NCBI GenBank assembly: GCA_005222975.1 | Contig: NJBI01000001.1 | Span: forward strand, 1-64,000 | Direction: 5' to 3' | DNA: 64,000 nucleotides | Origin: Promethearchaeota archaeon Loki_b31 | GTDB lineage: Archaea; Asgardarchaeota; Lokiarchaeia; Sigyniarchaeales; SOKP01 | Part shown: one piece after another, positions 1-64,000 of the stretch | Layout: the number at the start of each line of letters is the position of its first letter | Position numbering within the stretch: the stretch's first letter is position 1 | Notes under the pieces: generated by a model | What the model was told of the DNA's origin: nothing | Databases searched by the model: none | Seen by the model: only the letters and a program-made list of their open reading frames with translations | Made by a program: the position numbers and the translations under genes

Positions 1-239
1 TAAGTGAGTGATTTTTATGATATTTTTTGTCTATTAAAAAGGAAGTGATATCCAGATATGTATCTTCATTTGAAGAACTTTTAATAAATTATACTTAATA
101 TACCGAATTAAGTGAATTATGTACTAGTTATAAAACTTATGAAATATAATCAGATTTTTCTCAAAATTGAGCGCTTTGTTGAGGGTAAGGAACGCAACTT
201 ACCTTAATCCTTAAAACTTGTAACATTATCTTGCAGAAT

Positions 240-770
240 TTACTTTTCCTTCCAAACCGTTCCGCAACCGCTACACGTATATTTCTTTCCGTAAATTTTA
301 GGATAATCGCAAATAATATCTGTCCGATCGATTGTTTCACGGATTTTGTACCAGTTTTCGTTGTCGCATATTGGACATAATCTGCGCCCCTCTGGTTTTG
401 GAATAACTAGCATTTCTCCTGTGCGACAGAAAAGCCCTTCACTTTTAATTGAGTTAATTAAGTTTTTTTTCTGGATAAAACTTTTTACAACGGGTTCAAT
501 CACATTTGTCTTTGAATCAGATTCACCAGAATTTTGAGATATTTCAATTATTGGTGCGCTATCTTCGATCATTTTAATATAACTTGAAACAATAGGGTTA
601 ATTTCACTCCTTTTTGGTAATCGTTCGTATTCGTCAAAAAAATTGTCGATAAAACTCTCTACATAAATCTTTTCGATATTCAATCCTTTTTGATTAACTT
701 CTCTAACAATGTCCTCAATAATATATTCTTTTAAGACCGGATCTTCTAAAAGCATGTAGTAAAGCCTCAA
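240..770 (-). CDS. Hypothetical protein with C-terminal C4 zinc-ribbon domain
   Basis: CPIC...CSGC plus a DYPKIYGKKY motif. The C-terminal 56 aa match the stand-alone ORF 49198..49386 at 32/56 positions. TTG start at 770 or ATG at 755. Confidence 0.75.
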   Translation of the reverse strand: MRLYYMLLEDPVLKEYIIEDIVREVNQKGLNIEKIYVESFIDNFFDEYERLPKRSEINPIVSSYIKMIEDSAPIIEISQNSGESDSKTNVIEPVVKSFIQKKNLINSIKSEGLFCRTGEMLVIPKPEGRRLCPICDNENWYKIRETIDRTDIICDYPKIYGKKYTCSGCGTVWKEK

Positions 771-850
771 CCTTATGAGTTTTTAAGATGTTTTATGTTT
801 TAATTAGTTTAATACAAATATTTTAAGATGCTATTCTATAAAATACTATC

Positions 851-868
851 TCTAGAATTATTTCTAGA
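851..868. promoter_or_regulatory. Inverted repeat TCTAGAA-N4-TTCTAGA in divergent intergenic region
   Basis: Perfect 7-bp arms between divergently transcribed genes; role as operator is inferred. Confidence 0.3.
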
Positions 869-993
869 TAAAAAAGATCAAAAAGCATACATAATAACTC
901 GATTCGATATTTTGAAACTCATATAAGCATAAGAAGAAAATATATATTAACATCTTTATTTATTTAGACAAGAGAAAGGAGATTTTTAAAAAG

Positions 994-1653
994 ATGGATA
1001 CGAATAATTTGAAGAACTCAAAAGAAAAAGAAAAAAAACCCATATCTCACAAAAAAATAATTATTGCTGTTGTAATGATATGTATTGCGTTCTTCGGCTC
1101 CTTTTTAGCCTATTTTGTTTTACAAGTTGCTCTTAATACTGAAGCTCCTATAGTTATCGTAGTTTCTGGTTCTATGGAGCCCAGTATTCGCGAAGGAGAC
1201 TTATTATTCGTAATGGGTACTAATCCTGAATATATAAAAATTGGTACAGCTGAAGATAAAAATGGAGATGTTATAGTATTTGACGCTCGCGGATTATGGG
1301 CTGGTGCTCCTGAAGAACCTATTGTTCATCGTGTCGTTGATAAGTATTTAGAAGGGGATACATGGTATTTCAGGACAAAAGGGGACGCTAACTCACTACC
1401 TGATCAAATACCTGTCCCAGAGTCTCGAATAATAGGGGTAGTAATAGGGGGGATACCATATATTGGATGGGTAAAGATTGTTTTAACAGAGTATGGGTTA
1501 TTAATTCCTTTACTAGTCATAATATCAGCGTTCCTCGTAATAAGCATAATTCGGGATATTTTTCAAGGTGACGATGAAGATCGAAAGAAAAATAATGATA
1601 AAAACCAAGAAGATTTTGAGAAGCAACCCCCTAAAACAAATAAAATTAATTAA
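994..1653 (+). CDS. sec11: Signal peptidase I, archaeal/ER type (S26B)
   Basis: N-terminal TM, VVSGSMEP (catalytic Ser), GDLLFV, IVHRV (catalytic His), TKGDAN, IPYIGW. Confidence 0.95.
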   Translation: MDTNNLKNSKEKEKKPISHKKIIIAVVMICIAFFGSFLAYFVLQVALNTEAPIVIVVSGSMEPSIREGDLLFVMGTNPEYIKIGTAEDKNGDVIVFDARGLWAGAPEEPIVHRVVDKYLEGDTWYFRTKGDANSLPDQIPVPESRIIGVVIGGIPYIGWVKIVLTEYGLLIPLLVIISAFLVISIIRDIFQGDDEDRKKNNDKNQEDFEKQPPKTNKIN

Positions 1654-1763
1654 ATTAAATCAAATCAAATATTATTTTTAATTTATGTATGTTAAACTTT
1701 TATATATCAATAATTAATAAATATTAATTACACAATTTGTTTTAATAAATTAGGTGATAATAA

Positions 1764-1988
1764 ATGGCTTGGACACCACCAACAAAATGGACTGTAATTT
1801 TCTCATTTCTCGTATTAGCAGGAGGATTGTTTGTATTAAGTGAATTATTATTAGAATATACCAATGTACTGCCTACTTTGGCTCTTGGAACATTCAGCTC
1901 CGCAGAAGTATGGGGTATGATTGGGATGGGACTAGTTTTTCTCGCATGGTTTCTAATGTTTCTTGGAGTGAGATTGAAAGGTTTATAA
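1764..1988 (+). CDS. Small 2-TM membrane protein
   Basis: 74 aa, ATG start, two hydrophobic helices, downstream T-tract. Confidence 0.75.
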   Translation: MAWTPPTKWTVIFSFLVLAGGLFVLSELLLEYTNVLPTLALGTFSSAEVWGMIGMGLVFLAWFLMFLGVRLKGL

Positions 1989-2243
1989 TTCTTCATGTTT
2001 TTTTTTATTTCTTTAAAAAAATTTTCCAAAAATTTCTTCAAAAATGTTTTAGAGAAGTAGATTGCTAAAACACCTTTAATTGCTTTGAGTATAGAATATT
2101 AAATCACATTATTAGTAAGATAATAAAATTTTTATGAAGAAAAATATTTTAAAAAATATAGTTTAAAAATCGTAATAAAAAAATTACGAGATAACAACGA
2201 TACAGTATACAAAAAATACAAAACAAAAAAGTGAAAAAATAAA

Positions 2244-2567
2244 ATGCCTGAAGAAAATACGGAAGTAAAGGAAGTAAAAAAACGAATGCCTCGAAAAGAG
2301 GAAAATAGTGTTTTTGTAGGGAGACGCCCAACTATGAATTATGTTATGGCCACTATGATGATCCTCAATAAAGGAGAAGATTGCACAGTTAAGGCCAGAG
2401 GTAGAGCTATTTCCCATGCGGTTGATGTATGTGAGATTTTAAGAAATAGATTCTTAAAAGGAACTGAATACAAAGGAATTACCCTCAGTACCGAGCAGCT
2501 CGAAGGAGAAAGTGGACAAACTAATAATGTTTCCAGCATTGAAATCGTGCTTGCTCCTCCGCAATAA
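2244..2567 (+). CDS. albA: DNA/RNA-binding protein Alba
   Basis: VFVGRRPTMNYV, VKARGRAISHAVDV, NVSSIEIVL motifs. Confidence 0.97.
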   Translation: MPEENTEVKEVKKRMPRKEENSVFVGRRPTMNYVMATMMILNKGEDCTVKARGRAISHAVDVCEILRNRFLKGTEYKGITLSTEQLEGESGQTNNVSSIEIVLAPPQ

Positions 2568-2618
2568 GTAAGGGAACTCAGTTTTACTAGAATACAATCA
2601 AAACAAATCTTTTTTTTC

Positions 2619-2681
2619 TTAATTTACCCCTCTTAGTTCAATCGTAATGTTTTGAATTGTTAATAGGATTTCATTTTTTTT
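2619..2681. repeat. 63-bp direct repeat, left copy (partner 12002..12064)
   Basis: ttaatttacccctcttagttcaatcgtaatgttttgaattgttaataggatttcatttttttt matches 12002..12064 at 61/63 positions. Confidence 0.92.
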
Positions 2682-2698
2682 ACTACTGTATAACCCTC

Positions 2699-2842
2699 TC
2701 AAATTAAAATCATTGAAAATTTGTCCCAGTTTCCTATTTCATGACTTTTAAAATGAACATCATAAGAACCCGTTGCTGTTTGAGTGAATGTCATAAGCCC
2801 CGTGGTCAATAAAATGTAACCAATACTTCCAAACGCTTCCAT
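2699..2842 (-). pseudogene. Short 47-aa ORF / possible gene remnant at left island edge
   Basis: ATG 2842 to TGA 2699 (MEAFGSIGYILLTTGLMTFTQ...). A shifted frame continues through the repeat as ...NEILLTIQNITIELRGVN*. Confidence 0.25.
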
Positions 2843-2862
2843 TAAAGCTTCTCTAGTTAATT

Positions 2863-3603
2863 CTACCCTTTGTATTTTTTTTTTCTTAATGAGAGACTTC
2901 TTTTCATTCTTTTTTTAAAATTTGGAAGAAAGCAAATTCCTATGCCGATTAAAAATATTAGTGTTATACCAGGCCCCAGACCTGCATCTGTTACCCTAGC
3001 ACCAGGATCTAACAAAAGGAAGAGAAAAATTCCAAAAAAAAGCAATACAACTGGTAGATATATTAATAATACTATTATAAATGCGATATTGACAATTTTA
3101 TTTTGAAATTCTTCAGCATCTTGTTCATAAGAGGCTAAAGACTCTGATTTTTGCAGAATTTTTTCAACATTCTGTTCAGGGGGAAATACAATTTCCTCAG
3201 TAGAGGTTGGCACTTCCGTTTTAAAAACAACATTTAATTTTGGCACTTCAGAATTAAGAGTAATTTTGTGCTTACCACTTGTGATGTTAAATTTATTCGG
3301 AACGATAATGACTAAGTTTTCCGCTGTCCGTAAATTAATATTGAGAATTTTTTCTAAATCTTGATTTTGAATTAATGAACCATCTAGTTTAACATGGAAA
3401 TCCTCCGAATATAAGTTTGTATCAAAGATTAAATCTCTATTTATTTTAATTTTACATCCGTAAATAAAGTCTCTTAACTTATATAAAAATAGCATTTTTC
3501 CAAATCGTTTACTACTCGAATTGAAATGAAATGATAGTTCAATAAATGCACCCTTAATTGTTATTGAGAAAAGATTTTTTATTAAACTACTAGGAATCCT
3601 CAA
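2863..3603 (-). CDS. Hypothetical protein, N-terminal beta-rich domain plus two C-terminal TM helices
   Basis: 246-aa ORF, TTG start, hydrophobic hairpin followed by a basic tail. Confidence 0.7.
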   Translation of the reverse strand: MRIPSSLIKNLFSITIKGAFIELSFHFNSSSKRFGKMLFLYKLRDFIYGCKIKINRDLIFDTNLYSEDFHVKLDGSLIQNQDLEKILNINLRTAENLVIIVPNKFNITSGKHKITLNSEVPKLNVVFKTEVPTSTEEIVFPPEQNVEKILQKSESLASYEQDAEEFQNKIVNIAFIIVLLIYLPVVLLFFGIFLFLLLDPGARVTDAGLGPGITLIFLIGIGICFLPNFKKRMKRSLSLRKKKYKG

Positions 3604-3774
3604 AAAAACACCTCTAGCTTTTATTATTAATTTATTTAAGTTAAATATTAATTATATAATTGAGTATAAAATTTATAAAATATATTAGACTGAATTTTTA
3701 CAATAGTATTTGAGTCTAAAATCGATATTGTGTTTGGTAAAAGGAATAAGACTATATCAATATTTTTTTAGGAT

Positions 3775-5061
3775 TTATTTACTCTCTTCTTCTGATGTCG
3801 TATCCGGCTTATCTTTCAATTCGTCATAAAGATTAAAAAAAGTCGGTAGCACCCCATATGGAGAATTCATTAATTCTTCTTTAATCATTTGGAACTTACT
3901 TTCATCCCCAATTATGTCCCTTAATTCTTTTTCTAAAGCGAAAGGAAGCTCCTTATATTTAGTCATAAGTAAAAAAGGCTCTTTCCTACTTTTAATAAGT
4001 TTACTGGGGAAATTAGAGAAGTACTTTTCAATTAAACTATAAGCAGTTGCATATTCTTTTTTATCTCTAATTGATTTTTTGAGATTTCTCTGAAATGTAA
4101 CCTCAAAATCCTTTGTAAACCCAGTTAAAGCATTCCTAAGTAATCTCGATGATTTAGAGGCAACCAAACCAACCGTGATATATTCAGATTCATTTAAAAT
4201 TAATATTCCTTCAGTTAAATCAATATTCACTAATCCACCAATTTTCATAACTTCTTCACTCATAATTTGTACAGCATTAATAAATCCTGTAAAAATTGGC
4301 TCATCTATGCCTGATTCAGACCAGTCGTGATCAAATAAAGGATATCCCTCATTATCTTTTACAACAATTCTATAAACAGTAAATGGTAAAATGTAAAGAA
4401 GTTTTGGTTCCATAAATATAGCTATACACATAATAAACACTCCTAAACTTAATGTAATGTCTGAATATAGAATAAAACTAGGATCCCAATAATAAAATAT
4501 GAAAACACCTGCTGTTATTGGTGTTGCTATTATGATACCAATAAAAAATATAAGAGCTTCCTTTCTAATCAAAAAGGGGGCGTTTAACCAAGTTTTTAAA
4601 CCCCAATAAAAAACAGGTATAAGAAGAAGGAATACTAAAAAATCCTCTAAAACTTCAAACATGCCTACTGGATTAACAGTTAAATATCCCCATTCAAATT
4701 CAAATCCAACAGCATCTGGTTGAAACGCTAAATAACAAAGTAAAACCCCCGCTCCAAATGTTAATATTAAAATAATTGAATTAATAGTTTCTTTAATCAT
4801 AAAATTAATCCCAATTATAAAGAACATTGAAGTAGGGAATAACATAATAGGATATAATCGAGCAAGAGTCGTGCTTAGGAAAAGGTTTGCTAGTAGATCG
4901 AAAACAAAATATAACACCATAAAAATCAAAGCCATTCTAATAAAAAATAGCGATCTTATTTTCTTTGTTCTGGGTTCGAAGTATGTTAGTAAGACAGCTA
5001 CAAAGATTGTTATGCTGGTAAAAATTTCGACTATTACTTCAGGTGTCCAATTTAAAACCAT
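3775..5061 (-). CDS. 7TM (HisKA_7TM-like) membrane sensor fused to cytoplasmic longin-like domain
   Basis: About seven hydrophobic helices in aa 1-225, then a longin-like pattern VYRIVVKDNEGYPLFDHDW...IFTGFINAVQIMSEEV...ITVGLVASK. Confidence 0.75.
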   Translation of the reverse strand: MVLNWTPEVIVEIFTSITIFVAVLLTYFEPRTKKIRSLFFIRMALIFMVLYFVFDLLANLFLSTTLARLYPIMLFPTSMFFIIGINFMIKETINSIILILTFGAGVLLCYLAFQPDAVGFEFEWGYLTVNPVGMFEVLEDFLVFLLLIPVFYWGLKTWLNAPFLIRKEALIFFIGIIIATPITAGVFIFYYWDPSFILYSDITLSLGVFIMCIAIFMEPKLLYILPFTVYRIVVKDNEGYPLFDHDWSESGIDEPIFTGFINAVQIMSEEVMKIGGLVNIDLTEGILILNESEYITVGLVASKSSRLLRNALTGFTKDFEVTFQRNLKKSIRDKKEYATAYSLIEKYFSNFPSKLIKSRKEPFLLMTKYKELPFALEKELRDIIGDESKFQMIKEELMNSPYGVLPTFFNLYDELKDKPDTTSEEESK

Positions 5062-5099
5062 TATTCTATACCTTTTTTATTAATATTTATTTATCTAAT

Positions 5100-5828
5100 T
5101 TAACTATTTTTGAAATATTCTAATTCACGAATATTAGAAATCTCGCTTAAAACCTCTATTACAATATCTCTCTTTTTCGGATTGAGTTTTACCTTATTAT
5201 CAGCTAATAACTCTAAAATCTGGAATTCTATTAAATTTTGAATCCGATAGTAGATAGTGCCTCTGTTTTCTCCTAACGATTTATAAATTTGAGAGCGTTC
5301 TTGAGAATCAGTTGATATTAAGTGGTTAAGAATTTTCCTATATAATTCGTCTTGTATAAGGAAATAAATTTTACCGCTTTCATCATCTATTTCAATTGGA
5401 AGAAAAATTGTGTAATTTTTTAAAGTTAGCTTTTTAATATAATTGAATTTAATGAGCATATCTAAATGCCATATCAATTCGCCTGGGCTACCTGTTATAT
5501 CACTAGAAATTCCAACTCTTTTAATAAGAGAAAAGTGGGAACCGATATTGCTTTGGATAAAATTATAGATTATTTTCCGCGTAGAATTAGACAAAACGGT
5601 TCTTCTTGTAAATCTTGACCGGTTCACTAAGATTTTATCATTGATTAAAAATTGAATGATAGCATTTAAACCCTTTCGGGGTATCTTTAAACGTTTTTTA
5701 GCACGATAATATAAGGAATCAATATTTAAAATCTTATTTTCATCTAATATTTCCTCAGCAATTTCTATCACTTGCTTTACACTTGGATGCTCTAATCCGA
5801 TAGAAATTAGGTTGACATATTGGTTCAT
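5100..5828 (-). CDS. Multi-winged-helix transcriptional regulator
   Basis: NSTRKIIYNFIQSNIGSHFSLIKR...GELIWHLDML and SQIYKSLGENRGTIYYRIQNL HTH patterns; 38 bp from the 7TM-longin gene on the same strand. Confidence 0.85.
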   Translation of the reverse strand: MNQYVNLISIGLEHPSVKQVIEIAEEILDENKILNIDSLYYRAKKRLKIPRKGLNAIIQFLINDKILVNRSRFTRRTVLSNSTRKIIYNFIQSNIGSHFSLIKRVGISSDITGSPGELIWHLDMLIKFNYIKKLTLKNYTIFLPIEIDDESGKIYFLIQDELYRKILNHLISTDSQERSQIYKSLGENRGTIYYRIQNLIEFQILELLADNKVKLNPKKRDIVIEVLSEISNIRELEYFKNS

Positions 5829-6058
5829 TTCTTTCTAAAACTATACAGTATAATTTAATAGATGTTTTTTCACGAATAGTTGATTGTCCCAAATTATAAT
5901 TCCAATGTATAAAAGGAGATATTATTATATTTAAACTTTAACAATTCTATAAAAATCCGAGGTATTTACATTTAATAACCCTAGATTTCATTTCTTTAAA
6001 TGCTCCATGCCCAATTTTATCTGGTTCTAACCACATCACATATTAGAATCGCTTATAC

Positions 6059-6162
6059 GATTGCAAAAATTCGGTCTAAATCATTTTTTAAGATAGTAAA
6101 CAGTTTTGTTTTACAAATCAAATATTTTTATGATTTGTTAAAAATTTGAATTAAAAGTGAAA
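6059..6162 (+). promoter_or_regulatory. Conserved ~100-bp promoter/operator module, copy A
   Basis: gattgcaaaaattcggtctaaatc...agttttgttttacaaatc...aaaattt...agtgaaa; homologous to 6807..6909 and 8602..8706. Confidence 0.75.
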
Positions 6163-6248
6163 TAAAAAATCAAAATTAAACTCTTGGGTACAGTTCTTTA
6201 AATTTCACTTTTCTATTAAAGAATCTAAAAAAATGTTGGTGAATAATA

Positions 6249-6635
6249 GTGGGACGAATAAAAGGGATTTTAGCCATATCGATTGGGATTTATATTTTAA
6301 TTACGTTCCTCGGTATAATATTTCAAGTTTTAAGTATTCGACCAGATATAGCAATTGCTTTCATAGTTAATTTTATAGTTTTTTGGATTTTTACATTTCT
6401 GATCCCTGGAATACTTTCAATAGCAAGATATAAAATGAGCGATAAGTCGAAGTGGTGGTATATGATTGCCCCGGTAGCTTCACTTTTAATGTTAGTCTAT
6501 ATGGTATTGATAATAAGTTTTTACGGAGATAATTTTTGGAATTATTTCGCTCAATATTTTATTTATGCCATAGGAGCATCAATACTCCTAAGTCTTATAA
6601 TCATTTGCTATGCCCATCAGGAGGGTGGTTTCTGA
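6249..6635 (+). CDS. Hypothetical 4-TM membrane protein
   Basis: 128 aa, GTG start, four hydrophobic segments. Confidence 0.7.
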   Translation: MGRIKGILAISIGIYILITFLGIIFQVLSIRPDIAIAFIVNFIVFWIFTFLIPGILSIARYKMSDKSKWWYMIAPVASLLMLVYMVLIISFYGDNFWNYFAQYFIYAIGASILLSLIIICYAHQEGGF

Positions 6636-6806
6636 ATTATTACCAAAAAAAACTCCGAACTGCTTAAAAAATTAATTTTATCTGAATCAGATTAATATAC
6701 AAATTTTTTTTTTTAATTTTCTTATTTTAAAATTAATCCAAATTGAATAATTACTCACTGCTTAGTGCAGGTTAAATGATATCATTTAACCCTAATTCAT
6801 TTATAA

Positions 6807-6909
6807 GATTGTAAAAAATCAGTCTAAATCTTTTTTTAAGTCAGTAAATAGTTTTGTTTTACAAATCTTATCTTTTTGTGATTTAATAAAAATTTTAATT
6901 TAGTGAAAA
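6807..6909 (+). promoter_or_regulatory. Conserved ~100-bp promoter/operator module, copy B
   Basis: gattgtaaaaaatcagtctaaatc...agttttgttttacaaatc...agtgaaa directly before ATG 6910; imperfect inverted repeat 6803..6816 / 6857..6871. Confidence 0.75.
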
Positions 6910-8499
6910 ATGATGAGAAAAAAAAAATTAAAAGTTTTAGTATTGATATTATTTTTGCTTTTACCAATAGAAATTATTACAAGTTCTTATACTAATAAGT
7001 TTCCTTTTTTATTAGTACAATCAGACGAAGAAATAGCAAAAACTGAAATAAAAATGTCACTGAATTCTTTTGGAATTGATTGGTTACCGGACGGGACGCC
7101 TATAAGTACGGCAAACAATAGCCAAAGGAATCCTCAAATTTGTAGCGATGGAGCTGGGGGTGCGATCATCACGTGGCAGGACTATAGAAGCGGATCGAAT
7201 TACGATATTTACGCGCAGAGAATTGATTCCTCCGGAAACTTACAGTGGACCGCTGATGGTGTAGTTATATGTACAGCAAGTGATAGCCAATATAGACCTG
7301 AAATATGTAGCGACGGAGCTGGGGGTGCGATCATCACATGGTACGACTATAGAAGCGGATTATACTCAGACATTTACGCGCAGAGAGTTAATCACTTAGG
7401 TAATATACAATGGACTATAAATGGCACAGCTATCTGCACAGCAGGCGAATCCCAATTAGAGTCTCAATTATGCAGTAATGGGGCAGGTGGTGCAATCATT
7501 ACTTGGATTGACTATAGAAGTGGATCTAATTACGATATTTATGTTCAAGAAGTTAGTTCTTCCGGAGGTATCGAGTGGAATATCAATGGTACAGCTATAT
7601 GCACAGTAAATAATGACCAAATTAATCCTCAGATATTTAGCGATGGATCGGGAGGTGCGATCATTACCTGGAAGGGTGCGGGTATTTACGCACAGAGAAT
7701 TGATTCCTCCGGAAATTTAAAGTGGACTGTAAATGGCACAGCTATCTGCACAGCAAATGGTGACAAAAGAATTCCTCAATTATGCAGTAATGGGGCAGGT
7801 GGTGCAATCATTACTTGGTTTGACTATAGAAGTGGATCTAATTACGATATTTATGTTCAAGAAGTTAGTTCTTCCGGAGGTATCGAGTGGAATATCAATG
7901 GTACAGCCATATGTACAGCAAATGGTGACCAATATGCTCCTCAATTATGTAGCGATGGATCGGGAGGTGCAATAATTACATGGTACGATGGTAGAAGTGG
8001 ATCCACTGGTCGTAATATTTACTCTCAGTCTATAAATTCCTCTGGAAATATACAGTGGACTAACAATGGCGTAGCTATATGTACTGCCAATAATGACCAA
8101 TGGGTCCCTCAATTGTGTAGCGATGGATCGGGGGGTGCGATAATTTCATGGTACGATAATAGAAATATCGATATAACAGGTCGAGATATTTATGTTCAGC
8201 TTATTAATTCCGCAGGAAATGTCTTGTGGATATCCAACGGTTTAGCTATATGCACAGTAAATAATGACCAAATTAATCCTCAGATATGCAGCGATGGAGC
8301 AGGAGGTGCGATAATTACATGGAACGATGGTAGAAGTGAAAACGACGATATTTATGCGCAACATATAAAATCGCCAGAATTAGAAGGTGGGGAGATTCCC
8401 TTTGTGATCATTGTTGCTATCGTTTCCTTCATTGGAATTGCAGTACTTATTGGCATAGCAACAACTTTAATAATTAAGAAACGCCGTAAAATTGAATAA
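6910..8499 (+). CDS. Cell-surface protein with ~59-aa beta-propeller-type repeats and C-terminal TM anchor
   Basis: Signal-peptide-like N-terminus; 7-8 repeats W..NGxAICTA..xQ..PQ(I/L)CSDGxGGAIITWxDxR...DIYxQ; anchor ends TLIIKKRRKIE. Confidence 0.88.
   Translation: MMRKKKLKVLVLILFLLLPIEIITSSYTNKFPFLLVQSDEEIAKTEIKMSLNSFGIDWLPDGTPISTANNSQRNPQICSDGAGGAIITWQDYRSGSNYDIYAQRIDSSGNLQWTADGVVICTASDSQYRPEICSDGAGGAIITWYDYRSGLYSDIYAQRVNHLGNIQWTINGTAICTAGESQLESQLCSNGAGGAIITWIDYRSGSNYDIYVQEVSSSGGIEWNINGTAICTVNNDQINPQIFSDGSGGAIITWKGAGIYAQRIDSSGNLKWTVNGTAICTANGDKRIPQLCSNGAGGAIITWFDYRSGSNYDIYVQEVSSSGGIEWNINGTAICTANGDQYAPQLCSDGSGGAIITWYDGRSGSTGRNIYSQSINSSGNIQWTNNGVAICTANNDQWVPQLCSDGSGGAIISWYDNRNIDITGRDIYVQLINSAGNVLWISNGLAICTVNNDQINPQICSDGAGGAIITWNDGRSENDDIYAQHIKSPELEGGEIPFVIIVAIVSFIGIAVLIGIATTLIIKKRRKIE
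7463..7907 (+). repeat. Near-identical intragenic duplication (7463..7595 vs 7775..7907)
   Basis: 133 bp with one mismatch (Ile/Phe codon). Another 44-bp exact match occurs at about 7593..7636 vs 8244..8287. Confidence 0.85.
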
Positions 8500-8601
8500 A
8501 AACTAAATTCATCTTTTCTTTTTTCTTAATTTCTAATTATCGAAGCATCAAAAGTTAACAAACCTATTCATTAAATCGATATAAAAATGATAATTTAATG
8601 T

Positions 8602-8706
8602 GATTGTAAAAATTCAGTCTAAATTATTTTATAAGTCAACAAGCAGTTATATTCTGCAAATCTTAATTTTTAATTTAATAAAAATTTTAAAAAAAAGTGA
8701 AATTCA
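8602..8706 (+). promoter_or_regulatory. Conserved ~100-bp promoter/operator module, copy C
   Basis: gattgtaaaaattcagtctaaatt...agttatattctgcaaatc...atttaataaaaattttaa...agtgaaa directly before ATG 8707. Confidence 0.72.
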
Positions 8707-11700
8707 ATGAAAATTAAAACAAAAAAAGGAATATTATACTTAGGAGTTGCTTTTCTACTATGCCTTAACAGCATTTTTCCTTATATTCTCATTGAAAATA
8801 TCGTACTCGAAACGGATATTCAAGAAAAAAATCTACCAAGGCTTAGCAGTCAATATATTAATATAATTACTCCAGAAAATAAAACTTACATAGGAGGGAT
8901 GCAAGGTTATTATCCTGCAACATATGGCTTTGAGAATGAGACACTAGGGTCAGATCCAATTGAATGGTTAAGTATTCGTAGTGGAGGTACCGTTCGTATA
9001 GTTGAAGAAGTAGGAACCCATAAGAATGTTGCAAAAATACGGGATATAGATAATTCTGGCTATGTTTCTTTTCTCAATCAATTTGATTCCAATAAAGTAT
9101 CAGGAACAGTCGAATTCTGGGTAAGTACAAATGATACATCTAAAGCATTTTATATGAGGATCTTAGCATCCATTTCAGAAAGAGCCGTGATGATGAGAAT
9201 CGAAAATAATTATATTTATTGTCAAGATTCTACTACTTGGAGGGTCGTAAAATCAATTTCAAATAATAAATGGTACCATTTCAGTATTGAATTTGATTGC
9301 TCAACTGATACTTACAATTGTTGGATTGATGGGAATCTAGAAGCAGCAGATTATGGATTTAGAGACAGTGATATTAGTTCAGTTAGTAAGATACAGTTAT
9401 ATACCACCAATATTGAGGTAGATTATGAGATATATGTTGATGCTGTAGGATATTCTTGGGATATTAATTACAATATTGGAGATAATTTTTATGAAGGACT
9501 ATTGCTTAGTTTCACTAATAATACCAAGCTCGATTGGGTAGGTTATTCATTAGATGGTCAATCAACTAAAACTATTTATGGAAATACATCAATTCCAACA
9601 CCTAATGATGGATTACATAGTATTCAATTGTTTGGAAATGACTCATTGGGAACGGGATATCATTCAGATAAAAGATGGTTCAAAGTTGAAGCATTTTCAA
9701 ATAATTATATAGAAGACTTTACTACTACGACGTATATGGATGATCTTGCTACTAATTCTTCAGGATGGGGGTCTGGAGCCCTGAATTTACCGAACAAAAA
9801 TTTAACTGTTAATGTTTTTGAAGCGCCAAGTAATTGGAGATCAAGCAAAGTTCAGATGTCTGGAGATATAGTATACTCTGCTAATTATTATAGATTTGAA
9901 ATCCATGATATTAGTAATCCGAGCGAACCAATTCTACTTTCAGCGTATTCAGATGGTTGTTATGACTTCGTTATATCTGGAAACTATGCATACATAGCAG
10001 CTTATCGTCATGGATTAATAATATTGGATATTTCAGATAAAAGCAATCCTAGTCTTTTAGGCTCGTGTGATAACTATCAGACTCATTCGAGTATTACTGA
10101 TTTATATGCAACGACTATTGAGATTAAGGGGGCATATGCTTACATTTGGGATATGATACATGAATTAATAGTAATCAATATTGCTGATCCTAGTAACCCC
10201 TTTAAAGCCGGAGATTGGCTTGAGAGTGGTGGATTTTATGGGGAAAAAATGATAATTAAAGACAATTACCTTTATTTATTAACTGGAAATGTAATAATTT
10301 TTGATATAAGCAGCCCTACGAGCCCATCAGATGTGTATACTTATAATACAGGGACCTATTATGACACAGGAGTTATTTCTGGCAATTACTTATATTTACC
10401 TGGACAATATACTTTAGACATCTTAAATATTATTACCCCTACAGCTCCTGCTTTTGTAAGTTCCACAAGTACTGGAGTATCTGGCCCACAGAGTATCGCT
10501 TTCGATAATACTTTTGTCTATATAGGAGGTAATAGAATTGCATCACCCAATAATTACGGATTAGTTGAAATATACGATGTTTCTAATGTCGTAAATCCTC
10601 AATTTGAATATAGGTATATATCTCCGTGTGCAGATCCTTCTCATAGTTCAATGATCGATACAATTGACGTAATAAATGGATTTTCGTTTATGTATGATTA
10701 TAGAGGATATTATATCATCGCAGATTTCAATTTAATCGATCAATATGAAGCAATAGCTATTGGTCAATCGTCATCAATATATTCGGGAACATCCAATGTA
10801 TTATTGACACAACTATTACTTACAGTTTCTGAAGAATTACCCTCGGATACAGGAATTACTTATTACATTTCCGCAGATAACGGAACCCACTGGGAGCAAA
10901 TTATTCCAAATTCCGTTCATGCATTTGAATATCTAGGAAATCAACTAAAATGGAAAGCTGTATTAACAACTTCTCACTTATATAGAACGCCACAATTAAA
11001 TTCCTTAAGCATTGCATATTTACCATTATTAAATGGAACTATTTTATTATCACCATTGAATCATACCCATACAAATGATAACACTCCCTATTTTGAGTGG
11101 GAAGATATACCAGAAGCTACAGATTATATTATTCAATTGGATACCTCTACAACTTTTAATTCTGTTGATTATCGATATCAAAAGGTTAATAACAATTACT
11201 GGACAGCAAGTCCCTTTTTACAGGATAATACTTGGTATTGGAGAGTTGCTGGAATAGATTCAAAGAACGATGTAGGATTTTTCTCAGCTTATAATATACT
11301 TTATATTGATACACCTCCCGGGCAGTCAACTCTCATATCGCCAGAAAATAATAGATACATCGCTACAAGTAACCCTACATTCACATGGAGCGAAGCATAT
11401 AACGCTTTAAACTATACATTACAGCTAGATTCGTCCAATACATTTTCTTCAGGGGATCTTATAATATATAGCCAAATTCTATTAACAAGCTATTCACCAA
11501 CTTCACCTATCACTGACGGTATATGGTATTGGAGGATCCAAGCTTTCGATAATACAGGAAATAGCGGTCCTTATTCAGACGTTAATTTAATTATAATCGA
11601 TGCAACAATACCATCAATAGACCAACCAAATGATAAATCATATAAGGAAGGATCTACAGGTAATAGGATTGTCTGGAATTCTAATGATATTAATCCGGAT

Positions 11701-11979
11701 CGTTGTGAAGTAACCAGAGACGAAACAATTGTTAGGGATAACTCATGGGATGGAAATATTATCATTATTGATATAGATGAGTTATCTATTGGAACTTATA
11801 TCTATACCTGTACAGTTTACGATAAGGCAGGGAATTCAAATAGTGATATTGTGACTGTAACAGTTGAAGAAGCTGAAAATTTATTTGGACCGTTCATAAT
11901 TGCTTCCTTTATTGGTATAGTAATGGTTATTGGTATTGCAATGACTTTAATAATTAAAAAACGCCGTAAAATTGAATAA
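8707..11979 (+). CDS. Large multidomain cell-surface protein (LamG/ConA-like, LVIVD repeats, FN3/Ig-like domains, C-terminal TM anchor)
   Basis: Signal peptide; NNKWYHFSIEFD (LamG-like); ISGNYAYIA...GLIILDISDKSNP (LVIVD); two P(Y/T)FxW...YxxQLDxSxTF...WYWR units; anchor ends TLIIKKRRKIE. Confidence 0.88.
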   Translation: MKIKTKKGILYLGVAFLLCLNSIFPYILIENIVLETDIQEKNLPRLSSQYINIITPENKTYIGGMQGYYPATYGFENETLGSDPIEWLSIRSGGTVRIVEEVGTHKNVAKIRDIDNSGYVSFLNQFDSNKVSGTVEFWVSTNDTSKAFYMRILASISERAVMMRIENNYIYCQDSTTWRVVKSISNNKWYHFSIEFDCSTDTYNCWIDGNLEAADYGFRDSDISSVSKIQLYTTNIEVDYEIYVDAVGYSWDINYNIGDNFYEGLLLSFTNNTKLDWVGYSLDGQSTKTIYGNTSIPTPNDGLHSIQLFGNDSLGTGYHSDKRWFKVEAFSNNYIEDFTTTTYMDDLATNSSGWGSGALNLPNKNLTVNVFEAPSNWRSSKVQMSGDIVYSANYYRFEIHDISNPSEPILLSAYSDGCYDFVISGNYAYIAAYRHGLIILDISDKSNPSLLGSCDNYQTHSSITDLYATTIEIKGAYAYIWDMIHELIVINIADPSNPFKAGDWLESGGFYGEKMIIKDNYLYLLTGNVIIFDISSPTSPSDVYTYNTGTYYDTGVISGNYLYLPGQYTLDILNIITPTAPAFVSSTSTGVSGPQSIAFDNTFVYIGGNRIASPNNYGLVEIYDVSNVVNPQFEYRYISPCADPSHSSMIDTIDVINGFSFMYDYRGYYIIADFNLIDQYEAIAIGQSSSIYSGTSNVLLTQLLLTVSEELPSDTGITYYISADNGTHWEQIIPNSVHAFEYLGNQLKWKAVLTTSHLYRTPQLNSLSIAYLPLLNGTILLSPLNHTHTNDNTPYFEWEDIPEATDYIIQLDTSTTFNSVDYRYQKVNNNYWTASPFLQDNTWYWRVAGIDSKNDVGFFSAYNILYIDTPPGQSTLISPENNRYIATSNPTFTWSEAYNALNYTLQLDSSNTFSSGDLIIYSQILLTSYSPTSPITDGIWYWRIQAFDNTGNSGPYSDVNLIIIDATIPSIDQPNDKSYKEGSTGNRIVWNSNDINPDRCEVTRDETIVRDNSWDGNIIIIDIDELSIGTYIYTCTVYDKAGNSNSDIVTVTVEEAENLFGPFIIASFIGIVMVIGIAMTLIIKKRRKIE

Positions 11980-11989
11980 AAACAAAATT

Positions 11990-12003
11990 ATTTTTTTTTT
12001 TTT
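11990..12003 (+). terminator. Archaeal oligo-T terminator
   Basis: Run of 13 T just after the stop codon of 8707..11979. Confidence 0.6.
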
Positions 12004-12064
12004 AATTCACCCCTCTTAGTTCAATCGCAATGTTTTGAATTGTTAATAGGATTTCATTTTTTTT
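12002..12064. repeat. 63-bp direct repeat, right copy (partner 2619..2681)
   Basis: ttaattcacccctcttagttcaatcgcaatgttttgaattgttaataggatttcatttttttt; two C/T differences from the left copy. Confidence 0.92.
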
Positions 12065-12235
12065 TAAGTTCCATACTGGTTCAAATAATGTAGTATTTAG
12101 AGAATTATTTGGAAAATTATTAAGAGATGACAAAACATTTAAAAACTCAAATGGTACAATTAATATTAATAAAAAATCAATTATAATCTGATTTTTTAAT
12201 ACTTTATAAGAATTATAAGAAGAGGAAGAAAAAAA

Positions 12236-12424
12236 ATGGCTAAGGTAGAACCCCTATATGTAAAATCAAAAGTTCGAGAGTATATAAAAGCAAACGAATG
12301 TAACACAAGCTCAGGCGTGCTTGATGGAGATACCTTTAATGGCATAATAATAAAGATACTTGACAATGCCATTCGGCGTGCTAAAGCAAATGGAAGAAAA
12401 ACCGTTAAAGCACGAGATTTATAA
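12236..12424 (+). CDS. Histone-fold protein, alpha3-truncated (face-to-face/Bd0055-like) type
   Basis: 62 aa, SKVREYIK...NTS...AIRRAKANGRKTVKARDL; ends right after the RxTxxxxD motif with no full alpha3 helix. Confidence 0.88.
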   Translation: MAKVEPLYVKSKVREYIKANECNTSSGVLDGDTFNGIIIKILDNAIRRAKANGRKTVKARDL

Positions 12425-12717
12425 ACAAAATTATAATAAATTTCCACTTTTCTTTTTTTTATTATTCATTGATGTCTATGTTAATACATTTAAAAAATTA
12501 GGATTTTAACGAATATTAGATTATTTTCCATTATAATCGGAATTAGAGATTAATAAAGAATTTGGGAAGTCTCTCCCTCGAATCTTGCAGTGCTTATGAT
12601 TTCCAAAATAAAAAAATAGGTGCAACGAGAATTTTAAGTTCTACTTCCTTTGATACTAAGTATATTTAAAACCATAAGATGTGTTGAGATGGAACTAATT
12701 GTAAAAGAAGAAAATAT

Positions 12718-15700
12718 TTAAAATATTTTAGATTTGCCTAATTCATCCCATCCAATTATTATGCGATTTGGAAATTGTTCTGCGACATCATCTAAATGAG
12801 TTATTAGGATAATTTTTTTAAATAATGATTTGAGTTCAAAAATCTTTTCTACGAATCTCTGTCTTGAAGTTTCTGTATCTAAGGTACCAATATCTCCCTC
12901 ATCAATAAATAAAGTATCCGATTTTCGAAAAACCGCCCCAGTAGTATCTGGAATTTCCGCTATTCGCTCCATTATAGCAAATCTTATGGCAGCATTAATT
13001 TGAGTTTTTTCACCTCCCGAAAAGCTGGATGCCTCCCTTTCTCGTTCTCCATCAAATACATATATTTCAAACCCTATATTTTTTCCACTTAAAGATTTGA
13101 AAATAATTTGATTATATTTTCCCTCTGTAAGATCACTTAGAATTTCTGAAGCTTTGATTGAGATAGCTGGAAGTATTTTTTCTATAGCAAACTTAGCAAC
13201 TCCATTAAGATGAAATACATCCTTTCGTAAAATTGTATATTTTTCAATATTATTTTTAACTTGTTCTATTTCTTTCTGAATTTGTTTGATCTTTATTTTG
13301 AATTCTTTTATTCGATTAATTTCTTTTTTAATAAATCCGATTTCCCCTTTCAAACCTTGTAATAATTCATTTATCTCATTTAAGTCCTGTTGTTTTTTTT
13401 CAAACTTTCGTGCAACTTCTAAATATTCTTCATAAGAAGGTTTTAGTCTTTTTAGCTCTTCCTCTAATTTTTCTAATTTCTCTTTCAGGTTAAAAATATC
13501 TTTTTCGCTTTTTCTAATTAAGGGAGCATAATCCTTTATTTCTTTTAATCTTCTTTCTAACTCTTCTCTCTCTTCTTCTTGTCTTTTGAGCTCCTCTAAC
13601 TTTTTAGTAATAATTGATAATTGCTCCTCAAAATTTTCGATTAATCTTTGTTTAACGAGACTTGCATTTAATTTTTTAACTTTTTTTTCTACTTCTCCTA
13701 ATTCCTCTGTCTTTTTCTTCTCAATTTTTTTTAATTTTTCTTGTAATATTCGGTAATCTATCTTGATTTCATCTGCAATGAAAACATCTTTTGTTATTTT
13801 CTTTTGTTTAGGTCTAATTACCTGCAATTCTATTTGAGTTTTTTCTTCTGTAGCGATAAATTCTTTTATGCGTTTATCGTCCTTATATTCTTTAGCCATA
13901 GGTAGTTCAATTTTTTGCAGCCTGTAAAGTCTTTCTGTTAACATACCATCCTCTTTTAAAGTATTAAACGCTTCGTCTTTACTTATATCAACATCTAAGT
14001 CGGAAAGTCGGGATTCCCTTTTTTGAATTTGATCAATCAACATCTCTAATTGCTCATCATATTGCTTTTCTATACGATCTAGCATTTTTTGAGTACTCTC
14101 TATTTCAGATTGTATTAACTCTTTCTCATGTATTTTTTTATTAACGATCTCTTTTCGTTTTTCTAAATCTTCTTTCTCGTTTCTAATATCGTGAAATTTT
14201 TCTAACTTTTTTTGGAGATTTTCGAATTTATTTTGCTGGATTTTAGACATTTTAAGTTCTTCCTCATTCTTACCAACATCAATCTCTAACTCATCGATAG
14301 ATTTCTTAGTATTAGAGTAGTTAAAAGCTTCAATTTGCAATCTTTCCGTTTCTTCTTTTAATTTTTGCACTTCTTTTGAAATAATTGTTTTTTCTTTTTC
14401 TTGTTGCAGAACTTCTTCATTTTTTAGTTTTAAATTTTTTATATACTGAGGCAATTCTTCAATTAATACTCCTAATTCGTCAGTCTTTCCTTCAAAAAAC
14501 TTTTGATTCTCTACGAGATCCATTATTACAGTTTTTAAATTTTTCTCAACCTCTTGAAAAATCTTCAACTTAAACAATTTTATAAGCCTCTTATGTCTTT
14601 TAGAAGAGTCAAGAGATGAAAATATCTGTAATTCTTGCTGTCTTATAAAAAAGGAAGATGTGAATCCTTCGTAATCGTAACCTATAATCCCCTCTAATTT
14701 TTCCTCTTTTTCTGGAATTTTCAGACCAGTATATAATGGCTCATTCTCAAATTTTAGCTCTAGTTTAGGCGAAGTTTGCCTTCTTTTTACAACTAATAGT
14801 TGATCTCCAATTAAAAGTTCAAGATTTACGTATCCTTTATCGTATAATATTTCATCAAGAGTAAGTCCTACATCTCTACGAGAATTTCTTTTAAAAAGAG
14901 CAAATGTAATAGCATCTAATATTGAAGACTTTCCTGAACCTGTAGGACCTTTTATAACATATAAACCATCTTCAAAAACAATTTTATTTGGTCCTTTTCC
15001 GTAGTTAATAAAATTTTGCATATCAATAGATCTTATTGATAAAGAACCTTTAGTAGTTAAATCAACTAAGGAAATCTCCTTTGCAAGTAATTCTAAACCA
15101 ATACTTTTCAGTTCTCCGTAATATTTATGAGTTGAATATTTCTGCTCGAGAAAATCTTTAAATAAGCTTCTTGGATCTAAATTAACCTTCCGAAGCTTTT
15201 GAAGCTCAAGACCAATTTTTTCTTTATAGTTCAAATTAGTATAAAAAGAATCTTTAAAATACTGTTGTAGCTGATTTTTATTAATTTTTACTTCCATTCC
15301 TTTAGAACAATAAATTGCGATTTCACATATGGATTCTTTAACGCTTTCTTTTTCTGGTAGAGCTTCTAAAATAAATCGATTTAGATCTTCTGTATCATTT
15401 GGAATTTCTATATTTAGTTTTATAAGATTTCTACATTCTATTTCTCTAAATTCTAAATCGTCGTTCTCAATATCATAAACGCAGTAAAACTTTTTTGAAT
15501 CTCTTTCCCCCATATCAAGCCTATCAATTGACCCTGGAATTATAATTCGATCGTCGTTCCACATTTTTTGTTTTAAATGTACATGTCCAAAAATAACGAG
15601 ATCAAATTTATCTTTTTGAATCATTTGTTTATTAAATCGAAATTCCCCGTAAATCGTTCTAGGATTATTCGTTTCTCGAATTTTGGCCCCATCCAAATAA

Positions 15701-16320
15701 TAATGTCCAATTAGAATTCTTTTTTGACAATCTTTTAGTTTAGTCTTGCATATCTGTGCAATATAATTTTGAAAAATGTGTTGAGCAATTATGTAATTAT
15801 TCTGATTTTCAAGAATTTCTTTTTCTATAAAGCCCTCATTTTTAGCCATCTTTACTAAAACATCAAAATGGATATAGGGTAGAAAAATAATGCCAGCCTT
15901 CTTCTCATTAATTTCAATTATTAGATGTTTTAGACCTGTGTACACGTTAACATTAGAAAAGTTTGCTAATTCTTGAACATCCGCCCCTCTCTTAGGATTC
16001 CTTATAGAATCGTGATTACCGCCAATAATAATTGTTTTTATCTGGTGTTCATTTAAAGGTATGAAGATTTTTTCACGCACGATTTTTCTGATAGTAGGAG
16101 AAATCATCTGCCTTTCGTATAAATCTCCTAGAAAGATCACATAATCTGCTTTTTCTTCTATAGCTGCATTAACAATTTTTTCGCAATTGTTAATTACATC
16201 AAAATTTCTTTCTGAAATACTTAACTCATAATTTTTGCGATAAGAATACGGTTTTCCAAAATGAGTATCCCCTATGAAAAATATCTTTGTAATGATCCCT
16301 TCACCTGTTTTTATCTTCAA
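12718..16320 (-). CDS. mre11-rad50: Fused Mre11 nuclease - Rad50 ABC ATPase
   Basis: N-terminal GDTHFG, GDLYE, GGNHD, GHVH phosphoesterase motifs. From aa ~428: IRSIDMQNF, GPTGSGKS, coiled coil, FSGGE, FIDEG, ITH. One continuous frame, TTG start. Confidence 0.95.
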   Translation of the reverse strand: MKIKTGEGIITKIFFIGDTHFGKPYSYRKNYELSISERNFDVINNCEKIVNAAIEEKADYVIFLGDLYERQMISPTIRKIVREKIFIPLNEHQIKTIIIGGNHDSIRNPKRGADVQELANFSNVNVYTGLKHLIIEINEKKAGIIFLPYIHFDVLVKMAKNEGFIEKEILENQNNYIIAQHIFQNYIAQICKTKLKDCQKRILIGHYYLDGAKIRETNNPRTIYGEFRFNKQMIQKDKFDLVIFGHVHLKQKMWNDDRIIIPGSIDRLDMGERDSKKFYCVYDIENDDLEFREIECRNLIKLNIEIPNDTEDLNRFILEALPEKESVKESICEIAIYCSKGMEVKINKNQLQQYFKDSFYTNLNYKEKIGLELQKLRKVNLDPRSLFKDFLEQKYSTHKYYGELKSIGLELLAKEISLVDLTTKGSLSIRSIDMQNFINYGKGPNKIVFEDGLYVIKGPTGSGKSSILDAITFALFKRNSRRDVGLTLDEILYDKGYVNLELLIGDQLLVVKRRQTSPKLELKFENEPLYTGLKIPEKEEKLEGIIGYDYEGFTSSFFIRQQELQIFSSLDSSKRHKRLIKLFKLKIFQEVEKNLKTVIMDLVENQKFFEGKTDELGVLIEELPQYIKNLKLKNEEVLQQEKEKTIISKEVQKLKEETERLQIEAFNYSNTKKSIDELEIDVGKNEEELKMSKIQQNKFENLQKKLEKFHDIRNEKEDLEKRKEIVNKKIHEKELIQSEIESTQKMLDRIEKQYDEQLEMLIDQIQKRESRLSDLDVDISKDEAFNTLKEDGMLTERLYRLQKIELPMAKEYKDDKRIKEFIATEEKTQIELQVIRPKQKKITKDVFIADEIKIDYRILQEKLKKIEKKKTEELGEVEKKVKKLNASLVKQRLIENFEEQLSIITKKLEELKRQEEEREELERRLKEIKDYAPLIRKSEKDIFNLKEKLEKLEEELKRLKPSYEEYLEVARKFEKKQQDLNEINELLQGLKGEIGFIKKEINRIKEFKIKIKQIQKEIEQVKNNIEKYTILRKDVFHLNGVAKFAIEKILPAISIKASEILSDLTEGKYNQIIFKSLSGKNIGFEIYVFDGEREREASSFSGGEKTQINAAIRFAIMERIAEIPDTTGAVFRKSDTLFIDEGDIGTLDTETSRQRFVEKIFELKSLFKKIILITHLDDVAEQFPNRIIIGWDELGKSKIF

Positions 16321-16350
16321 TATTACTATTTTAAGGAAAAACTGAATTCA

Positions 16351-18027
16351 TTAATTCTCTTCTAATTTAGTTAAATCAGCTTTTTCCAGAGCTTTAAGCG
16401 TTTCTGCAAGAGGTTTTCCAATCCCTAACTTCTCTTTTAGTTCTTTTTCGTTTTTATAGTCAAAGACATCGATAATAGTAGGGACTGCGACAGCGTCTCC
16501 TCGGATAAGACATTGTTTCTTTTGTAGCCCTGAGATAATTCCGCGCCATTTCTTTGAATCAGGGAATGTTTTAACAACCCGTTTAATATCCTTGTCGTCA
16601 ATCATATGCATTACAAATGTATTTGCTATTTGTGAATATACCTCTTCATCAATTTGAGAAGGCCTCTGGTCGACAAATGCTAAAGTTAATTGAAACTTCC
16701 TCATTTCCCGAGCAATTCGACCGAATATAGTATGCTGGATCACTCCTGATTTTAAGAATTTATGAGCTTCTTCTACGACTACTATTAAAGGAGGTAATTT
16801 CGTGTCGTCTTCTTTTTGAGAATACATGTTATATAATCTACGAGTAATCATATTTGCTATGAACATATATAGATGAGTATTAGTTCCGTATTTTCCAAAA
16901 TCAACTACGATCGACTTTCCCTCAAGTAATCTGATAAAAATATTTTCTAAACTATCTTCCCTTTTACTCTCACCACGTTCTTTTAAAAAGTCATACCTTT
17001 TAAATCGGATAATTCTGTTTCTTAAAGCACCCAAAGAGAAGGAATTGATCTGATTGTGTTCTCCAGCATCAATCTTATCAATTGCATCAAATAAATCCTT
17101 AAATTCTTCAGGATTATTCTTTATATAACCTTCAATATACATTAATACATTAATACTCGGTTCATTTAATGTCTGGGTGCTAGCGATAATATCCCCTGAA
17201 GTTATGCTATCCTTATATATGAAAAATTGCTCTGCCCCATCAGTCGTTGTACGTTTCTTATCCAATTCACCAAGACGATAAATTTGTATTTTCTCTCGAT
17301 AATACCATGCTAACCCTTTTGTTTTGTCTGCGCGGGAAACTAATCCATATTCACCTTGCATATCAAATAAGATTAATTGAGAGATTTGATGCTTCAAAAT
17401 AAAAAGACATATTATTTTATTCAAAATGGATTTTCCAATTCCAGTTCTTCCAAATAGTCCGTATGGTTTCTTTACCAACTGAGCAAAATCAATAGGAACT
17501 TCATGTTCAAAACCTCTTAATGTACCAATTGAATCAGAATATTCTGAAGTTTTATAGATTAGATCAATCTCTTCTTTTGTTACTTCACGCCCATTCGAAA
17601 ATATCGGAGGAATCGTATCAAATCCCCGTATGAGCTCTTGAAATTCTATTTCTTCTAAACTTTTTTTAGGTAATATTCTAAGACAACTTAAATCAGCAAG
17701 ACCGTAAAATTCTTTCCCTCTTACACCCTCTATTTGGCTTGGGGGAAGCAAATCAATAAACGGAGAGTTTGCAAATCTCTCCGCAATAGAATTTCGAGTA
17801 CTGAAATATAAACGATTTATTAAGGTATAATATATAAGATTATCAGTTTCAATAACTAATGGTTGCCCTAATCTTAAACTATCGGGTCGATGTTGTATTT
17901 TTAAAGTTATTACGCTATCAGGTGGTCCTGTGTCTGCATAACACACTTCTCCAATTTTACCGATCTGTACTGGTTTTTCTAAATTTTCTAATTCTATTTC
18001 AATTTCTTTATTTCCTTTTTCTGACAT
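16351..18027 (-). CDS. herA: HerA DNA helicase/translocase
   Basis: HAS-barrel-like N-terminus, GRTGIGKS, FDMQGEY, VEEAHKF, REMRKF, DQRPS; lies between nurA and mre11-rad50. Confidence 0.93.
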   Translation of the reverse strand: MSEKGNKEIEIELENLEKPVQIGKIGEVCYADTGPPDSVITLKIQHRPDSLRLGQPLVIETDNLIYYTLINRLYFSTRNSIAERFANSPFIDLLPPSQIEGVRGKEFYGLADLSCLRILPKKSLEEIEFQELIRGFDTIPPIFSNGREVTKEEIDLIYKTSEYSDSIGTLRGFEHEVPIDFAQLVKKPYGLFGRTGIGKSILNKIICLFILKHQISQLILFDMQGEYGLVSRADKTKGLAWYYREKIQIYRLGELDKKRTTTDGAEQFFIYKDSITSGDIIASTQTLNEPSINVLMYIEGYIKNNPEEFKDLFDAIDKIDAGEHNQINSFSLGALRNRIIRFKRYDFLKERGESKREDSLENIFIRLLEGKSIVVDFGKYGTNTHLYMFIANMITRRLYNMYSQKEDDTKLPPLIVVVEEAHKFLKSGVIQHTIFGRIAREMRKFQLTLAFVDQRPSQIDEEVYSQIANTFVMHMIDDKDIKRVVKTFPDSKKWRGIISGLQKKQCLIRGDAVAVPTIIDVFDYKNEKELKEKLGIGKPLAETLKALEKADLTKLEEN

Positions 18028-18069
18028 TTAATTTTGACCTTTTTATTTTTTTATATAGGAAAAATTGAA

Positions 18070-19140
18070 TTATCTTGATAATTGATCCAAAATTTCATGG
18101 AATGAGCTTAACTCTTTTCCTCCTAAATCTACCGCACCTTCCAAAATATCATTGGCACTAAGCCCCATATCTTTTAGCACCCTAATAAGTTCTAATTCGT
18201 AAGAATCTTTAAAATCCCTTACACTTTTAGCAATTTTATGAGCTTCAATAAGACCTATTGGATAACCAGGCACTAATTTAACCATAGAATATGCTGCAAT
18301 CGATGAAAATAATTTATCAATATTACCTCCATCATTACCTATATCTACTCTAAACCACTTATATGCTTCTTTATGCAATTTAGCAAAATGTATTTTACCC
18401 CAAGCATCAAATTTTGTTTGTCTTTCTATAAATGTATCTGGAATCTTGATATAGGTTAAGTTTGAATATTTTTTATCATAATATCTTTTTAAGAAAAAAT
18501 CATCAGTGTAATTATCTCTAAAGAAATGAGTTGATGTTGATTTAGAGATACCGGCTAATAAAATATCGTTCATCCTGCAATTTAATATTATGCTTTTATA
18601 AATTGGCTCTCTTTCAAGCGCTTTATATGTAAGTAAAGCTCCGTCTTTAAGTAAAATACAATTATTATAAGTTTCCGAAATTTTTTCTAATGTTATATCT
18701 TCCAAATAACTCATTATATTGCTAGCAAATAAAGAAGGGTTTCTTTCTTGGAACGCTGTAGCAATCTCTGCCGCTTTAGAGAAGACTTCTGGTTGAGAGT
18801 CCAATATAAACTCGTTGAAACTTAATAAATTAAGGTGATCAAATGTCTTTGGGGGTGCATTAATTAAATAATATATTTTACCATTTTTTACTTGGATTTT
18901 ATACTCTGTAACCACAATTCGAAATAATGCAATCCATGTGTCTGCACCTAAAAAGGAAAATAAAATACTATAAGAACCATCAATAGATACTAATGGTAAT
19001 TCTTCTCCTATGATTTTAGGTAATTCAAATTGAATCGCTTCAATTTCTTTACCTTCAAATTCTCTAATTGATTCTCTAGGTTTACCAAAATTTACTAAAT
19101 TTAACAGGTTCTTAATTTTCTGGATATCTTCAGTTTTCAT
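18070..19140 (-). CDS. nurA: NurA 5'-3' nuclease
   Basis: SIDGS, LKDGAL, AGISKS, FRVD, GYPIGLIEAH motifs; operon context. Confidence 0.92.
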   Translation of the reverse strand: MKTEDIQKIKNLLNLVNFGKPRESIREFEGKEIEAIQFELPKIIGEELPLVSIDGSYSILFSFLGADTWIALFRIVVTEYKIQVKNGKIYYLINAPPKTFDHLNLLSFNEFILDSQPEVFSKAAEIATAFQERNPSLFASNIMSYLEDITLEKISETYNNCILLKDGALLTYKALEREPIYKSIILNCRMNDILLAGISKSTSTHFFRDNYTDDFFLKRYYDKKYSNLTYIKIPDTFIERQTKFDAWGKIHFAKLHKEAYKWFRVDIGNDGGNIDKLFSSIAAYSMVKLVPGYPIGLIEAHKIAKSVRDFKDSYELELIRVLKDMGLSANDILEGAVDLGGKELSSFHEILDQLSR

Positions 19141-19456
19141 ATCTTATAATCCTTTTAATTTTTCTTTGACTAAACTTTAAAGATTTAAAGATATTCAATC
19201 TTTAAAAAATTTAATCATAGCATAAAACCATTACATTTCATTTTTAATTAATATATTAATTATTTTATCAATATAAATAAAAAATTGTATTAATCCTTGG
19301 CTAAGAGATTATTTGTTCTTTTAAAATTATTAGCCTTCACCATTTTTAAACTTCAAGGACTTTTAAAATTTAATAGTTTTTAGAATGGATGTTAAGTGGC
19401 TAATATGAAATTAATAAAAGATATTGAAAAATTTAAAATTTTATTAGATTTAATCT

Positions 19457-20641
19457 TTACTTTAAGTATTCTTCAATTAGGTTATATACTTTTTCAAGGA
19501 TTTCCACTTTTGGTAAAAAAGTTATTCGCATATGACCTTTTCCATAATCTCCAAAACCAGAACCATAAACGGTGCAGACCCCAGTCTCTTTAAGCAAGTC
19601 CACTACTAACTCCTTATCGTCTTTCCATCTTCCTAATTCTTTAAGATCTAATTTTGGGAAGAGGTAAAACGCACCATTAGGTTTAACGCAACTAACTCCC
19701 TCAATTTTTCGTAATCTATTGTACGAGTAATCCCGTCGTTCTTTTAATTTTTGTACCATTTCTACGGTGTGATTGCTTGAAGTTCTTAAAATCTCTATTG
19801 CCGCGAACTGAGCAACAGAATTAGCAGATAGACGCGCTCTCGCCATTTTTGCTATGCCATTCTTTAATTCGTCGAGTTTGTTTTCAGGATCGTGGTAATA
19901 AAGATATCCGAGCCTCCACCCAGTTACTAAATGCGTTTTTGAAAAACCATTTAAGCCAATAATGGGAACATCTTTGGTTAAGGTGGCGGGACAGACATAC
20001 GGCTTATCATATGTAATTTGATCGTAAATTTCATCAGATAAAATAGGTAAATCATATTCTCCAGCTAAATCTATTATTTCCTTAATTTTTTTCTCTCCGT
20101 ACATGGACCCAGTTGGATTATTTGGAGAGTTTATTAATATTGCTTGAGTTTTATTAGTAATTTTTTTCCTCAAATCTTCAATGTTAGGCTCCCAATCTTC
20201 CTCCTCGTTAAGCGCATATTCAACTGGTTTTCCATCAAAAAATTTAGCATAATTAATATATAATGGATACGATGGACCTGGTATAAGTAATTCTTTACCA
20301 TTTTCGATTAATCCCGCTACAATGAAATAAATTCCTTCAGTAACTCCTGAAGTAACCAGAATATCATCGATTCCAATTTTGAGGTTTTGCTTTTCATTAA
20401 GAATTCTACTAATTTCTTCTCGTAGCTCAATAACACCTAATGAATTGACGTAATTATTTTTACCCTCGCGACTAGCTTTAAATAAAGCCTCTGAAATAAA
20501 TTCTGGAGTAGGAAAGTCGTAGGCAACGGGATCTCCAATATTTAAATGATAAACTTTTTTACCACTTTTAGCTACTTCATGGGCAACAGCAGCTATTTCT
20601 CTAATCGCATATTCAACGCCTTTTACTCTATTTGTAAGCAA
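19457..20641 (-). CDS. Class I/II PLP aminotransferase (alanine aminotransferase-like)
   Basis: LNIGDP, INSPNNPTG, SDEIYD, NGFSKTHLVTGWRLGY, GAFYLFP. Confidence 0.93.
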   Translation of the reverse strand: MLTNRVKGVEYAIREIAAVAHEVAKSGKKVYHLNIGDPVAYDFPTPEFISEALFKASREGKNNYVNSLGVIELREEISRILNEKQNLKIGIDDILVTSGVTEGIYFIVAGLIENGKELLIPGPSYPLYINYAKFFDGKPVEYALNEEEDWEPNIEDLRKKITNKTQAILINSPNNPTGSMYGEKKIKEIIDLAGEYDLPILSDEIYDQITYDKPYVCPATLTKDVPIIGLNGFSKTHLVTGWRLGYLYYHDPENKLDELKNGIAKMARARLSANSVAQFAAIEILRTSSNHTVEMVQKLKERRDYSYNRLRKIEGVSCVKPNGAFYLFPKLDLKELGRWKDDKELVVDLLKETGVCTVYGSGFGDYGKGHMRITFLPKVEILEKVYNLIEEYLK

Positions 20642-20720
20642 AATATTCCACTTTGTACATTTAATAATTAATTAATATAATACACTAAAGTAAATAGAAT
20701 GAGAATTAAATAAATTTACT

Positions 20721-20750
20721 TTCTTGAGAATGTTGAATTCTTGAGAATGT
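20721..20750. promoter_or_regulatory. Tandem 13-bp direct repeat TTCTTGAGAATGT (17-bp period), candidate operator
   Basis: Exact copies at 20721..20733 and 20738..20750, 80-110 bp upstream of the aminotransferase start. Confidence 0.45.
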
Positions 20751-20772
20751 GCCTAATAGAACTAAAAAAATT

Positions 20773-21141
20773 TTAAAATTGGAACTCTCTATTCCTCAAT
20801 TTGGAGACTAAATGCCCTCTTGATAGAAGCTGAATTCCAAATTGAGTACTATAATCACGCGAAAAATCTGTGGCAATATTACAAATCATAATTCCCCCTT
20901 CTATATCGGGGATATCAACGCATGCTTTATGTAGTTGTCTTAATTGTGTAATAGATATTTCTCTTTTCCAATCTCGAATAAATACGCCATATCTACCATG
21001 CTTCCCGTTATTAATAACCGCGTTAAACGTCCAGTATTTACCGGATAGCCCTTTAAATTTTTGCGGCCCATTAATAAATTCATATTTCTCAGAAAAAACT
21101 TTCTCGGTTAATTCAGATAAGGGTTTATCTCCAAATGACAT
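20773..21141 (-). CDS. Stand-alone Mrr_cat/restriction-endonuclease-fold protein, degenerate active site
   Basis: KFKGLSGKYWTFNAV...GVFIRDWKREISITQLRQL...GGIMIC...GIQLLS follows the Mrr-like pattern, but D and ExK are replaced. Confidence 0.65.
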   Translation of the reverse strand: MSFGDKPLSELTEKVFSEKYEFINGPQKFKGLSGKYWTFNAVINNGKHGRYGVFIRDWKREISITQLRQLHKACVDIPDIEGGIMICNIATDFSRDYSTQFGIQLLSRGHLVSKLRNREFQF

Positions 21142-21410
21142 TAAATCACAATAAGTTTTTATTAAATATATTTCAATGTAATATATAAATCTTATTTAAA
21201 CAGATATAAATAATAATCTTAAAAATAAGTAATATGTAGATATTATCTTCAGAATATTCAATATGTAGTAAGACTAATAACTATTTAGGTATCCGACAAA
21301 ATTCCTTAATAACACAATATTATTAAACAGAGAATAATTTGCTGTGGTTAAACAATTTAAATAAAGGATAAAAGTTCTGATATTTTATCGGGTTTCTTTT
21401 TTCTTTCATT

Positions 21411-22421
21411 TTAAAGAGAACTTAAATATATTTTATACTTTTGGGTAAGAGCTCCTTTATAATAAGGCTTCCCACCTACTTTTTGTTGAAATTCTTTATT
21501 TATTTTTAATTTCCAATTTTCAAAAGCCTTAGTTATTCTTCCACCATATATAGGATTCTTCCCTGTCAATTTTGCATAAATTTTAGCTTCCAAATTTAAT
21601 GGTGTTAAGTTTTTAATAGTTGGCTCCTTTTTATCTACAGGGTCTTTAGCAATAGGTCTTCTAACTGTAGATCTTTTGACTTTAGGCTTTTTAGGTGGAG
21701 CTTTTTTAGAAACATGCTTCTTAATAAGATTATTTAAGTATAAATCATATTTCTGAGTAATTTTTCCCTTATAGTACGGAAAACCACCTGTCTTCTCCCG
21801 AAATTCTTTATTTATTTTTAATTTCCATTTTTGAAATGTTTTCGTTTCACTCCCACTCCATATGGCATTTTTCTTAGTTATTCTCTCATAAGTTTCAACT
21901 TCTGGTTTGAATGTATTTAGTTTTTTAGGGGGTTCTGGTTTTATTACTTTTTTGGGTGCTTTTGGTTTGAATCTATGTATAATTTCTATTATTTCGTGAC
22001 ATTCAAAGACATTTCCTTTATTATCACTAAAATATGGAAGATCAAAACTATCTAAATAAATGGCAAAATCGAAATAATTAGTATGATCAATCTCAGGACC
22101 CATATATTGAGCAGTAAAGACGATTACATTCTTATCTTTGGAGATATTGATAATATTTCTTTTATATTCAGAGTATTGATAAAGAGAGATTTTTTCAAAA
22201 TCAGTGATGGAAGATAATAATTTAATTTGAGCTTTAGATTTAATTTGAACATAATATTCTTCATACCTTTTATTATTAATAATAGCATTGAGAGCAATTA
22301 AGGAATATTCTTCTTCTGAATCAAGGGTCATATTTAGTAGAGCTTTTGTAAATTGTTTTATGTGATCCCATTCTGATGCATAAGCAATTCCAATGATTTC
22401 TTTGGGTATACTTTCAAACAT
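21411..22421 (-). CDS. Hypothetical protein with two 59-aa basic/aromatic C-terminal repeats
   Basis: Repeats at about 21726..21902 and 21414..21590, separated by a Lys/Pro-rich linker. Confidence 0.75.
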   Translation of the reverse strand: MFESIPKEIIGIAYASEWDHIKQFTKALLNMTLDSEEEYSLIALNAIINNKRYEEYYVQIKSKAQIKLLSSITDFEKISLYQYSEYKRNIINISKDKNVIVFTAQYMGPEIDHTNYFDFAIYLDSFDLPYFSDNKGNVFECHEIIEIIHRFKPKAPKKVIKPEPPKKLNTFKPEVETYERITKKNAIWSGSETKTFQKWKLKINKEFREKTGGFPYYKGKITQKYDLYLNNLIKKHVSKKAPPKKPKVKRSTVRRPIAKDPVDKKEPTIKNLTPLNLEAKIYAKLTGKNPIYGGRITKAFENWKLKINKEFQQKVGGKPYYKGALTQKYKIYLSSL

Positions 22422-22657
22422 GGTCTAATTACCTAAAAAAAAGAAATATTCTAAAATGTTATCAATTATAAGCTTTTCCTATACTTATAACAAATAAAAC
22501 TATTGTTTATTATATATTTAGATAATTCGGTTAATTTTATGAATGAATGATAAATTAAAAATTAATTGATGCTATTCCAGGATTTAACTTTACTACCGTG
22601 TATTTCTTACCTTTTGCAATTTCATTACACCTAGTGTGTTAAAAATTCCTTATAAAA

Positions 22658-23509
22658 TCAAAAAAATAAATTTTTTTCCGCAAACAATTTGAATAGAGGA
22701 TATTCACCGTAAATATCTTGAGATTTCTCTTTAATATACGGATAAAGATTTTCTATTAAAAATTCAATCAATTTATCAGCTACAACCTCACAAATAATAG
22801 TACAATCTAGAAAATTATCCACGAGGTGCTTGCAGTTCTCATTATAGAGAAAACAAAATTTTTTCATTTGTAGAGATATACCCTCAGCGGATAAGACGCT
22901 AATTCGGTCCCATAAATCTTTAAACCCTCCTAAATGACTTGGAGCAATACTCATAAGCTCTTTTTTTAAAATTTTAAGCTTCAATTTTGAATTTCTACTA
23001 TCTTTATAACCAAATCTCTCTCTAATTAATCTAAATTCTTTTTTAGCTTCAATATGACATAGAAAAATATATTTTTGCAAAAGCTTTTCGGCTTCTTTTG
23101 CCTTTGCAATATTAATTATTTTCCATCCAGAGCTTTTCTTACAACTAATTTCATTATTATCCGGATTTGAGAATCCTGTAGGATAAATCCAACATTGGGG
23201 AGGTTTAATTCCAGATTTGTGAATCAAACATCCATTTATTTCTTTATCAAATAAAAAACATTTTCCTGTTTTTTCATTAAACCTTAACTGAAAAGTAAAT
23301 ATATTGCTTCTAATGAAATCTCTACTACTGGCATAACCTCTTTTAATATATTCTTCAGCTAGAATTTTTGGTACATCAATTTTGATAGAACAACAATCAC
23401 CCCTACAAATTCGAGGATCTATACAATTAGGTCCTTCAATGGCAGATTTCATTAAAAAGTTAAATTGCGCGATAATTTGCCAAAAGTAAAAATTATTTTG
23501 ATTTTTCAA
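22658..23509 (-). CDS. YkgJ/CxxCxxCC-like Cys-cluster (Zn/Fe-S) protein
   Basis: CIDPRICRGDCC, KCFLFD...GCLIH...KPPQCWIYP. Alternative ATG at 23452. Confidence 0.75.
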   Translation of the reverse strand: MKNQNNFYFWQIIAQFNFLMKSAIEGPNCIDPRICRGDCCSIKIDVPKILAEEYIKRGYASSRDFIRSNIFTFQLRFNEKTGKCFLFDKEINGCLIHKSGIKPPQCWIYPTGFSNPDNNEISCKKSSGWKIINIAKAKEAEKLLQKYIFLCHIEAKKEFRLIRERFGYKDSRNSKLKLKILKKELMSIAPSHLGGFKDLWDRISVLSAEGISLQMKKFCFLYNENCKHLVDNFLDCTIICEVVADKLIEFLIENLYPYIKEKSQDIYGEYPLFKLFAEKNLFF

Positions 23510-23634
23510 GTTAATTAAATAATCCTAATTTTAATTTAAAATTCTTTATTTACTAAAATTTATATTTTTGAACTTTATTTTTTTATTGTTAAAAATTTGT
23601 CAATAAAACAATAAAAGGTAAGGAAGCAGAGAAA

Positions 23635-25740
23635 ATGTCTGATTTAATAATCGTTGATATTACAGAAAATGAAAAAACTCTTTTAGATGGTCAATTAAAC
23701 CAAAAAGAAATTAAAGGAAACGGAAAAATTTTAATAAAGAACCCTTCCCAGAAAAGTCGGCTATGGAATTTAGGATGCGATTTAAAAGAAATTGTTAACA
23801 CAACAATTAGTTCGAGAGAATTGGATGTGGGGATTTTAAACGCTACTCAAGAATATAAAAGCGAATACGAAGTTCAAAATTTAAAAGAACCTTCACTTAA
23901 AGTTGTCGATATTTTTGATACTACTATGTCAATTTCAGATAAAGTAAATAACGCATTTTTGTTTGAAACTGACAATAAATGTAAATTAAAGTTAGTATTA
24001 ACAAATCCCTTAGATATACCTATATCAAACATTAAAGTGAAAAGAGAAATACCCTCGTTCTTCCAAGAAATTGAAATTCTTAATCCTAATATCGGTGTTG
24101 CTGGTATAATTGAAGAGTCTGAATTAAGATTTTTGAGTTGGGATATTGTTTCGTTAGATGGACAACAAAGAGCTGAGTTAGAATTAACTTGCACAGTAAA
24201 TATAAAAGATAGCGATGTAAAAGCCTTAGGAACATTAGATATTACTTACTTAATCAATAATTATAAACTAACAATGATTAATCCGGAAGTTCGAGGGCTC
24301 ACTGATTCGATGTCTGGAATTGATAGAGATGAGGGTTCTCAACCGGGAATGTGGGATTGTAGTGTTGAATTTATTAACGAGTCAGAGTTTCAAGTAAGAA
24401 TAGAAAACGTTAAGGTGTTACATAAAATTACTACGGGAACCGAAAATGTCGTATCTCAAGCCCCTAATCGATTACTTAATCCTGAACAATCGTGGGATTT
24501 TGATTTTCAAGTTGAATCTAAGGATGTTCCTGAATTAAGTTCCTCGATCGAATTTACACCGTTATTTGTGGCGCTTACTAGAGTTGTTGGTGAAATTAAT
24601 AAAGAGTCCACCGTTTACCCCGTTTTAAGAGCTAGTATAAATAAATCTATTAACCCTCCCGAGGTTGATGCCTACGCGAATACAGACATGGTAATAGAAA
24701 ATATAATTGTTAATAATGGTACTTCAATTATAGGAGCAATTAACATTCTAGATGAAATTCCCCAAGATTTTGTACCACCATTAATAAATCAAGTAAAAGT
24801 TATGCTAGGAAATATAGATATTAGCTCTCGAACTGATTTTACTAAAAAACTTGAGCTTGCACCGAGTGACCAAAGTCCAGACTCAAAACACCAAATTATT
24901 ATTGAACTTTTCAATCTATCTAACGAATTTATCCAAGACGCTAAATTAATCATCTCATACCCCCTTAAAGCAAGGAATCCAAGACCACCTACAGAAATGC
25001 TTTATAAAACTCCTGTAAAAATAGAAATAAATAGCCCAGTTGAAGGAAATTTATTTACTAAATCTCCAGATAAAGAACCAGAGATCAAAGTGAAATACGT
25101 TAAGCGTAAACTGAAAACGCTTAAAAGCATAAAACCTGGAATGTCTGAAGGAGAATTCTCCATCAGTGTTAGAATTCAAAATAAAGGAAATGTAGAATTA
25201 GAAAATATTATTGTCAAGGATAAAATCCCTAGAGGTTTTGATTTAACTAATATTAACATCGATGATTATAATGTAGTGAAAATTGGGGAAGAATCTGAAT
25301 TACAAGTCAAGATTGCTGAATTGAAGGGAAATGAATCATTAAGTCTTAATTACAGTTGTTCTGGACAGGGTGATTATCCAAGATATGAGCCAGAGATCAT
25401 TGTTCAAGGTCGTGAGGGTTCTGAATTAACTCAAGCCTCTGATAATCAAGTGGCTCCCCCCGCTCAAACTGTTAAGGGTTCTGTTACTTCAATTAGTATA
25501 GAGAAAAGTGCTCTTATTAACGATCTTTTTTCAAATATTTTTAAGAAAATAGATCAAACCATAACCGGAAATGTCTTAAGCGCTTTCATTGAAGATATGA
25601 GGGACCAATTTCCCCCAGGGCCTGTTCTACATCAATTTATGCAGTTTGCTAAAGATATCAAAACAGATAAATTAGTTATTGGTTCTTTAAGAGACGAAAT
25701 ATTAGCAAAGTTAAAGGAGTTTAAGGAAAAATATATTTAA
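23635..25740 (+). CDS. Cytoplasmic beta-sandwich multidomain protein (DUF11/Ig-like; N-terminus resembles adaptin mu homology domain)
   Basis: No signal peptide or TM. Repeated xNxG...IxxxDxIP strands and a C-terminal helical domain after a low-complexity linker. Confidence 0.7.
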   Translation: MSDLIIVDITENEKTLLDGQLNQKEIKGNGKILIKNPSQKSRLWNLGCDLKEIVNTTISSRELDVGILNATQEYKSEYEVQNLKEPSLKVVDIFDTTMSISDKVNNAFLFETDNKCKLKLVLTNPLDIPISNIKVKREIPSFFQEIEILNPNIGVAGIIEESELRFLSWDIVSLDGQQRAELELTCTVNIKDSDVKALGTLDITYLINNYKLTMINPEVRGLTDSMSGIDRDEGSQPGMWDCSVEFINESEFQVRIENVKVLHKITTGTENVVSQAPNRLLNPEQSWDFDFQVESKDVPELSSSIEFTPLFVALTRVVGEINKESTVYPVLRASINKSINPPEVDAYANTDMVIENIIVNNGTSIIGAINILDEIPQDFVPPLINQVKVMLGNIDISSRTDFTKKLELAPSDQSPDSKHQIIIELFNLSNEFIQDAKLIISYPLKARNPRPPTEMLYKTPVKIEINSPVEGNLFTKSPDKEPEIKVKYVKRKLKTLKSIKPGMSEGEFSISVRIQNKGNVELENIIVKDKIPRGFDLTNINIDDYNVVKIGEESELQVKIAELKGNESLSLNYSCSGQGDYPRYEPEIIVQGREGSELTQASDNQVAPPAQTVKGSVTSISIEKSALINDLFSNIFKKIDQTITGNVLSAFIEDMRDQFPPGPVLHQFMQFAKDIKTDKLVIGSLRDEILAKLKEFKEKYI

Positions 25741-25838
25741 AAAATCTTTTTTATTATCCTATTTTTTTTATTCTTTATTTAATTTAAAATTATCATTAAA
25801 TAACAATTTTATAGTAAAATTTCATTATTATAAGGTAT

Positions 25839-26921
25839 ATGAATTCGCGCGAGCGTTACTTAGCAGTTTACGACGATAATGAGCGGAAAAAGCTAGATAG
25901 AGTTCCTACACACGTTCAATACATTAGAGAAGGATTTATCACGCAAAATAAAGAAAAAATATTAAACAATCATAGCGAGAGTTTATTCAATAACCTCTAT
26001 TTCGACATTCCTTATGCTTTAAAGTTTGATTCTGTTTTTGCCTCATTTCCCTTAAGTTTTAAAGTAAAAAGCGTTAAAGTGCAAGATAAGACAGGAAAAA
26101 TCGTTAGGATAAAAGAAGATGGACAGTCAACGAGACGCAAAACTTCGTATTATGAAGGCGGATACATAAATAATTTAGACCTCCTAAATGAACTCTGTGC
26201 TAATTTAAAGGAAGTAGACAATAGTGAAATAATTAAAAAGACTATAAATTTTTATGAAAAAATCTCGCCTTATATTTTTCCTGTTTTAATGGTTGATGGC
26301 ATTTTTGATAAAGTTTGGAAAAGCATGGGAATCGTTGCCTTTAGTCGAAATTTTAAAAAAAATACCAAATTATATCGAGATTTAATTAAGTTTTATGCTA
26401 ATTTAGCTCAAATTAATATTGAAGGATTGATAAATGCAACAGGGGGAAGAGGAAAAATCTTGACTCTCTTGGACGATGTAGCTTATAAAGGGCACCCGAT
26501 GATCTCACCTGAACGGTGGGAAAAAGATTTTTTACCCTATTATAAAGAAATTACTTCAATAATTTCTGATGCCAGTATGATTTCTCAAATTCATACTGAT
26601 GGAGATGTCACAGAATTAATTTCATCTTTTAAGAAAGCTGGATTCCAAGGATTACAAGGGTTTGAAGGAGGATGTGACCCTTATTATGTAAATGAACACC
26701 ATCCAGACTTTATAATAGTTGGTTTTGGGGACGTATCATATACACTTCCATATGGAACTCAAGATCAAATTGAATCTCATGTAAAGGATTTAATGACCGC
26801 TTTGAAAGAAAATAGACGCTTTGTCATAGGTCCTAGTACGGTTATATTTAAAGAAATTCCATTAGAAAATGTGAGAACATTCATTCAAGCTGCAATAAAG
26901 TATGGAAAATATAATTGCTAA
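25839..26921 (+). CDS. Uroporphyrinogen decarboxylase/MtaA-CmuA family protein
   Basis: MNSRER...LDRVP, DDVAYKGHPMISP, HTDGD, IPLENV. Confidence 0.85.
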   Translation: MNSRERYLAVYDDNERKKLDRVPTHVQYIREGFITQNKEKILNNHSESLFNNLYFDIPYALKFDSVFASFPLSFKVKSVKVQDKTGKIVRIKEDGQSTRRKTSYYEGGYINNLDLLNELCANLKEVDNSEIIKKTINFYEKISPYIFPVLMVDGIFDKVWKSMGIVAFSRNFKKNTKLYRDLIKFYANLAQINIEGLINATGGRGKILTLLDDVAYKGHPMISPERWEKDFLPYYKEITSIISDASMISQIHTDGDVTELISSFKKAGFQGLQGFEGGCDPYYVNEHHPDFIIVGFGDVSYTLPYGTQDQIESHVKDLMTALKENRRFVIGPSTVIFKEIPLENVRTFIQAAIKYGKYNC

Positions 26922-26948
26922 TAAAGAGCAGTTTTTAGTGTAATCTAA

Positions 26949-28082
26949 TTATTTTTGGAATTTATTCATCTCTTTCTTTATTCTTTTCTGTACGCTATTG
27001 ACTTCAAGTTGATATTTTTCAATTATTTTAATTTTTTTATCAATTACAGAGGAATCAGAAATTTTCCTTTTTTCAATTTCTTTTCTAATTAAGTTATTAT
27101 ATGTTTTTATTTGTTCTAAAGAATTAATTATATTTTCTAAATATTCTAGGTTTTCCTTACTATTTTTCGAATTGATTGTTTGGTCCTTATGCTGTAGAAA
27201 AGCATAAAAGATATTCTCAGGTTTTATTTCGTAAGATCGGCTTTTTGAATAAGGTTCTAGCCTTACTTCATTCAATATATAAGATTCATAATTAACGGAT
27301 ATATTTTTCATATTAGAAATGTCAATAAATTTATTTGCTCTTGAATGGTCGATTGTTACATCCAATTCCTCAAAATCAGTAATCAATTTTAATTCGTCTA
27401 ATTCAACTTGAGTCATTAGCGGTGTAAACCTTACTTGTAAATGTTTCTTTCCATAAAATTTTTCATCATAACGAATTATTTGGGTGTATGTTTGAATCAA
27501 ATCTTCGCCAATTGGAGCGAACAAAACGCCTTCGTTCGGGTCGAGTTGTTGTAATAAAGTTGATATTCGATCTTCTTTTATAGCACCTGTTACAAGGATT
27601 TTTTGCCAAGGATATCGTTCAGGAAGTCCTAATAAAGGATTTCTTACGATAACTTCAACTTTCTCAAGAAGATTAGCTTTTCTTAAATTTACTAAAGTAA
27701 CATTTGCTATCTTTGGATTTGCTTCTATTATTACAATTCTACCACTTGGAGCTAATTTATGAGCTAACGCGGCGATATACCCGCTCTTTGCTCCTAAAAT
27801 AAGTAAATCGTCATTATCATTCAAGATTAATTCTTGTAACATGATCGAAATCATATGGGGGGCAGAGATCGTTCTAAGTGTTTCTGGTCGCTCTTTATTG
27901 AAGTAAAATAGAACTGGGGCATCGTTGTAAATTCTAACTTGATCCTGTATTTCTTTTGGTATAAATTCTTTTAGAGGAACATCTAAAAATGCCTTAAATA
28001 GCCTAATATCTCTCAAATAGCCATTAAAATATAGCGTAAATAACAACTGTATTTTTGAACGAAATATTTTATGATTTTCCAT
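26949..28082 (-). CDS. pcm: Protein-L-isoaspartate O-methyltransferase with C-terminal coiled-coil extension
   Basis: AFLDVPLKEFIP, TISAPHM, LILGAKSGYIAAL, ILVTGA, LLQQL, VRFTPL. Confidence 0.85.
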   Translation of the reverse strand: MENHKIFRSKIQLLFTLYFNGYLRDIRLFKAFLDVPLKEFIPKEIQDQVRIYNDAPVLFYFNKERPETLRTISAPHMISIMLQELILNDNDDLLILGAKSGYIAALAHKLAPSGRIVIIEANPKIANVTLVNLRKANLLEKVEVIVRNPLLGLPERYPWQKILVTGAIKEDRISTLLQQLDPNEGVLFAPIGEDLIQTYTQIIRYDEKFYGKKHLQVRFTPLMTQVELDELKLITDFEELDVTIDHSRANKFIDISNMKNISVNYESYILNEVRLEPYSKSRSYEIKPENIFYAFLQHKDQTINSKNSKENLEYLENIINSLEQIKTYNNLIRKEIEKRKISDSSVIDKKIKIIEKYQLEVNSVQKRIKKEMNKFQK

Positions 28083-28183
28083 TTTGCCTACAAAATATTG
28101 ATAAATATTATAGTTATTATATCTATTTATATTAAAATATTATAAAATACTAATTGTGTCAAATCTGTTGGGATATTTAAGTT

Positions 28184-28762
28184 ATGTTTATTTTAGATGC
28201 ATCAAATTTTAAGGAAGCTAGGATAACTATATTTCTGATTTCTATAAATGTACTTTTGTACTTTTTTTTCTCTTTAGCTTTCGAGGATTTATTTTATCAA
28301 TTGGTTCAAATTAATAGTAAAATCTTTGTCGAACTTGAAATTTGGCGCCTTTTTACTTCAATGTTTTTACACGGTGACGCTATGCACCTTTTCTCTAATA
28401 TGATCGCACTCTTGCTTTTTGGAACTTATGTTGAGCTCAATTTTTCTAAATTCGAATTCTTATTGATATACTTCATTTCAGGATTAATTGGAAATATATT
28501 TTCGTTATTTTTGTTACCTTTTAATGTAATAAGCCTAGGCGCATCTGGTGCTATTTTCGGATTGATTGGAGCTACTTTATCGTTATTAATTGTGGAAAGG
28601 GACATTCCCTTAATAATTTTAGGCTTATTTTATGTGTTTTATTTCGTATTTTCCTCGTTTTCGCCCGGAATCAACTATTTTGCTCATATTTTTGGCTTAT
28701 TAGGAGGTTTTTCAACCGGTTTTGCTTTTAAGAGGAAGAAAAAATCCTTTGAAACTTACTAA
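28184..28762 (+). CDS. Rhomboid intramembrane serine protease
   Basis: WRLFTSMFLHG...HLFSNM, GASGAIFG, AHIFGLLGG. Confidence 0.95.
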   Translation: MFILDASNFKEARITIFLISINVLLYFFFSLAFEDLFYQLVQINSKIFVELEIWRLFTSMFLHGDAMHLFSNMIALLLFGTYVELNFSKFEFLLIYFISGLIGNIFSLFLLPFNVISLGASGAIFGLIGATLSLLIVERDIPLIILGLFYVFYFVFSSFSPGINYFAHIFGLLGGFSTGFAFKRKKKSFETY

Positions 28763-28764
28763 AA

Positions 28765-29433
28765 TCATTTCTTTTTCTTTTTCTTGTTTCTCATAGCTAT
28801 TTCCATCGAAAAATCCTTAGGGCAAATGTCGTTTAAAGGGCAAATATCGCATTTAGGACGAATTGGCAAGCAAATTTCTTGTCCAAACCGCACAAATAAT
28901 CGATTTACTCTAATCCATTGATCTCGAGGAATAATTCTCTTTAATTCTTCTTCGGTTTGCCCTGGTTTAGTTGTTTTTATCCAACCTAATCTATTAGGGA
29001 TTCTATGAACATGAACATCTACTGGTATTGCTGGAATTTTAAAGGCGTATACTAATACGCAATTAGCTGTTTTAGCGCCCACCCCGGGTAGAGAAACTAA
29101 CTCTTCAAAGTCTTTTGGTACAATTCCTTGATAATCTTCTTTTATTATTCGAGAAACTTCTTTAATGCGAGCCGCTTTAACCTTATAAAAGCCTGATTTA
29201 AAAACTAACTTCTCTAAATCTTCTACGCTCGCTTCTGCGATTTCTTTTGGAGTTTTATATTTTGTAAATAAACTATTTGTAGCTTCTCTAGTATTTGAAT
29301 CTCTAGATCTTGCAGATAATATCGTAGATATTAAGATTTTAAATGGATCTTGTTTTTTTCTAGCTAACCCGTCAAGGTGAGCTTCTCCTTCTAAGGCTTG
29401 TTCAATTTGGTCTAAAATTTTGATGTAATTCAT
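28765..29433 (-). CDS. nth: Endonuclease III
   Basis: DPFKILISTILSA, LPGVGAKTAN (HhH), VDVHVHR, CLPIRPKCDICPLNDIC (4Fe-4S). Confidence 0.95.
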   Translation of the reverse strand: MNYIKILDQIEQALEGEAHLDGLARKKQDPFKILISTILSARSRDSNTREATNSLFTKYKTPKEIAEASVEDLEKLVFKSGFYKVKAARIKEVSRIIKEDYQGIVPKDFEELVSLPGVGAKTANCVLVYAFKIPAIPVDVHVHRIPNRLGWIKTTKPGQTEEELKRIIPRDQWIRVNRLFVRFGQEICLPIRPKCDICPLNDICPKDFSMEIAMRNKKKKKK

Positions 29434-29445
29434 ATTTTAGCTTGA

Positions 29446-30849
29446 TCAGCTCATCTTTTCGAAAACATAAATTTTTCTTTTTATTATTTGATTCTTTTTG
29501 GCATCGATTATAGCTCTAACTTGTCCTTTCTTGAATTGAAGCTTTCGGTTCGATTTATTTACTATTCTGTTTAGATCTAACATCGGCACTAGTTTAAAGT
29601 TGTGCTTCCTAGCTATTTCTTCAATCTTTAATTGAACTTCGCCGCCATCAATTGTATTGAAGATTGGTAATACAATACATATTCTACGCTTAGGTTTTAA
29701 AACTTTATAACCTTCTCTAAAAATAGCTTCATAAATCGAATTTAGTTTTGAATCAATAAGCTCTTTGGCTTCTATGTAGTAGGGTTTTTGTTTGTAAAAA
29801 GGTCCCAATTCTGGTTCCGTACATATCCCGTCAAAATATTCTTTGTTAAAAGAAGATGACAATTTTTTAATGTCTGCTTTTTTAACCCTTTCATTTAACA
29901 AAAGTGGAATTGGTTCCTCAAGCTCTTTTAAAAGCCAATTTAAATTACGCAAAGTATTCTTAACTTTGGTATCATCGATGTCAGAACCATAAATTTGAAA
30001 ATCCTCTATTAATGCAAATAAAAGAACCGTACCATTTCCCACAAATGGATCAAGAATTACATTCTTTTCTCTTTCTTCAAATAAATTTAAAAAATTTAAC
30101 ATTATAATGGCCAATTTTGGCGAAATACTGCTTTTAAACTCCTTAAATGGCCTTTCTTCGTCAATTTTTTTTTTAAAATTCGGATCGTCAGCCGTAAAAG
30201 TACGCGCGATATATACTCCTTCTTCTGTAAAACCAAAGATTATTTCTGCACGATCTTTATTGAATAAGCCATATTTTATCAAGTGATGGGGGAAAATTGG
30301 ATTTAAATTACCCGCTTTAATATTTTCTTCGGGATATTTATAATATAGCGATTTTTCAGCACCGATCTCTTTTAATAAGCCCATAATGGATTTATTCAAA
30401 AAAGGTAGAAAATGCTTTACCAACACATCAGAATAATAAACATCATCAAAAAGGTTTGGATAGATGGATACTGCGTAAAATATATTTTCATTTTGTATTC
30501 TTGGGAATATTTTATTAAGCGTGTTTTTTATAACCTTCAAAATTCCCTTTCTTGTAAAGTCAATCTTTTTGAATTTCTCAACTATTTTCGGAAAGCCGTC
30601 GTAGATAGTTTGTATATCGATGAAATCATATATCTCGGCGATTTTTTGACATCCTCCGAGTATATATTGAATTTTCATCAAATCGTTTACGTAATATTTG
30701 CTTTTTTGTAGCGATTCAAACTCAACTATCGCGATGTTTGCCGAATAATCGGTAATTCGTCCTTTGAATTGTGAATTTTTCAATACATTATCCAGCTCAG
30801 CTAGAGACAATTGCCAGTTCGAGCCTAAAACAAAAAGAAATCTATTCAA
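29446..30849 (-). CDS. SAM-dependent RNA methyltransferase (Trm11/TrmG10, UPF0020-like)
   Basis: ERPF...SISPKLAIIMLN, LDPFVGNGT, GSDID, ICTEPELG. Confidence 0.8.
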   Translation of the reverse strand: MNRFLFVLGSNWQLSLAELDNVLKNSQFKGRITDYSANIAIVEFESLQKSKYYVNDLMKIQYILGGCQKIAEIYDFIDIQTIYDGFPKIVEKFKKIDFTRKGILKVIKNTLNKIFPRIQNENIFYAVSIYPNLFDDVYYSDVLVKHFLPFLNKSIMGLLKEIGAEKSLYYKYPEENIKAGNLNPIFPHHLIKYGLFNKDRAEIIFGFTEEGVYIARTFTADDPNFKKKIDEERPFKEFKSSISPKLAIIMLNFLNLFEEREKNVILDPFVGNGTVLLFALIEDFQIYGSDIDDTKVKNTLRNLNWLLKELEEPIPLLLNERVKKADIKKLSSSFNKEYFDGICTEPELGPFYKQKPYYIEAKELIDSKLNSIYEAIFREGYKVLKPKRRICIVLPIFNTIDGGEVQLKIEEIARKHNFKLVPMLDLNRIVNKSNRKLQFKKGQVRAIIDAKKNQIIKRKIYVFEKMS

Positions 30850-30939
30850 AAAAAAACCTATTTATTAATTAAAAGTGGTTTAATGTGATTTTGAAAAAGA
30901 AGCATGTTATTTTTATTTTTAGGTTAGGTTAAGTTAAGA

Positions 30940-32214
30940 TTAATCTTTGTCTAAAACATAATTAATAATTTTAATAATATCTGCTTTTCGAGCTTTAGCT
31001 GGGAGGTTAATCTCCTTCGTTTTACAATAACTTTTCAATTCTTTCACGGTTAAACTATTAAGATCGGCTGGTAATTCTTCAGAGAATACTTCTGGTGTTT
31101 TTTTTTTAGTTTCTTCTGTAAATTCATCCTCATCTGGTGTAAATGAACGTTCAAATTTTTCTCCTGAAACATCTTCAATTGCGCTTATAATACCTTCTAA
31201 ATCTTCTTTCTTCCTTTTCGGTATCAAATCTAATACTTTTTCCTCTTCTTTTTCTTCTTTTACAGCTTCTTTATACTCTTTTTTTCTCTGATATCTTTCT
31301 TGTTGAATTTCTTTTAATTCGTTCATTATTGATTTATAATCATCTTTAAAATGTTTTAGACTAACATTAACTAAATCAGAAAAACTTTCCCACCTTTTTT
31401 CTTTAACAATAGAATTCGCCCAATAAAACAAATCTTTTTGTAAATCGATAGTAATCACTTGTCCTTCGGAATCAACATCTAAAGTGAGCCATCTTAATAT
31501 GTTTGCAATTATTATATCATTATCAAAAGCAGAAAACCCGTATTCTCTTCCAAGAGACGAAAATATAGATAATGTCCCAAAGGCAACGACTTTACCTTTG
31601 TAGTAATTAACGGCAACAAGCAGGGGAATCTTAGGACTATCATCTTCAATCCATTTCTGTTCTTCGAATCTATTCCTCCAGCAGTTTAAACCGCCTCTTA
31701 CTAACACCTCAACCTGTATTTTTTTTTCGTCTTCTACAAAGCCTAAGGTTGCTAACGAACAGGCGCTTGATAAAACTATCTTTTTTATGTTTTCAGTGAT
31801 ATAATGCGGTTTAAAATTTGTTAATAACGGTCTTTTTTGCAAATTAACGTAATTCACCGAGTCATTTACTTCATCTGTAACGAATTCAAATCCAAATTTA
31901 CTCACTAATTCATTTATATTGGTTCTATTTAAATATTCTCCACCTCGGGAGCCAATAATAAGTAAACTTCCGCCAGTTCTTACGTATTCCTCTAAAACCT
32001 CTATTTCTTTCGGTTTTAAGTTAACATTCTTAGGCATAGAGATAATAACTGCATCGTAAATTCGTGCTTTCTCTAACGCGTAAAAACCAGCTTCGATTTT
32101 TCCTAATTTATAAGCAGATGCAAATAAGAACTGAGTGAAATCCGAATAGCTAGAAGCTTCTAAAGTTAACATATTATTGTGACTATAGTCTAAGCCAACA
32201 GCAATGTTTTTCAT
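30940..32214 (-). CDS. GIFT (GldG/IFT52-like) domain protein with RHH-like segment and C-terminal SAP/HeH domain
   Basis: LDYSHN...EIEVLEEYVRTGGSLLI...NELVSKFGFEF...GKVVAFG...NILRWL; then VITIDLQKDL...WESFSDLVNVSL; then DLNSLTVKELKSYCKTKEINLPAKARKADIIKII. Confidence 0.75.
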   Translation of the reverse strand: MKNIAVGLDYSHNNMLTLEASSYSDFTQFLFASAYKLGKIEAGFYALEKARIYDAVIISMPKNVNLKPKEIEVLEEYVRTGGSLLIIGSRGGEYLNRTNINELVSKFGFEFVTDEVNDSVNYVNLQKRPLLTNFKPHYITENIKKIVLSSACSLATLGFVEDEKKIQVEVLVRGGLNCWRNRFEEQKWIEDDSPKIPLLVAVNYYKGKVVAFGTLSIFSSLGREYGFSAFDNDIIIANILRWLTLDVDSEGQVITIDLQKDLFYWANSIVKEKRWESFSDLVNVSLKHFKDDYKSIMNELKEIQQERYQRKKEYKEAVKEEKEEEKVLDLIPKRKKEDLEGIISAIEDVSGEKFERSFTPDEDEFTEETKKKTPEVFSEELPADLNSLTVKELKSYCKTKEINLPAKARKADIIKIINYVLDKD

Positions 32215-32409
32215 AATAAATACTTCTTTGTAGTAATTTTAATAATTTTATTCTAAAATATAATAATTTCTACTTTTATATATTTTACAATATAATTCTT
32301 ATTTTTTTACTCACTTAAAGAGAATAATAAAACCAAGTAATATTTCCATTTTATAAGATTGTAAAATGTTGATTTAGTTAAAAAAAAAAGAAAAAAAGTT
32401 AAATAAGGA

Positions 32410-33513
32410 TTAGATTTTGACAACAATGTTTTTTCTTGCTAGCAGCATTGCGATTCTTGCTTCTATAACAATTGGTAAAACGCCAACCAGAATCATAGTG
32501 AGTATGGGGTTTGCTATAAGAAAATCTCTATAACCATCTGCTAAAAAGCCAACATATTGATCGAAGATAAATGCTATAATGAACAAAAGTAGCATGTTTT
32601 TTCCCATTTCGGAAAGCACGGGGACTTTAAAATTCATTTTCTCAAATCCATAAAAGACTGCGATCAAGAATCCAGAAGCAGCTATTGCTAACAAAGCAAG
32701 AGAGGTTGTGGCGTCGTGATGCTCTGCGGATTGAATCCAGTCAAAGCAATAAAATGTTATAATCGCAATTGTAGACACTGGAAGAATTCTTTTCTTAAAC
32801 CCAACGTTAGGATCAATAGGATCAAGTTTGTACCATTGAGAAAAGCAAGTACCTGCTATCGCAATGGCGGCGTGATTAAGAGCGTTCCACGGAAATATTA
32901 GAGGTCCATCGACTGGTCCATAATGGTCAAAACCTGGGAGAAAATATAATGCAGCGTGTAAAATTAGTATGCCCATACATAAATAGATTCTATAATCCGC
33001 TTTTTTTGGAATAAGAAATACGCTTAAATAAGCTGCGAATGAGCCAATTGCCAGATTTGCGAGCGTTCCTTTGTATAGAACCTCATCCCAAGGAATAGAA
33101 CCTTCAAGGAGCAAACCCCCAATTAAACCGTCAGCCAATAAGGCTAAGCCATATAGAACAGCAACCCTTATAATACCGTGTTTCCACGCCGCGCCAATAC
33201 CTTTCTTATCTCTTCTACTAGTAAATGCGATAAAACCAACGTACCCTAATATAAACATGAATATTTGTTGGCCGATGTCTATAATAGTGATTATCGCTGG
33301 ATATCCTTTATAATATTGAAAACCATGGTTTAAAAGAGGGGGTCCTATTGGAGTAACACTACCTAAAAAATCACCCGATAACGGCCAAGTAATTACAGAG
33401 ACGATCAATAAAATAATAATTAAGCCCCGGAATTGATCTAACCACTCGTATCGTTTGTGTAATTGTTCCGTTCTTTCTGATTCAGCTTCAATCTTTTCTT
33501 CAGACATTTTCAA
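32410..33513 (-). CDS. Heparan-alpha-glucosaminide N-acetyltransferase (DUF1624/HGSNAT)-like membrane protein
   Basis: RYEWLDQFRGLII motif, FMFILG, about 10 TM, MGKNML. Confidence 0.72.
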   Translation of the reverse strand: MKMSEEKIEAESERTEQLHKRYEWLDQFRGLIIILLIVSVITWPLSGDFLGSVTPIGPPLLNHGFQYYKGYPAIITIIDIGQQIFMFILGYVGFIAFTSRRDKKGIGAAWKHGIIRVAVLYGLALLADGLIGGLLLEGSIPWDEVLYKGTLANLAIGSFAAYLSVFLIPKKADYRIYLCMGILILHAALYFLPGFDHYGPVDGPLIFPWNALNHAAIAIAGTCFSQWYKLDPIDPNVGFKKRILPVSTIAIITFYCFDWIQSAEHHDATTSLALLAIAASGFLIAVFYGFEKMNFKVPVLSEMGKNMLLLFIIAFIFDQYVGFLADGYRDFLIANPILTMILVGVLPIVIEARIAMLLARKNIVVKI

Positions 33514-33803
33514 TCATTTTTTTCGATTCATATTGATTAAATGTTAAGTTTTTTGTATGAGAATTTAAATAATTTATTTAACATTCATTTAAATAGAGAA
33601 TTATGGTTTTAGCAATGAAGATGTAATTTAAGTATACAAATTTTATAACATTTAATCTTCATATTATAAAATTAAAAAAAATACTGTAATTATTAGTTTT
33701 GATCGATATGAATTTAAAAATTTCGCTTTAAAAAAACTAACTTTATTATAAGATTACGACGAATTAAAATTAATTTTATAACTTTTATACATGTGAGCTA
33801 AAT

Positions 33804-35258
33804 ATGAAGAAAAGGGAGCTTATTTCGTTATTTTTCTTTTTATCTTTAATCTTAATCATTTTAATGGACAGTGCTTTATTCCTTCCTAATGAAGTTTTAA
33901 TTGCTGCAGATTTAGGTATATATTTTGATAGTATAGGGATCATCATTAGCGTCTATACAATCGTTAATGGAGTTTCGATACTTATGTTTGGTTATTTAAC
34001 AGATTTGATACAAAGAAAAAAGATTTTAATTTTTGCGGGGTGTTTATGGTCAATAACGGCGATACTACACATATTTATAGAAGAATTTTGGCAATTAATC
34101 CTTACTAGAATCGTTGCTGCGATTGCTGTAAGCGTAACAACTCCACTTGTAATTTCTTATTTAGCTGATATAATCTCATCGGATTCTCGTTCAAAATCTT
34201 TCGCCTTCTGGGGTTTAATATCATCTATTGGAAGTCTCGTTGCTGGAGCAATTGCTTTAGCGTTTAACGCGATTGACTATGGAGCGATTGAATTGTTAAG
34301 CATTCCTGAAAAAATTGACTTTATTGCCATTACTTATCCCGAATTTTTATACACATGGCGGTTACCGTACTTTTTCCTGGGAATTATTGCGCTTATTTTT
34401 ACTATACTGAATTTTTTTATTACCGTAGAACCTAAAAGAGCGGCAAAAGAGAAATCTTTAGAAAATGTTTTAACAAACGACGACATGCGCTATTCATATA
34501 AAATTAAATTTTCAGATTTGAAGTTTATTTTAAAAAGAAAGTCAAACTTCTTTTTAATGTTTAACTTTTTCGATGTTATTGCTTCCGGACTATTAGTAGC
34601 TTATATATTTCCTTATATTCAACTTGAAATTGGTGTTAATGTCGTTGATCTCAAGGTTATTATTTTATTATTGTTTGCGGTGGTGTTAGGATTAATCATT
34701 GGTCAGTTTGGGCTTGCACATTGGGGAGATAAAAAAGTTCAAAATGGAGATCTCTCTGGTAGGGTGAAGGTAGCGGTAATTTGTTCAATTTTAAATCTAC
34801 CATTTCTCTTATTTGCATTTGCGATGTCGCCTAATGTAACGAGCTCAACTTTCTTTTTTGGTGCTTTATTAGTCAACGATGTCGTATTTTGGGTTTTATG
34901 GTTAATTTATTGCATGTTTATAGGGCTTGGTCTTGCTTTTACAATGGGTATTGGTCCTAACTGGTATAGTTCTCTTATTGACATAAATTTTCCCGAAAAT
35001 CGCGGTACCGTGATTGCGGTGGGCTCCTTTATTGACACTATAGGGCGAGCATCAGGCGCCATTATTGGCGGCTTCGTGGTTACTATGACAGGTAGTTTTT
35101 CTGCTACAATTTTTTGGTCCACGCTAATTTTTGGACTAATTTCTATTTGCTTTTGGGTTCCACTTTTCTTTACTGCTGAAAAAGATTATTTAGAAATAAA
35201 TGAAATTATGAAAAAACGAGCGGTCTTGATAACCGATCAAGAAGTAAGAGACGAGTAA
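33804..35258 (+). CDS. MFS transporter
   Basis: GYLTDLIQRKK motif A, about 12 TM, DINFPENRGT. Confidence 0.92.
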   Translation: MKKRELISLFFFLSLILIILMDSALFLPNEVLIAADLGIYFDSIGIIISVYTIVNGVSILMFGYLTDLIQRKKILIFAGCLWSITAILHIFIEEFWQLILTRIVAAIAVSVTTPLVISYLADIISSDSRSKSFAFWGLISSIGSLVAGAIALAFNAIDYGAIELLSIPEKIDFIAITYPEFLYTWRLPYFFLGIIALIFTILNFFITVEPKRAAKEKSLENVLTNDDMRYSYKIKFSDLKFILKRKSNFFLMFNFFDVIASGLLVAYIFPYIQLEIGVNVVDLKVIILLLFAVVLGLIIGQFGLAHWGDKKVQNGDLSGRVKVAVICSILNLPFLLFAFAMSPNVTSSTFFFGALLVNDVVFWVLWLIYCMFIGLGLAFTMGIGPNWYSSLIDINFPENRGTVIAVGSFIDTIGRASGAIIGGFVVTMTGSFSATIFWSTLIFGLISICFWVPLFFTAEKDYLEINEIMKKRAVLITDQEVRDE

Positions 35259-35265
35259 AAGCATC

Positions 35266-36123
35266 CTAATCTTTAGATACTAAGATATCAACAACGATGT
35301 GGTATAAATGTGGACCATAACTTTTTACAAATCTTTTTGATAATAGCTTGCATTTATAATTACTCATTTCCGCAATTTCTTTAAATTCATTGAACAAACT
35401 TAGGTAATTTTCTTTCATAGCAACACCTTCATAATGAAAGGTTGTTCCACTCTCCTTTATTAAAGTTAAAGCCTCTTTAATAAAGTCTTTTGGAGCTGGA
35501 AAAACACCCATAATCACGCGGTCAGCTCTCACTCCAGATTTACTCAATTTAATAACCTCGGTTTTACTATCGCCATTAATTGGGATAATAATATTATCGA
35601 GACGATTAATTTTGATATTTTCAGTTAAAAATTTAAAGGATTCAAGGTTGAGTTCTATACTATATATTATTTTTGGCTTCGAATGTTTCGCGATTGGCAA
35701 AGAAAAGTATCCAATACCCGCGAACATGTCAACAATTACCTCATTTTCTTTTACTAATGTAGATAAAAATTTTCTTTCGTTCAGATTTCCCATACTAAAC
35801 ATTATCTTAGTAAAATCGAATCTATAGATAACTCCGTGTTCTTTATGTTCCACAATTGGATTATCTTCTCCCACTAAAAACACGATATTTTCTGGTGTTC
35901 TATATCTTCCTTTAATTTTGCCCATGTTTAAATAAACGGATTTAGTACTCGGTAAAAGTTCCATATACTTTTTTGCAATAAGGATTTTTTTTTCCAGCAA
36001 TACGGGATTTAATCTTATTATTATTACTCTACCTATAGATTGGAAACCTCGGGGAAGAACGGATAATTCTTCGTCGCTCAGTATTTCTCTTAACTTTTCC
36101 TTGAAGTTATCTTTAAATCCCAT
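35266..36123 (-). CDS. taw2: Trm5/TYW2 (Met10+) family tRNA-modifying SAM transferase, Taw2-like
   Basis: HKEHG, KIMFSMGNLNER, DMFAGIGYF, ADRVIMG, VKSYGPH. Confidence 0.82.
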   Translation of the reverse strand: MGFKDNFKEKLREILSDEELSVLPRGFQSIGRVIIIRLNPVLLEKKILIAKKYMELLPSTKSVYLNMGKIKGRYRTPENIVFLVGEDNPIVEHKEHGVIYRFDFTKIMFSMGNLNERKFLSTLVKENEVIVDMFAGIGYFSLPIAKHSKPKIIYSIELNLESFKFLTENIKINRLDNIIIPINGDSKTEVIKLSKSGVRADRVIMGVFPAPKDFIKEALTLIKESGTTFHYEGVAMKENYLSLFNEFKEIAEMSNYKCKLLSKRFVKSYGPHLYHIVVDILVSKD

Positions 36124-36273
36124 AAATGTTCAAAATTGTTAATTAATAAATTGAAACTAAAATCAAATCAAGTTAAATTATTATATTATATTATATCAAA
36201 CATATTATAATAATAGAAAATTTTACTATTATCTAAATATAAAATATGGTACTGAAAAATTAGTGGATAAAAA

Positions 36274-38133
36274 ATGACAAGTTTAAATGATAAAGAATAT
36301 TTAGTCGACGAGAATAAAGTATGGTTTACTGGAGGTTACTGGCCTGAAGGCGTTCCAAAGCAACTTAAGGACGTGGAAGGCATTGATATAACGCCGCTGT
36401 GGAAGGGATTTATTAAGTCTGCTGATGATTATGGAATATGGGATAGTGATATTTGTATATTTGCTTATGGTTCATACATGGAAAGAGTTAAACTAAGAAA
36501 ATTATTTGAGTACGCAAAAAAATTTGGTACATTCCTTTACCATACATTAGGTATCAGAAAAGGAGATGTCGTAGCAATTGATCTTCCTAATTCTATAAAT
36601 TTTGTTGTTGCCTATATGGGTTGTCAATATATTGGTGCAATTGTACAAGGTATTAATCCTACATATAAACCAATGGAGTTATTACATGCTCTAACAATGA
36701 CGAAGGCGAAAGTTTTAGTACTAATGGATATGCTATATATCGCAGGACCTGCTACTATCCTTCCAAAAACTAGCATAAAGTATTTAATACCTTCGAATTT
36801 TACCGATTTTTTAACTGCTGATGAGGAAACTATACAACAACTTGGAATTCCAAGTGCAAAAGATAAAATTCCTAGTGAAACAGAAGATTATAAAGTTTAT
36901 TGGATGAATCAAATAATTAAAGAAACCGAACCAAAAGATATTACCGTAGATATAGACCCATGGGCCGATCCCGCAGTATATCTTATGACAGGTGGAACAA
37001 CGGGGTTACCCAAAGTCGCTATGCTTAGTCATGCAAATCTCATCTCAAATTTATATATGATTAAACCGTGGACAAATCTCGAACCAGGTATGGTAACAAT
37101 TGGCAGCATACCTTTTTTCCATAGTTTTGGGTTAACATGTGTTATGTCGGGAGCTTTATCTTTAGGAATGCAAATGCTTCTATTTCCAAAGCCCCCTTCA
37201 GACGATGTTTTATCCGAGACAATAAATAAAATTGATGCCCCTCAAGGTATTATATATACTGGCGTTGAAATGCTATTTAAGAGATTGACTGATTATGTAG
37301 ACGAACTGGGCGTTGAGGCGTATAAAAAGAAGTATGATTTTACGGAAAAATTAAAATATGCTACACAAGGAGCGGGACCTCTCCACGATTATGTTCGCAT
37401 TCCTTTTGAAAATATCTTTTGCCCGATACGAGTTGGTTATGGTTTAACAGAAACATCTCCTGTAGTAAGTATAGCACCATTTTGGGGCCCAAATAAGTCT
37501 GGAAAGTTAGGATTACCCATCCCTGGTACCGATTGGGCTATTTTTGATTCCGAAAATTTTGAAGCTGGACCAATTTGCGATGGAACTCTTGAAAAAAATA
37601 ATTTTGGCGTAGAACATACAGGTGAAATCTGTGTTGCAGGCCCTCAAATCATGCTGGGTTATTTAGGAAAACAAAAGGAACTGGAAGATAACCTTAAAAT
37701 GTGGGGTGGAAAACGCTGGCTACTTACGGGAGATATTGGATTTATGGACGAGCACGGTTTCTGTGAAATAAGAGATAGGAAGAAATCGCTAATTAAAGTT
37801 TCTGGTCATTCTGTATATCCAAAAGAAGTCGAGGAATTAATGGGACACCATCCTGCAATAGATCAAGTTGCTGTAGCTGGATTGCCAGACGAAAGTACTG
37901 GTGAAAAGGTGAAAGCATGGGTCATATTAAAGAAAGGGTTTAAAGTTGGAAAGAATATCGAAGTAGAAGATATTAAGAAATGGTGCTTGGAAAATATGGC
38001 CAAATGGAAGAGCCCAAGACTAGTCGAGGTCGCTCGAAAACTCCCCGTGTCAATAACTGGAAAAGTACAGAGAAGAGAACTCCAAGAAAAAGATATAACA
38101 AAAATGGAAAGCGGAAAAGAAATAAAAGGTTAA
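36274..38133 (+). CDS. Long-chain fatty acid-CoA ligase
   Basis: TGGTTGLPK, GYGLTETSP, TGDIG, DRKK, GKVQRR. Confidence 0.92.
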   Translation: MTSLNDKEYLVDENKVWFTGGYWPEGVPKQLKDVEGIDITPLWKGFIKSADDYGIWDSDICIFAYGSYMERVKLRKLFEYAKKFGTFLYHTLGIRKGDVVAIDLPNSINFVVAYMGCQYIGAIVQGINPTYKPMELLHALTMTKAKVLVLMDMLYIAGPATILPKTSIKYLIPSNFTDFLTADEETIQQLGIPSAKDKIPSETEDYKVYWMNQIIKETEPKDITVDIDPWADPAVYLMTGGTTGLPKVAMLSHANLISNLYMIKPWTNLEPGMVTIGSIPFFHSFGLTCVMSGALSLGMQMLLFPKPPSDDVLSETINKIDAPQGIIYTGVEMLFKRLTDYVDELGVEAYKKKYDFTEKLKYATQGAGPLHDYVRIPFENIFCPIRVGYGLTETSPVVSIAPFWGPNKSGKLGLPIPGTDWAIFDSENFEAGPICDGTLEKNNFGVEHTGEICVAGPQIMLGYLGKQKELEDNLKMWGGKRWLLTGDIGFMDEHGFCEIRDRKKSLIKVSGHSVYPKEVEELMGHHPAIDQVAVAGLPDESTGEKVKAWVILKKGFKVGKNIEVEDIKKWCLENMAKWKSPRLVEVARKLPVSITGKVQRRELQEKDITKMESGKEIKG

Positions 38134-38160
38134 TTTTTATAATAATTTTTTTTTTAAATA

Positions 38161-39786
38161 TTATTCATTCAAGCGTTTATACATTTTTTTCATAATTTTA
38201 TATATGTTTACATATTCACTAAAAAGCTTGTCGTATATAGCTCTGTTTTCTGAATTTGGTTTAAAGACATTTGAATATTCGATTAATTCGGGGATTTGGT
38301 CCCAAGTAAGGTACCCCAGCCCAACTGAAGCCATAAATGCAGCTCCGCGAGCATTTGTTTGTATTGGATCTTTAACTTGTTTAATTGTTCTATCGAGAAC
38401 ATCGGCGAAAATTTGACACCAAATTTTACTATTAGCTCCGCCACCAATTATACTCACTTCTGGTATAACAATGTCTTTTTTTATCATTCCTGGAGTATCT
38501 TTTATTTTCCTTTTTTGGATAAATTTCTCAAGATAAATAAACAACCATTTTATATTATAAGCGACACCTTCAAATATGGCTCTAATCAAATGCTCTCTTG
38601 ACATCTCTAAAGAAAGGTTATAAAATCCGCCTCTAATTGTGTGATCATCAACAGGTGATCTTTCTCCAATAAGCCAAGGGGTAAAAATAAGATTATTTGA
38701 ACCAGCAGGTACATTTTCTACCATTCTATCAAAAATTTTATAAACATCTGGTACAGCTTCTTCTCTTAACAATTCATCTTTATGATATAAAATTTTATCC
38801 CTTAGAAATGACAATGCTCCTCCAGCAATTTCCTGCTCATCAATTACCATATATCTACCAGGGATTCCCGACACAATTGCTCCAATGCTATGAAATATAT
38901 CTGTCTTTTTAAAAGGAATGTGGCAAATTACCCAGTCACTCGTACCAATATAAATATGTGTATCATAATCTTTGACAGCACCCGACCCGATTGCAGCGGA
39001 TGGAACATCAGGAGCTCCTGCTATAACTTTAACATTCTTTTCCAATCCTAATTCATCAGCAACTTCTTTTGTTATTGGACCCAGAATGTCAGTAGAATTT
39101 ACTAATTCAGAGGGTAATTTACTCTGATCTAATTTACACATTTTAATTAATTTTTTAGAATATTTTATTCTATTAATCTTTCTTATATCTGTTAACCAAT
39201 GTACTCCTATAGTTGTATAAGAAGAAGCAAACTTACCAGTTAATTTTAGATTTATATAATCTTGTGGTTCCAAAAACATGTAAGTTTTATCGTAAATTTC
39301 TGAATATTCGTTTTTTATAAATAACATATGTGCTATAGGATCCTTACCGCTCAAACCAGGAGCTCCACCAGTTCTTTTTACCCATTTTAACGCTTTTATT
39401 AGATTTATTCCAGAGAATTTTATTAAACCTTTGTAAATATTTTTTATATATGGAGCTCCTCGCGTATCCATCCATATTATCGCATTCATTAAATGATTTC
39501 CATTCTTATCTAAAGGTATTGTACCACTCCATTGACTCGTATTACAAACACCTACAATATCTTCAACTGAGACGAATCCACCATCTATAACTTTTTTAGA
39601 TGTTTTGAGAATGGCATTCCACCAATCGTTTGGGTCCTGTTCAACCCCGCCTCCCTTTTCTATGTGTAAAGGAACTTCTTGAAATGCCCAATCGACAACT
39701 TCACCATGGGTTGAGACTATAGCGGTCTTAGGTCCACCTGTACCATGATCAATTGCAAGAATATATTTTTTTTGTGAGTCTGACAT
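38161..39786 (-). CDS. FGGY-family carbohydrate kinase (xylulokinase-like)
   Basis: AIDHGTGGPK, EQDPNDWW, IIWMDTR, GERSP, RAIFEG, GGGA. Confidence 0.92.
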   Translation of the reverse strand: MSDSQKKYILAIDHGTGGPKTAIVSTHGEVVDWAFQEVPLHIEKGGGVEQDPNDWWNAILKTSKKVIDGGFVSVEDIVGVCNTSQWSGTIPLDKNGNHLMNAIIWMDTRGAPYIKNIYKGLIKFSGINLIKALKWVKRTGGAPGLSGKDPIAHMLFIKNEYSEIYDKTYMFLEPQDYINLKLTGKFASSYTTIGVHWLTDIRKINRIKYSKKLIKMCKLDQSKLPSELVNSTDILGPITKEVADELGLEKNVKVIAGAPDVPSAAIGSGAVKDYDTHIYIGTSDWVICHIPFKKTDIFHSIGAIVSGIPGRYMVIDEQEIAGGALSFLRDKILYHKDELLREEAVPDVYKIFDRMVENVPAGSNNLIFTPWLIGERSPVDDHTIRGGFYNLSLEMSREHLIRAIFEGVAYNIKWLFIYLEKFIQKRKIKDTPGMIKKDIVIPEVSIIGGGANSKIWCQIFADVLDRTIKQVKDPIQTNARGAAFMASVGLGYLTWDQIPELIEYSNVFKPNSENRAIYDKLFSEYVNIYKIMKKMYKRLNE

Positions 39787-39908
39787 ATTAAATATAAATG
39801 TTCTTAAGGTAAATAAAGATTTTTTTATGTAAGGCTTTCCTATTTAAATTAAGTCTTTTTAATTGACTATACTATTTAATAATTTAAAGAATTTTTTGGG
39901 GATTTTTT

Positions 39909-41306
39909 ATGGAATATGAGGAAAAAATAGCTAAAATTAAAAATATTGTTGATTTGCCTATTAGTAAATTTAAACCCGAAGAATTGAAGGGAATCATTGA
40001 GAGATACGAAAAAAATCACAAGAAATCTAAAGAGGCTTTTGAAAGGGCAAAAAAAATCATACCAGGGGGCGTAGAACATAATCTTGCTTTTAATTACCCT
40101 TTTCCTTTAGCTAGTAAAAGGGTTTTTGATTGTTATATGGAAACTGTAGACGACGTTATATTAACAGATTTCTTAATGGATGGAGGACCAATAATTCTTG
40201 GTCATAATCACCCTATTTTAACCGAAAAGATTATTGAAGTTATAAGAGAAATTGGTCCATGTCACGGAATAACTCACAAATACGAATATCTTGCTGCTGA
40301 AGAACTTCAGAAACATTTTCCATCTTGTGAAGTTATAAGATGGCTTCAAACTGGAACAGAAGCAGATATGCTTGCTATAAGGATTGCCAGAGTTGCTACA
40401 AATCGTAAATGGGTTATTAAAATAGGTGGCAGTTATCACGGATGGTCAGATCAATTGGTTTACGATATGCACGTTCCTGGAACAAAACTATTAGAATCTC
40501 ATGGGATTCCAAAATCAATATTTAAATGGATTGATTCTTGTCCTCCCAACGACATTGAAGTATTACGTCAGATGTTTAAGGAGAAGCGCAAAGTAGCTGC
40601 CGTAATCATCGAACCTATGGGAGGTGAGTCAGGGGCCAATCCTGTGAGACCTGGTTTTAATAAGGAAGTAGAAGAATTGTGCCATGAAAATGGAGCATTA
40701 TTGATTTCAGACGAAGTTGTGTGTGCTTTTAGGTTACATATGGGTGGGGGTCAAGCATATTACGGTTATACTCCGGATTTGTCTGTTTTTGGAAAAATTG
40801 TAGGACATGGGTATCCTTCTGCAGCCGCTATTGGTGGTAAGAAAGAGATTATGCGCTTTTGTGCAGCAGGAGTGGGTGGTGGTAAAAGAGCTTATAGTGG
40901 AGGGACATTAGCAGCAAATCCTTTAACATGTGCCGCTGCTTATCATGCGATGAAATTAGTTGAGGAAACGGGTGCAACAGAAAAAGCTGGAAAGGCAGGA
41001 GCCCGATTAGCAAATGGATTAAATGAAGTTTTCGCTAAATATGAATTACCGTGGTTTTCATATAATCTTGGCGGTACAGTTCATTTTCACACCTCGTGCC
41101 TTTTTGGTTTAAGTTTTGACATTTCTGAACAAGTAGGTCAGCTCCCGTCAAGAAAAAAGTTTATGGAACATATTGGTGCCGCTTTAGTGGATCAAGAAAT
41201 AATTTCCGTGGCTGGGAGTAGATTTTACATGTGTATTCTCCACTCTGACGAAATTGTAGACGAGACTATCGAAAAAATAGACCGTATCTGTCAGAAAATA
41301 GAATAA
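39909..41306 (+). CDS. Class III PLP aminotransferase (GSA aminomutase-like)
   Basis: IPGG, GPIILGH, TGTEA, YHGWSD, DEVVCAFR, FGKIVG, GTLAANP. Confidence 0.9.
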   Translation: MEYEEKIAKIKNIVDLPISKFKPEELKGIIERYEKNHKKSKEAFERAKKIIPGGVEHNLAFNYPFPLASKRVFDCYMETVDDVILTDFLMDGGPIILGHNHPILTEKIIEVIREIGPCHGITHKYEYLAAEELQKHFPSCEVIRWLQTGTEADMLAIRIARVATNRKWVIKIGGSYHGWSDQLVYDMHVPGTKLLESHGIPKSIFKWIDSCPPNDIEVLRQMFKEKRKVAAVIIEPMGGESGANPVRPGFNKEVEELCHENGALLISDEVVCAFRLHMGGGQAYYGYTPDLSVFGKIVGHGYPSAAAIGGKKEIMRFCAAGVGGGKRAYSGGTLAANPLTCAAAYHAMKLVEETGATEKAGKAGARLANGLNEVFAKYELPWFSYNLGGTVHFHTSCLFGLSFDISEQVGQLPSRKKFMEHIGAALVDQEIISVAGSRFYMCILHSDEIVDETIEKIDRICQKIE

Positions 41307-41407
41307 TATTATATAATTTTTTTTAAAATTTTTAAAAGTAGGAAAAACAAACAAAAAACTTTATTTTCTCTAAACTCGAAATATTAATATTCTTAAACAA
41401 ATTTAAA

Positions 41408-42454
41408 GTGAAAGTTATGGGTAATCAAAATGAGATAACAGAACCGTCAAATTTATTTAACGACGTTGGTTCGCTTGTTCAACGCGGATGGGCAAGAAAA
41501 CCTTTATTAAAATACAATAAGGAAAAAATAGGTAAAGGTTGGACGAGAATAAAAGAATGGGACCATTTTTCTGTGTTAAACAAGGACTTCGGATTTCAGT
41601 TAACTATAGGGGATATAGGGTATTTGACTCAAATGAGTTATGTATGGCTCGATTTTAAAAGCAGGAAAAGAGACGGTAAAGGTTTGTTTAAATTCTTTAC
41701 AAAATCTAAAGTTCTTCCCTTAAACTCTTTAGAAGACAGCGTTATTGAGTTTCCAACCAAAAAATTTAACGCTACCATCTCGAAACAAGGCAATAAACGA
41801 ATTCTTACTATTGACGACCCCTCGTTTCAAAATAAGGGGATAAAAGGTACAATCACATTCCATGACGATCCAAAAATGGATAATACTGTGGTCGTGACTG
41901 GATATGACGATCCAAGGTTGTTTTACTACAACCATAAGATTAATTACATGCCTGCAGAAGGCTCTATTGCGATTGGAGATAAATCGTATACCTTTGAACC
42001 TGAAACATCTTTTGGACTCATGGACTGGGGGCGCGGGATATGGCCTTATAAAACGCGTTGGCTCTGGGGTTCTGGTTGTGGACTTGTCTCTGGAGTGCCG
42101 GTTGCTTTTAACATAGGCTATGGTTTCGGTTTAGTCGGTAGTAAAGAAGGTGCAACCCATACAGAAAACATCATTTTCTATGATGGAAAAGCTCATAAAA
42201 TTGATGAGATTACATTTCACCACGAAAATAGGGATCCTACAAAGCCCTGGAAGTTTACGAGCAACGATAATAGGTTTAATATGGTTTTGGAACCTATCAT
42301 ACCACATCGCGAAAAAATGAATTTTGGATTAATTTATCTTAACTCTTCCTTGATGCATGGTTTTTTTTCTGGCGAGCTAATTTTAGATAATGGAGAAAAG
42401 ATTCATATTGAAAAGATGTTAGGTCACGCTGAAGACATTTATTGGCGCTGGTAA
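41408..42454 (+). CDS. DUF2804 family protein
   Basis: GWAR.P, KEWDHF, FYYNHK, MDWGRGIWPY...WLW, TENIIF, GHAE. Confidence 0.82.
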   Translation: MKVMGNQNEITEPSNLFNDVGSLVQRGWARKPLLKYNKEKIGKGWTRIKEWDHFSVLNKDFGFQLTIGDIGYLTQMSYVWLDFKSRKRDGKGLFKFFTKSKVLPLNSLEDSVIEFPTKKFNATISKQGNKRILTIDDPSFQNKGIKGTITFHDDPKMDNTVVVTGYDDPRLFYYNHKINYMPAEGSIAIGDKSYTFEPETSFGLMDWGRGIWPYKTRWLWGSGCGLVSGVPVAFNIGYGFGLVGSKEGATHTENIIFYDGKAHKIDEITFHHENRDPTKPWKFTSNDNRFNMVLEPIIPHREKMNFGLIYLNSSLMHGFFSGELILDNGEKIHIEKMLGHAEDIYWRW

Positions 42455-42522
42455 AATCACGAAGATAAAATCCATATAGAAATAAAATTGTAAAGATAAA
42501 AAAAAAAATAAAATGAAATTAT

Positions 42523-43960
42523 TTATCTAAGATTCATTTCAGCTAATTTTTCCTTATTTTTAGCTATTTTGTCAGGAGTTAAGTCATAATATTTCCAAAA
42601 TAAAAGTACTGTAATAAGAACCAAAATAGCTGGAACAATTGCAGTGTGAATTCTTATCCCAAATACTGCAAAAGGTGATTGTGTTGACGCTCCTTCTACA
42701 TACCCTGTCATTATATGACTTAATGCTATTGTTACTGAGATAAATGTTTGACCAAATTTAATAAAGAACGATTGAAAACCGTAATATATCGCTTGCTGGC
42801 TTTTACCTGTTCTCACGGCTATATCGTCAAGAACATCACCCATTGTTGGTGGATCAACGTACCAGTGGCCACCAATTCCAATTCCAAAGAAAAAAAGAGC
42901 AATTATCCAAGGAATTAGTCCCCAAATAAATATCATTGGCAAGAAAGTAAGAAATAATATTATACCTGCTACTATGCTCATTTTTCTATTATCATTTATT
43001 TTATGAGCAAAAAATGTCCATAATGGGGTCGAAACGAGTGCTCCTAAAAGCATACCTCCTAAAAGATATATAATAGCTTCATCTGACATTCCTAAAATGT
43101 ATGTGGAGATGTATAATGCTGATGTTTGAATCATTATTCCACCTACTTGGTATCCAAAAAAAAATATTACCTTCATCATAAATGTTCGATCTCTAAGTAC
43201 CCGTCCGGTCGACTTAAAGAATGGTTCTACTTCTTGTTCTTCTCCAGCTTCTTTTCTTTTTGCATACAGTTCTTTAACTTTTCGATTTTCCCTAACACCT
43301 GGAATTACGAGAAGAAAAAGAGCAAGTCCTACTACGATGCTGAATGTTGCTGCTTGGATATAAGTTTCAGCTACAAAAGTATCAATGAATAAGAGCGATG
43401 GAATAATGAACGCGAGAACAAGTCCAGTTATTCCTAAAATTGTTCCAAACCCTTGAACAGTTCTTCGCTCTTTTATATCAGTGAATTTGTCAGGATAAAG
43501 AGATATTATATTTACATCATATAGAGTAAAACATGTATCATAAATACATAAAGTTACGACATACCACGCAAAAATTTGAAATTGGTGAGCTTGAACTACT
43601 GAAGTTGAGCCATACCAATCAGTCGGCACTAAATATATAAATAAAAAAGATATTAACCATGGGACAACACCAATGATAATCCATGGAAAGCGTTTCAATC
43701 CTTTTTTTTCCCATGGCATATGAATCTTTTCCATCAACCAACCAATGGATCATTTATCGCGTTCCAAATACTATAAATCACAAAAGCCCACATCGCCATC
43801 AATGTCGGTAATCCTATGACATTCTCATAAAAGAAGAACACAGTGAAACCGAACGAAGCACTAATCCATTGTCCAATTAATTCACGGGAGCCATATGAAG
43901 CCATGACTATTTTAGAGTTTGCATTTTTTTTTTTTTTCTAACTTTTAATTCTTCCGTCAT
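42523..43960 (-). pseudogene. GPH/MFS_2 glycoside-cation symporter, frameshifted twice near 5' end
   Basis: ATG at 43960; A14 tract (43924..43937) shifts the frame. The next frame reads KIVMASYGSRE...WNAINDPLVG then TGA at 43734..43736. A third frame (ORF 42523..43737) continues LMEK...KRFPW. Confidence 0.82.
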
Positions 43961-44165
43961 ATCTTATTTCTCCTATTTTTCAATATTCCCTTCCATATAA
44001 TCTTTTTAAAAAAAAAAGTTTATTGAATATATCTTTAAAGTGTTTTAAATATTGTTTATTTAACCCCGAAATTTACTTTCTCGTATTTATTTATTTTTGA
44101 AATTTTAAAAACTTTTATTACAAATTTAATTATATTGTTAGTCAAAGAACTATTTAAAACTTAAT

Positions 44166-44852
44166 TTGGAGTTTACTTTGAAGATCGTTATTTTTGCACC
44201 TCATCCAGATGATGAAAGTTATGGCGCAGGAGGGTCAATACTAACATGGATTAATGAGGGTCATAATGTTCATATTATTTGGCTTACAGATGGTAGAGCT
44301 GGTTATAGAAAACCAAGAATCATTGGTGATCTTGAAGATTGTGAAGCTACTAGAATCTCTGAAGATGAATTGGTTAAAATAAGATTAGCTGAGGCAGATG
44401 CTGCTGGTGAGTTTTTAGGAGTTAAAAAGGAAAATAGACACTTTTTGAAATTTTTCGATCAAGAATTAAGGAAGCATATAGAAGAAGCAGTTGATGAAAT
44501 CAAAGATATTTTAGAAGATGCTGATAGATTTGTAATTCCCAGCGCTAATAATGATCATCCAGATCATCAGGCAACTTATGAAATTGCAGTTAAAGTAGCT
44601 GAAGAACTGAATCTAAAAAGCTTGGAATTTTACATTTACGCTTTATATAACCCTTTGAAAGCTCAAGATGAAAATCTAGTTAAAATTCGAATAGGGAATT
44701 TGAGATTTAAGGTATATGACGCTTTGAAGCTGCATAAATCTCAATTCTATACAAAGGATATGAAATGGCAAAGTTTAGCTATAAGAGACAGAAGAAGAGA
44801 ACGGTTTGGTTCTTTCAAATTAAAAGATAAAAATAATTTTTATAACTTTTAG
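44166..44852 (+). CDS. PIG-L/LmbE family deacetylase
   Basis: FAPHPDDE, LTDG, DHPDH, HKSQ. Confidence 0.93.
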   Translation: MEFTLKIVIFAPHPDDESYGAGGSILTWINEGHNVHIIWLTDGRAGYRKPRIIGDLEDCEATRISEDELVKIRLAEADAAGEFLGVKKENRHFLKFFDQELRKHIEEAVDEIKDILEDADRFVIPSANNDHPDHQATYEIAVKVAEELNLKSLEFYIYALYNPLKAQDENLVKIRIGNLRFKVYDALKLHKSQFYTKDMKWQSLAIRDRRRERFGSFKLKDKNNFYNF

Positions 44853-44870
44853 ATAACTAATAATGATTTA

Positions 44871-45623
44871 ATGATTGATGAAAAAAATTTTATTGAAGCC
44901 ACTAAAATCGTAAAGAATTCCGAGAAAATCGTTGTGTTTACGGGAGCAGGAGCTTCAACTGAATCTGGGATCGCAGATTTTAGAAGTGAGGGGGGTTTGT
45001 GGTCTCGCTACGATCCTTCGATTTATGCGAGCTACCACTATTTTCTGGAAGACCCGAGCAAGTTCTGGACTATGCATAACGAATTAGTTGACATCGTAGT
45101 TAATGCGAAGCCGAATCCAATTCATTATGCGGTCGTTGAGCTGGAAAAACTTGGGAAAATAATTGCTATAATCACTCAAAATGTAGACGCACTACATCAA
45201 CGCGCGGGAAGTGGAACTTATAATAGTATACCAATTTACGAATTACACGGTTCTTATGAAAAATTAGAGTGTATTAGGTGTAAAAAAGAATTTCTTTTTG
45301 AAGAAGTTGAGACTAAGAACGTAAAATATCCAGTTTGTGAATGTAGTGGGTACATAAAACCAAAAGTAGTGTTATTTGGAGAACCATTGCGCCCAAGCGT
45401 GTTAGAAAGAGCAATGAACGCTTGTAGGTCTTGTGATTGTTTTCTGATGATAGGAAGCTCTTTACTCATATCCCCAGCAAATTTTTTACCTTCCATCGCG
45501 AAAGAAAGTGGAGCAAAACTAATCTTCGTAAATCGAGATAGTACCGCAATGGACGATATTGCTGATATCTTTTTAAAAGGTAGTGGAGGAGAAATTTTGT
45601 CAGAATTAATCCAAAGACTATGA
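44871..45623 (+). CDS. cobB: NAD-dependent protein deacylase (Sir2 family)
   Basis: FTGAGASTESGIADFRS, ITQNVDALH, ELHG, CIRC/CEC zinc site, KPKVVLFGE, IGSS. Confidence 0.95.
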   Translation: MIDEKNFIEATKIVKNSEKIVVFTGAGASTESGIADFRSEGGLWSRYDPSIYASYHYFLEDPSKFWTMHNELVDIVVNAKPNPIHYAVVELEKLGKIIAIITQNVDALHQRAGSGTYNSIPIYELHGSYEKLECIRCKKEFLFEEVETKNVKYPVCECSGYIKPKVVLFGEPLRPSVLERAMNACRSCDCFLMIGSSLLISPANFLPSIAKESGAKLIFVNRDSTAMDDIADIFLKGSGGEILSELIQRL

Positions 45624-45923
45624 AAGAAATAAAATCGTGAACTTTTCACTGAAATTAAGGTTAATTTTTAATAAAGTTATTTTTGCCAAGAAAAAAGATA
45701 ATATTTAAATATTTTACAGTTAAATAGATGCATGGTATACTACTTCAAATAATTTGAATTTTTATTCAATTAATCTCGAAAATTAAGCAGCAATTTCACT
45801 TATTCAAAAATGTTTTAAGACACTAATTCAAGTTAGACCGACGAACTTCGCTAATATTTCTTGATTAATTCTATTTAGGGATTTACGATACAACTGAGTA
45901 TTTTATAAAGAGGATGTAATTTA

Positions 45924-46883
45924 ATGATTGAAATAATCGTAGCGTTTTTTATTCTCATAGGAGGAGTTGTTATTATAATCTTCTCTAGTAGTTTTGCTGT
46001 AAAAAATTCAGCTTTACTTGCAACAGCCTTAGGTATATCACCATTAATAATTGGAGTGACTTTAGTATCAATAGGAACAGATATTTCTGAAATTTTTAAT
46101 TCAATTATTTCCTGTTCTATGGGTCACGGAGATATTGATGTAGGAGATTCTGTTGGCTCAGATCTCACGCAACTCACTTTAGTTTTTGGACTTCTACCAC
46201 TAATTTGTGGTTCATTTCATGTTAATAGAAAGGACATAATAATATTAGGTTCTTGCGAAGTTCTGTCTTTATTATTGATCTTTACTATTGTTGAGAAAGG
46301 ATACATTACTCGTTTGAACGCGTTATTTATGGTTTTCAGCCTTGTAATTTATTTTTGGTTAATATATAACGCGAATAAAGAGAGTATCCTGCATAGAGTA
46401 GAATTGATTGAAACGAAGCAACTAACAAAAAGTAAAAAAATCCTCCTTTTGTTTGCTGCAATTGGTTTTGCCGGCGTCACGGCGGGCTCCTATATCATCG
46501 TAAATTCTGTTATTTATATATCGCAAGCTCTAAGTATTCACGAATATATCATCAGTTTCTTCATCCTCTCAATAGGAACGTCGCTACCAGAACTCGTCGT
46601 TGATATAAACGCCCTTCGTCATGGTCATCATTCCATAGCAATTGGAGATATAGTTGGTTCTTGTATCGTTGATTCTACTTTATCTATAGGCATTGGCCAA
46701 GTTTTCTTCCCTCAAGCGGTTACAGCAGAATTAGCGGTACCTACGGTTTTATATACGCTCGTTGTTAGTATAATTGTAATTGTTGTAATAGCAGCCAGAC
46801 AAAAAATGGACAAAAAAGCTGGAGTATTTTTTATATTCCTTTATACAATGGCTTTCGTATTTCTATTTGGATTAGGAATGTAA
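45924..46883 (+). CDS. CaCA-family Na+/Ca2+ antiporter (YrbG-like)
   Basis: Alpha repeats SIGTDISE (degenerate) and SIGTSLPE, GDSVGS/GDIVGS, about 10 TM. Confidence 0.9.
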   Translation: MIEIIVAFFILIGGVVIIIFSSSFAVKNSALLATALGISPLIIGVTLVSIGTDISEIFNSIISCSMGHGDIDVGDSVGSDLTQLTLVFGLLPLICGSFHVNRKDIIILGSCEVLSLLLIFTIVEKGYITRLNALFMVFSLVIYFWLIYNANKESILHRVELIETKQLTKSKKILLLFAAIGFAGVTAGSYIIVNSVIYISQALSIHEYIISFFILSIGTSLPELVVDINALRHGHHSIAIGDIVGSCIVDSTLSIGIGQVFFPQAVTAELAVPTVLYTLVVSIIVIVVIAARQKMDKKAGVFFIFLYTMAFVFLFGLGM

Positions 46884-46909
46884 ACCTTGACTTCTTTAAG
46901 TGAACAGGA

Positions 46910-47257
46910 TTATTCAGGTAAATAAAACTTACATATAGTACACTGTTTTGCTTTTAATCGCCTATCAGGTCCGAGAATAATATATTTGCTTTTCATAGCC
47001 CCGCCGCATTTTGGACAATTTTTTACAAAGTTCTCTTTTATTGAATCTAAAACCTTCTGGATGCTTTTCTCTAGCTGAAGTAATTCATTTGCGTTTTCTA
47101 TTATTTTTTTCGCCGAGATAATGCCAATTCCCTTAATCCATGCTAGCTCTTCGGTTGTAGAGTTTGCGATCTCTTCAATTGTTTTCACACCTGCTTTATT
47201 GAGGTTTACAGCAGCTATTGGTCCAACACCTCTAACCCGTTCGAGCTCACTAGACAT
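46910..47257 (-). CDS. Helix-hairpin-helix (RadA N-terminal-like) protein with C-terminal zinc ribbon
   Basis: VRGVGP, IKGIG HhH motifs; CPKC...CTIC. Start placed at ATG 47257 rather than 47299. Confidence 0.8.
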   Translation of the reverse strand: MSSELERVRGVGPIAAVNLNKAGVKTIEEIANSTTEELAWIKGIGIISAKKIIENANELLQLEKSIQKVLDSIKENFVKNCPKCGGAMKSKYIILGPDRRLKAKQCTICKFYLPE

Positions 47258-47431
47258 AAAAAACACTTTTATATGGATTATTCCACTTGAGAATGACAAA
47301 TATTACTACTTGAATGAATTAAAAAGAAACTTAACCTACACTAATTTTGAATTTATCTATAATAATAAATAATTGCAATACTAAAAGATAAAATTTGAGA
47401 TGATAAAAAAAAGAAAATATTTTAGTAAAAA

Positions 47432-48154
47432 TTATTTTTCTATTTGACGTCCTACGCCGTAATACATCAAACTAGCTCCTAAAAGAGCTAACATCAAGCC
47501 TACTACTCCTATTATAGTTCTAAAAGTAGGGATATTTAAAGTATTAGAAATAAAAATTCCATACATAAAGATCGCAAGTGCGCAAAATCCGAATATAAAG
47601 AATTTCCACTTTTTTTTTAATATCTCATCTTCAAATTTCTTATAAATCTGAAATGATAGATAAAGTGCTGGTAATATTCCAATAGTTTCGATTACTACAA
47701 CATATAAGAAGAATGGGACGCTCCAAACGGGGCTCCAGCCAGTTCCTGCATTGAGTGTCACACCAAAACCTGGAGTGAATAGAAACAAGATCATACAAAA
47801 CATTGCAATTCCGTAAATAATAAGAATAATTAATTGTTTGCTCGTTGAAATTACTTTTTCAGATTTTAGAAGAATTAATTCAAAAACTACAATAAATATT
47901 GGAGAATAGAAGATAAAAAAGTTAGTGAGAAAGTTTAGCATTAGCACAACAGATTCGTCGGTAAGAGGAGCATAAATAAAATTTATAATAAATCCAATAG
48001 CTGGAGATAAATAAAATCCTGAAAAGATTACATTTAGTCGTTTCCTATCTCTTTTGAGAATTTTGAACGCCAAAAAAAGGAAAAAAGCACACATAAATCC
48101 TTGGGCTCCATATATCGTTATAATACGAGTCAAAGACATATCATAAAGAGTCAT
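47432..48154 (-). CDS. Stand-alone 7TM protein (HisKA_7TM-like), paralogue 1
   Basis: Seven hydrophobic helices, no cytoplasmic output domain; shares QG, SGFYLS, TxWxPxWS, KKKWK, ISNTL, YYGV with 48335..49045. Confidence 0.8.
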   Translation of the reverse strand: MTLYDMSLTRIITIYGAQGFMCAFFLFLAFKILKRDRKRLNVIFSGFYLSPAIGFIINFIYAPLTDESVVLMLNFLTNFFIFYSPIFIVVFELILLKSEKVISTSKQLIILIIYGIAMFCMILFLFTPGFGVTLNAGTGWSPVWSVPFFLYVVVIETIGILPALYLSFQIYKKFEDEILKKKWKFFIFGFCALAIFMYGIFISNTLNIPTFRTIIGVVGLMLALLGASLMYYGVGRQIEK

Positions 48155-48334
48155 TTTTAAATCACATTTGAATTTTTTTTATTGTTTGAAATTTATTATT
48201 TTTTTAATTTTGATAACATATAATTGTATTTTTCCTATTTAATTGTAATTCAATCTGATATGTATCGAGATGTAAAACATTTTATTTGTAATTATTTTTG
48301 AATGGAAAAAAAAATAGAATTAATATCAAAATTA

Positions 48335-49045
48335 TTATAATTGCTTCGCAACGCCATAATAAACAAAGTACAGAGAAATAAGCGAGGGTAACGATGCAAG
48401 AGACCATATTAACCTAAAAGTTGGGTCGGCTAATGTATTGGAGATTGTAGTACCATAAAATAAAAAGAAATATGCGAAAATACCAACTAAAAAATACTTC
48501 CATTTCTTTTTTAATTCCTTGTACTCGAACTTAAAATATAGTTTTAAAGAAAAGTAAGTTGTAGGAACAATAGCTATCGAGCTACAAATAATAAAACTAA
48601 AGGTTAAGAAAAGCCAACTCCACTCGGGTTTCCAATCCGTACTTGCATTAATAATAATACCGTCTGGTATAAACCATAGGCTAAATAAAAGAACGCCAAA
48701 TGTAATTATCAATACTAATTGAATTTTGGGAGTTATAACCTTGTCCGATTTGTCAACTATTAATACAAAAATGAGTAAGAAGATTAAAGAAAGGCACAGC
48801 AGATAGTAAGTTAAAAAATGTAGTATATGAACAACGGACTCTACTAAAATGAACGCGTAAATCACATTTATAATAACTCCAAAAGCCACGGATAAATAAA
48901 ATCCACTTAATATAAGGTTAGGTCCCTTCAACTCTCTCTTTAAAATTCTATACGCTATAAACAGAAAAAATAAACCAGTTAACCCTTGTACGAGAAAAAT
49001 TTGAATGAGTCTTGCTATATCCATATATTGCGCTAAAAATATCAA
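48335..49045 (-). CDS. Stand-alone 7TM protein (HisKA_7TM-like), paralogue 2
   Basis: Tandem paralogue of 47432..48154; TTG start or downstream ATG. Confidence 0.8.
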   Translation of the reverse strand: MIFLAQYMDIARLIQIFLVQGLTGLFFLFIAYRILKRELKGPNLILSGFYLSVAFGVIINVIYAFILVESVVHILHFLTYYLLCLSLIFLLIFVLIVDKSDKVITPKIQLVLIITFGVLLFSLWFIPDGIIINASTDWKPEWSWLFLTFSFIICSSIAIVPTTYFSLKLYFKFEYKELKKKWKYFLVGIFAYFFLFYGTTISNTLADPTFRLIWSLASLPSLISLYFVYYGVAKQL

Positions 49046-49197
49046 ATACTATCCCATTTCCTTTAATTATATAATAGACAAGATTAATTTTTTTGTCTGA
49101 TATTATATATTAGATTTTTTGCTATATAACTATTTATTTTTAAAAGAAAAGGTGTTCAAAAAGGAATAATAAAAAGTTTAACAGAATTAGGTTATTT

Positions 49198-49386
49198 TTA
49201 TTTCTCTCGCCATTCCTGACCACATCTACCGCAACGATATTTCTTACCGTATACTCTGGGATAATCGTTTATAATATTTGTTCTGTCAGTTGACTCGTGA
49301 ATCAAATTTTTATGTTCTTCATTACAAGATGGACATTTTCGTCTGCCTTCAGTTTTTTCAATTGTCAGTAAGTTATCTTCTCCCAT
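49198..49386 (-). CDS. Small C4 zinc-ribbon protein
   Basis: CPSC...CGRC; homologous to the C-terminus of 240..770. Confidence 0.8.
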   Translation of the reverse strand: MGEDNLLTIEKTEGRRKCPSCNEEHKNLIHESTDRTNIINDYPRVYGKKYRCGRCGQEWREK

Positions 49387-49571
49387 AAAATTTCAACTCT
49401 AAAAAATAAATATTTTTATTTTGGTGTTAAGTTTGTTAATAAATTTAAGAATAATAAGTTAACTTGTTTTTTATATCTAAAATGTATCCTTAGAATATTT
49501 GCTTAGTTTAGTAGTTGATTTATAGGATAATAATATTAGATACTTATCTCATATATATATAGAATTTCACT

Positions 49572-50156
49572 CTACTTAGAAAGAATTCTTCCGTAAGCCT
49601 TTGCTCGCTCAAATAACTCTGGGTTTAAAAATTCTAATTTGAAATGGATATCGTTTAAAATTTTATCGAATACCTCTTTAACATCTCTTTGTAGATTTTG
49701 AATTTTAAAACAATATAAAAGTTCGAGTTCTCTTGTTTTTTGGATTAAACTAAATTCATTTATTCTCCTTTCATTTAGAGGTTTATTTTTTAAGATTAAA
49801 AAAGAGTCAATTCCTGCTAAAACAGATATGCCATTGAACATAAAGCGTTGAGAAAATTTGGTATAATTTTCAATATTAATGTTAATAATCGATTTATCAT
49901 TGTAAATATTTGCTGCGATTATGATTGCGTCAAATCTCTTAAAGGGAATCCTTTTATTAATTAAATCCTCAAAACTCTCTGCAAGAATGGCTTTTAAATT
50001 TATAGGAATACCTTCAAATAGAAGGAAAAACTTCCAAATTAAGTCTTGCGAAGCAAATTTTAAAGCAATTTGCTTTAAATAATCTAAAAAAATCCTTTTT
50101 TTAGAATCTTCCGTGCCAACAAGACCCAAATTGATGGTATAACTAAATTCTTTCAA
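49572..50156 (-). CDS. Ras/Rab-fold pseudo-GTPase
   Basis: Small-GTPase strand/helix pattern kept (YTINLGLVG, FKRFDAIIIAANI, SVLAG, LLYCF, DVKEVFDKI), but G1 = GTEDSKKR and G3/G4 are lost. Confidence 0.65.
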   Translation of the reverse strand: MKEFSYTINLGLVGTEDSKKRIFLDYLKQIALKFASQDLIWKFFLLFEGIPINLKAILAESFEDLINKRIPFKRFDAIIIAANIYNDKSIININIENYTKFSQRFMFNGISVLAGIDSFLILKNKPLNERRINEFSLIQKTRELELLYCFKIQNLQRDVKEVFDKILNDIHFKLEFLNPELFERAKAYGRILSK

Positions 50157-50252
50157 AACTTTGCTTGTTAAAAAAAAATAATTAAGGTTCTTAATTTAAT
50201 AATATAATAAAATAATGCAAATATAAAATATTGATTAAATAATCTTTTCAAA

Positions 50253-51185
50253 ATGTTAATAATTTACGCGTTATTAATCGTAATGATTATTATCTGGAGT
50301 TTCTCATTTGTTCTAGTGGATATTGCACTGGAATTTGTTCCACCTATGTCTATTGCGTTAACTAGGTTTCTAATAGTATCAATGGTATTTATTATTGTTG
50401 ATCTATATTTTTTTATTAATCGAAAAAGACAGGTTGATAAATACAACAAGAACAAGAAAAAAGAAAATCTTCGATACACAAGAAAAGAATGGATATATTT
50501 AATTATCGCAAGCTTTTGTGGTATTTTACTTTTCTTTGGTGCTCAATATTCTGCAATAGAATTAATTGGACCCTCTTTACCCGCATTTTTCGTGTGCCTT
50601 TTATCCCCAGTAGTAATAACAATTTTAGCTTTAATCTTTTTTAAAGAAAAGTTGACTAAGGTTAAAATCCTGGGTTTTGCTATTGCAACCGTAGGCGGTT
50701 TTTTATTAGTTACGGGAGGAGATTTACGAACGCTTACTCCAACAACGCCTAACTTCTTAGGTTATATATTCGCTCTTATGACGCCAATAACATGGGCGAT
50801 TTATTCAATAATAACAAAAAGAATTATAAGAAATAAACCAAATTTCAAAACCTTAAAATACATTGCTTATTTTGGGACTATAGAGTTGTTCATTATCGTA
50901 ATATTAAATAAGGAATTGCTCATTTTTATCCAGAATTTTTTTAATATTTATGTTTTTCTAACAGGAATATATTTAGGTATTGGCTGTTATATTATCGGGT
51001 ATTTTATCTGGCAGAAATCACAAAAGGAGCTTAAATCTTCAAAAGGGGCTTCATTTCTCTATATTGAGCCGTTTCTAACGCTCATCTTTTCAATTATCTT
51101 AAACCGATCTGAGACAATACTGATATGGAACATTATCGGAGGTATCATTGTTCTAGTAGCTGTATTAGTAATAAATTATAAGTAA
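50253..51185 (+). CDS. DMT/EamA family transporter
   Basis: IIWSFSF, ALTRF, FFKEKL, WAIYS; 10 TM. Confidence 0.92.
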   Translation: MLIIYALLIVMIIIWSFSFVLVDIALEFVPPMSIALTRFLIVSMVFIIVDLYFFINRKRQVDKYNKNKKKENLRYTRKEWIYLIIASFCGILLFFGAQYSAIELIGPSLPAFFVCLLSPVVITILALIFFKEKLTKVKILGFAIATVGGFLLVTGGDLRTLTPTTPNFLGYIFALMTPITWAIYSIITKRIIRNKPNFKTLKYIAYFGTIELFIIVILNKELLIFIQNFFNIYVFLTGIYLGIGCYIIGYFIWQKSQKELKSSKGASFLYIEPFLTLIFSIILNRSETILIWNIIGGIIVLVAVLVINYK

Positions 51186-51203
51186 AAAAGATTATGAACT
51201 GAG

Positions 51204-51899
51204 ATGACCAAAAGAATACTTTTTATTGGTGATAGCATCACTGAAGGAAAAATAGGAATCGGGTATATTGATATAATTCAACATTATTTCCCTCAATTTC
51301 AGTGTAAAAATTATGGACGCGGTGGTGATACCTTATCTGGAGTCTTTACGAGACTTTTAAAAATTTTAAAAACACAGACAGAAACATATGACATTATAGT
51401 AATTGAAGCTGGTCTCAACGATCTTTTCTTACCTTTTGTTAAAATGAAGTGGAAATTCACAAGTATTAGAAAAGTAACTCCATTAAACAAGATAAAAGAC
51501 TTTTATGATAATGGATTAAAAACGATAAGTTTACATAGCAAAGCAAAGATAATATTAACTACTTTAAGTTGCTTGGGAGAAAACATAAGTTCTCCATTAA
51601 ACCAAAAAAGAAGATTAGTAAATAATCAGATTAAGGAAATTGGTTCTAAACATGGTGCATATATAGCAGATGTAAGTTCATTCTTTGATAAGATCTTAAG
51701 TAAAAGCATTTCGAGTTATAATCTCATAGATCATCCTTTAAACTTAGTTTTCGATTATTTTAGATCAAAAAGAATGAACTGGGTAGAAAAAATAAGCAGG
51801 AAAAGACGGCTAGTGTTGACTATAGATGGTGGACACCTCAATAGCAAAGGCGCATTAATTTATGCTATTGTAATATCACGAATTTTAGATTTGCTTTAA
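51204..51899 (+). CDS. SGNH/GDSL hydrolase
   Basis: FIGDSITEG, GRGGDT, AGLND, DGGHLN. Confidence 0.92.
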   Translation: MTKRILFIGDSITEGKIGIGYIDIIQHYFPQFQCKNYGRGGDTLSGVFTRLLKILKTQTETYDIIVIEAGLNDLFLPFVKMKWKFTSIRKVTPLNKIKDFYDNGLKTISLHSKAKIILTTLSCLGENISSPLNQKRRLVNNQIKEIGSKHGAYIADVSSFFDKILSKSISSYNLIDHPLNLVFDYFRSKRMNWVEKISRKRRLVLTIDGGHLNSKGALIYAIVISRILDLL

Positions 51900-51959
51900 C
51901 CTTGAAAAAAATGAAGATTTTGATTAAAGGAAAATAGTTTGAGGATAAGAATAGAGAGA

Positions 51960-53396
51960 TTACAAATTCCTTGAAGTAATAGATTTTAATTCATTAGAAA
52001 GTGTGTCATCAATAGGTTTTAAAGAAATTTTCTCAGCGAGTTTAGTCGCTTGCTCCTTTGCTCTTTTTCGTGCAGACTTAGAGCCATTCTCTTTCCAAGC
52101 GTCCCGAGACATGCGATCTATTACCGGACTAACTATAAAAAGCTCCTTTCTAAAAAGCTTTAAAGTCGTTGGATGCGAAAGTAATTCCTCTTTTTCATTG
52201 TAGTCCCTTAAAATTTCAGAAGCGAATGGAGTACCGTGATCTTCTACTCCTCTTAGGAGTCTTTTTACCATTCCTACTATTTCGTTATCAATTACTAATT
52301 TTTCAATGCTTTGAGTGGATTCAAAATCTAACATGCCAGGTCCCGAAATCATATTAATGCCAGCAAGTCCAGCTAAAAGTGCTCCCATACCTCCTTCGAA
52401 TCCTGCTTGAGCATCTGGAACTTTGGAGTCACTAAGACTCATGTAAGCATGAGTGGGCATTTTTAGAAATTTTCCTATCTCGACATCCCCCAAGTTAATC
52501 ATCATTGTTTCAATAGCTCCCATTGGAGTTGTACCTTGCTTCATATCTAATATTGCGGGTGATCCACCCCATATCAAAGGAGCTCCAGTTTTTGCTAACT
52601 GTCCAATTGCAACTCCTGCTAAGCATTCTGCAGAGTGTTGTGTTATTGAACCAATCAAGCTTATTGGAGCGCTAGCTCCTGCTAACGGCATAGACACAAA
52701 CTCAGATGGTATCATACTCTTGGCGGCATCGATAAGTGATTGAGAAGTCAGGTCTGACCACTTCAGCGGGGGACTAGGACAAACATCGAAGATCGCTAAA
52801 GGTTTCCTTGCTAAATCATCTTCTGATAATCGACAACTTAACAATAATTCTCTCATAATTGAAAAACTTTCCTTTCGAAACGTCCCGGTTACAACTGGTT
52901 TATAGCAATTAGATAATGCGATATATAACCTATGCCAATCTTGTGCGTGGTTGGGGACATCTTGATAAACTATAGCAGTGCTTTGAGCTTCGATATACTT
53001 TAAATGTTCTACTACCTTTGAAAAACGTACGAAATCTTTTTCGAACGCGTTTCTAATCGTTCCTGTATTTTCATCTAGATATAAGATCGCTGCTGAGCCA
53101 GGATCGTAATGAACATTATCGTTCGCTAAAGTAATATGCTCTTTTCCCTCTCTATCAAATAATTTAATCTCATCCGGAACAGTTTTGAGACATCTATCTA
53201 CTAAATCAGAAGGAATGAAGTATCGAGAACCCTCGTGATTAACTCCTTCGCTGTTAAATAATTCTTTAGCGTCCTCATTTTCTAAAAATATTCCTAGATT
53301 TTCTAAAATATCTTTAGCCTCATTGAATATCTTTATTTTATGATCCTCATCTAAGACATTAATTCTTGGTCTTAAAATTCCCATCCTAACATACAC
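51960..53396 (-). CDS. mttB: Trimethylamine methyltransferase (MttB/MtgB) family, non-pyrrolysine
   Basis: SPLKW-like PPLKW, AGASAPISLIG, AECLAG, DMKQG, SDSKVPDAQAG, EKLVIDNE; no in-frame amber codon. Likely start ATG 53384. Confidence 0.92.
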   Translation of the reverse strand: MYVRMGILRPRINVLDEDHKIKIFNEAKDILENLGIFLENEDAKELFNSEGVNHEGSRYFIPSDLVDRCLKTVPDEIKLFDREGKEHITLANDNVHYDPGSAAILYLDENTGTIRNAFEKDFVRFSKVVEHLKYIEAQSTAIVYQDVPNHAQDWHRLYIALSNCYKPVVTGTFRKESFSIMRELLLSCRLSEDDLARKPLAIFDVCPSPPLKWSDLTSQSLIDAAKSMIPSEFVSMPLAGASAPISLIGSITQHSAECLAGVAIGQLAKTGAPLIWGGSPAILDMKQGTTPMGAIETMMINLGDVEIGKFLKMPTHAYMSLSDSKVPDAQAGFEGGMGALLAGLAGINMISGPGMLDFESTQSIEKLVIDNEIVGMVKRLLRGVEDHGTPFASEILRDYNEKEELLSHPTTLKLFRKELFIVSPVIDRMSRDAWKENGSKSARKRAKEQATKLAEKISLKPIDDTLSNELKSITSRNL

Positions 53397-53408
53397 GCTC
53401 TCATTTTG

Positions 53409-54296
53409 TTAATTCTCTAGTGAATCTATAAGTTTTCTTATTTCTTTTATAGTTGCTGGAGACGTACCACAGCACCCTCCCACGATTTTGGCACCTATTT
53501 GAATAATTTCGTGAATATCGCTTACGAAATCCTTTATTGGTTGGTCGTAAACGGCTCTATTGTTTTGATCGATTCTTGGTTGACCCGCGTTAGGTTTTGC
53601 CGATATGGGTTTATTAGTAAGCTCTTTTAGTTCTTTTATTAATCCTATCATTTCATCGCTTCCTAATGTACAATTCGCTCCAATCACATCAACATTTCTA
53701 TCCTCTTGTATTCGCACGCACTTTTCTAAAGAATTGCCCATAATGGTAAAAAAACCCCTTTTTGTTTTTTTGTATGTCATTGAGCTTATAATGGGTTTTT
53801 TTGAAATCTCTCTTATCGCTTTTATCGCAGCTTCCATTTCTTCAATGTCTGAGATAGTCTCGATATGCCAGAGATCTACTCCTTGTTCTAAAAATTTTAC
53901 CTGTTTTACATAACTGGAAACCCATTGTTCGGCGGTTGCTTTTCCTACTGGAGGTTTAAATACACCAGATGGGCCAATATCGCCTACAATTAAACGATTG
54001 GGAGGGCAAGCTCTTTTTATATTTTTTAAGGCGCTCTCATTTAACTCTTTAATTTGGCTTTCAATTTTATAGCCTTGCAAATTTAAAAAGCTAGATCCAA
54101 AAGTACTTGTTTGGCACATATCTGCGCCTGCGTCGTAATAAGATTTATGTATCTCAAAAATTAAATCTGGTTGTTCGATATTAAGGGTATCGGGAAGTCT
54201 TCCTGGCGTGATTCCATGTTTAAATATCTCTGACCCCATTCCTCCGTCAAATAATATGATTTTCGAACCATTTTTTAACCAATCGTGGAATAACAT
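53409..54296 (-). CDS. Stand-alone homocysteine S-methyltransferase (MetH Hcy-binding domain)
   Basis: DGGMGS, AGAD, GDIGPSG, IET, GANC, PNAG, GGCCGT zinc ligands. Confidence 0.93.
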   Translation of the reverse strand: MLFHDWLKNGSKIILFDGGMGSEIFKHGITPGRLPDTLNIEQPDLIFEIHKSYYDAGADMCQTSTFGSSFLNLQGYKIESQIKELNESALKNIKRACPPNRLIVGDIGPSGVFKPPVGKATAEQWVSSYVKQVKFLEQGVDLWHIETISDIEEMEAAIKAIREISKKPIISSMTYKKTKRGFFTIMGNSLEKCVRIQEDRNVDVIGANCTLGSDEMIGLIKELKELTNKPISAKPNAGQPRIDQNNRAVYDQPIKDFVSDIHEIIQIGAKIVGGCCGTSPATIKEIRKLIDSLEN

Positions 54297-54322
54297 AGCA
54301 ATTTACCTCAAATAAGCGTTTT

Positions 54323-54970
54323 TTAAATTTTTAAAAGGTTCTTGACTAGATTAACAGCTTCTACGGCGCTACCAGCAAATCCATCTGCTTTGCACTCATC
54401 TACCCACGCGTTAGAAACTGGAGCACCCCCAAGTATAACTTTGAATTTGTCTCGGATGCCTTTAGATTCGAGTATTTCTATTATCTTTTTTTGGCCGATC
54501 ATAGTTGTAGTCAATAGAGCAGAAACTCCAATGATATCTGCATTCTTTTCAACAGCAATTTCGATAATTCTTTCAGCTGGAACGTCAGCGCCTAGATCAT
54601 AAACTTCAAAACCGTTGGCACTCAACATTGTAGCGACAATTGTTTTACCTATTGAGTGAATGTCTCCTTCTATTGTTGCAATTACCACTTTTCCATTCGA
54701 GATTCTATCTCTCTCTGTTTCTATATGTGGAAAAAGAATCTGCATAGACTCTTGCATAATAGTCCCACCAAGCATTAATTCCGGCAGAAAAAATTCTCCT
54801 TCGTCCCATAAAGCCCCTATTTTACGGATCCCCGCTCCAAAACCTTTCTCTATTACTTCAAGAAGATTCATATTTTCTTGAATTGCTTTATTGGCCAATT
54901 CAATAGTTTTTTCTTTATCAAGACTTACGATTGCTTCAGATATTTCTTCATAAAATTTATCATTAGACAC
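54323..54970 (-). CDS. Methyltransferase cognate corrinoid protein
   Basis: Cap domain (FFLPEL), EGDIHSIGK (DxHxxG), SALLTTT, GGAP; GTG start. Confidence 0.95.
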   Translation of the reverse strand: MSNDKFYEEISEAIVSLDKEKTIELANKAIQENMNLLEVIEKGFGAGIRKIGALWDEGEFFLPELMLGGTIMQESMQILFPHIETERDRISNGKVVIATIEGDIHSIGKTIVATMLSANGFEVYDLGADVPAERIIEIAVEKNADIIGVSALLTTTMIGQKKIIEILESKGIRDKFKVILGGAPVSNAWVDECKADGFAGSAVEAVNLVKNLLKI

Positions 54971-55146
54971 AAAAATCTCATCTAAAAACTTAATTAGTTA
55001 TAATTGTAAAAATATCATGGTTAATTAATTAAAATATCGAAAAACTATTTGTATGAAACGAGGATTTGTTCAAAAAACAGATAGAAAATCCTAAAAATAA
55101 AAATAAGAAAAAAGAAATTTTTTTTTAATGATTCAATTAATTCAGT

Positions 55147-55854
55147 TTATGTAGGAGGGTTATTAAGTAAAAGCCAGACTACTATGATAATCGGTATAAT
55201 AATGATTGCTAATAAACTAATTAAATAAACCTTTATTAATTTTTTAGCTCGCTTGCTAAATTCTGGCGTTATTTCTTCTCGTAACCGATCTTTATTAATG
55301 TTTGTATTAGATGCTAAAAAATCATTTAGCCTTTTAGCGTACTTAATTGTATTAGATTCCTCTTTTGGGCCAGTTATGTACATCGGATTTTTTGTACGAA
55401 AATTCAAACCTAAACACTCCCATTCAACGCTTCCATACTTTCCTCGGCTTCTTAAGCGTTTAAAAACATCAAAACGGTCTATATCCTCTAATTTGAACTT
55501 TTTGTGCTTAACCCGCATATACGACCAATAAGCTTCGTAAATTAAGAGATTTTGTTGAGCGTCAATTTTAAAAACGATTAAAGCCGTTCTTTGTAGCCAT
55601 CCTGTGATAAGGGTACTAAAAACTAATGTACCTAAAAAAATGTGTGTCCAAAATAGGGCAATATCAGTGAGCTCAGTCCCAATATTATTTCTATTTTTTT
55701 CCCAAATAAATATCATAAAAACCCATAAGATTGCAAATGCTCCAGAACCGATTAAAAGTCTATACCACCAAGTTTTTACAAAGAGTTTGATTCTTGGTAA
55801 ATTATCTTTTCCTACAGTTTCATCGTACTCTTTCGTTGAACTATTATCATCCAT
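55147..55854 (-). CDS. Hypothetical membrane protein (2 TM + PH-like beta domain + TM)
   Basis: 235-aa ATG ORF with three hydrophobic helices. Confidence 0.7.
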   Translation of the reverse strand: MDDNSSTKEYDETVGKDNLPRIKLFVKTWWYRLLIGSGAFAILWVFMIFIWEKNRNNIGTELTDIALFWTHIFLGTLVFSTLITGWLQRTALIVFKIDAQQNLLIYEAYWSYMRVKHKKFKLEDIDRFDVFKRLRSRGKYGSVEWECLGLNFRTKNPMYITGPKEESNTIKYAKRLNDFLASNTNINKDRLREEITPEFSKRAKKLIKVYLISLLAIIIIPIIIVVWLLLNNPPT

Positions 55855-56141
55855 CGATATCAGTATCTTTATATAGTTTTAAATTAAAATTTCGCGTTAT
55901 AATTGAAATAATCAATTATATTGTTTTAATTATCAAGAGTATATATATTTTACTCGCCCACATTCTTCCCAATTTCAGAAATTAAAAGAAAAAATACACT
56001 TGGAGAATAAAAGGAAAAAGTACGCTGAATTATTATTCCATTATTATTAGGTTTTTTAAGAAATAAAAATATAAATTCTTACAATATATAAATTTTAAAA
56101 CTTAATTATCAAATAATTTGATATTGTAAAGGTGTTTTATA

Positions 56142-56630
56142 ATGTCTAGAAGATATTACGCAAAAGGTAAGAAGACTTATGCTAAAGACCAGAGTTTTAC
56201 ACAGGACAATGTCGGGGAAGAGAAAGAACGCTTTCTCATCAGTATTGATTTAATGAGCTTAAAAACTTTAAAAGATTACGACATAATGGGGTGGCGTGGC
56301 GAGTTCTATTTCAAAGTGGATGGCCCTAAGGTCTTTAAGGCTAGATTCCCAAATAAGGGAACAATAAAGCTTCAAAGAAATCAAAACTTTACATCTAAAG
56401 CGGATATGAATGTATGGAGTCAGTTCAAAACTGTTAAAGCAGGAAGGGATGCTGTAGAAAGGATTAAAGTAATATTGAGAGAGCAGGACCATTTAAAGAA
56501 GGACTCAACAATCGCAGAAGAAGAATATGAAATAGTTCTTCCTTCCAAAACGCGGTATGTTATTTTACAGGACGATAAAAAACGGACTAAAGCAAAACTA
56601 CGAATTCAGGCTTCAAGAACAAGATATTAA
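56142..56630 (+). CDS. C2-domain-like protein
   Basis: LKDYDIMGWRGEFYFKV and IKVILREQDHLKKDSTIA resemble the two Ca-binding loop motifs of C2 domains. Confidence 0.55.
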   Translation: MSRRYYAKGKKTYAKDQSFTQDNVGEEKERFLISIDLMSLKTLKDYDIMGWRGEFYFKVDGPKVFKARFPNKGTIKLQRNQNFTSKADMNVWSQFKTVKAGRDAVERIKVILREQDHLKKDSTIAEEEYEIVLPSKTRYVILQDDKKRTKAKLRIQASRTRY

Positions 56631-56773
56631 ACAAAAAATATTTTTTTATTCTATTTTTCATTACAGCTTTTATTTAAAACAATTTATTTCTTTTTTTAAT
56701 TTCATAATTTTTGATGGTTAAGTTAAGGAAAAAATAAAAAAAAAAATAGTGAGTTTAATAGAATTGTACGACG

Positions 56774-58168
56774 CTATAGCTTTTTTTCTTGCGATCTATA
56801 TATAGCAAATGCTCCAATAACAAATGAAATAGCTATTCCAATCTGGACAAAACCCCAAAGCATACCTCCGAATATATCATCTAAAGCTAAAGATATAATT
56901 AAAATCGCTATCTCGAAAACGGCAAGGTAATTTAGAATAGCTAAAAATTTGTTTTCTATTGCTGACGATTTTGTATTTAGTGTGTTCCTCTGTCTATTAA
57001 GCGTTTTCCTGATTCTGGAGATAACATCGTCAGTTTGCTTCGAAAATTTAAATCCATCTAATTTATCTATCATTTCGTTAAACATGCTCGTTTTAAAAGT
57101 GCTAGTAAATAATAAGCGACTAATTTTGGAGATTATTATATCTTTATTTAATTCAAGAATTATTCTGTTGAGTTCTGTTTCTAATTTTTCTAATCTATCG
57201 ATTTTATCCATCAAAGTTAGGCTTTCTTCTTTAGCTCTAGTTTCTGAGATGACTTTATCGAATTTATCTGCTACAATTAGTATGTTTTCCATATGCATGA
57301 GGATTAAAAACCTTTGAACATTGCCAACTTCTGGACCATAAAGCGTATCGATAAGTAAGTTTTTCATAGAATTTGGATCCATAAGACCTGGTCCCGGGAT
57401 TATTACATTTCCCGCGTGAGTAATCATCACGAATTCGTCTAAATATGGAGATAAGTTTTTAAGGTTAATTTGATCTCGATACGCCACAGGATCTAGTTCT
57501 CGATATTTATCCGTTCTTAAAGTAAGCCCTATTGAATATCGCGCATTCTTACCAATATTATTTCCAATAAAGCGATAATCCACTCTGTTAAAGTCGGGTT
57601 TTGCGTCCCAAATAAGCCAAGTATGGTGCCACGGTTCTAGCGAAGATTCTAATTTTGCTTTTTCTGGAAAATTTCCTTTTTTTAATAACATTGTAATATT
57701 TTCTCTTATTTCTACGAATTTTTCTGTAATAGGTCTTCCGGTGCTTTCCAGAATCATGTTTGAGGGTTGGGATATTTCTATAAAATCCTCAATCTTGTGG
57801 TAATTATCGAACAATAATTCGCAATGGATTACTAAAACTGAACCATAATGAATGTGCCCTTCCAATCTAATTTTTCCAAACATGTGTGGTACTGTAGCGC
57901 AAGAAAATCTATCCGACCTGCCGATCTTAAAGCAAACGGGGGCAAAGTTCACAGATTGACTTGAAATCCACTTTAATGGTTGGCTACACTTTTTTGCTTG
58001 TCCGGGAACTTCGATTTTACATCGATAATCTTTATATAGTTTGAGAGAGCCTTCTTTTTCTAAATACTTTCTTACTTCTGGTAACTCAAAATATAGTCCT
58101 AACTCATAAAATTTCCAAAAAACTAGAGTAACTTTAAAAATATACTCTTCTTCAGTTGAGATTGTCAT
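56774..58168 (-). CDS. Hypothetical protein with long helices and two C-terminal TM (CorA-like topology)
   Basis: 464 aa, coiled-coil region before a TM hairpin; no canonical GMN motif. Confidence 0.65.
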   Translation of the reverse strand: MTISTEEEYIFKVTLVFWKFYELGLYFELPEVRKYLEKEGSLKLYKDYRCKIEVPGQAKKCSQPLKWISSQSVNFAPVCFKIGRSDRFSCATVPHMFGKIRLEGHIHYGSVLVIHCELLFDNYHKIEDFIEISQPSNMILESTGRPITEKFVEIRENITMLLKKGNFPEKAKLESSLEPWHHTWLIWDAKPDFNRVDYRFIGNNIGKNARYSIGLTLRTDKYRELDPVAYRDQINLKNLSPYLDEFVMITHAGNVIIPGPGLMDPNSMKNLLIDTLYGPEVGNVQRFLILMHMENILIVADKFDKVISETRAKEESLTLMDKIDRLEKLETELNRIILELNKDIIISKISRLLFTSTFKTSMFNEMIDKLDGFKFSKQTDDVISRIRKTLNRQRNTLNTKSSAIENKFLAILNYLAVFEIAILIISLALDDIFGGMLWGFVQIGIAISFVIGAFAIYRSQEKKL

Positions 58169-58288
58169 ATTTATTTCCTTGAAAAGTTTTATCTAATCTA
58201 AATATATTATAAATTTAAAATATTCTTCTATTTGGATGATCATTACAAACATTTATTATACTTTTATGTAAATTATGGTGAGTTATGA

Positions 58289-58909
58289 ATGGTTAATAAA
58301 GAAGCAAACTCAAAAAAATTGGAAATAATAGTTCAAATCGCAAGTTTAAGAGATTCTCCAGGGATTCATAACGCACTTAAGCAAAACTTAATTGAAATAC
58401 TCGATTTTGACGAGATTCCAGACGAACAAAGAAAAGAATTAGAAGATCAAGGCTTCCTGAGAAAAGAAGTTGACGAAGATTTTTACACCCAACTTATTCA
58501 AGATGTTAACAAGAAGGTTTATGTTGCAAAAAATAAACGAGGAGATGTCATTGGTTTCGCAAGCATATATAATAACGAGAATAACATAAAAACGATTAGG
58601 AAAACTTTGCAAAATCTCCATATTAAAGATAAAGAAATTTTAGATTTGCTCGTTAACGAAAAAAGAAAATTCGCTTATTTGGACCAAATTAGCATCGTAC
58701 CTGAATTTAAACGCAAAGGCGTTGGGACGGCCATTCTGGAGAAAGCGTTGGTTGAAATGAACATTCCTTTAGTTGCGTTCATAGTAAAACTACCTTTAAT
58801 GAATAAAGCGTCCGCTCTATGGCACGAGTATGTTGGTTTTGAACTTGTAGGTACTGGAGATGGTGATTATAAAGGGAAAAAGTTTGAATGGTTGATATAT
58901 ATTAAATAG
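58289..58909 (+). CDS. GNAT family N-acetyltransferase
   Basis: YLDQISIVPEFKRKGVGT, NKASALWHEYVGF. Confidence 0.9.
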   Translation: MVNKEANSKKLEIIVQIASLRDSPGIHNALKQNLIEILDFDEIPDEQRKELEDQGFLRKEVDEDFYTQLIQDVNKKVYVAKNKRGDVIGFASIYNNENNIKTIRKTLQNLHIKDKEILDLLVNEKRKFAYLDQISIVPEFKRKGVGTAILEKALVEMNIPLVAFIVKLPLMNKASALWHEYVGFELVGTGDGDYKGKKFEWLIYIK

Positions 58910-59054
58910 GTTAACAAAAATTAGTTCAAATAAAATTTAAAATGAAAAAATTAGAATTATGAGAATTCTAAACAATTTTTCCAACTTAAAACTTTTCTTC
59001 TCTAATATTTTATATATTTTGGACGGGCTATTCTTTCTTGTTTATACATTTAGT

Positions 59055-59318
59055 TTACTCGTCCTGATTTTCTGTGTTAAACTCAAGATTTAAACTTTCG
59101 GCAAGTTTAAACCCTACTTCAAAGAAGTTCTTCATCGATTTATAGAAGATATCTCCTATAATATCGCCTAATTCTGCATTAGGTTCAGACGATGTCTCAA
59201 TTTTTCCAGGGATATTTAATTCTTTTATAAGATCCTCTTTTCTTTGCTCTAATTCTTCGCTTAAACTGTTTAAATTTATTTGAAAATCGTTCAGTTCTGA
59301 ACTTTGGCTCTTTTCCAT
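59055..59318 (-). CDS. Small acidic helical protein homologous to N-terminus of adjacent PlsC-like protein
   Basis: ATG with upstream GAGGT; shares ETSSE-N and DxxxDIFYxxxKxxxxxGxxxxxxLxxE with 59346..60041. Confidence 0.7.
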   Translation of the reverse strand: MEKSQSSELNDFQINLNSLSEELEQRKEDLIKELNIPGKIETSSEPNAELGDIIGDIFYKSMKNFFEVGFKLAESLNLEFNTENQDE

Positions 59319-59345
59319 AATAAAACCTCATTTTTATGTTTAATT

Positions 59346-60041
59346 TTATGCTTCTTCAATATCGGGTTGTGGTTTAAGGGAATCAATAATTCTTAATATA
59401 TCCTCAGCGAGTTCATATCTCTCATCTCGATATTTTGGTCGAGATAATCGATTTTCTACCTTAAGCGGGGCCCCGATTTTTACTCTTAACCCCTGTGATT
59501 TAAACATACCTAAAATTTTCGCGTTTTCCGTGTATATTGCTATGGGGATTATAGGAGCCTTTCCAGCAACCGCAAATTTAATGATTCCCGCCATTGCTTT
59601 CACTTGAATTTCGGGGGTAAGTTTTGATTCTGGCGTCATGGCTACAAGATCCCCAACTTCGTTAAGATAGTGGAACACCTTATCTATAGGCACGGTATCG
59701 TCCTTATCGAGAGTACTGCGAAACATGCCTAACGACTTAAGAACGGGACCGTACATTTGATTCTTCATTAGTTTATGATGAACCATAAAATGAATTCTTC
59801 GTCCTGAAACTTGACTTATAATCGCCATGTCTCTTAACGCGTTGTCGCTTATCGTCGTTAATATCGCTTTTCCTATAGTAGGTATGTTTTCCCTTCCCTC
59901 AATTTTTAAGTCTGCGAATGCCGTTAAACCAAAGTTTCCTAAACCTTTGGTAACTGCGTAGAAAATATCTTGCATAAGATCCTTACTAAGCATCTTATCT
60001 TTTCCTTTCGTTTCGTTCTCCTCGGAAGATGTTTCAACCAT
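59346..60041 (-). CDS. PlsC/lysophospholipid acyltransferase-family protein with degenerate catalytic motifs
   Basis: IEGRENIP, RRIHFM, LKSLGMF, APIIPIAI, VKIGAPL. NHxxxxD appears as TISDNALRD and FPEGT as TPESK. Confidence 0.8.
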   Translation of the reverse strand: MVETSSEENETKGKDKMLSKDLMQDIFYAVTKGLGNFGLTAFADLKIEGRENIPTIGKAILTTISDNALRDMAIISQVSGRRIHFMVHHKLMKNQMYGPVLKSLGMFRSTLDKDDTVPIDKVFHYLNEVGDLVAMTPESKLTPEIQVKAMAGIIKFAVAGKAPIIPIAIYTENAKILGMFKSQGLRVKIGAPLKVENRLSRPKYRDERYELAEDILRIIDSLKPQPDIEEA

Positions 60042-60055
60042 CTTTTTTCCCTCGT

Positions 60056-60250
60056 TTATAGTTTGTCTATGAAATTATTAACTTCCTCCATCCGTCTCTC
60101 GTAATATTCCTTTAACTCTTTTTCGGAAACAAATGAAGGGATTACTTTTTCTAAATAAATATCAAATATTGTCGATAATTTTGTTTTATGCTGCAAGGAC
60201 TCGAGAAATTCTCCGCCCAAGTCCTTTAATTGCTTAAAAAATTCTGTCAT
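60056..60250 (-). CDS. Small helical hypothetical protein
   Basis: 64 aa, ATG start, ends 14 bp before the PlsC-like start. Confidence 0.65.
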   Translation of the reverse strand: MTEFFKQLKDLGGEFLESLQHKTKLSTIFDIYLEKVIPSFVSEKELKEYYERRMEEVNNFIDKL

Positions 60251-60411
60251 TTTGCTTCTCTTTTATTAAAAATTGGACAATATTTTAATAACTTTAGTAG
60301 ATATGTTTTTTCTTATTTTAATCAAATATTCGTTTATCTAATTTAAAGGTTGTAAATCCAATAATAGTTTGAAAAGTATGATATCAAAAGATTATAATAT
60401 TAAACTCGAAA

Positions 60412-61437
60412 TTAATCTACTTGATCCCATTTACCACAACGAGAGCCCCAGCGCGCTATAATTTTATTTCCCTCTTGAGGCATCTTTACTTGGACTATTT
60501 CGCAATTATTGGGACAGTCTCCGCAATTAAACGCTGAGGTTGTGAATTCAATTTCTGATACTTCGAGTCCTCGAAATACAGTTTGATGTTCGTGCTCTAA
60601 ATAGAAATCTCTAACTAAAATTGCCATTCCTAAAGCCCCCATTAGGACGTTATATTTAGGAACAATTACTTTGCAACCTAAATGTCTTTCAAATGCTTCA
60701 ATGATCCCTTCGTTGTAAGAAACGCCACCTTGGAACACAATGGGTTCTTCTAAGTCTTTACCCTTGCCTACATTATTCATATAATTGCGAACAAGAGAAT
60801 CGCATAAGCCTGCAATAATATCCTCCTTGGTGTAACCCGCGTTTTGCTTGTGAATCATATCGGATTCTGCGAATACAGTGCATCTTCCCGCAATACTCAC
60901 AGGATTTTTTGATTTTATAGCGTAAGCGCCAAACTCCTCTATAACAATCCCAAGCCTCGCTGCTTGATGATCGAGAAAGGAACCCGTTCCCGCAGCGCAT
61001 ACAGAATTCATCGCAAAATCTACAATTATTCCGTCCCGTAGAATGATAATTTTCGAATCTTGACCGCCAATTTCTAATATCGTTCTTACATCGGGATAGA
61101 TAGTCTGTGCCGCAACAGCGTGGGCAATTATCTCAGTTTTAGCGAGATCTGCACCAACGATTGCTTTTGTCAAATACCGTGCTGAACCTGTGGTACCACA
61201 ACAACGTATCGCGTATTCGCCTAAATTTTCGCTTTGTTCTATGTTATCGCGTAACTCTGCCATTCCTGCCTTGGCTGAGTCGATGGGAGAACCTCTATTT
61301 CGTAAAAATACGCTAGTAAGTAAATTTCCATCTGTATCCATTAGAACAAATTTGCAACTCACGCTTCCTATGTCAATACCAAGGAAAGCATCTTTTGTTT
61401 TTCCCTCTTTAACAACTTTTTCCTTAACTTCTACCAT
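60412..61437 (-). CDS. ATP-dependent [4Fe-4S] activator (BcrAD/BadFG/HgdC family) with C-terminal CxxCxxxC...C motif
   Basis: GIDIGSVSCK, TTGSAR, EIIAHA, EIGGQDSK, MNSVCAAGTGSFL, RCTVFAESD, FQGGV, CGDCPNNC...SRCGKW. Confidence 0.93.
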   Translation of the reverse strand: MVEVKEKVVKEGKTKDAFLGIDIGSVSCKFVLMDTDGNLLTSVFLRNRGSPIDSAKAGMAELRDNIEQSENLGEYAIRCCGTTGSARYLTKAIVGADLAKTEIIAHAVAAQTIYPDVRTILEIGGQDSKIIILRDGIIVDFAMNSVCAAGTGSFLDHQAARLGIVIEEFGAYAIKSKNPVSIAGRCTVFAESDMIHKQNAGYTKEDIIAGLCDSLVRNYMNNVGKGKDLEEPIVFQGGVSYNEGIIEAFERHLGCKVIVPKYNVLMGALGMAILVRDFYLEHEHQTVFRGLEVSEIEFTTSAFNCGDCPNNCEIVQVKMPQEGNKIIARWGSRCGKWDQVD

Positions 61438-61455
61438 ATAATCTCACCTTTATCA

Positions 61456-62646
61456 TTAAACCGAATTTTGAATTAATTGAACGCATTCATTATAAAATAA
61501 ATCGCCATAATGCGGATAAATCTTTTTATTACCATTTGCTATGAATTTGGCGTTATTTTCAATTTCTTTATTCCTACGACCATACATTAGGTCAGAAAAT
61601 GCTTCTAACCTAGTCCTGAAGCCAGCCAATCCGCTCTGCTCGTCGAAAGAGAAGTAAATAATAGGAAGGTCGTATATTCCCTTAAGTTTATTAGTTATAA
61701 TCGTTCGAGCCGTCACTTCCGGCATACATAAGAACGGATATTGATGAACGAATCCATCAAATCCCGCTTGAGCTTTGTCTATATATTCCCCTAGCACCCA
61801 TTGGCATTCCCCGCCAATATCCATCGGAACATAAGGTCGTGAAAGGTGTTCCAACCACTTTCTGTGATAATTTAAATGGAATTTATGGACAACCCAGTCG
61901 TATAAGCTTAAGCTCTGGTGTACTTCAATGTTCATCTCACCCAGCTTTCTACGGATATCTAAGTTTACGTAGGGTTCCAAACTAATGTGAATCTCTCCCG
62001 AAACCCCAACCCGTAGAGGATTTCGGGTTTTATCTGTATCTAAATTGCTAAAATCTTGCTTAATAACGCTTTTGAATTTTTTCAATTCTGGGAGCGTATT
62101 AGTTTGATCAAGCTTATTTAATAAGTTTTTAATTAAATCCGTCGTATCCCCCTGATTGCGCTCGTAAGCTCGGAAGATACCTTCAGCAGTTTGAATATCA
62201 TTTAATAGCTTAGCTTTTTTTATGAAAAAAATAACAGCCTTAACGAATTTTGTATACATAAACAAATCTTTTCGACCACTAACTTCTTGAAGAGTTTTGA
62301 CCCATTTGAAATCAAGTAAATCTGCTTGGTCTAAAGGAATTACAGTGATGTCTTTATAACCCATATCTTTTAAAATGCGTTCTTGGACGCTAGCATAAAA
62401 GCCAAATCTACACGGCCCGCAATCAATTGCCATGATCAGCGTATCTGCTCCTTTTTCTATAGCATTCACGAAATCCCCAATAGTCGCTTTAAACGGGAAG
62501 CACACAAATTCGGGGGAATACTTGACTCCGATTTTAATTGCTTCTCGATTCGTTGGATCTGGAATAATTACATCTAGACCAAGGCTTGTAAATAAGGTTT
62601 TGAAGGCTACCCAGTTGGGGCCCATATTGGGAAAAGAAATTATCAT
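61456..62646 (-). CDS. 2-hydroxyacyl-CoA dehydratase D (HGD-D)-like reductase subunit, PlsR-like
   Basis: SPEFVCFPFK, CGPCRFGFY, VSGEI, PFLCMPE, DEQSGLAGFRTRLEAF. Confidence 0.82.
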   Translation of the reverse strand: MIISFPNMGPNWVAFKTLFTSLGLDVIIPDPTNREAIKIGVKYSPEFVCFPFKATIGDFVNAIEKGADTLIMAIDCGPCRFGFYASVQERILKDMGYKDITVIPLDQADLLDFKWVKTLQEVSGRKDLFMYTKFVKAVIFFIKKAKLLNDIQTAEGIFRAYERNQGDTTDLIKNLLNKLDQTNTLPELKKFKSVIKQDFSNLDTDKTRNPLRVGVSGEIHISLEPYVNLDIRRKLGEMNIEVHQSLSLYDWVVHKFHLNYHRKWLEHLSRPYVPMDIGGECQWVLGEYIDKAQAGFDGFVHQYPFLCMPEVTARTIITNKLKGIYDLPIIYFSFDEQSGLAGFRTRLEAFSDLMYGRRNKEIENNAKFIANGNKKIYPHYGDLFYNECVQLIQNSV

Positions 62647-62891
62647 TTCTTGAAAAAATCCTCAAGTTAATAGTCAGTATCTTTGTTTAAAGAATTTAAC
62701 TTAATTTTACTCAATCAAGTATTTGATTAAATAAAAAATTACCCAATACAAACAGATTATCAATTGTATGATAATTTTAATAAAAAAACTGAGTAAAATT
62801 AATAAATAAATTGCATAGAAAAATTGAATTATAAGATTATTTCGTTTGATTTTTTAAAATGGTTTATAAAAAATAGTTAATGGTTATTTCA

Positions 62892-63959
62892 TTAAGCAGA
62901 TTTAATCGTTAATTTATTTCTTTTCCCAACTGTTAACCCCTTTTTCTTTCTTCGGATCATTTCGACAAAACTTTCTACTCTTGTGAGCAATCCGGCTTCC
63001 CCGCTGTGCTCGTCCATTATAATTTCTAAAAAGGGAAGTCCTACAATTTTCATGTCTCTCATGATCAGTTCAGAGATAAGGCTATCTGGTCCGCATGCGA
63101 AGCTGATTAAGAAAATTACGCCATCTATTTCGTCGCGTCCTTTAGTAAGGAAAAATCGAATAGCCTGCATAATTTCCTCTTCGTGTCTCCAATAATTTTG
63201 TAATTTTGCCCCTCTGGGGTTCACTATAACGGGCTTCTTGAAAATCGATTCTGGCAGATTTTCTATGGTAATGTGATCAACTCCTTGGTCTTTCAATTTT
63301 TTTTGAAAATCGAGGTTAATAAAAGTATCAAATATATTATAACCATGCCCTAATAGCAAAAATCGTATATCTCCTTCGCTTTTTCTTTTTGGTAAGGTAA
63401 AAGGGCGATTTCTTTCGACTAACCTTAAAGCGTGGTTAACTGAGGCGCCCTCTCTAAGAAACTCGTGATAATCGTCGAAATATTTTTGCGCTTCTTTATA
63501 AGCATTTAAGGCTTTGCTTTGGCTTTTCCCTAGTTGCTTTCCGAGTTCAACGGCAGCTGTCGATATTGGAAACTCTTTAACATTTACTTCAAAATTTAAA
63601 ATCCTTGGAACGCCAGGTAGAATTTTAATCACATCTGGTAAAGACAAAAATTTAGGGCAAAAGTACGAATCTTTTACTTCCGAAACATACCTAGGCACAA
63701 AAACAAAGTCTAAATCAGGATGATCTTTTACTAACCTTAAGAGTTGACCGTAATATATCTTGACTGGAATACACAACTCTCCGAATCCGTGTGTTACGCC
63801 CTCCTCAACGATTTTCTTGTTTGTAAGGGGACTTATAACGATTTCAGCGTCCAGTTCTTCCAGTAGTTTTTTCCAAAATGGAAAATATCTATAAAAATGA
63901 AGTGCCCTTGGTATCCCTACTTTGATCCGTTTCTTCTCTGTTTGTTGAAGTTCTTCCAT
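62892..63959 (-). CDS. DUF2229 acyl-CoA dehydratase activase-related protein (PlsA C-terminal domain-like)
   Basis: VGIPRAL, ELCIPVKIYYG, CPKF, SFACGPDS, DEHSGEAGLLTRVESF. Start moved to ATG 63959, which overlaps an upstream TAA (ORF track gives GTG 63968). Confidence 0.85.
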   Translation of the reverse strand: MEELQQTEKKRIKVGIPRALHFYRYFPFWKKLLEELDAEIVISPLTNKKIVEEGVTHGFGELCIPVKIYYGQLLRLVKDHPDLDFVFVPRYVSEVKDSYFCPKFLSLPDVIKILPGVPRILNFEVNVKEFPISTAAVELGKQLGKSQSKALNAYKEAQKYFDDYHEFLREGASVNHALRLVERNRPFTLPKRKSEGDIRFLLLGHGYNIFDTFINLDFQKKLKDQGVDHITIENLPESIFKKPVIVNPRGAKLQNYWRHEEEIMQAIRFFLTKGRDEIDGVIFLISFACGPDSLISELIMRDMKIVGLPFLEIIMDEHSGEAGLLTRVESFVEMIRRKKKGLTVGKRNKLTIKSA

Positions 63960-64000
63960 TAATTCCACTTAAATTCTCGTTTAGGCATCTGGGCTGTCGT
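63959..64000 (-). CDS. 3' end of an upstream gene running off the window
   Basis: Open frame ...TTAQMPKREFKWN* whose TAA overlaps the ATG of the DUF2229 gene (TAATG coupling). Confidence 0.4.
   Translation of the reverse strand, partial: TTAQMPKREFKWN

Follow-up and report, generated by a model that had tools for sequence, protein, structure and literature searches.

The locus lies near the start of the window, the 64,000-nt stretch of the Promethearchaeota archaeon Loki_b31 genome that was analysed, where a 9.3-kb block (2682-11989) of membrane, regulator, and surface-protein genes separates an Alba gene from a gene for a short histone-fold protein. The features of the block and its borders are:

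2244-2567, plus strand: Alba gene, left flank (PF01918 at 1.2e-15)
2594-2618, plus strand: Alba terminator motif (AAAACAAA ... T8), from the genus spacer alignment
2607-2681, plus strand: left copy of the repeat R, attL-like, in what aligns as host spacer DNA beside the Alba terminator
2619-2914, minus strand: orfS, a degenerate small open frame running into R, not a conserved gene
2682-2722, plus strand: X', a 41-nt sequence conserved at the island's left end, in place of the spacer X of empty sites
2863-3603, minus strand: p246, a 246-aa membrane protein with no family match
3775-5061, minus strand: p428, a 428-aa multi-pass membrane protein, putative sensor
5100-5828, minus strand: wHTH, a 242-aa winged-helix regulator (PF24266 at 8.6e-5, under the curated cut-off)
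6053-6162, plus strand: promoter module copy 1, upstream of p128 (repeat families D4/D6)
6249-6635, plus strand: p128, a 128-aa membrane protein cassette
6795-6912, plus strand: promoter module copy 2 (internal repeat)
6910-8499, plus strand: p529, a cassette for a 529-aa repeat surface protein, membrane-anchored at its C-terminus
8602-8690, plus strand: promoter module copy 3 (repeat families D4, I3, and I4)
8707-11979, plus strand: p1090, a 1090-aa LVIVD/Ig-like surface protein cassette (PF08309 at 3.7e-24; PF19077)
11990-12064, plus strand: right copy of R, attR-like, its leading T-run a terminator for the last cassette
12064-12065, no strand: point lacking the ~40-nt spacer X that empty sites and the right junctions of G041, L049, L051, and L052 contain
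12236-12424, plus strand: short histone-fold (DUF1931-type) gene, 62 aa, right flank, called from solved-structure matches

A first-pass annotation, made from the sequence alone, had named the flanking genes alba and histone, and both calls hold, the former through its Pfam match and the latter through matches to solved DUF1931 and histone-fold chains (2.6e-5 to 1.3e-4), the Pfam matches of the 62-aa protein being under cut-off. The same annotation had described a 63-bp direct repeat bounding the block; direct comparison of the two copies (2619-2681 and 12002-12064) gives the reported 61/63 identity, and R proves longer still, at 75 nt without gaps (2607-2681 and 11990-12064, 95% identity) or 92 nt with gaps (2590-2681 and 11974-12064, 90% identity). 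Both copies are preceded, as had also been observed, by AAAACAAA and a T-run 3' of a plus-strand gene, namely Alba (stop at 2567) and p1090 (stop at 11979). The original duplication was about 100 nt, present in full in L050 and L044, with 75–92 nt left in this genome. The genome-wide repeat search that the annotation had proposed returned only these two copies in the whole 3.5-Mb assembly, the next hits being 17-nt chance matches (E 0.07), and R is not a dispersed multi-copy element. Among the 42 genus genomes searched, R is recognisable in five, each a different species, and is confined to the Alba/histone-fold locus; the spacers of the other congeners lack it, as do IMG/VR viral contigs. No Rfam match was found in 1-16000 at E values up to 1, and folding of R on both strands gives z scores of -0.3 to -1.5 (about -1), indicating no meaningful structure.

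R is intergenic, and is not the 3' end of a tRNA or other gene. A genus-wide spacer alignment reveals a conserved CGCTAAAACAAAA..CTC-T8-CTTAATT, and the Alba terminator motif is retained in more distant congeners, making the left part of R native host sequence; on this alignment, R is host spacer DNA immediately 3' of the Alba terminator, a motif ~15 nt shorter here than in four relatives. The segment X, which follows R in empty sites, is 38–40 nt long. Apart from about 10 nt, X' has no significant homology with X, the similarity not exceeding that of shuffles; it is common to G000, G041, L045, L049, L057, and L044, plus L056, the cargo of which is otherwise unrelated.

A distance of 334–450 bp separates Alba from the histone-fold gene in 14 congeners, three of them close species and 11 more distant. 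The empty-site comparison suggested by the annotation recovered the order Alba-R-X-histone, with a single R, in G017, G039, and G005, as well as in metagenome contigs L046, L047, L048, L054, and L055. These single-R sites support the block being an insertion, with a presence/absence polymorphism at this position, and agree with the earlier proposal that it entered at the repeat sequence.

The annotation had offered as a fallback that the repeat is a duplicated gene tail, and a duplicated 3' end of a minus-strand protein gene, including an SSV-type split integrase, is indeed suggested by the frame ending ...NEILLTIQNI(T/A)IELRGVN*, which is open in both copies here and extends at the left copy into a 39-aa open stretch upstream. 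The frame is, however, broken differently among copies: G041 carries a stop within R, orfS has an N-terminal stop in G041, L044, and L049, a 1-nt deletion at 2734 frameshifts it here (six other copies lack the deletion), and the T-run is of eight or nine, the ninth T shifting the frame in L044 and in the right copy here. In G005, 7 of 8 substitutions are non-synonymous in the minus-strand frame, as are almost all between species. The frame spans only about 24 codons in empty sites, its upstream part is wholly missing from L056, and orfS has no family match. This origin of the repeat is accordingly not supported, and we regard it as very improbable.

Within the block, p246 has relatives in 20 metagenome clusters (53–95% identity), and a search of genome contigs with it matched only G041 (JAUWZT01); its 95% and 77% relatives both point to one 18,007-nt JGI contig. 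Three paralogues of the p428-regulator pair are present elsewhere in the same genome, with no long direct repeats around them, and bracketing by repeats is therefore not a general property of the sensor-regulator module. G041:C38, a contig that could not be connected to the island contigs of G041, also carries a sensor and a regulator, 75% and 54% identical in amino acids. The G+C content of the island is in line with that of the genome, which, together with the three paralogues, points to an origin within the lineage. Each of the three cassettes carries the same promoter module, which in this genome is restricted to the island and recurs as an inverted partial copy (3673-3709) upstream of the 246-aa gene, and the two surface proteins also have a common C-terminal anchor, the p1090 tail (11899-11979) being 82% identical to that of p529 (8419-8499; repeat family D7). 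No decayed R was detected between cassettes with an nhmmer profile built from about 20 R copies, and pairwise similarity between R and the region downstream of the p128 gene is not above that of shuffles.

Occupied sites share the left end X' and differ in cargo. Where this genome has three surface-protein cassettes, L049 has a single beta-helix protein, L050 and G041 a repeat/LamG-like fusion, L051 an anchor stub only, and L056 an entirely distinct set of membrane, regulator, and surface proteins; the open reading frame lists of L049 and L056 hold membrane, regulator, and surface proteins only. With at least five cargo sets, mostly of surface proteins, at one site among closely related strains, the earlier description of a surface-variation hotspot holds. 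Variation extends to the cassettes themselves, with p529 variants in G041 and L050 at 54–73% amino-acid identity. L050 shares with this genome its private deletion of X, yet lacks two cassettes; the p128 cassette is missing there, one promoter module being left, and single promoter and tail modules stand at the joins.

Among occupied genomes, the genes at the left of the island are 97–99% identical, compared with 88–98% for the flanks and about 95% genome-wide, a sign of recent exchange. Five-taxon trees of 2.3 kb of flank and of 8 kb of nearby core place G000, G041, and G017 in a trichotomy, compatible alike with one gain, a gain and a loss, or lateral exchange. Such mosaic identity of flanks and island could also be expected were R a passive scar of the first insertion, with islands since spreading and being exchanged through double crossovers in the conserved genes on either side. 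Replacement of this kind is documented for surface-related islands (PMC4033161; PMC4535781), and at the adjacent Mre11-Rad50 slot the same genomes show wholesale replacement with no repeats present. The junctions at R make this route unlikely. In L056, two SNPs diagnostic of the G039 lineage, an assignment based on those two SNPs in 95 nt, persist within R up to 2656 and are followed by X' and then by unrelated cargo, placing the crossover within the last 28 nt of R, with recipient-type sequence retained right to the junction. Both R copies of G041 carry a private SNP (A at 2654), suggesting that the copies interact. In L044, two diverged units stand head-to-tail through R, an arrangement that flank crossovers cannot produce, although L044 is a single metagenome contig and, like the other metagenome contigs, a possible chimera of co-occurring strains. 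A circular molecule or circular-assembly artefact was considered for L044 and rejected, as the unit copies at its two ends differ by 8%.

Across the collection, the Alba-R-X' junction is found in G000, G041, L045, L049, L056, and L057, the junction of cargo with R, X, and histone in L051, L049, and G041, and that of cargo with R and X' in L044; this set fits the pattern that Campbell-type recombination would leave.

The annotation had reported neither a recombinase nor a tRNA target in the block, and domain scans and a tRNA search bear this out: Pfam and PHROGs scans detect no recombinase domain in the genes between the R copies or in any cargo variant, including L056, there is no tRNA in 1-22000, and the island contains no transposase or Cas1. 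Its ends, direct repeats of 75–100 nt, are unlike those of transposons, IS elements, and casposons, which have terminal inverted repeats and a short target duplication. Even so, R could be a true att site, the island being a decayed CIME-type element that lost, or never had, its recombinase, and that the integrase of a related element might still mobilise, in cis or in trans. The attL, attR, attB, and attP-like anatomy and the conserved end X' would suit such an element, tandem stacking is a hallmark of accretion at att sites (PMC5704250), and R contains an imperfect 8-8-8 palindrome, AGTTCAAT-CGTAATGT-TTTGAATT, to the left of which, and mostly in the left half of R, the right copies depart from the consensus, as might follow from a fixed crossover point. 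The left half is, however, faster-evolving in empty sites as well, a palindrome of this quality is expected by chance in DNA so rich in A+T (fold z about -1), and R evolves as fast as neutral spacer, with the G005 copy 87% identical to the others against about 91% genome-wide. Furthermore, none of the five cargo variants encodes an integrase, this 92%-complete genome has a single tyrosine recombinase gene (PF00589), and no second R-bearing element was found in this genome, 41 congeners, or IMG/VR, nor any with an integrase there or on 14 metagenome contigs, incomplete as these collections are. An att site is thus possible but on balance unlikely.

The single Xer-like tyrosine recombinase, together with direct repeats around a recombinase-less island, also brings to mind a chromosomal dif site into which an IMEX-type element was integrated by host Xer. 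The core of dif is ATAA-N6-TTAT-like, and no such core was seen in R by eye; moreover, dif would be expected to be conserved genus-wide, whilst R can be recognised only in five species, all closely related, leaving this reading scarcely credible.

Sequence comparison documents the presence/absence polymorphism of the insertion, the derivation of R from host DNA, the common island end, the cargo variants, and the stacked arrangement, and we consider it somewhat more probable than otherwise that 2682-11989 is a strain-variable, recombinase-less cassette island, gained, stacked, and lost at R, with cassettes swapped inside it. The island is bracketed by a direct duplication of the host stretch that begins at the Alba terminator and ends with R, such that Alba retains a terminator, another is supplied to the last cassette, and the region upstream of the histone gene stays in place. 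R would be the sequence through which whole islands are gained, stacked, and lost, probably by Campbell-type recombination between chromosomal R and R on incoming or excised DNA, presumably by way of a circular intermediate, with host homologous recombination the most likely enzymatic machinery and loss resulting from recombination of R with R. A second layer of recombination, between promoter modules or anchor tails, would add, delete, and swap cassettes. A bolder proposal, that R and the 41-nt X' form an undescribed archaeal mobile cassette platform in which trans-acting or non-canonical recombination inserts, stacks, and exchanges whole regulons of surface proteins at a "safe harbour" flanked by two Asgard chromatin-protein genes, all without an element-encoded recombinase, seems to us distinctly unlikely. 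The island is real but fairly ordinary, and it encodes no recombinase.

Its closest counterparts among described elements are additive flexible genomic islands and the CIMEs of bacteria. Flexible genomic islands, additive and replacement, are described in aquatic prokaryotes, the cell-wall island of Haloquadratum walsbyi, an archaeon, among them (PMC4033161; PMC4535781). Like these, the island occupies a fixed slot with differing sets of exposed surface proteins in close strains, has higher identity than its flanks, and lacks self-mobile hallmarks, and it shows the presence/absence and variable cassette number at one locus that characterise the additive type. It differs in its sharp ends, ~100-nt direct target duplication, and conserved 41-nt end, in that it can be wholly absent or stacked, and in a cargo that forms a self-contained regulon, the promoter and anchor parts of which are modular. 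CIMEs and their tandem accretion are known from streptococci (Pavlovic 2004, Bellanger 2011, reviewed in PMC5704250), and likewise have attL/attR-like repeats, one copy in empty sites, no integration genes, and tandem arrays through the repeat (here L044, one contig and possibly a chimera). CIMEs, however, descend from ICEs or IMEs, occupy the 3' end of a gene, and depend for their movement on the known integrase of an incoming element, whereas this island has an intergenic repeat and no known parent element, integrase, or conjugation gene. Asgard integrated elements, namely aloposons and HeimV/HeimM (PMC8813620) and Atabeyarchaeia iMGEs such as Yucahu-i (PMC11529989), are also chromosomal insertions variable between strains, but they encode tyrosine integrases, genes for partition and replication, or both, have tRNA genes or an 11-bp motif as their targets, and in several cases coexist as circles, none of which applies to this island. 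Integron gene cassettes resemble its cassettes as exchangeable units in one orientation, each with a recombination-prone 3' module; in contrast to integrons, the island lacks an integrase and any site that folds like attC (fold z about -1), and R stands at the outer ends only, the inner cassettes being bounded by promoter and anchor homology.

While strain-variable surface islands are well known in other prokaryotes, very little is known of surface variation or DNA exchange in Asgard archaea, and every mobile element so far described from this group encodes an integrase. This locus combines sharp ends, empty and occupied states, and several cargos in genomes about 95% identical with a precise, probable recombination sequence of about 100 nt, making gain, loss, and exchange directly testable in metagenome reads and cultured relatives. 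Furthermore, the site tolerates insertion with both neighbouring chromatin genes intact, and might be used as a landing site when genetic tools become available for these archaea.

The direct repeat (R) bracketing the island between the Alba and histone-fold genes is present as a left copy at 2607-2681 and a right copy at 11990-12064, with an ungapped identity of 95% over 75 nt, and encloses the 63-nt core (61/63 identical) described in the first-pass annotation. Gapped similarity spans 92 nt at 90% (2590-2681 and 11974-12064). BLAST of the repeat across the 3.5-Mb, 99-contig assembly, as that annotation had proposed, locates it at these two places only, the other matches being 14-21-nt chance matches with E values of 0.07 or worse. 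No tRNA lies in 1-22000 and no recombinase domain between the repeats, in agreement with the first reading of the sequence, and an Rfam scan of 1-16000 returned no family. Genome G+C is 31.5%, and the composition of the island is unremarkable except in the repeat-protein gene. The genes are as follows:

Genes of the island and its flanks
2244-2567, Alba, flanking gene (PF01918 at 1.2e-15)
2863-3603, minus strand, p246, membrane protein, 246 aa
3775-5061, minus strand, p428, multi-pass membrane protein, 428 aa
5100-5828, minus strand, wHTH, winged-helix protein
6249-6635, plus strand, p128, membrane protein, 128 aa
6910-8499, plus strand, p529, repeat protein, 529 aa
8707-11979, plus strand, p1090, LVIVD/Ig-like protein, 1090 aa
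12236-12424, short histone-fold protein, 62 aa, flanking gene (solved DUF1931 and histone-fold chains matched at 2.6e-5 to 1.3e-4; Pfam matches under cut-offs)

Three further p428-wHTH pairs in the same genome (C14:35421-37423, C6:3533-5535, and C78:48230-50237) exhibit amino-acid identities to the island pair of 42-58% for the 428-aa protein and 46-53% for the winged-helix regulator. In several genomes the C14-type pair shares a contig with the paralogous histone-fold gene, at a distance of ~20 kb. No long flanking repeats surround these three sensor-regulator pairs; being bounded by repeats is therefore specific to the Alba-histone slot.

Across the genus, represented by at least 42 species-level genomes in the set compared, the best matches to Alba and the histone-fold protein lie 334-450 bp apart on the same contig and strand in 13 genomes, and G039 shows the same adjacency as the other 13 congeners; the distance in the window genome is 9.7 kb. 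Empty Alba-repeat-histone sites, for which the first-pass annotation had suggested a search, are found in the closest empty genomes, G017, G039, and G005, each with a single R in the order Alba, terminator, R, a 38-40-nt spacer segment (X), histone. In more distant congeners R is not recognisable, with the Alba terminator motif forming its left edge, CGCTAAAACAAAA...CTC-T8-CTTAATT, nevertheless kept, and R is therefore native spacer DNA of the lineage rather than an import. R occurs across the genus at this locus only, in five species. The empty state is ancestral, since the outgroups are empty. The window genome, its sister G041, and G017 form a trichotomy in 8-kb and 2.3-kb alignments, with informative sites split 29, 21, and 20, and a single gain, a gain followed by loss, and lateral exchange are all possible histories.

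The Alba 3' UTR of the window (2561-2606) is a divergent patch, 59-67% identical to each of the eight relatives compared, whilst the same stretch is 77-100% identical among the relatives themselves. Also missing from the window genome is the hairpin AGAGAAA...TTTCTCT, which throughout the genus comes after the Alba stop codon. A terminator-like motif, ACAAAT/ATC - T-run - (C)TTAATTT, ends four plus-strand genes (2598-2625, 6686-6708, 8510-8532, and 11985-12007), and the 14-mer TTTTTTCTTAATTT occurs 10 times in the genome.

The sister genome G041, ~95% identical to the window genome over 20 kb, is occupied, with one contig spanning, at 98%, the left junction and the initial 366 nt of the island, and another carrying a right junction of surface protein, diverged R, X, and histone. 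Scanning metagenome contigs by exact pattern with the conserved 24-mer of R returned 14 contigs in four groups: empty sites (n = 5; L046, L047, L048, L054, and L055), sites occupied as in the window (L045 and L057), sites occupied with other cargo (L049, L050, L051, and L056), and a stacked arrangement (L044). In L049 the left half is as in the window, followed by a single promoter module and a beta-helix surface protein of 692 aa, and in L051 the regulator is followed only by an anchor stub, then full R and X. L056 matches the window in nothing beyond R and the 41 nt that follow it (X', the left end of the island at 2682-2722). Its cargo starts with a membrane protein of 301 aa and a protein of 111 aa, after which comes a surface protein no shorter than 587 aa, its repeats appearing FG-GAP-like by eye. 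L050 has the X loss otherwise private to the window genome, and its cargo is a single protein with a repeat domain and a LamG-like domain; the 128-aa and 1090-aa cassettes are absent, with single promoter and anchor modules at the joins. These repeated modules are located as follows, the promoter module being confined to the island in the window genome:

Repeated modules inside the island
6053-6162, 6795-6912, and 8602-8690, promoter module copies
3673-3709, inverted partial copy of the promoter module
8419-8523 and 11899-12003, anchor tail copies (82% identity)

The joins of L050 fall exactly in the promoter and anchor modules, which fits recombination between modules as the source by which cassettes would be gained and lost.

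Every R was printed with its flanks, giving four junction types:

Junction types at R
Alba-R-X, empty site
Alba-R-X', left end of an occupied site
cargo-T-run-R-X, right end
cargo-R-X', L044

The right-hand R copy in L050 and L044 starts where the last cassette ends, at its stop codon, and repeats the entire Alba 3' region (TAAAACAAAATAACAAAAAACCACTC, then T8, R, T8, ACT), and the original duplication was therefore ~100 nt. In the window, the leader has been partly lost from both copies and X lost from the right junction. Similarity between the left junction and X is not significant beyond R and ~10 nt, and an R profile search found no decayed R copies between cassettes. At 2734 the window carries a 1-nt deletion, CCTATTTC vs CCTTATTTC in six other copies, within a 181-nt island end otherwise 97-100% conserved; this is perhaps a true mutation, perhaps an error of assembly.

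These copies also bear on the reading of R as a duplicated gene tail, offered as a fallback in the first-pass annotation, which does not survive comparison, the minus-strand frame ending in R not being conserved. The frame is stopped inside R in G041, put out of register by a ninth T both in L044 and in the right copy of the window, cut in the window genome by a 1-nt deletion absent from six other copies, interrupted by a stop in its upstream part in three variants, and wholly missing from L056. Of the substitutions between G005 and the others within R, read in that frame, seven are non-synonymous and one is synonymous. The predicted folding of R is no stronger than that of shuffled sequence.

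The junction anatomy fits Campbell-type recombination at R. Host homologous recombination is the favoured agent, because no cargo variant contains a recombinase gene, the genome has a single tyrosine recombinase gene, no other R-bearing element was found in the window genome, congeners, or IMG/VR, R evolves like a neutral spacer, and the length of sequence shared suffices for homologous recombination. The main rival is a site-specific enzyme acting in trans at R, as the stacking of units, the conserved X' end, and an imperfect 8-8-8 palindrome in R would suggest; the divergence of right R copies mostly in their left half adds little, since this half also evolves faster in empty sites. Alternatively, R may be a passive scar, with islands exchanged by crossovers in the flanking genes. 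This accounts for the mosaic identities but not for L044 or L056. Four observations are signs of recombination at R itself. First, both SNPs elsewhere confined to the G039 lineage occur in the R of L056, the second of them at 2656, and X' follows; at least one event therefore broke within the final 28 nt of R, a placement that depends on two SNPs over 95 nt. Second, the order in L044 is unit, anchor tail, R, X', unit, and 27 positions differ between the two copies of the left 323 nt of the unit, which excludes a circular-contig overlap; unless L044 is a chimera, it stacks two different units. Third, both R copies of G041 have A at 2654, a base private to this genome, suggesting that one copy has converted the other. 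Fourth, the island-left genes are 97-99% identical across the occupied genomes, against 88-98% for the flanks and ~95% genome-wide, a pattern that has elsewhere been read as recent island exchange (PMC4033161). The origin of the first duplication is not accounted for by host recombination, a trans-acting enzyme, or a passive scar.

Relatives of p246 form 20 clusters at 53-95% identity in JGI, ENA, and Logan assemblies, with P0001 and P0004 (the 95% and 77% representatives) each listing just one JGI contig, 18,007 nt long. Should the two be one contig, as is possible, it would be a second stacked island.

To the right of the histone-fold gene, the window (12600-19200) carries a cassette with a single-chain Mre11-Rad50, HerA, and others, with no nucleotide homology in G039, G017, G041, or L049, where a split Mre11 and 697-aa Rad50-like operon of similar length occupies the slot (L042, L040, L049:1504-7927, and L021:240-2333 compared). 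In G005, histone-side homology stops about where homology to window 19439 onward starts, and so G005 has no cassette here. The histone-fold gene thus has an independently variable slot on either side. Upstream of Alba, G017 carries a ~1.9-kb insertion (L021:3532-5404; window 2014-2034) between an uncharacterised 74-aa membrane-protein ORF (1764-1988) and Alba. It contains one 571-aa ORF that has a Cys-rich N-terminal region and a QYCQFHFLRN motif reminiscent of IS256/Mutator-type transposases but gave no Pfam match. A ~600-nt tandem duplication spanning the signal peptidase gene end and the 74-aa ORF, with copies roughly 80% alike, lies upstream of Alba in G039, G005, and contig L053 (window 1472-2088; L042:10182-13388, L022, and L053).

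With empty sites and cargo variants found, the proposal that the block was gained at the repeat and is a site of surface variation holds. Among known kinds, the nearest are the additive and replacement flexible genomic islands that serve surface structures (PMC4033161, PMC4535781) and, in bacteria, CIMEs that accrete in tandem (PMC5704250). Known Asgard elements all differ from this island in having integrases or partition genes and in using tRNA or short att motifs. The island is a clean example, from a group that has been little studied, of a phenomenon already known, and does not amount to a new principle.

Follow-up and report, generated by a model that had tools for sequence, protein, structure and literature searches.

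Bacterial membrane-bound one-component regulators such as ToxR and CadC have one transmembrane (TM) helix, a periplasmic sensor and an N-terminal OmpR-type winged helix (wH). In other systems a membrane protein controls a soluble regulator, as when Mlc is held by PtsG, or for TnrA with GlnK-AmtB; these membrane partners are transporters, and their genes lie outside the operon of the regulator. At archaeal promoters, the activators Ptr2 and TFB-RF1 bind just upstream of BRE/TATA. Longin and roadblock proteins of eukaryotes and of MglAB serve as GEF/GAP-type platforms or in GTPase docking. For Asgard archaea, 'NPRL2-like longin fused to two-component domains' has been described (Liu et al., bioRxiv 10.1101/2020.10.19.343400), and '7TM proteins' as well as a 'class C GPCR' cluster are among the listed Asgard-eukaryote families (PMC13734099).

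We analysed a window of 64,000 nt, the whole stretch of DNA under study, from Promethearchaeota archaeon Loki_b31 (Table 1). A preliminary description had proposed that a tight minus-strand pair, a wHTH gene and a 7TM-longin gene 38 bp apart, forms a kinase-free system facing surface-protein genes. The ORF coordinates confirmed the layout: 38 nt (5062-5099) lie between the ORFs of 242 and 428 aa, and the triple-wH gene is the first of the operon. Regarding two-component membership, Pfam and NCBIfam matches to HisKA, HATPase_c and receiver domains were absent from both proteins, as had been claimed. Like ToxR and CadC, the pair would couple a membrane sensor to a wH output without phosphotransfer. 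It differs from them in its 7TM bundle, longin-fold transducer, separate triple-wH protein and archaeal TATA-linked site, and no sequence relation to ToxR or CadC was found in Pfam and profile searches. The logic of the preliminary description, a polytopic membrane protein binding a soluble regulator, resembles that of Mlc-PtsG and TnrA-AmtB. In contrast to those systems, the receptor comes with a dedicated cytoplasmic domain, and linkage between the two genes is strict; the binding is here a proposal.

Table 1. Features of the locus (positions in the window)
Feature	Positions	Strand	Description
Left 75-nt direct repeat	2607-2681		40 nt after alba (2244-2567, +; Pfam)
ORF246	2863-3603	-	Membrane protein, C-terminal TM segments, basic tail; TTG start, GAGGTG Shine-Dalgarno-like sequence
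Element D	3670-3703	-	21-nt core 3683-3703 and TATA-like box, towards ORF246; 73 nt past receptor stop
Receptor	3775-5061	-	Predicted TM helices 7-217, longin-fold domain 226-353, helical tail 354-428 (AF2, fold searches)
Triple winged-helix protein	5100-5828	-	Predicted wH1 10-75, wH2 76-148, wH3 149-216, C-terminal helix 217-241
Module A	6052-6163	+	Core 6061-6081, TATA-like box 6085-6091; divergent from wHTH gene, 234 nt from its start
128-aa protein	6249-6635	+	Small polytopic membrane protein; GTG start, first cassette
Module B	6800-6911	+	Core 6809-6829; ends at ATG of 6910-8499
529-aa surface protein	6910-8499	+	Signal peptide, 7-8 tandem ~55-aa beta-propeller-type repeats, C-terminal TM anchor ending KKRRKIE
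Module C	8595-8703	+	Core 8604-8624; ends at ATG of 8707-11979
1090-aa surface protein	8707-11979	+	Signal peptide, LVIVD repeats, Ig-like domains, C-terminal anchor
Right 75-nt direct repeat	11990-12064		95% identical to 2607-2681

At E <= 0.1 the receptor had no match in Pfam or NCBIfam, longin and roadblock profiles included, and a profile search against PDB sequences returned nothing relevant. Its AF2 model (pLDDT 77.5) predicts seven TM helices and an extracellular beta-hairpin at residues 118-131, in the second outer loop; by the positive-inside rule, the N-terminus is outside and the C-terminus inside. In the cytoplasmic domain, where pLDDT is mixed (50-90), DSSP assigned E229-236, E241-246, H254-267, E278-281, E286-291, E295-301 and H306-322, which is the longin order beta-beta-alpha-beta-beta-beta-alpha, with a five-stranded antiparallel sheet. 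Fold searches aligned 118 residues of this domain to the longins of VAMP7 (Z 13.4) and Sec22 (Z 12.9), both at rmsd 2.3-2.4. The same fold and strand order are found in eukaryotic longins in general (VAMP7, Sec22, AP sigma, TRAPPC4, SR-alpha SRX; Z 11-13.4, rmsd 2.3-3.4 over 118-125 residues) and in Asgard roadblock/longin proteins (PMC10933270), of which Prometheoarchaeum Roadblock3 scored Z 10.4. Whereas known longins are soluble proteins or precede SNARE motifs, with roles in trafficking or GTPase regulation, this one is predicted to lie C-terminal of a 7TM bundle. The label '7TM-longin' thus holds for the modelled fold but not for the sequence, given the empty Pfam and NCBIfam searches.

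The suggestion of a HisKA_7TM-type TM domain did not survive. The Pfam models HisKA_7TM and 7TMR-DISM were unmatched by the receptor, and its fold resembles GPCR-type bundles: Ste2 (Z 14.2) and mGlu1 (Z 12.4), over about 200-213 residues, and adhesion GPCRs (Z about 11-12). Z values of this size are common for helical bundles by arrangement alone, the alkaline ceramidase ACER3 equalling them at Z 13.6, and the Foldseek E-values of the GPCR-type matches are only about 7e-3. The likeness to Ste2, class C and adhesion receptors consists of a seven-helix bundle, N out and C in, with a beta-hairpin in outer loop 2; unlike GPCRs, the receptor has no sequence match (7tm_1/2/3 Pfam models unmatched) and no heterotrimeric G protein. 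Mean pairwise identity is 70% in the longin domain, about 50% in the TM helices and 41% in the outer hairpin.

The wHTH identity of the partner was borne out by its AF2 model (pLDDT 88.4), which predicts three winged helices. In fold searches, wH3 with the C-terminal helix matched ArsR/SmtB/MarR regulators (Z 12.0-12.4; CadC, SmtB and YodB at 12.3-12.4 for wH3), and wH2 matched the winged helix of Zur and Nur (Z 10.6-10.8). The best whole-chain Foldseek matches were SelB WH2-4, UFL1/DDRGK1 and ESCRT-II Vps22 (E 2e-4 to 4e-3). PF24266 (HTH_HVO_0163_N) matched the window's protein weakly (23 bits against a cut-off of 31; E 8.6e-5) and is carried by many of its homologues in precomputed annotation. 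Mean pairwise identity falls from wH1 (64%) through wH2 (55%) and wH3 (45%) to the C-terminal helix (25%).

We then asked how widely the two genes occur together. The Loki_b31 genome has four paralogous wHTH-then-7TM pairs. The wHTH gene lies immediately upstream of the 7TM gene in almost all of 31 metagenome loci; in related genomes, 9 of 11 long-form loci show the same order. wHTH-7TM-7TM arrangements and divergent double pairs also occur. The expected pairing is thus conserved, both among the four paralogous copies and at essentially all related loci whose flanks are long enough. The arrangement does not span the Asgard archaea: the wHTH-paired receptor forms of ~430 aa, which have the tail, are confined to one Lokiarchaeial family (f1; 47 of 68 genomes). 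Short forms of ~360 aa have no tail, and a wHTH neighbour was seen in none of the 12 loci examined. The helical tail and the wHTH partner go together across relatives.

Fused relatives provided two further observations. Some short-form relatives are 7TM-longin proteins fused to HisKA and HATPase_c (clusters of 4 and 9 sequences, and GTDB genomes), with the longin domain between the TM bundle and HisKA, and these fusions mark the module as a signalling input. Their Pfam matches were HisKA and HATPase_c only, the HisKA_7TM and 7TMR-DISM models being unmatched. They nevertheless resemble 7TM-input histidine kinases (7TMR-DISM, HisKA_7TM) in layout, 7TM-longin-HisKA-HATPase_c; the window's receptor differs in that a helical tail and a wHTH partner stand in the place of the kinase. 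Phosphorylation-independence, as claimed earlier, is thus not intrinsic to the sensor module. Among long-form relatives, an uninterrupted ORF (G049:C223:2458-4488) encodes a 676-aa protein in which the receptor and its tail are joined to the complete triple-wH protein (hhalign probability 100%, E 1.4e-47), the one case with the ToxR/CadC layout. This single fusion could have arisen by loss of a stop codon, or by misassembly of two neighbouring genes. It argues that the factor can function in a tethered state, a behaviour more in line with membrane-based control than with release.

Next, the repeated module was searched for. The claim that three plus-strand units are each led by the same ~100-bp module was upheld: with copy B as query against the whole genome, the other two copies were found at E 1e-26 (84% identity) and 2e-17 (80%), and no further match was better than E 0.008. 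The ~110-nt repeat is therefore far beyond chance and local to the locus. Modules B and C run up to the start codons of their genes, and module A ends 85 nt before its GTG. Element D, a fourth and partial copy of the module core missing from the preliminary description (27.4 bits in the 34-nt scan), lies 79 nt upstream of ORF246. The shared part is a 21-nt element (consensus TTGTA-N-AA-W-W-T-Y-R-GTC-Y-W-W-AT), and a TATA-like box begins 3 nt after it in 24 of 31 sites, so that the element covers the usual BRE position. The module, regarded earlier as an operator, does contain a cis-element associated with the pair, but it is not an operator only, being a promoter made up of element and TATA-like box. 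A specific site set at a short, constant spacing from the TATA box recalls Ptr2 and TFB-RF1; unlike them, the candidate regulator has three winged helices and is paired with a membrane receptor. As the site lies within about 3 nt of the TATA-like box, TFB occlusion, i.e. repression, is equally possible.

The 21-nt element goes with wHTH-bearing pairs across lineages. A site matrix trained only on C61-type, C78-type and L085 sites (threshold 14 bits, within 600 nt of a pair) found a site in 19 of 25 held-out loci of other lineages, against an expectation of 0.013 per locus. In the 34-nt scan of the genome, 8 of the 11 best matches lie within 500 nt of a pair, and every one of the four pairs has at least one. 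Short-form and kinase-fusion loci that lack the wHTH gene, 78 kb in total, gave no match of >=16 bits. No site was seen at L045, L047, L095 and L100, four long-form loci of low identity. Element variants differ among pair lineages, even within Loki_b31. ORF246, the C78, C14 and C6 pairs and many other lineages have the element but not the remainder of the module. At the C14 locus of Loki_b31, the site after the receptor gene faces convergent nip7, with no ORF behind it. Shared ancestry of the loci explains part of the association. That the wH protein may recognise specific DNA is suggested by the association of the element with wHTH-bearing loci.

The pair, ORF246 and the cassettes form one 9.3-kb insertion; five sister genomes have the empty site with one copy of the 75-nt repeat. 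The 20-nt core, at <=2 mismatches, occurs four times in 3.5 Mb, each time inside this island. Passengers behind the same module differ between strains, the orthologue of the 128-aa protein being directly behind it in strain L096. Where the flank of a strain locus is long enough (L066, L067, L069, L079, L091), the 7TM gene is followed by an ORF246 orthologue; ORF246 had no meaningful Pfam match. The 1090-aa protein matched LVIVD (E 3.7e-24) and Big_13 in Pfam, the 529-aa protein matched TIGR04275/PDIAV weakly, and their genes are 82% identical over 105 nt of anchor and 3' flank (against 8419-8523). ORFs with a signal peptide and C-terminal anchor account for 12 of the 75 ORFs that adjoin pairs and for 31 of 2080 genome-wide, an enrichment of about ten-fold drawn from at least six lineages, and the element stands 79-85 nt ahead of such genes in the window, L072, L076 and L098. 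The proposed surface-protein link is consistent with this enrichment, but it does not extend to many pairs, including two of the four in Loki_b31, that have no anchored-type surface gene within 3.5 kb.

We favour, with a probability of roughly 55%, a kinase-free two-protein transmembrane signalling unit acting through the 21-nt element on envelope genes. The variable 7TM bundle of the receptor would sense a signal from outside or from the membrane, and the conserved cytoplasmic longin-fold domain and helical tail would relay it by contact with the triple-wH protein. The latter would bind the element upstream of the TATA-like box, and its binding would set promoter activity, in either direction. 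The targets in the window would be the four envelope-protein genes, those of the 128-aa protein, the 529-aa propeller-repeat protein, the 1090-aa LVIVD protein and ORF246; in C14-type lineages, one element promoter may also drive the wHTH gene itself.

The position of the element also admits another reader. Lying against the TATA-like box, over the BRE position, it could be recognised by a specialised TFB or some other factor; a TFB/TBP paralogue or an unlinked regulator would then control a regulon of which the wHTH-7TM operon is one member, and the three modules would be remnants of cassette duplication and passenger swapping instead of sites for the wHTH protein encoded beside them. The ~110 nt shared by modules A-C, far more than a binding site needs, the common 3' anchor and flank of the two large genes and the exchange of passengers between strains suit such a history. 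However, the element is found without the remainder of the module (ORF246, the C78, C14 and C6 pairs, other lineages), it was not found in the 78 kb around wHTH-less relatives, and its variation by pair lineage would not be expected of a general factor, and we hold this explanation to be unlikely, if worth keeping in mind.

The fold of the receptor's cytoplasmic domain bears on two other explanations. Its matches to longin and roadblock proteins, Roadblock3 among them, would suit a receptor that signals via small GTPases, with the longin domain as GEF/GAP-type platform or docking site and the wHTH protein separate or downstream. About 65 small-GTPase genes are present in the genome, and Rag/Arf-like GTPase genes flank the kinase-fusion locus L119 and the wHTH-fusion locus L117. 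We consider this route improbable: none of the four pairs in this genome has a small-GTPase gene closer than 10 kb, it is the wHTH gene that is strictly conserved as a neighbour, and in the kinase fusions the longin domain occupies the signal-transmitting linker position from TM bundle to HisKA. Longins are also trafficking modules, and tandem wH arrays, which gave the best whole-chain matches (SelB, UFL1/DDRGK1, Vps22), serve as scaffolds too (ESCRT-II, UFL1, Rpc34). The triple-wH protein, whose wH1 and wH2 are very conserved, third helices included, might accordingly be a protein scaffold, rather than a DNA binder, that forms with the 7TM-longin protein a membrane complex for sorting, inserting or anchoring the neighbouring surface proteins, among which anchored forms are enriched. 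This is very improbable in our judgement, as wH3 and the C-terminal helix best match DNA-binding regulators of the ArsR/SmtB/MarR type (Z about 12), a sorting complex leaves unexplained a DNA element present at wHTH-bearing loci only, and many pairs have no surface-protein neighbour.

A literature search found no paper describing a 7TM-longin and wHTH pair. The short-form 7TM-longin-kinase proteins indicate that, within this archaeal family, the same input module is also coupled to a classical kinase. On the computational support presented here, the pair looks like an undescribed signalling route.

The 428-aa membrane protein (the receptor) and the 242-aa winged-helix-turn-helix (wHTH) protein form a minus-strand pair, and each plus-strand gene beside it is preceded by a ∼110-nt module (6052–6163, 6800–6911 and 8595–8703; modules A–C). 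The preliminary description had pointed to this three-fold module, and it is a genuine repeat rather than a chance one: module B searched against the 3.5-Mb assembly returned two other copies, A and C, at E 1e-26 and 2e-17, and apart from these no match below E 0.008. The pair, ORF246 and the cassettes make up a 9.3-kb insertion (2607–12064) with alba on one side and an 83-aa ORF on the other; 75-nt direct repeats that are 95% identical form its borders. Five sister genomes (loci L103, L104, L106, L107 and L108) have an empty site, where alba adjoins the 83-aa ORF with a single repeat copy, and the island is present in a sixth (L105). No integrase gene is visible in the island. Farther along the window, a 1200-aa ORF (12718–16320, minus strand) has an Mre11-like Metallophos domain together with an SMC/Rad50-like ATPase domain.

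Features of the locus and of related loci (L, fetched locus; G:C, genome and contig)
Feature	Locus	Position	Strand	Remark
ORF246	window	2863-3603	-	
428-aa membrane protein (receptor)	window	3775-5061	-	
242-aa wHTH protein	window	5100-5828	-	38 nt upstream of 428-aa gene
128-aa membrane protein	window	6249-6635	+	
529-aa repeat protein	window	6910-8499	+	
1090-aa LVIVD/Ig-like protein	window	8707-11979	+	
915-aa propeller-repeat protein	L066	1268-4015		passenger behind element
NosD beta-helix protein	L067	6818-8896		passenger behind element
CARDB protein	L085			passenger behind element
LVIVD-type proteins	L076			passengers behind element
Kinase-fused short form	L118 (G101:C63)	2124-4001		
Kinase-fused short form	L119 (G292:C36)	2274-4157		
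676-aa receptor-wH fusion	L117 (G049:C223)	2458-4488		uninterrupted ORF

The receptor had no match in Pfam, NCBIfam or the PDB sequences, and searching the solved structures by sequence was uninformative for it and yielded just weak matches to the third winged helix (wH3) for its partner. A receptor model folded from an alignment of 35 homologues (pLDDT 77.5) shows seven TM helices (7–217) with a beta-hairpin in the second outer loop, a beta-beta-alpha-beta-beta-beta-alpha domain at 229–322 and a poorly defined helical tail up to residue 428. As the loop after TM1 is basic, the positive-inside rule would predict an outward-facing N-terminus and a cytoplasmic soluble part. In a structure search independent of Foldseek, residues 226–353 matched the longin domains of VAMP7 (Z 13.4) and Sec22 (Z 12.9), with further matches to AP sigma subunits, TRAPPC4, SR-alpha and an Asgard roadblock protein (Z 10.4); the earlier naming as a 7TM-longin protein thus holds for the predicted structure. 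The 7TM bundle matched GPCR-type folds (Ste2, Z 14.2; mGlu1, Z 12.4), but we take this as a resemblance only, because the search tool itself warns that such Z values are common among helical bundles and a ceramidase scores alike. A search of the ESM Atlas returned Promethearchaeota clusters only. The model of the partner (pLDDT 88.4) has three winged helices and a C-terminal helix, in agreement with its assignment as a wHTH protein; wH3 and the C-terminal helix match ArsR/SmtB/MarR regulators (Z about 12), and for wH2 the match is to the DNA-binding wH of Zur and Nur.

A census of the gene pairing had been proposed, and we found the pairing widely. The source genome has four paralogous pairs, on contigs C61, C14, C78 and C6 (after which we name the pair lineages), and in each of them the 7TM gene follows the wHTH gene after a short gap; the paralogues share 43–58% (receptor) and 47–54% (wHTH) identity with the window proteins. 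In 31 metagenome loci retrieved by means of the receptor, the gene directly upstream is the wHTH gene wherever the flank permits, and the same is true for 9 of 11 long-form loci of related genomes. Variants of the arrangement include wHTH-7TM-7TM, 7TM-wHTH-7TM and two divergent pairs. C14-type wHTH genes have an apparent ∼100-aa N-terminal extension (ORFs of 316–351 aa; L034:9732–10787 on G000:C14, and L039, L041, L074 and L076).

The receptor family comprises 542 clusters at 50% identity and falls into two length classes. The tailed ∼430-aa form is limited to the family of the source genome (47 of 68 genomes), and the tail-less ∼360-aa form is found in 109 of the 301 genomes sampled from the phylum. 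The tail and the wHTH partner appear together, since the tailed forms are paired and a wHTH neighbor is absent from all 12 short-form loci examined. Three tail-like ORFs (L115:463–720, L114:3869–4168 and L116) are isolated or broken and do not support a separate stand-alone tail protein. One of them is a remnant with stop codons in the rsmB–nip7 slot of a genome from which the pair has been lost, one is an isolated 99-aa stand-alone ORF and one belongs to a frameshifted gene of a pair.

Short forms are also fused to HisKA and HATPase_c domains, in two clusters of ∼628-aa proteins (4 and 9 members) and in ORFs of two GTDB genomes; the 7TM-longin module is thus a sensor input able to feed a classical kinase. 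Two Gtr1/RagA-like GTPase genes flank the fusion gene at L119, and a Ras-family gene is close by. The 676-aa protein joins a receptor and its tail to an entire triple-wH protein (hhalign probability 100%, E 1.4e-47), and upstream of its ORF the contig lacks a separate wHTH gene. It is a single sequence and looks like a read-through of a 7TM-then-wHTH arrangement, and for both reasons carries moderate weight. An Arf-like GTPase-domain gene (143–1672) lies upstream of this ORF, and an element site (see below) about 470 nt before it.

When the module copies of different strains were compared, what they had in common came down to a 21-nt core with a T/A-rich box after it. A genome search with up to two mismatches gave four sites for the 20-nt core: those in modules A–C and an inverted copy (3683–3702) that lies 73 nt past the receptor stop and 79 nt before ORF246. 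The top match with three mismatches is ∼100 nt upstream of the wHTH gene of the C78 paralogue, and orthologous pairs in other genomes keep this site despite different neighboring genes. A rigid degenerate pattern proved overly stringent, as copies A and B escaped it, and weight matrices were used instead. A matrix trained on the C61-type, C78-type and L085 sites only and applied to the other lineages found, in 19 of 25 loci, a site of at least 14 bits no more than 600 nt away from the pair, where 0.013 per locus were expected from the background. The consensus of 31 compiled sites is TTGTA-N-AA-W-W-T-Y-R-GTC-Y-W-W-AT, and a TATA-like box begins 3 nt after the element in 24 of them. The modules are predicted promoters bearing a family-specific element. 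An inverted GATTGTAAAA ... TTTTACAAATC arrangement in modules A–C was considered as a dimer site; as the core feature it was rejected, its second arm being absent at ORF246, L085, L092/L093 and the other lineages.

The element takes two typical positions, upstream of the wHTH gene and just past the receptor gene, facing the next gene. In C14-type lineages the upstream site faces the extended wHTH ORF at a distance of 43–142 nt, which suggests autoregulation of that gene; in C61-type and C78-type loci it faces away from the wHTH gene. Past the C14 receptor gene, a 33-bit element with a TATA box (in L034:7939–8382; G000:C14:34938–35381) faces the convergent nip7 gene with no ORF behind the site. 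A short transcript from here was rejected, its fold being no better than that of shuffles (z −1.0), and an Rfam search of the surroundings of this pair and of window 1–13000 gave no match. In diverged C14-type loci the conservation past the receptor gene covers the element and TATA only; the following ∼110 nt are kept in close relatives only. An EAP30/Vps36-family (ESCRT-II-like) gene (L034:6564–7280) lies 1.1 kb downstream of the C14 pair, past the nip7/PUA gene.

Surface-protein genes had been described as facing the pair. ORFs whose products have a signal or TM segment at the N-terminus and an anchor at the C-terminus are enriched within 3.5 kb of pairs (16%, 12 of 75, from at least six lineages, versus 1.5% of ORFs of at least 200 aa in the source genome), but two of the source genome's four pairs have none within that distance. 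The two large surface genes of the window share their C-terminal anchor and 3′ flank (8419–8523 and 11899–12003; 82% over 105 nt), and strains differ in the passengers between the common promoter module and the anchor (Table). The C-terminal half of the L066 protein is similar to the N-terminal region of the 1090-aa protein, and at L093:163–315 just the module core and an anchor remnant are left. This variation looks like cassette or passenger replacement. The strongest site away from a pair (29.4 bits; G000:C82:22969–23002, minus strand; L122) lies 73 nt before the gene of a 230-aa protein that has a TM segment at its N-terminus and a zinc ribbon at its C-terminus, a candidate distal target.

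The best-supported account of these data is a receptor–regulator unit, in which the triple-wH protein would read the element under the control of the receptor, exerted through its conserved longin domain and tail. We infer the DNA binding, the protein contact, the sign of the regulation and the signal. The conservation profile fits this account: in the receptor the outer loop and TM helices are variable and the longin domain is conserved, and in the partner the conserved parts are wH1 and wH2, the variable ones wH3 and the C-terminal helix. The variants of the element differ from one pair lineage to another, and across the paralogues we did not see a clean co-variation of recognition-helix residues with them. 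A 34-nt matrix placed 14 sites of at least 16 bits in the genome; 8 of the 11 best are within 500 nt of a pair, each of the four pairs has at least one, and none occurs in 78 kb around wHTH-less short-form and kinase-fused relatives.

Alternatively, another factor may read the element. The wH protein might also be a scaffold that does not bind DNA; its whole chain is similar to tandem-wH arrays such as SelB and ESCRT-II. Signaling could instead run through small GTPases, whose genes flank two other loci of the family (L117 and L119), although no small-GTPase gene lies within 10 kb of the source genome's four pairs.

Full-text searches of the literature turned up no account of either the pair or the element. 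Asgard longin domains fused to two-component domains have been reported (Liu et al., bioRxiv 10.1101/2020.10.19.343400), and a 2026 preprint (PMC13734099) has '7TM proteins' and a 'class C GPCR' cluster among its Asgard–eukaryote families.

The proposed receptor–regulator unit offers a concrete, testable pathway made of a receptor, its obligate neighbor and a 21-nt element with fixed spacing to a TATA-like box, with a small, mostly local set of candidate targets, mainly surface and membrane proteins. Asgard archaea have many longin and roadblock proteins, and we know of no demonstrated partner or pathway for any of them. More tentatively, at roughly one chance in three, the unit may represent a third kind of prokaryotic transmembrane signaling, from a GPCR-fold receptor through a longin transducer to a dedicated multi-winged-helix factor with its own promoter element, which would stand beside the two-component and the classical one-component systems. 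If so, the use of a 'trafficking' fold in receptor signaling would be an Asgard invention, with possible implications for how eukaryotic longin platforms acquired their role in regulating membrane-linked signaling. The relatives in which the sensor module is wired to a histidine kinase, or lacks tail and partner, are a natural case of output swapping. As the cassettes are swapped between strains behind a common promoter and anchor, surface variation would be under receptor control, and this could bear on the cell–cell or syntrophic contacts of these organisms.

Follow-up and report, generated by a model that had tools for sequence, protein, structure and literature searches.

A gene in the DNA of Promethearchaeota archaeon Loki_b31 analysed here (a stretch of 64,000 nt, hereafter the window) raises the question of whether an Asgard (Lokiarchaeia-type) archaeon makes Mre11 and Rad50 as one polypeptide, and what such a protein would do in the cell. 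The initial annotation had described a natural single-chain fusion of fixed stoichiometry within an otherwise canonical nurA-herA operon. Natural Mre11/Rad50 fusions have been known since 2011: Mimivirus R555 and twelve others were reported from viruses, plasmids, bacteria, and eukaryotes, with zero archaeal cases listed, and were found to be polyphyletic (Yoshida, Claverie and Ogata 2011, Virol J 8:427, PMC3175470). We found no literature on a Mre11-Rad50 fusion in archaea or on the Rad50 zinc hook in Lokiarchaeota, and a 2026 review of NurA (PMC13748450) calls Asgard NurA uncharacterised and does not use the words "fused" or "fusion".

The product of the gene, P0001, consists of a Mre11 nuclease, a cap, a putative two-helix Rad50-binding element, a 9-residue linker, and then a complete Rad50 (Table 1). 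Pfam assigns Metallophos to residues 12-248 (E 1.3e-13) and AAA_23 to residues 431-657 (E 4.5e-13), and NCBIfam assigns sbcD to 12-277 and the Rad50/SbcC N- and C-lobes to 428-664 and 860-1179, respectively. The AF2 model (mean pLDDT 76.4) matches Mre11 chains 3av0_A, 4tug_C, and 3thn (TMt 0.65-0.74) and the Rad50 structures 7zr1 and 3auy in Foldseek searches. The N-terminus is defined only to within about 9 residues, the listed TTG lying 9 codons upstream of ITKIFF and the orthologues starting with MTKIFF. Full-length homologues of 1186-1200 aa are found in 27 cluster representatives, which cover 99% of P0001, are 46-62% identical to it, and have an identical domain set, and therefore a chance origin of the fusion is excluded. 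Residue conservation and CxxC counts were taken from 24 aligned orthologues from many independent assemblies; the fusion frame and linker are kept, the Mre11 and Rad50 catalytic motifs are invariant, and column identity averages 64%, peaking at the active sites. Thus, the fused mre11::rad50 is a genuine, in-frame, and conserved single-chain gene, as initially proposed, and not an artefact.

Table 1. Features of the fused gene and its cassette (window coordinates; residues are those of P0001)
Feature	Coordinates	Strand	Basis
mre11::rad50 single-chain fusion gene (P0001)	12718..16320	-	1200 aa, one open frame
Rad50 C-lobe (residues 1065-1200): SGGE, FIDEGDIGTLD, H-loop TH	12718..13128	-	invariant motif residues
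Descending coiled-coil arm (residues 844-1064)	13129..13791	-	AF2 model helices 844-1064
Cysteine-free apex (residues 775-843), zinc-hook position	13792..13998	-	CxxC absent; conserved block
Ascending coiled-coil arm (residues 587-774)	13999..14562	-	model helices 587-620, 623-706, 713-774; low conservation
Rad50 N-lobe (residues 427-586), Walker A GPTGSGKS and Q-loop	14563..15042	-	invariant motif residues
Fusion linker LVDLTTKGS (residues 418-426)	15043..15069	-	stop-free; conserved in 24 orthologues
Putative Rad50-binding two-helix element (residues 383-417)	15070..15174	-	helices 383-395 and 401-417 in AF2 model
Mre11 phosphoesterase and capping domains (residues 12-367)	15220..16287	-	invariant motifs; AF2 secondary structure
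herA helicase/translocase gene, 558 aa	16351..18027	-	PF01935 HerA central domain, E 1.5e-15, above cut-off
nurA-like nuclease gene, 356 aa, first in cassette	18070..19140	-	NurA fold of AF2 model
Cassette exchange boundaries versus same-genus genomes	12466..19439	.	blastn

Phylogenetic trees built for each half group the fused proteins in a single clade (SH-aLRT 100 for Rad50 and 99 for Mre11). The sister group in both trees (98 and 94, respectively) consists of split hookless pairs from Thorarchaeota and Thermoplasmatota, in which mre11 and rad50 overlap by 4 nt (ATGA). On these trees, the fusion arose in one event. Its source would be an adjacent, overlapping pair of this kind in a lineage that was already hookless, and the product would now travel in a compact cassette, nurA-herA-mre11::rad50.

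No stop codon interrupts the junction LVDLTTKGSLSIRSIDMQNF (residues 418-437, window 15010..15069), as the initial annotation had noted; the orthologues share this frame, and the linker is conserved among them, with G425 invariant. The nine linker residues fit the 9-12 residues estimated to bridge the Mre11 C-terminus and the Rad50 N-terminus in the T. maritima complex (PMC3175470). The accompanying claim that the junction lacks a start codon is correct for the position equivalent to the Rad50 start, L427, which is encoded by TTA, but 7 codons further on M434 provides an in-frame ATG (window 15019..15021). This codon is the point in favour of one frame yielding two proteins, with Rad50 made also, or only, as a separate chain by initiation at M434 or by proteolysis of the linker, and with assembly into a two-chain M2R2 complex. 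We consider such an arrangement very improbable: M434 lies inside strand beta-1 of the Rad50 lobe, its position is occupied by M, L, I, or V in orthologues, a GGAGG-like ribosome-binding motif was not seen upstream of it when the sequence was read by eye, and the linker is short and conserved, with its invariant glycine.

The split sister genes are in different reading frames, and therefore a single lost stop codon cannot yield the junction of P0001, in line with the earlier doubt about a simple stop loss. The same fact bears on the possibility that the fused gene is an assembly or sequencing error, a recent stop loss, or an inactive relic. A related contig, L057, on which nurA, herA, and the fusion are each broken in pieces, speaks for this possibility; the frame, linker, and catalytic residues kept in 24 orthologues and the concentration of conservation at the active sites speak against it, and it is largely refuted and scarcely credible. 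The apparent split genes P0086 and P0041 on L057 were rejected as a true split relative, nurA and herA on this contig being fragmented as well.

The Mre11 half contains the calcineurin-like phosphoesterase motifs I-V (DxH, GD, GNHD/E, H, GHxH), and residues D18, H20, G65, D66, G101, N102, H103, D104, H206, G245, H246, and H248 are invariant in the 24 orthologues. PF00149 matches with 52.2 bits (cut-off 21.5), and the nuclease and capping fold is matched by 4tug_C, 3thn, 3av0_A, and E. coli SbcD 4m0v (Foldseek TMt 0.72, 0.74, 0.65, and 0.68, respectively). TIGR00619 (sbcD) scores 64.7 bits, under its cut-off of 77.65, and Mre11_Halo scores 39 bits against a cut-off of 550; the curated NCBIfam equivalog cut-offs for Mre11, Rad50, SbcC, SbcD, and HerA are all missed by the cassette proteins. 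The two-helix element aligns with the C-terminal end of split Mre11 proteins and is predicted to be the equivalent of the Mre11 helix-loop-helix that binds the base of the Rad50 coiled coil.

The Rad50 half has the complete Rad50/SbcC set of ATPase motifs, that is, Walker A, Q-loop, signature, Walker B, D-loop, and H-loop. Invariant residues include G458, T460, G461, G463, K464, S465, and Q561 in the N-lobe and S1101, G1102, G1103, E1104, D1140, E1141, D1143, D1148, and H1175 in the C-lobe. Profile matches for the N-lobe include M. jannaschii Rad50 3aux (E 1.6e-24) and E. coli SbcC 6s6v_C, and the equivalogs TIGR00618 and NF003034 score 96.1 and 94.5 bits (cut-offs 478.5 and 700, respectively). 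The SbcC-like Walker B/D-loop with a one-residue insertion, pointed out at the start, is a property of the whole clade: FIDEGDIGTLD exceeds the SbcC-type DEGFG[ST]LD by one residue, and the common form in fused and split hookless proteins is FIDEGDLG[ST]LD. Between the lobes, the AF2 model has near-continuous helices over residues 587-1064 that fold back at 775-843.

This fold-back takes the position of the zinc hook, which is generally regarded as essential and universal in Rad50/SbcC. Direct counting found CxxC anywhere in the protein in 0 of the 24 orthologues, a few of which have a stray single Cys in the coiled coil. CPxC is present mid-protein in 20/20 canonical hits and in 3/3 same-genus split Rad50s, and is absent from every fused, Thorarchaeota, and Thermoplasmatota member compared. 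We relied on counting because the zinc-hook profile PF04423 is insensitive: it matches nothing in the host genome or in its relatives G204 and G210, gives matches in only 3 of 14 control genomes, and misses the CPTC of G210. In place of the hook there is a conserved block (A784, F785, G792, E796, R797, R800, E805, P807, and D814), whose motif AF..L...G.L.ER..R...E is common to the fused proteins and the split hookless relatives. Self-pairing of two copies of residues 730-890 was predicted with a score of 0.58 (best of 3 controls, 0.00), a mark reached by 20/30 proteins solved as same-chain pairs and by 1/23 solved as single chains, counts that hold only roughly because a custom alignment was used. 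The runs agreed in at least 92% of contacts with partner pLDDT of at least 81, and the predicted symmetric interface, 788-817, coincides with the invariant apex residues. By model confidence on coiled-coil fragments, the conserved Cys-free apex is predicted to self-pair and to stand in for the zinc hook.

As the initial annotation had it, the fused gene belongs to a nurA-herA gene set, lying downstream of herA and a NurA-fold gene on one strand with gaps of 30-42 nt. The set is not otherwise canonical: the Rad50 half is hookless with a different apex, and the gene order is nurA-herA-MR, not herA-mre11-rad50-nurA. Recognition of the 356-aa protein as NurA needed a fold comparison, because the NurA profile gave 0 matches against PDB sequences; the Pfam NurA match to the protein itself is sub-threshold (E 0.0027). 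Its AF2 model (pLDDT 76.6, pTM 0.76) matches S. solfataricus NurA 2ygk (E 6.9e-10, TM 0.52-0.56), as well as T. kodakarensis HerA-NurA 9x1n and P. furiosus NurA 3tai. A nurA-sized gene lies upstream of herA in all eight orthologue contexts that extend far enough, and the five nurA-like proteins aligned from such contexts are 49-67% identical. The HerA protein matches NCBIfam HerA models down to E 3e-23, under the equivalog cut-offs, and the PADLOC HerA model with E 1.4e-34; its identity is 55% to the HerA encoded next to the fused gene of genome G165 and 40% to the HerA of the Thorarchaeota operon. HerA and a NurA-fold nuclease beside Mre11-Rad50 on one strand are thus conserved in 8 orthologue contexts. 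A scan for sigma-70 promoters, a consensus unsuited to an archaeon, found no excess over shuffled sequences.

Three states of the same chromosomal slot are seen among closely related genomes. In the closest relative, G204, the slot is empty and the flanks abut (window 19439 next to window 12466; blastn). In G210, a split herA-nurA-mre11-rad50 operon lies there (window 19212 to 12598; blastn); in G210, G206, and G141 alike, the slot is occupied by a four-gene operon that is split and hook-bearing. The flanking DNA is 92-95% identical to that of G204 and G210, and the flanking aminotransferase is 95% identical between cassette-bearing and cassette-less genomes. The 95% identity of the flanking genes to those of congeners led us to reject mis-binning of the contig. 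Twenty (20) other genomes of the genus lack the cassette, and among 201 genomes sampled from the phylum the fused form was found in only 2. Within the genus, the cassette is accessory and exchangeable. G204 (97% complete) has zero matches to the SbcD/Mre11 family, which, together with its empty slot, indicates that the function is dispensable or condition-specific. Close relatives with split genes, which the initial annotation had named, along with a stop in the reads, as what would refute the fusion, do exist, but their mre11 and rad50 are only about 25% identical to the fused halves and represent a different lineage, not the unfused form.

No second complete MR/HerA/NurA operon was found in the host genome (92% complete). 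A lone 397-aa Mre11-like protein (C16) and a lone 664-aa Rad50/ASRP-like protein (C83) were rejected as a second canonical set, neither being encoded beside a partner, and neither of the two further HerA paralogues has a nuclease gene next to it. The cassette sits in the exact slot of the congeners' canonical split operon; most likely, therefore, it has replaced that operon as a xenologue and serves as the end-resection machinery of the cell. No tRNA was found in positions 1-24000, and thus no tRNA-linked integration site; plasmid, phage, and IMG/VR searches yielded no close relatives of the fusion, only matches of at most 25% identity, and thus no direct sign of a vehicle.

The reading that we favour with good confidence is that P0001 functions as an SbcDC-like Mre11-Rad50 enzyme in a single chain, belonging to a hookless Rad50 subfamily, and that its cassette replaces the canonical operon. 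Beyond the anatomy, conservation, single origin, and slot exchange described above, we infer activity, oligomeric state, and cellular role from the canonical complex. Two chains would pair via the Mre11 nuclease domains, the ATP-engaged Rad50 heads, and the Cys-free helical apex, to give an (MR)2 ATP-dependent DNA-end nuclease with a built-in Mre11:Rad50 ratio of 1:1, the fixed stoichiometry originally envisaged. The co-transcribed HerA translocase and NurA nuclease would join in DNA-end resection, the whole being probably a functional end-processing machine.

Other neighbourhoods of the cassette point to a different role. Defence-type neighbours (Piwi, OLD-TOPRIM, MmeI-type restriction-modification, Schlafen-like helicase) occur in 6 of 9 contexts, the window being counted among the 9. 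In 4 of the 9, from two sub-clades, the immediate upstream neighbour is a co-oriented Piwi gene; two of these four have an OLD-family TOPRIM ATPase directly downstream, and MmeI/Eco57I-type restriction-modification genes and Schlafen-like helicases flank two further contexts. The cassette might then be chiefly an accessory immune or anti-mobile-element module, in which fused MR and HerA-NurA degrade invading linear DNA, an idea that we find unlikely while giving it real weight. On this reading, the module beside a prokaryotic Argonaute would supply or consume the DNA ends and fragments that Argonaute uses. The defence neighbours fit an accessory or immune module better than a housekeeping one; patchy presence between genomes with a near-identical flanking aminotransferase also favours immunity, as does the HerA score of 117.6 bits on the PADLOC HerA model versus 82 bits on repair HerA equivalogs. 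On the other side, Piwi has no match in the host genome, the cassette here has no defence gene next to it, and its slot is that of the canonical repair operon; in the P0027/P0028 lineage the cassette is within a conserved housekeeping neighbourhood. The absence of close relatives from plasmid, phage, and IMG/VR viral records also counts against immunity, and neighbourhood alone is weak evidence because variable islands collect accessory genes of all sorts. In PADLOC, the fusion matches no system model beyond generic SMC-head similarity (weak hits to mad3, 1.2e-11, and LmuB, 2e-10), NurA has no match, HerA matches only HerA models, and no SIR2, DUF4297, or LmuA partner accompanies the cassette (Lamassu, MADS, SIR2-HerA, DUF4297-HerA, and Gabija).

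It is doubtful, in our judgement, that hookless single-chain MR, HerA, and NurA form a mobile end-processing module serving as archaeal immunity, a partner of long Argonaute where co-oriented with it, that has displaced the housekeeping operon in genomes like the host. Such a partner might make guide DNA from invader ends or destroy targets after an Argonaute nick; RecBCD is thought to play a comparable role for some bacterial Argonautes. Replacement of the canonical operon is the explanation that we retain.

These observations have several implications. A whole clade, fused and split, with a Cys-free apex in the place of the hook is a natural test of what purpose the zinc hook serves. That one slot can be fused-hookless, split-hooked, or empty among near-identical genomes amounts to a natural swap experiment, bearing on the dispensability and interchangeability of archaeal end-resection machines. 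The Argonaute and restriction neighbourhoods elsewhere bear on the boundary between DNA repair and defence, and a single-chain MR should suit structural work.

The best sequence and fold matches for both halves are E. coli SbcCD and the M. jannaschii and T. maritima Mre11-Rad50 complexes (6s6v, 3av0, and 3qg5). Their head architecture with the Mre11 helix-loop-helix is predicted for P0001, but they consist of separate chains with a zinc-hook apex and are only 12-18% identical to it in structural alignments. The archaeal herA-mre11-rad50-nurA operon of Sulfolobus, Pyrococcus, and Thermococcus (PMC13748450) brings together the same four activities on one strand. It has four genes, whereas the cassette has three in a different order; its D-loop is of the DEPT type and not SbcC-like with an extra residue; unlike the cassette, it has the Rad50 zinc hook; and it is core, whereas the cassette is accessory and exchangeable.

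The R555-type fusions (PMC3175470) resemble P0001 in architecture: N-terminal Mre11 (nuclease, cap, and helix-loop-helix, the last putative in P0001) is followed by Rad50 in one chain, with a linker of about 9-12 residues. They likewise fall outside canonical clades and have a sporadic spread that suggests lateral transfer. They differ in that they are not described with HerA-NurA partners, both of which P0001 has, and in that their cellular hosts mostly retain a canonical split set, whereas none was found in the host of P0001, where the fusion is in the canonical slot. The split hookless pairs of Thorarchaeota (family f22), genome G025, and Thermoplasmatota, the sister clade in both trees, consist of proteins of about 400 aa and 800 aa encoded by two overlapping genes and are only 28-34% identical to P0001. 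In Thorarchaeota, the operon order is herA-mre11-rad50-nurA; in Thermoplasmatota, mre11-rad50 is followed by nurA-herA about 2 kb downstream, past one opposite-strand gene. These pairs share with P0001 the apex motif, the FIDEGDLG[ST]LD D-loop, the lack of CxxC, and HerA and NurA encoded in the same locus.

The mre11::rad50 gene encodes both halves of the Mre11-Rad50 (MR) complex as a single chain. Pfam assigns residues 12-248 to a calcineurin-like phosphoesterase and residues 431-657 to an AAA_23 head of the SMC/Rad50 type. With scores under the equivalog cut-offs, NCBIfam SbcD models align to residues 12-277 and Rad50/SbcC models to 428-664 and 860-1179. Solved Mre11 and Rad50/SbcC structures match the respective halves in Foldseek and profile searches, and the AF2 model of the protein has a mean pLDDT of 76.4. 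The junction DNA contains no stop codon, as stated in the initial annotation. The further statement that Rad50 has no start codon at its beginning is correct for the equivalent position, L427 (codon TTA), but overlooks an in-frame ATG seven codons downstream (M434, 15019..15021). This methionine is unconserved and lies inside the first beta-strand of the Rad50 half; internal initiation, or cleavage, giving two proteins is highly unlikely.

A search covering 5.8 billion protein clusters yielded 27 representatives of 1186-1200 aa (99% query coverage, 46-62% identity), each carrying the domains of both halves; those with a named source are from MAGs of Promethearchaeota/Lokiarchaeota. When 24 of these full-length homologues are aligned, the Mre11 motif residues D18, H20, D66, N102, H103, H206, H246, and H248 are unchanged, as are Rad50 Walker A (458-465), Q561, SGGE (1101-1104), DE (1140-1141), D1148, and H1175. 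The linker is also conserved, with G425 invariant, and its length corresponds to the lower end of the 9-12 residues that, in the T. maritima complex, were calculated to bridge the C-terminus of Mre11 and the N-terminus of Rad50 (Yoshida et al., PMC3175470). Conservation of the frame, linker, and catalytic residues thus excludes a freshly lost stop, in agreement with the earlier proposal of a natural fusion, and makes artefact or decay barely credible.

Coordinates of features in the cassette, the fusion protein, and a separate insertion
Feature	Position	Strand	Remarks
mre11::rad50 fusion gene	12718..16320	-	single open frame, 1200 codons
herA	16351..18027	-	PF01935 above cut-off
nurA	18070..19140	-	356 aa; NurA profile match sub-threshold only
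Mre11 nuclease and cap	residues 12-367		AF2 model
Two helices	residues 383-417		AF2 model
Linker	residues 418-426		9 residues; AF2 model
Rad50 strand beta-1	residues 427-437		AF2 model
Ascending coil	to residue 774		AF2 model
Helical apex	residues 781-840		AF2 model
Descending coil	to residue 1064		AF2 model
Rad50 C-lobe	after residue 1064		AF2 model
Unknown 246-aa and 428-aa genes	in 2684..11967		in insertion
HTH protein	5100..5828		in insertion
529-aa ORF	6910..8499	+	in insertion; about seven tandem 165-nt (55-aa) repeats at 7041-8338; faint beta-propeller match
1090-aa LVIVD/Ig-like surface protein	8707..11979		in insertion

The fused proteins belong to a subfamily without the zinc hook. 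The CxxC motif is absent anywhere in the protein in all 24 aligned orthologues, and in most of them, this fusion included, the Rad50 half is entirely cysteine-free; a mid-protein CPxC is present in 20/20 canonical Rad50/SbcC sequences retrieved. The closest unfused relatives, proteins of about 800 aa from Thermoplasmatota and one Asgard family (in which one Mre11 has the same sequence as a protein named Thorarchaeota), also lack CxxC. They share with the fused proteins the apex motif AF..L...G.L.ER..R...E...I..D.F...E and the D-loop FIDEGDLG[ST]LD, which is, as noted previously, one residue longer than the SbcC type, DEGFG[ST]LD. In a self-pairing test on two copies of residues 730-890, with an alignment made for this analysis, the apex scored 0.58 versus 0.00 for the best control, with contact agreement between runs of at least 92% and partner pLDDT of at least 81. 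Among solved proteins the mark for self-pairing was reached by 20 of 30 same-chain pairs and 1 of 23 single chains, counts that provide only a rough calibration because our own alignment was used. The predicted symmetric interface (788-817) coincides with the invariant G792, E796, R797, R800, and E805. These models support, rather than demonstrate, a role of the apex as a zinc-free substitute for the hook.

The herA and nurA genes are located upstream of the fusion on the same strand, with spacings of 30 and 42 nt. The 356-aa protein was folded together with seven orthologues (pLDDT 76.6); the structures that match it best are S. solfataricus NurA (2ygk, E 6.9e-10), the HerA-NurA complex of T. 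kodakarensis, and NurA of P. furiosus. On the basis of these matches, we assign this protein as NurA.

The mre11 gene of the hookless split relatives (product about 400 aa) overlaps rad50 by the sequence ATGA, and HerA and NurA are encoded at the same locus. The maximum-likelihood tree of the Rad50 half (75 rows) places the fused proteins in one clade (SH-aLRT 100), whose sister is the split hookless clade (98); for the Mre11 half (43 rows), the respective values are 99 and 94. The congruent trees support a single origin of the fusion, and the sister position of the split hookless clade shows that the hook was lost first and the fusion occurred once afterwards. A second, very distant single-chain class combining Metallophos and AAA_23 (P0068, P0070, and P0071, 1035 aa, from ENA metagenomes; 22-23% identity) also has no CxxC, and its long branch lies next to the hookless clade.

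Two samplings of other same-genus genomes (n=16 and n=20) contained no orthologue of the fusion or its HerA. The aminotransferase adjacent to the cassette is 95% identical in two same-genus genomes, G204 and G210, so a mis-binned contig is ruled out. The slot of the cassette lies between this aminotransferase gene and an Alba gene. DNA comparison places the two flanks in direct contact in G204 (window 19439 beside 12466), and hence the slot is empty there. The corresponding slot of G210 (window 19212 to 12598) carries herA(582)-nurA(330)-mre11(434)-rad50(697); the slot in G206 is of the same type, and G141 has nurA(376)-herA(522)-mre11(431)-rad50(703). Thus, split genes do occur in close relatives, which the initial annotation had named, together with a stop in the reads, as what would refute the fusion, but they represent a different lineage: the hook of their Rad50s is CPTC or CSLC, Walker B is of the DEPT/DEPL type, and the proteins are only 23-28% identical to those of the window. 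This is a cassette exchange at one locus, and the congener split genes are not the unfused form of this fusion.

Compared with G204 and G210, the window also contains a further insertion of some 9.3 kb (2684..11967), distinct from the cassette and bordered by 75-nt direct repeats (2607-2681 and 11990-12064, 95% identical) that are single-copy in these relatives; no integrase or tRNA was seen in it. A 77-nt AT-rich element (6052-6128, 6800-6876, and 8595-8671; 78-84% identity) precedes three consecutive insertion genes, with an inverted partial copy at 3673-3704, and may act as a common promoter or regulatory sequence.

No partnered MR alternative was found elsewhere in this genome (92% complete). 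It has two HerA paralogues without nuclease partners, a lone Mre11-like gene (C16; L022:4228-5421 (-)), and a lone 664-aa Rad50/ASRP-like gene (C83; L021:5598-7592 (+)). The former (397 aa, Mre11_Pyroc 2.6e-23) adjoins a PHP-domain protein, and the latter two unknown genes and a large subtilase, each without its usual partner. In G204, the closest relative (97% complete, locus L045), the SbcD/Mre11 family (TIGR00619) has no match anywhere; given the empty slot, this genome may live without any Mre11.

In other genomes, the nurA-herA-fusion module is whole in 8/8 orthologue contigs reaching far enough upstream. A long Piwi/Argonaute gene lies directly upstream on the same strand in four contigs, and in two of these an OLD-family TOPRIM ATPase lies directly downstream; MmeI/Eco57I-type restriction-modification genes and Schlafen-like helicases flank the cassette in two contigs. 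Such defence-island contexts, together with the patchy distribution, favor the main rival explanation, a mainly immune or accessory module, which we consider clearly less probable. In two contigs the cassette lies in one and the same conserved setting of housekeeping genes (gyrase, F420 ligase, Robl_LC7); Piwi has no match in this genome, and plasmid, phage, and IMG/VR records contained no close relative. In a third contig with the housekeeping neighbourhood (L057:5247-11467), nurA, herA, and the fusion are each in two ORFs, reflecting either decay of this copy or many indels in the assembly. At one Piwi-linked locus, a 115-aa ORF between the fusion and the OLD-family ATPase (L051:11610-11957) has weak SbcC Walker-B/SMC_N matches and may be what is left of a further Rad50-like gene. 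Among defence-library models, the hook-bearing split Rad50 of the G210 cassette (L044:2415-8832) scores well on SMC models (LmuB 9.5e-29, mad3 4e-25), as does the HerA of that cassette on mad8 (4e-15); in these libraries, HerA and SMC families of repair and of defence are not sharply separated.

The best-supported reading, which we consider probable, is an active single-chain MR of the hookless subfamily, most likely substituting here for the canonical operon whose slot the cassette fills. As to activity, oligomeric state, and cellular role, we infer that the fusion would form an (MR)2 homodimer that acts, together with HerA-NurA, on DNA ends, and that the cassette would take over for the canonical operon at its slot in this genome. 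A 2026 review of archaeal NurA does not contain the words "fused" or "fusion" and terms Asgard NurA uncharacterised (PMC13748450). Natural Mre11/Rad50 fusions described in 2011 are polyphyletic and fall outside the canonical clades, and their list has no archaeal member (Yoshida et al., 2011; PMC3175470), whereas the present fusion is archaeal.

What the first reader, a model, noticed from the sequence alone, without database searches (positions are those of the whole stretch)
59055..64000. Split plasmalogen/ether-lipid synthase-like (PlsA/PlsR/Ger) cluster next to a PlsC-like gene in an Asgard-type archaeon
Seen: six co-oriented genes - DUF2229 protein, HGD-D-like reductase, BcrAD/BadFG ATP-dependent activator with a C-terminal CxxCxxxC...C motif, a 64-aa protein, a PlsC-family protein and an 87-aa protein. 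Another gene is apparently coupled upstream (TAATG at 63957..63961). Known: activator + DUF2229 + HGD-D domains make up the anaerobic plasmalogen synthase PlsA/PlsR of Clostridium and the glycerol ester reductase Ger of Thermotoga, which reduce acyl esters on glycerolipids to vinyl or alkyl ethers. Inference: an archaeon with isoprenoid ether lipids may carry a module that makes or remodels fatty-acyl glycerolipids into ether lipids, relevant to the lipid divide. The acyltransferase neighbour is what favours a lipid substrate over an acyl-CoA substrate.
Basis: partly seen in the sequence, partly recalled or inferred. Interest (0 to 1): 0.85.

Follow-up and report, generated by a model that had tools for sequence, protein, structure and literature searches.

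The report
Lokiarchaeial acyltransferase operon with PlsA-like reductase
This Lokiarchaeia (Asgard) genome keeps its only fatty-acyl-transferase genes in one operon with a removable four-gene, ATP-driven iron-sulfur enzyme distantly related to the bacterial enzymes that turn ester lipids into ether lipids, which gives a defined gene set, also present in both cultured Lokiarchaeia, for testing whether these archaea make non-archaeal lipids.

Summary
The six minus-strand genes are real. They are part of a larger operon that runs past the window edge: HAD phosphatase, a two-domain PlsC, then A (DUF2229), B (DUF2229-like), a stand-alone activase, a 64-aa protein, a PlsC-fold protein without the catalytic His, and an 87-aa protein.

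A, B and the activase line up module for module with the 1,400-aa fused PlsA/Ger-type proteins. They share three invariant Cys per module and the CxxCxxxC..C motif after the activase domain. However, they belong to a separate split A-B-Act subfamily, only 19-25% identical to fused proteins, that also occurs in bacteria without PlsC neighbours. They are not canonical 2-hydroxyacyl-CoA dehydratases; this genome has eight of those elsewhere.

Linkage to PlsC and HAD genes holds across the class, including P. syntrophicum MK-D1 and L. ossiferum. All PF01553 domains of the genome lie in this operon. A-B-Act-s64 behaves as a cassette: three near-complete sister genomes lack it but keep the acyltransferase genes.

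My best reading is an optional tailoring enzyme that acts on the ester made next door, most likely converting ester to ether. This is unproven, and MK-D1 lipid data show only isoprenoids.

This scan has found the same operon before in at least 8 other genomes.

The parts
63981..64000 (-). 3' end of the two-domain PlsC acyltransferase (dPlsC, 561 aa). The gene continues beyond the window to contig position C61:65666. The HAD phosphatase (260 aa) lies at C61:65672-66454.
   Evidence: two PF01553 stretches at 171 bits, with HESHLD/FPESTRS and HNSEWD/YPEGTTN motifs. HAD_2 scores 87 bits. The stop codon TAA is at 63983-63981.
62892..63959 (-). Subunit A (355 aa; 358 aa from the GTG at 63968). It is a DUF2229 module with three invariant Cys (C63, C101, C289) and corresponds to module 1 of fused PlsA/Ger-type proteins.
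   Evidence: The AF2 model has pLDDT 92, and its nearest solved folds are HadBC, DCCP and BzdNO.
62647..62891 (.). 245-bp AT-rich (18% GC) gap between A and B. The proximal 164 nt (62647-62810) are conserved in sister genomes. The distal part is a variable insertion site. Two palindromes lie at 62757-62774 and 62713-62728.
   Evidence: Other genes are inserted here in other genomes. Many MAG contigs break here.
61456..62646 (-). Subunit B (396 aa). It is the second catalytic module, with invariant C49, C79 and C307, and corresponds to module 2 of fused PlsA/Ger-type proteins.
   Evidence: (24% identity, E 1.7e-14 to P0279 residues 1016-1367).
60412..61437 (-). Stand-alone BcrAD/BadFG activase (341 aa) with a C-terminal CxxCxxxC..C motif encoded at 60436-60525.
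   Evidence: The motif is shared with bacterial split activases and with fused proteins at about residue 606.
60056..60250 (-). s64, a 64-aa helical protein with no Cys. It is probably a fourth component of the A-B-Act module.
   Evidence: It is 44-66% identical in families f1 and f2. Small ORFs of 61-84 aa follow the activase in f3, L. ossiferum, MK-D1 and an Omnitrophota locus. It is lost together with A-B-Act in genomes lacking the cassette.
59346..60041 (-). xPlsC, a 231-aa PlsC-fold protein that lacks the HX4D His and the FPEGT block. It is a conserved pseudo-acyltransferase.
   Evidence: It is retained next to dPlsC in genomes without A-B-Act.
59055..59318 (-). s87, an 87-aa acidic protein with no family match that travels with xPlsC.
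   Evidence: 43-91% identical orthologues lie downstream of xPlsC.

Best explanation
A, B, the activase and probably s64 form an ATP-driven, low-potential iron-sulfur enzyme of the DUF2229 branch of the 2-hydroxyacyl-CoA-dehydratase / benzoyl-CoA-reductase superfamily. Bacterial PlsA/PlsR and Ger belong to the same branch.

Inferred from the families: the activase dimer uses ATP to inject one electron into the A/B heterodimer, where each subunit holds a [4Fe-4S] cluster on three Cys. This produces a ketyl-type radical at a carbonyl.

Shown: the four genes are a removable cassette inside the only PlsC-type acyltransferase operon of Lokiarchaeia, arranged as HAD, PlsC domains, [A-B-Act-s64], xPlsC, s87.

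Inferred: the substrate is therefore most likely the oxygen ester that the neighbouring acyltransferases put on a glycerol(-phosphate) backbone, with the HAD enzyme removing a phosphate. The cassette would be an optional tailoring step. The most plausible reaction is reduction of the ester to a vinyl or alkyl ether, as PlsA/PlsR and Ger do, but the product is not shown.

I give about 0.5 for 'acts on the operon's acyl ester' and about 0.35 for 'makes an ether lipid'.
For: Module-for-module collinearity with 1,410-1,450-aa fused BB-DUF2229 proteins: A aligns to module 1 and B to module 2.

Three invariant Cys per module across split and fused forms, plus many shared invariant residues.

The CxxCxxxC..C motif after the activase domain is shared by split and fused forms.

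In the tree, true HGD-D proteins of the same genome form the outgroup (99), and A-type and B-type clades each contain both split and fused forms.

The fold of A matches HadBC, DCCP and BzdNO.

All three PF01553 domains of the genome lie in this operon.

Synteny of PlsC(s) and HAD with A-B-Act holds in families f1-f7, with A 42-95% identical. The PlsC genes appear as 1+1, 2-domain or 3-domain forms, with 4-nt overlaps or gaps of about 12 nt. This includes L. ossiferum CP104013 and MK-D1 CP042905.

Two other DUF2229 systems are inserted at the same spot between the acyltransferase genes in sister genomes: a Ger-like BB-DH fusion of 985 aa with a ~470-aa partner, and a FAD_binding_4-A' fusion with Act' and B'.

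The cassette is cleanly absent in G267, G270 and G234 (99-100% complete), while HAD-dPlsC-xPlsC-s87 remain. That pattern fits a late, optional modification.

Published work shows Ger converts sn-1 esters to alkyl ethers when expressed anaerobically in E. coli (PMC13159169).
Against: A and B are only 19-25% identical to fused PlsA/Ger-type modules, and they sit in a sister clade rather than inside it.

Bacterial members of the same split subfamily show no PlsC neighbours in 6 of 6 contexts. One Clostridial genome has both a split set and a fused gene, which suggests the two have different jobs.

I could not obtain validated PlsA, PlsR or Ger sequences, so the fused family is anchored only by architecture and by the papers' domain descriptions.

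No protein in the cluster has a predicted membrane helix.

MK-D1 lipids after ether cleavage showed only phytane and biphytanes (PMC7015854, PMC11316595).

The site between dPlsC and xPlsC also takes unrelated insertions: a deaminase-family ORF, a 3-hydroxyacyl-CoA dehydrogenase and a small ORF.

Outside this class, A-like genes and PlsC genes occur without each other.

Confidence: 0.5

Rival explanations
1. The enzyme is a thioester-directed dehydratase or reductase of the classical kind, acting on a 2-hydroxyacyl-CoA or a related acyl-CoA in fermentation or fatty-acid metabolism. On this reading the PlsC genes only use the resulting acyl-CoA.
For: The superfamily chemistry and fold match. 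NCBI names these proteins 'acyl-CoA dehydratase activase-related'. Thiolase, 3-hydroxyacyl-CoA dehydrogenase and acyl-CoA synthetase genes lie near the locus in two sister genomes. A LarA-type 2-hydroxyacid racemase homologue sits in the f7 operon.
Against: A and B match only the last ~60 positions of the HGD-D model. The genome has eight full-length HGD-D proteins with their own 262-aa activase elsewhere. The operon contains no CoA-transferase and no 2-hydroxyacid dehydrogenase. A and B are closer to PlsA/Ger-type modules than to HGD-D proteins.
Confidence: 0.15
2. The co-location is partly accidental. The space between dPlsC and xPlsC is an insertion hot spot, and the A-B-Act-s64 cassette has a function unrelated to the acyltransferases, as it may have in bacteria.
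For: Unrelated genes occupy the same spot in sister genomes. Many contigs break there. Bacterial homologues have varied neighbours and no PlsC. A-like genes in families f13 and f18 occur without any PF01553 gene.
Against: The linkage survives changes in PlsC gene number and domain fusion across seven families at 42-50% identity, with overlapping or nearly abutting genes. Three different DUF2229-type systems all land next to the acyltransferases.
Confidence: 0.12
3. The enzyme modifies an ester of a different kind made by the PlsC domains, and the outcome is not a fatty-alkyl ether membrane lipid. Examples would be an isoprenoid-acid or hydroxyacyl ester, or an acylated head group or small molecule.
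For: All cluster proteins lack membrane helices. The HAD enzyme is of the small-molecule phosphatase type: phosphoglycolate phosphatase and PpaX-like models score best. MK-D1 shows only isoprenoid chains (PMC7015854).
Against: There is no direct evidence for any alternative acceptor. The PlsC domains score best against 1-acylglycerol-3-phosphate acyltransferase models.
Confidence: 0.1

Closest known systems
Ger, glycerol ester reductase (Thermotoga maritima Tmari_0479; Desulfatibacillum alkenivorans SHJ90043), and the 1,410-1,450-aa fused BB-DUF2229 proteins of Firmicutes
   Same: The same domain set (BcrAD_BadFG, DUF2229, HGD-D C-terminal piece) occurs in collinear order. Each module has three invariant Cys. 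The CxxCxxxC..C motif follows the activase domain. The organisms are anaerobes.
   Different: Here there are three separate proteins plus a small one, and one activase domain instead of two fused ones. Identity is only 19-25%, and the placement is a sister clade, not inside the fused clade. The activity is untested. I had no validated Ger sequence to compare.
PlsA/PlsR anaerobic plasmalogen synthase (Clostridium perfringens Q8XL48/Q8XL47; single-gene form in Enterococcus faecalis Q835P9)
   Same: It is a multi-gene form of the same superfamily branch that acts late on a finished diacyl lipid. The cassette-like, dispensable behaviour seen here fits such a tailoring role.
   Different: The closer Lokiarchaeial counterpart of a PlsA+PlsR pair is the 985-aa BB-DH protein plus its ~470-aa partner found in sister genomes. 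This genome lacks that pair.
Bacterial split A-B-Act gene sets (for example Anaeromonas frigoriresistens and an Omnitrophota MAG)
   Same: They have the same three genes in the same order, at 30-47% (A), 31-56% (B) and 53-65% (activase) identity. An Omnitrophota set and one from an unnamed bacterial-looking contig (L078) nest inside the Lokiarchaeial clade. A small ORF follows the activase in the Omnitrophota locus.
   Different: They have no PlsC or HAD neighbours. Their function is unknown, and I found no paper on them.
(R)-2-hydroxyisocaproyl-CoA dehydratase HadBC with activator HadI; double-cubane cluster protein DCCP; BzdNO
   Same: They share the fold (Foldseek E 1e-10 to 1e-8, TM about 0.5), an ATP-dependent activase and Cys-ligated Fe-S clusters.
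   Different: Sequence similarity is confined to the last ~60 residues. A has three Cys, not the six or more of a double cubane. No CoA-ester pathway genes are nearby.

Membership tests
HAD/BCR superfamily (ATP-dependent radical dehydratases and reductases) | Dedicated BcrAD/BadFG-type activase | tested here: met
   PF01869 at 165 bits and TIGR00241 at 199 bits, above the 125.4-bit cut-off.
HAD/BCR superfamily (ATP-dependent radical dehydratases and reductases) | Two homologous catalytic subunits, each with Cys ligands for an Fe-S cluster, and the HadBC-like fold | tested here: met
   Three invariant Cys in A and three in B. The AF2 model of A (pLDDT 92) is nearest to 3O3M/3O3N, 7YYL and 8S02. 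B was not modelled.
True 2-hydroxyacyl-CoA dehydratase (HgdAB/HadBC; Pfam HGD-D) | Full-length match to HGD-D (342 positions) | tested here: not met
   Only positions 282-342 match (27.6 and 16.2 bits). Eight full-length HGD-D proteins lie elsewhere in the genome.
True 2-hydroxyacyl-CoA dehydratase (HgdAB/HadBC; Pfam HGD-D) | Pathway partners nearby (CoA-transferase, 2-hydroxyacid dehydrogenase) | tested here: not met
   Neither is among the operon genes or flanks.
PlsA/PlsR/Ger (fused DUF2229 family) | DUF2229 domain followed by an HGD-D C-terminal piece, present twice | tested here: met
   A scores 147 bits on DUF2229 and B 44 bits. Both carry the HGD-D C-terminal piece. They are collinear with P0279.
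PlsA/PlsR/Ger (fused DUF2229 family) | Two tandem activase domains fused to the first DUF2229 module ('BBD', conserved in all alkyl-ether producers according to PMC13159169) | tested here: not met
   There is one stand-alone 341-aa activase, and nothing is fused.
PlsA/PlsR/Ger (fused DUF2229 family) | Phylogenetic placement inside the fused family | tested here: not met
   The split-A clade (89) is sister to fused module 1 plus the Loki BB-DH (95). The split-B clade (96) is apart from fused module 2. This is a quick tree with long branches. Identity is 19-25%.
PlsA/PlsR/Ger (fused DUF2229 family) | Similarity to the validated proteins (Q8XL48, Q8XL47, Q835P9, Tmari_0479) | not tested
   No tool could supply these sequences. 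The fused family was represented by named Firmicutes proteins P0279, P0309, P0310 and P0342.
PlsA/PlsR/Ger (fused DUF2229 family) | Ester-to-ether activity on glycerolipids | not testable with these tools
   This needs expression and lipid analysis.
PlsC / LPLAT acyltransferases (PF01553) | HX4D and (F/Y)PEGT catalytic blocks | tested here: not met
   This applies to the in-window 231-aa protein, which reads TISDNALRD and TPESK, conserved in 8 orthologues. The upstream dPlsC meets both blocks in both of its domains.
Double-cubane cluster protein (DCCP) | Six or more Cys for an [8Fe-9S] cluster in one subunit | tested here: not met
   A has exactly three Cys. B has three invariant Cys.

The most novel reading that the evidence does not exclude
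Lokiarchaeia and some other Asgard lineages may have a second, 'ester-first' route to ether lipids. In this route a PlsC- or PlsY-type enzyme esterifies a chain (fatty or isoprenoid) to glycerol phosphate, and the A/B/activase enzyme reduces that ester to an ether. In lineages without a recognisable GGGP synthase, this would be how the first ether bond is made. Those lineages include the MK-D1 genus and families f12, f13 and f18, all of which carry A-like genes.

Several points weigh against this. Family f1, including this genome, has both GGGPS and the cassette. Families f14-f17 have only weak or divergent GGGPS matches and rarely carry A (0-33% of genomes), and f25 lacks both GGGPS and A. 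No PlsY gene lies next to A-B in the f13 and f18 loci I inspected.
Probability: 0.07. Interest if true: 0.95.

Novelty: new variant of a known kind. Interest (0 to 1): 0.64.

Why it matters
The 'bacterial-type' PlsC genes of Lokiarchaeota are often cited in the lipid-divide and eukaryogenesis debate. They are taken as a hint that the archaeal host could make ester lipids.

Here those genes turn out to be the only PF01553 genes of the genome. Across the class, they are wired into one operon with an enzyme from the same superfamily branch as the bacterial ester-to-ether converters.

If the cassette does what PlsA and Ger do, the expected product is a fatty-alkyl or alkenyl ether glycerolipid, not a plain ester phospholipid. 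That would change what lipidomics should look for.

The operon is present in both cultured Lokiarchaeia, and natural cassette-minus relatives exist. The question is therefore directly testable with a defined gene set. It would also assign a first function to a widespread, unstudied bacterial split subfamily.

Tried and rejected
- Complex prediction of A + B + xPlsC, with xPlsC as partner, gave no support (score 0.01). I use it neither for nor against binding.
- Jackson et al. 2021 (PMC7812594) is not held, and the Ger paper has no supplements held. I therefore had no validated PlsA, PlsR or Ger sequences. I ran no further search on a search that might not have returned them.
- NCBIfam has no model that hits A, B or the ~470-aa partner.
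- Sequence search of the PDB with B gave only noise.
- I rejected the idea that A/B are ordinary HgdAB-type dehydratases.
- I rejected a DCCP-type double cubane on Cys count.
- I rejected the 'TAATG' translational coupling.
- I looked for PlsY next to A-B in families f13 and f18 and found none.
- The first tree script lost its answer; the kept tree was re-read.

Full report
**What is there.** The window is contig C61:1-64000 of a 3.5-Mb, 92%-complete genome.

Pfam and NCBIfam give the following assignments:
- A (355 aa): a full DUF2229 domain plus the last 60 positions of HGD-D.
- B (396 aa): a weak N-terminal DUF2229 match plus the same HGD-D tail.
- A 341-aa BcrAD/BadFG activase.
- A 64-aa and an 87-aa protein, neither with a family match.
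- A 231-aa PF01553 protein.

Reading on past the window edge shows two further genes immediately upstream. One is a 561-aa protein with two complete PlsC domains, and the other is a 260-aa HAD phosphatase. The in-window PlsC-like protein has lost the HX4D His and the FPEGT block, and this loss is conserved in all eight orthologues aligned.

**Which organism.** The homologues of A with the highest scores are 77-95% identical and come from Promethearchaeota/Lokiarchaeota MAGs. The genome sits in a family that is sister, within the same order, to the family holding the cultured strains.

**What family the enzyme belongs to.** Five observations place it.
1. A and B are not classical 2-hydroxyacyl-CoA dehydratases. 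The genome has eight full-length HGD-D proteins and a separate 262-aa HgdC-type activase on other contigs. A and B are the genome's only DUF2229 hits.
2. An exhaustive phmmer search with A found 2,613 relatives. The closest non-Asgard ones are stand-alone ~330-aa proteins or 700-770-aa A-B fusions. In bacteria these sit in the same A-B-Act order, for example in Anaeromonas, an Omnitrophota MAG and several metagenome contigs.
3. The Anaeromonas genome also has a 1,426-aa fused protein, P0279, with two activase domains and a DUF2229 domain scoring 310 bits. This is the architecture the Ger paper describes for PlsA/Ger (PMC13159169). A aligns to its module 1 and B to its module 2.
4. Bit scores fall in a clear order:

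| Comparison with A | Bits |
|---|---|
| Asgard orthologues | 278-602 |
| Bacterial split A | 167-315 |
| Loki BB-DH module | 88 |
| Fused module 1 | 57-66 |
| True HGD-D proteins | 36 or less |

5. A quick IQ-TREE run, rooted on the genome's own HGD-D proteins, gives an A-type and a B-type clade. In each, the split forms stand apart from the fused forms; on the A side the fused module 1 plus the Loki BB-DH is sister to the split clade. Lokiarchaeial A and B lie in the split clades, with two bacterial rows nested among them. The branches are long and the supports are SH-aLRT only.

Three Cys per module are invariant across split and fused forms. The CxxCxxxC..C motif after the activase domain is shared by both. 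An AF2 model of A (pLDDT 92) is nearest to HadBC, DCCP and BzdNO.

The trio is therefore a member of the DUF2229 branch and matches PlsA/Ger part for part. It belongs, however, to a distinct, uncharacterised split subfamily.

**The linkage with acyltransferases.** All three PF01553 domains of this genome are in this operon. BLAST of the eight operon proteins against fetched 20-kb neighbourhoods gave the following arrangements:

| Group | Gene order |
|---|---|
| Four other genera of the family (g2, g10, g11; scattered in g6), and family f2 with two single PlsC genes | HAD - dPlsC - A - B - Act - s64 - xPlsC |
| Family f3 | PlsC - PlsC - A - B - Act - small ORF |
| Families f5-f7 | Three-domain PlsC (872-876 aa), LarA-like gene (seen in the one f7 locus examined), HAD fusion, A - B - Act |

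In these groups A is only 42-50% identical, and the genes overlap or nearly abut. The f3 loci include 'Ca. Lokiarchaeum ossiferum' (CP104013) and Promethearchaeum syntrophicum MK-D1 (CP042905). Two-domain PlsC proteins have only 252 relatives, and the best 120 listed are Asgard or unnamed sediment-metagenome proteins.

Across 400 Asgard genomes, PF01553 and A co-occur in all seven families of this class. Elsewhere they separate. Families f14-f17 have PlsC with little A, and f13 and f18 have A-like genes without PlsC.

**A cassette.** In three near-complete sister genomes (G267, G270, G234), the order is HAD - dPlsC - xPlsC - s87. A, B, Act and s64 are missing together, and in two of these genomes a deaminase-family ORF takes their place.

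In other sister genomes, further DUF2229 systems are inserted at the same spot after A:
- A 985-aa BB-DH fusion with a ~470-aa partner. This pair groups with the fused PlsA/Ger family in the tree.
- A FAD_binding_4-A' fusion with its own activase and B'.

This genome has neither. Many MAG contigs break in the A|B gap, with B and the activase starting another contig. The 164 nt upstream of B are conserved, while the rest of the gap varies.

From this I infer that s64 belongs with A-B-Act, and that xPlsC and s87 belong with the acyltransferases. I also infer that the acyltransferase pathway works without the cassette. That is what one expects of a late tailoring step such as PlsA or Ger.

**Mechanism.**
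- Inferred from the families: the activase, probably a dimer, uses ATP to push an electron into the A/B heterodimer, generating a ketyl-type radical at a carbonyl.
- Inferred from context: the carbonyl is the oxygen ester made by the PlsC domains on a glycerol(-phosphate) backbone, with the HAD enzyme removing a phosphate.
- Not shown: that the outcome is a vinyl or alkyl ether.

**Evidence against the lipid reading.**
- Identity to the fused family is low.
- Bacterial members of the subfamily lack PlsC neighbours.
- A split set and a fused gene coexist in one Clostridial genome.
- No cluster protein has a predicted membrane helix.
- MK-D1 yielded only phytane and biphytanes after ether cleavage (PMC7015854, PMC11316595). 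A 2026 paper notes that this method could have missed ester lipids (PMC13400652).
- The insertion site also accepts unrelated genes.

**What is already known.** PlsC and PlsY homologues in Lokiarchaeota have been published (PMC6737245, and Villanueva 2017 as cited there). 'Ger homologs' in Lokiarchaeota, including MK-D1, were reported in 2022 from a DIAMOND screen (PMC13159169). I found no paper describing the split A-B-Act subfamily, its operon with PlsC and HAD genes, or its cassette behaviour. 'DUF2229' occurs in only four held papers. [quoted passage not shown] This scan has found the same operon before in at least eight other genomes, with similar conclusions.

**A side pattern.** Canonical GGGP synthase (PF01884) is present in this genome and in most of its family. 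It is absent or marginal in the MK-D1 and L. ossiferum genera and in families f12, f13 and f18, all of which carry A-like genes. Families f12, f13 and f18 also carry multi-copy PlsY, which the MK-D1 and L. ossiferum genera lack. This allows a low-probability 'ester-first' route to ether bonds. Families with both genes, families with neither, and the lack of PlsY adjacency all weigh against it.

**Verdict.** This is a new variant of a known kind: a split, cassette-borne relative of PlsA/Ger wired to the only PlsC genes of Lokiarchaeia. The idea is testable in cultured strains, and the function is unproven.

Noticed in passing
window 62647-62891; L039:10598-11424; L040:10568-11318: The gap after A is an insertion hot spot. 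It is 3-14 nt in some genera, 245 nt here and 828 nt in a 95%-identical sister genome. Many MAG contigs end there. The 164 nt upstream of B are conserved (95% and 80%) and hold two palindromes (TTATCAtacaatTGATAA and AATCAAatacTTGATT), which may be a regulator site.
   Followed up: partly
L040:11319-16095; L041:4707-9501; L042:1-4441: Some sister genomes carry a second system between A and B: an 806-837-aa fusion of a FAD_binding_4 (VAO/GlcD/AGPS-type) domain to an A-like module (42% identical), followed by its own activase (54%) and B-like subunit (40%). This genome does not have it.
   Followed up: partly
L043:11019-15404; L046:10891-13848; L007:13073-17070: In another genus, a 985-aa protein (two activase domains plus DUF2229, Ger/PlsA-like) and a ~470-aa partner with no Pfam hit follow A directly. 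One closed genome (G189) has this pair but no B or activase orthologue.
   Followed up: partly
G000:C49:7630-10239 (L062:871-3480): Two tandem PlsY-family (PF02660) genes of ~400 aa, about twice the bacterial length, with an unassigned C-terminal half. Next to them lie two short ORFs that look like pieces of one alpha/beta-hydrolase gene.
   Followed up: no
400 Asgard genomes: At family level, lineages lacking a clear GGGP synthase (PF01884) nearly all carry PlsY and/or PlsC homologues. About 150 genomes with GGGPS carry almost none. Families f13 and f18 have 3-8 PlsY copies, A-like genes and no PlsC.
   Followed up: partly
L097 (CP042905.2:332633-343892): MK-D1 has a 308-aa PF01553 acyltransferase directly upstream of A-B-Act and a HAD gene 2 kb downstream. 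[quoted passage not shown]
   Followed up: yes
L081:4465-15125: In a family of the same class, the operon reads: three-domain PlsC, LarA-type racemase homologue (458 aa), HAD fusion (488 aa with an unassigned C-terminal half), A, B, activase, then a radical-SAM protein with an HMPTM zinc ribbon.
   Followed up: partly
L101:8066-8680; L102:8311-8919: In two 100%-complete sister genomes, a ~200-aa Toxin-deaminase-family ORF sits where the A-B-Act-s64 cassette would be.
   Followed up: partly
L057:10644-11435 (L. ossiferum): The second of the two single PlsC genes of L. ossiferum also lacks the HX4D His (it reads NSQSTLD). Pseudo-acyltransferases therefore recur in this operon.
   Followed up: no
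L067 (Omnitrophota MAG); L078 (contig with YbeY and Ddl): Two bacterial A-B-Act sets nest inside the Lokiarchaeial clade (40-47% for A and 44-56% for B). This suggests transfer between Lokiarchaeia and bacteria.
   Followed up: partly
L087:1533-11102; window 51960-54970: In another Asgard class, an A-B pair lies upstream of an MttB / B12-binding / homocysteine-methyltransferase cluster and a geranylgeranyl reductase. A similar MttB cluster lies about 4-7 kb from the operon in this window.
   Followed up: no
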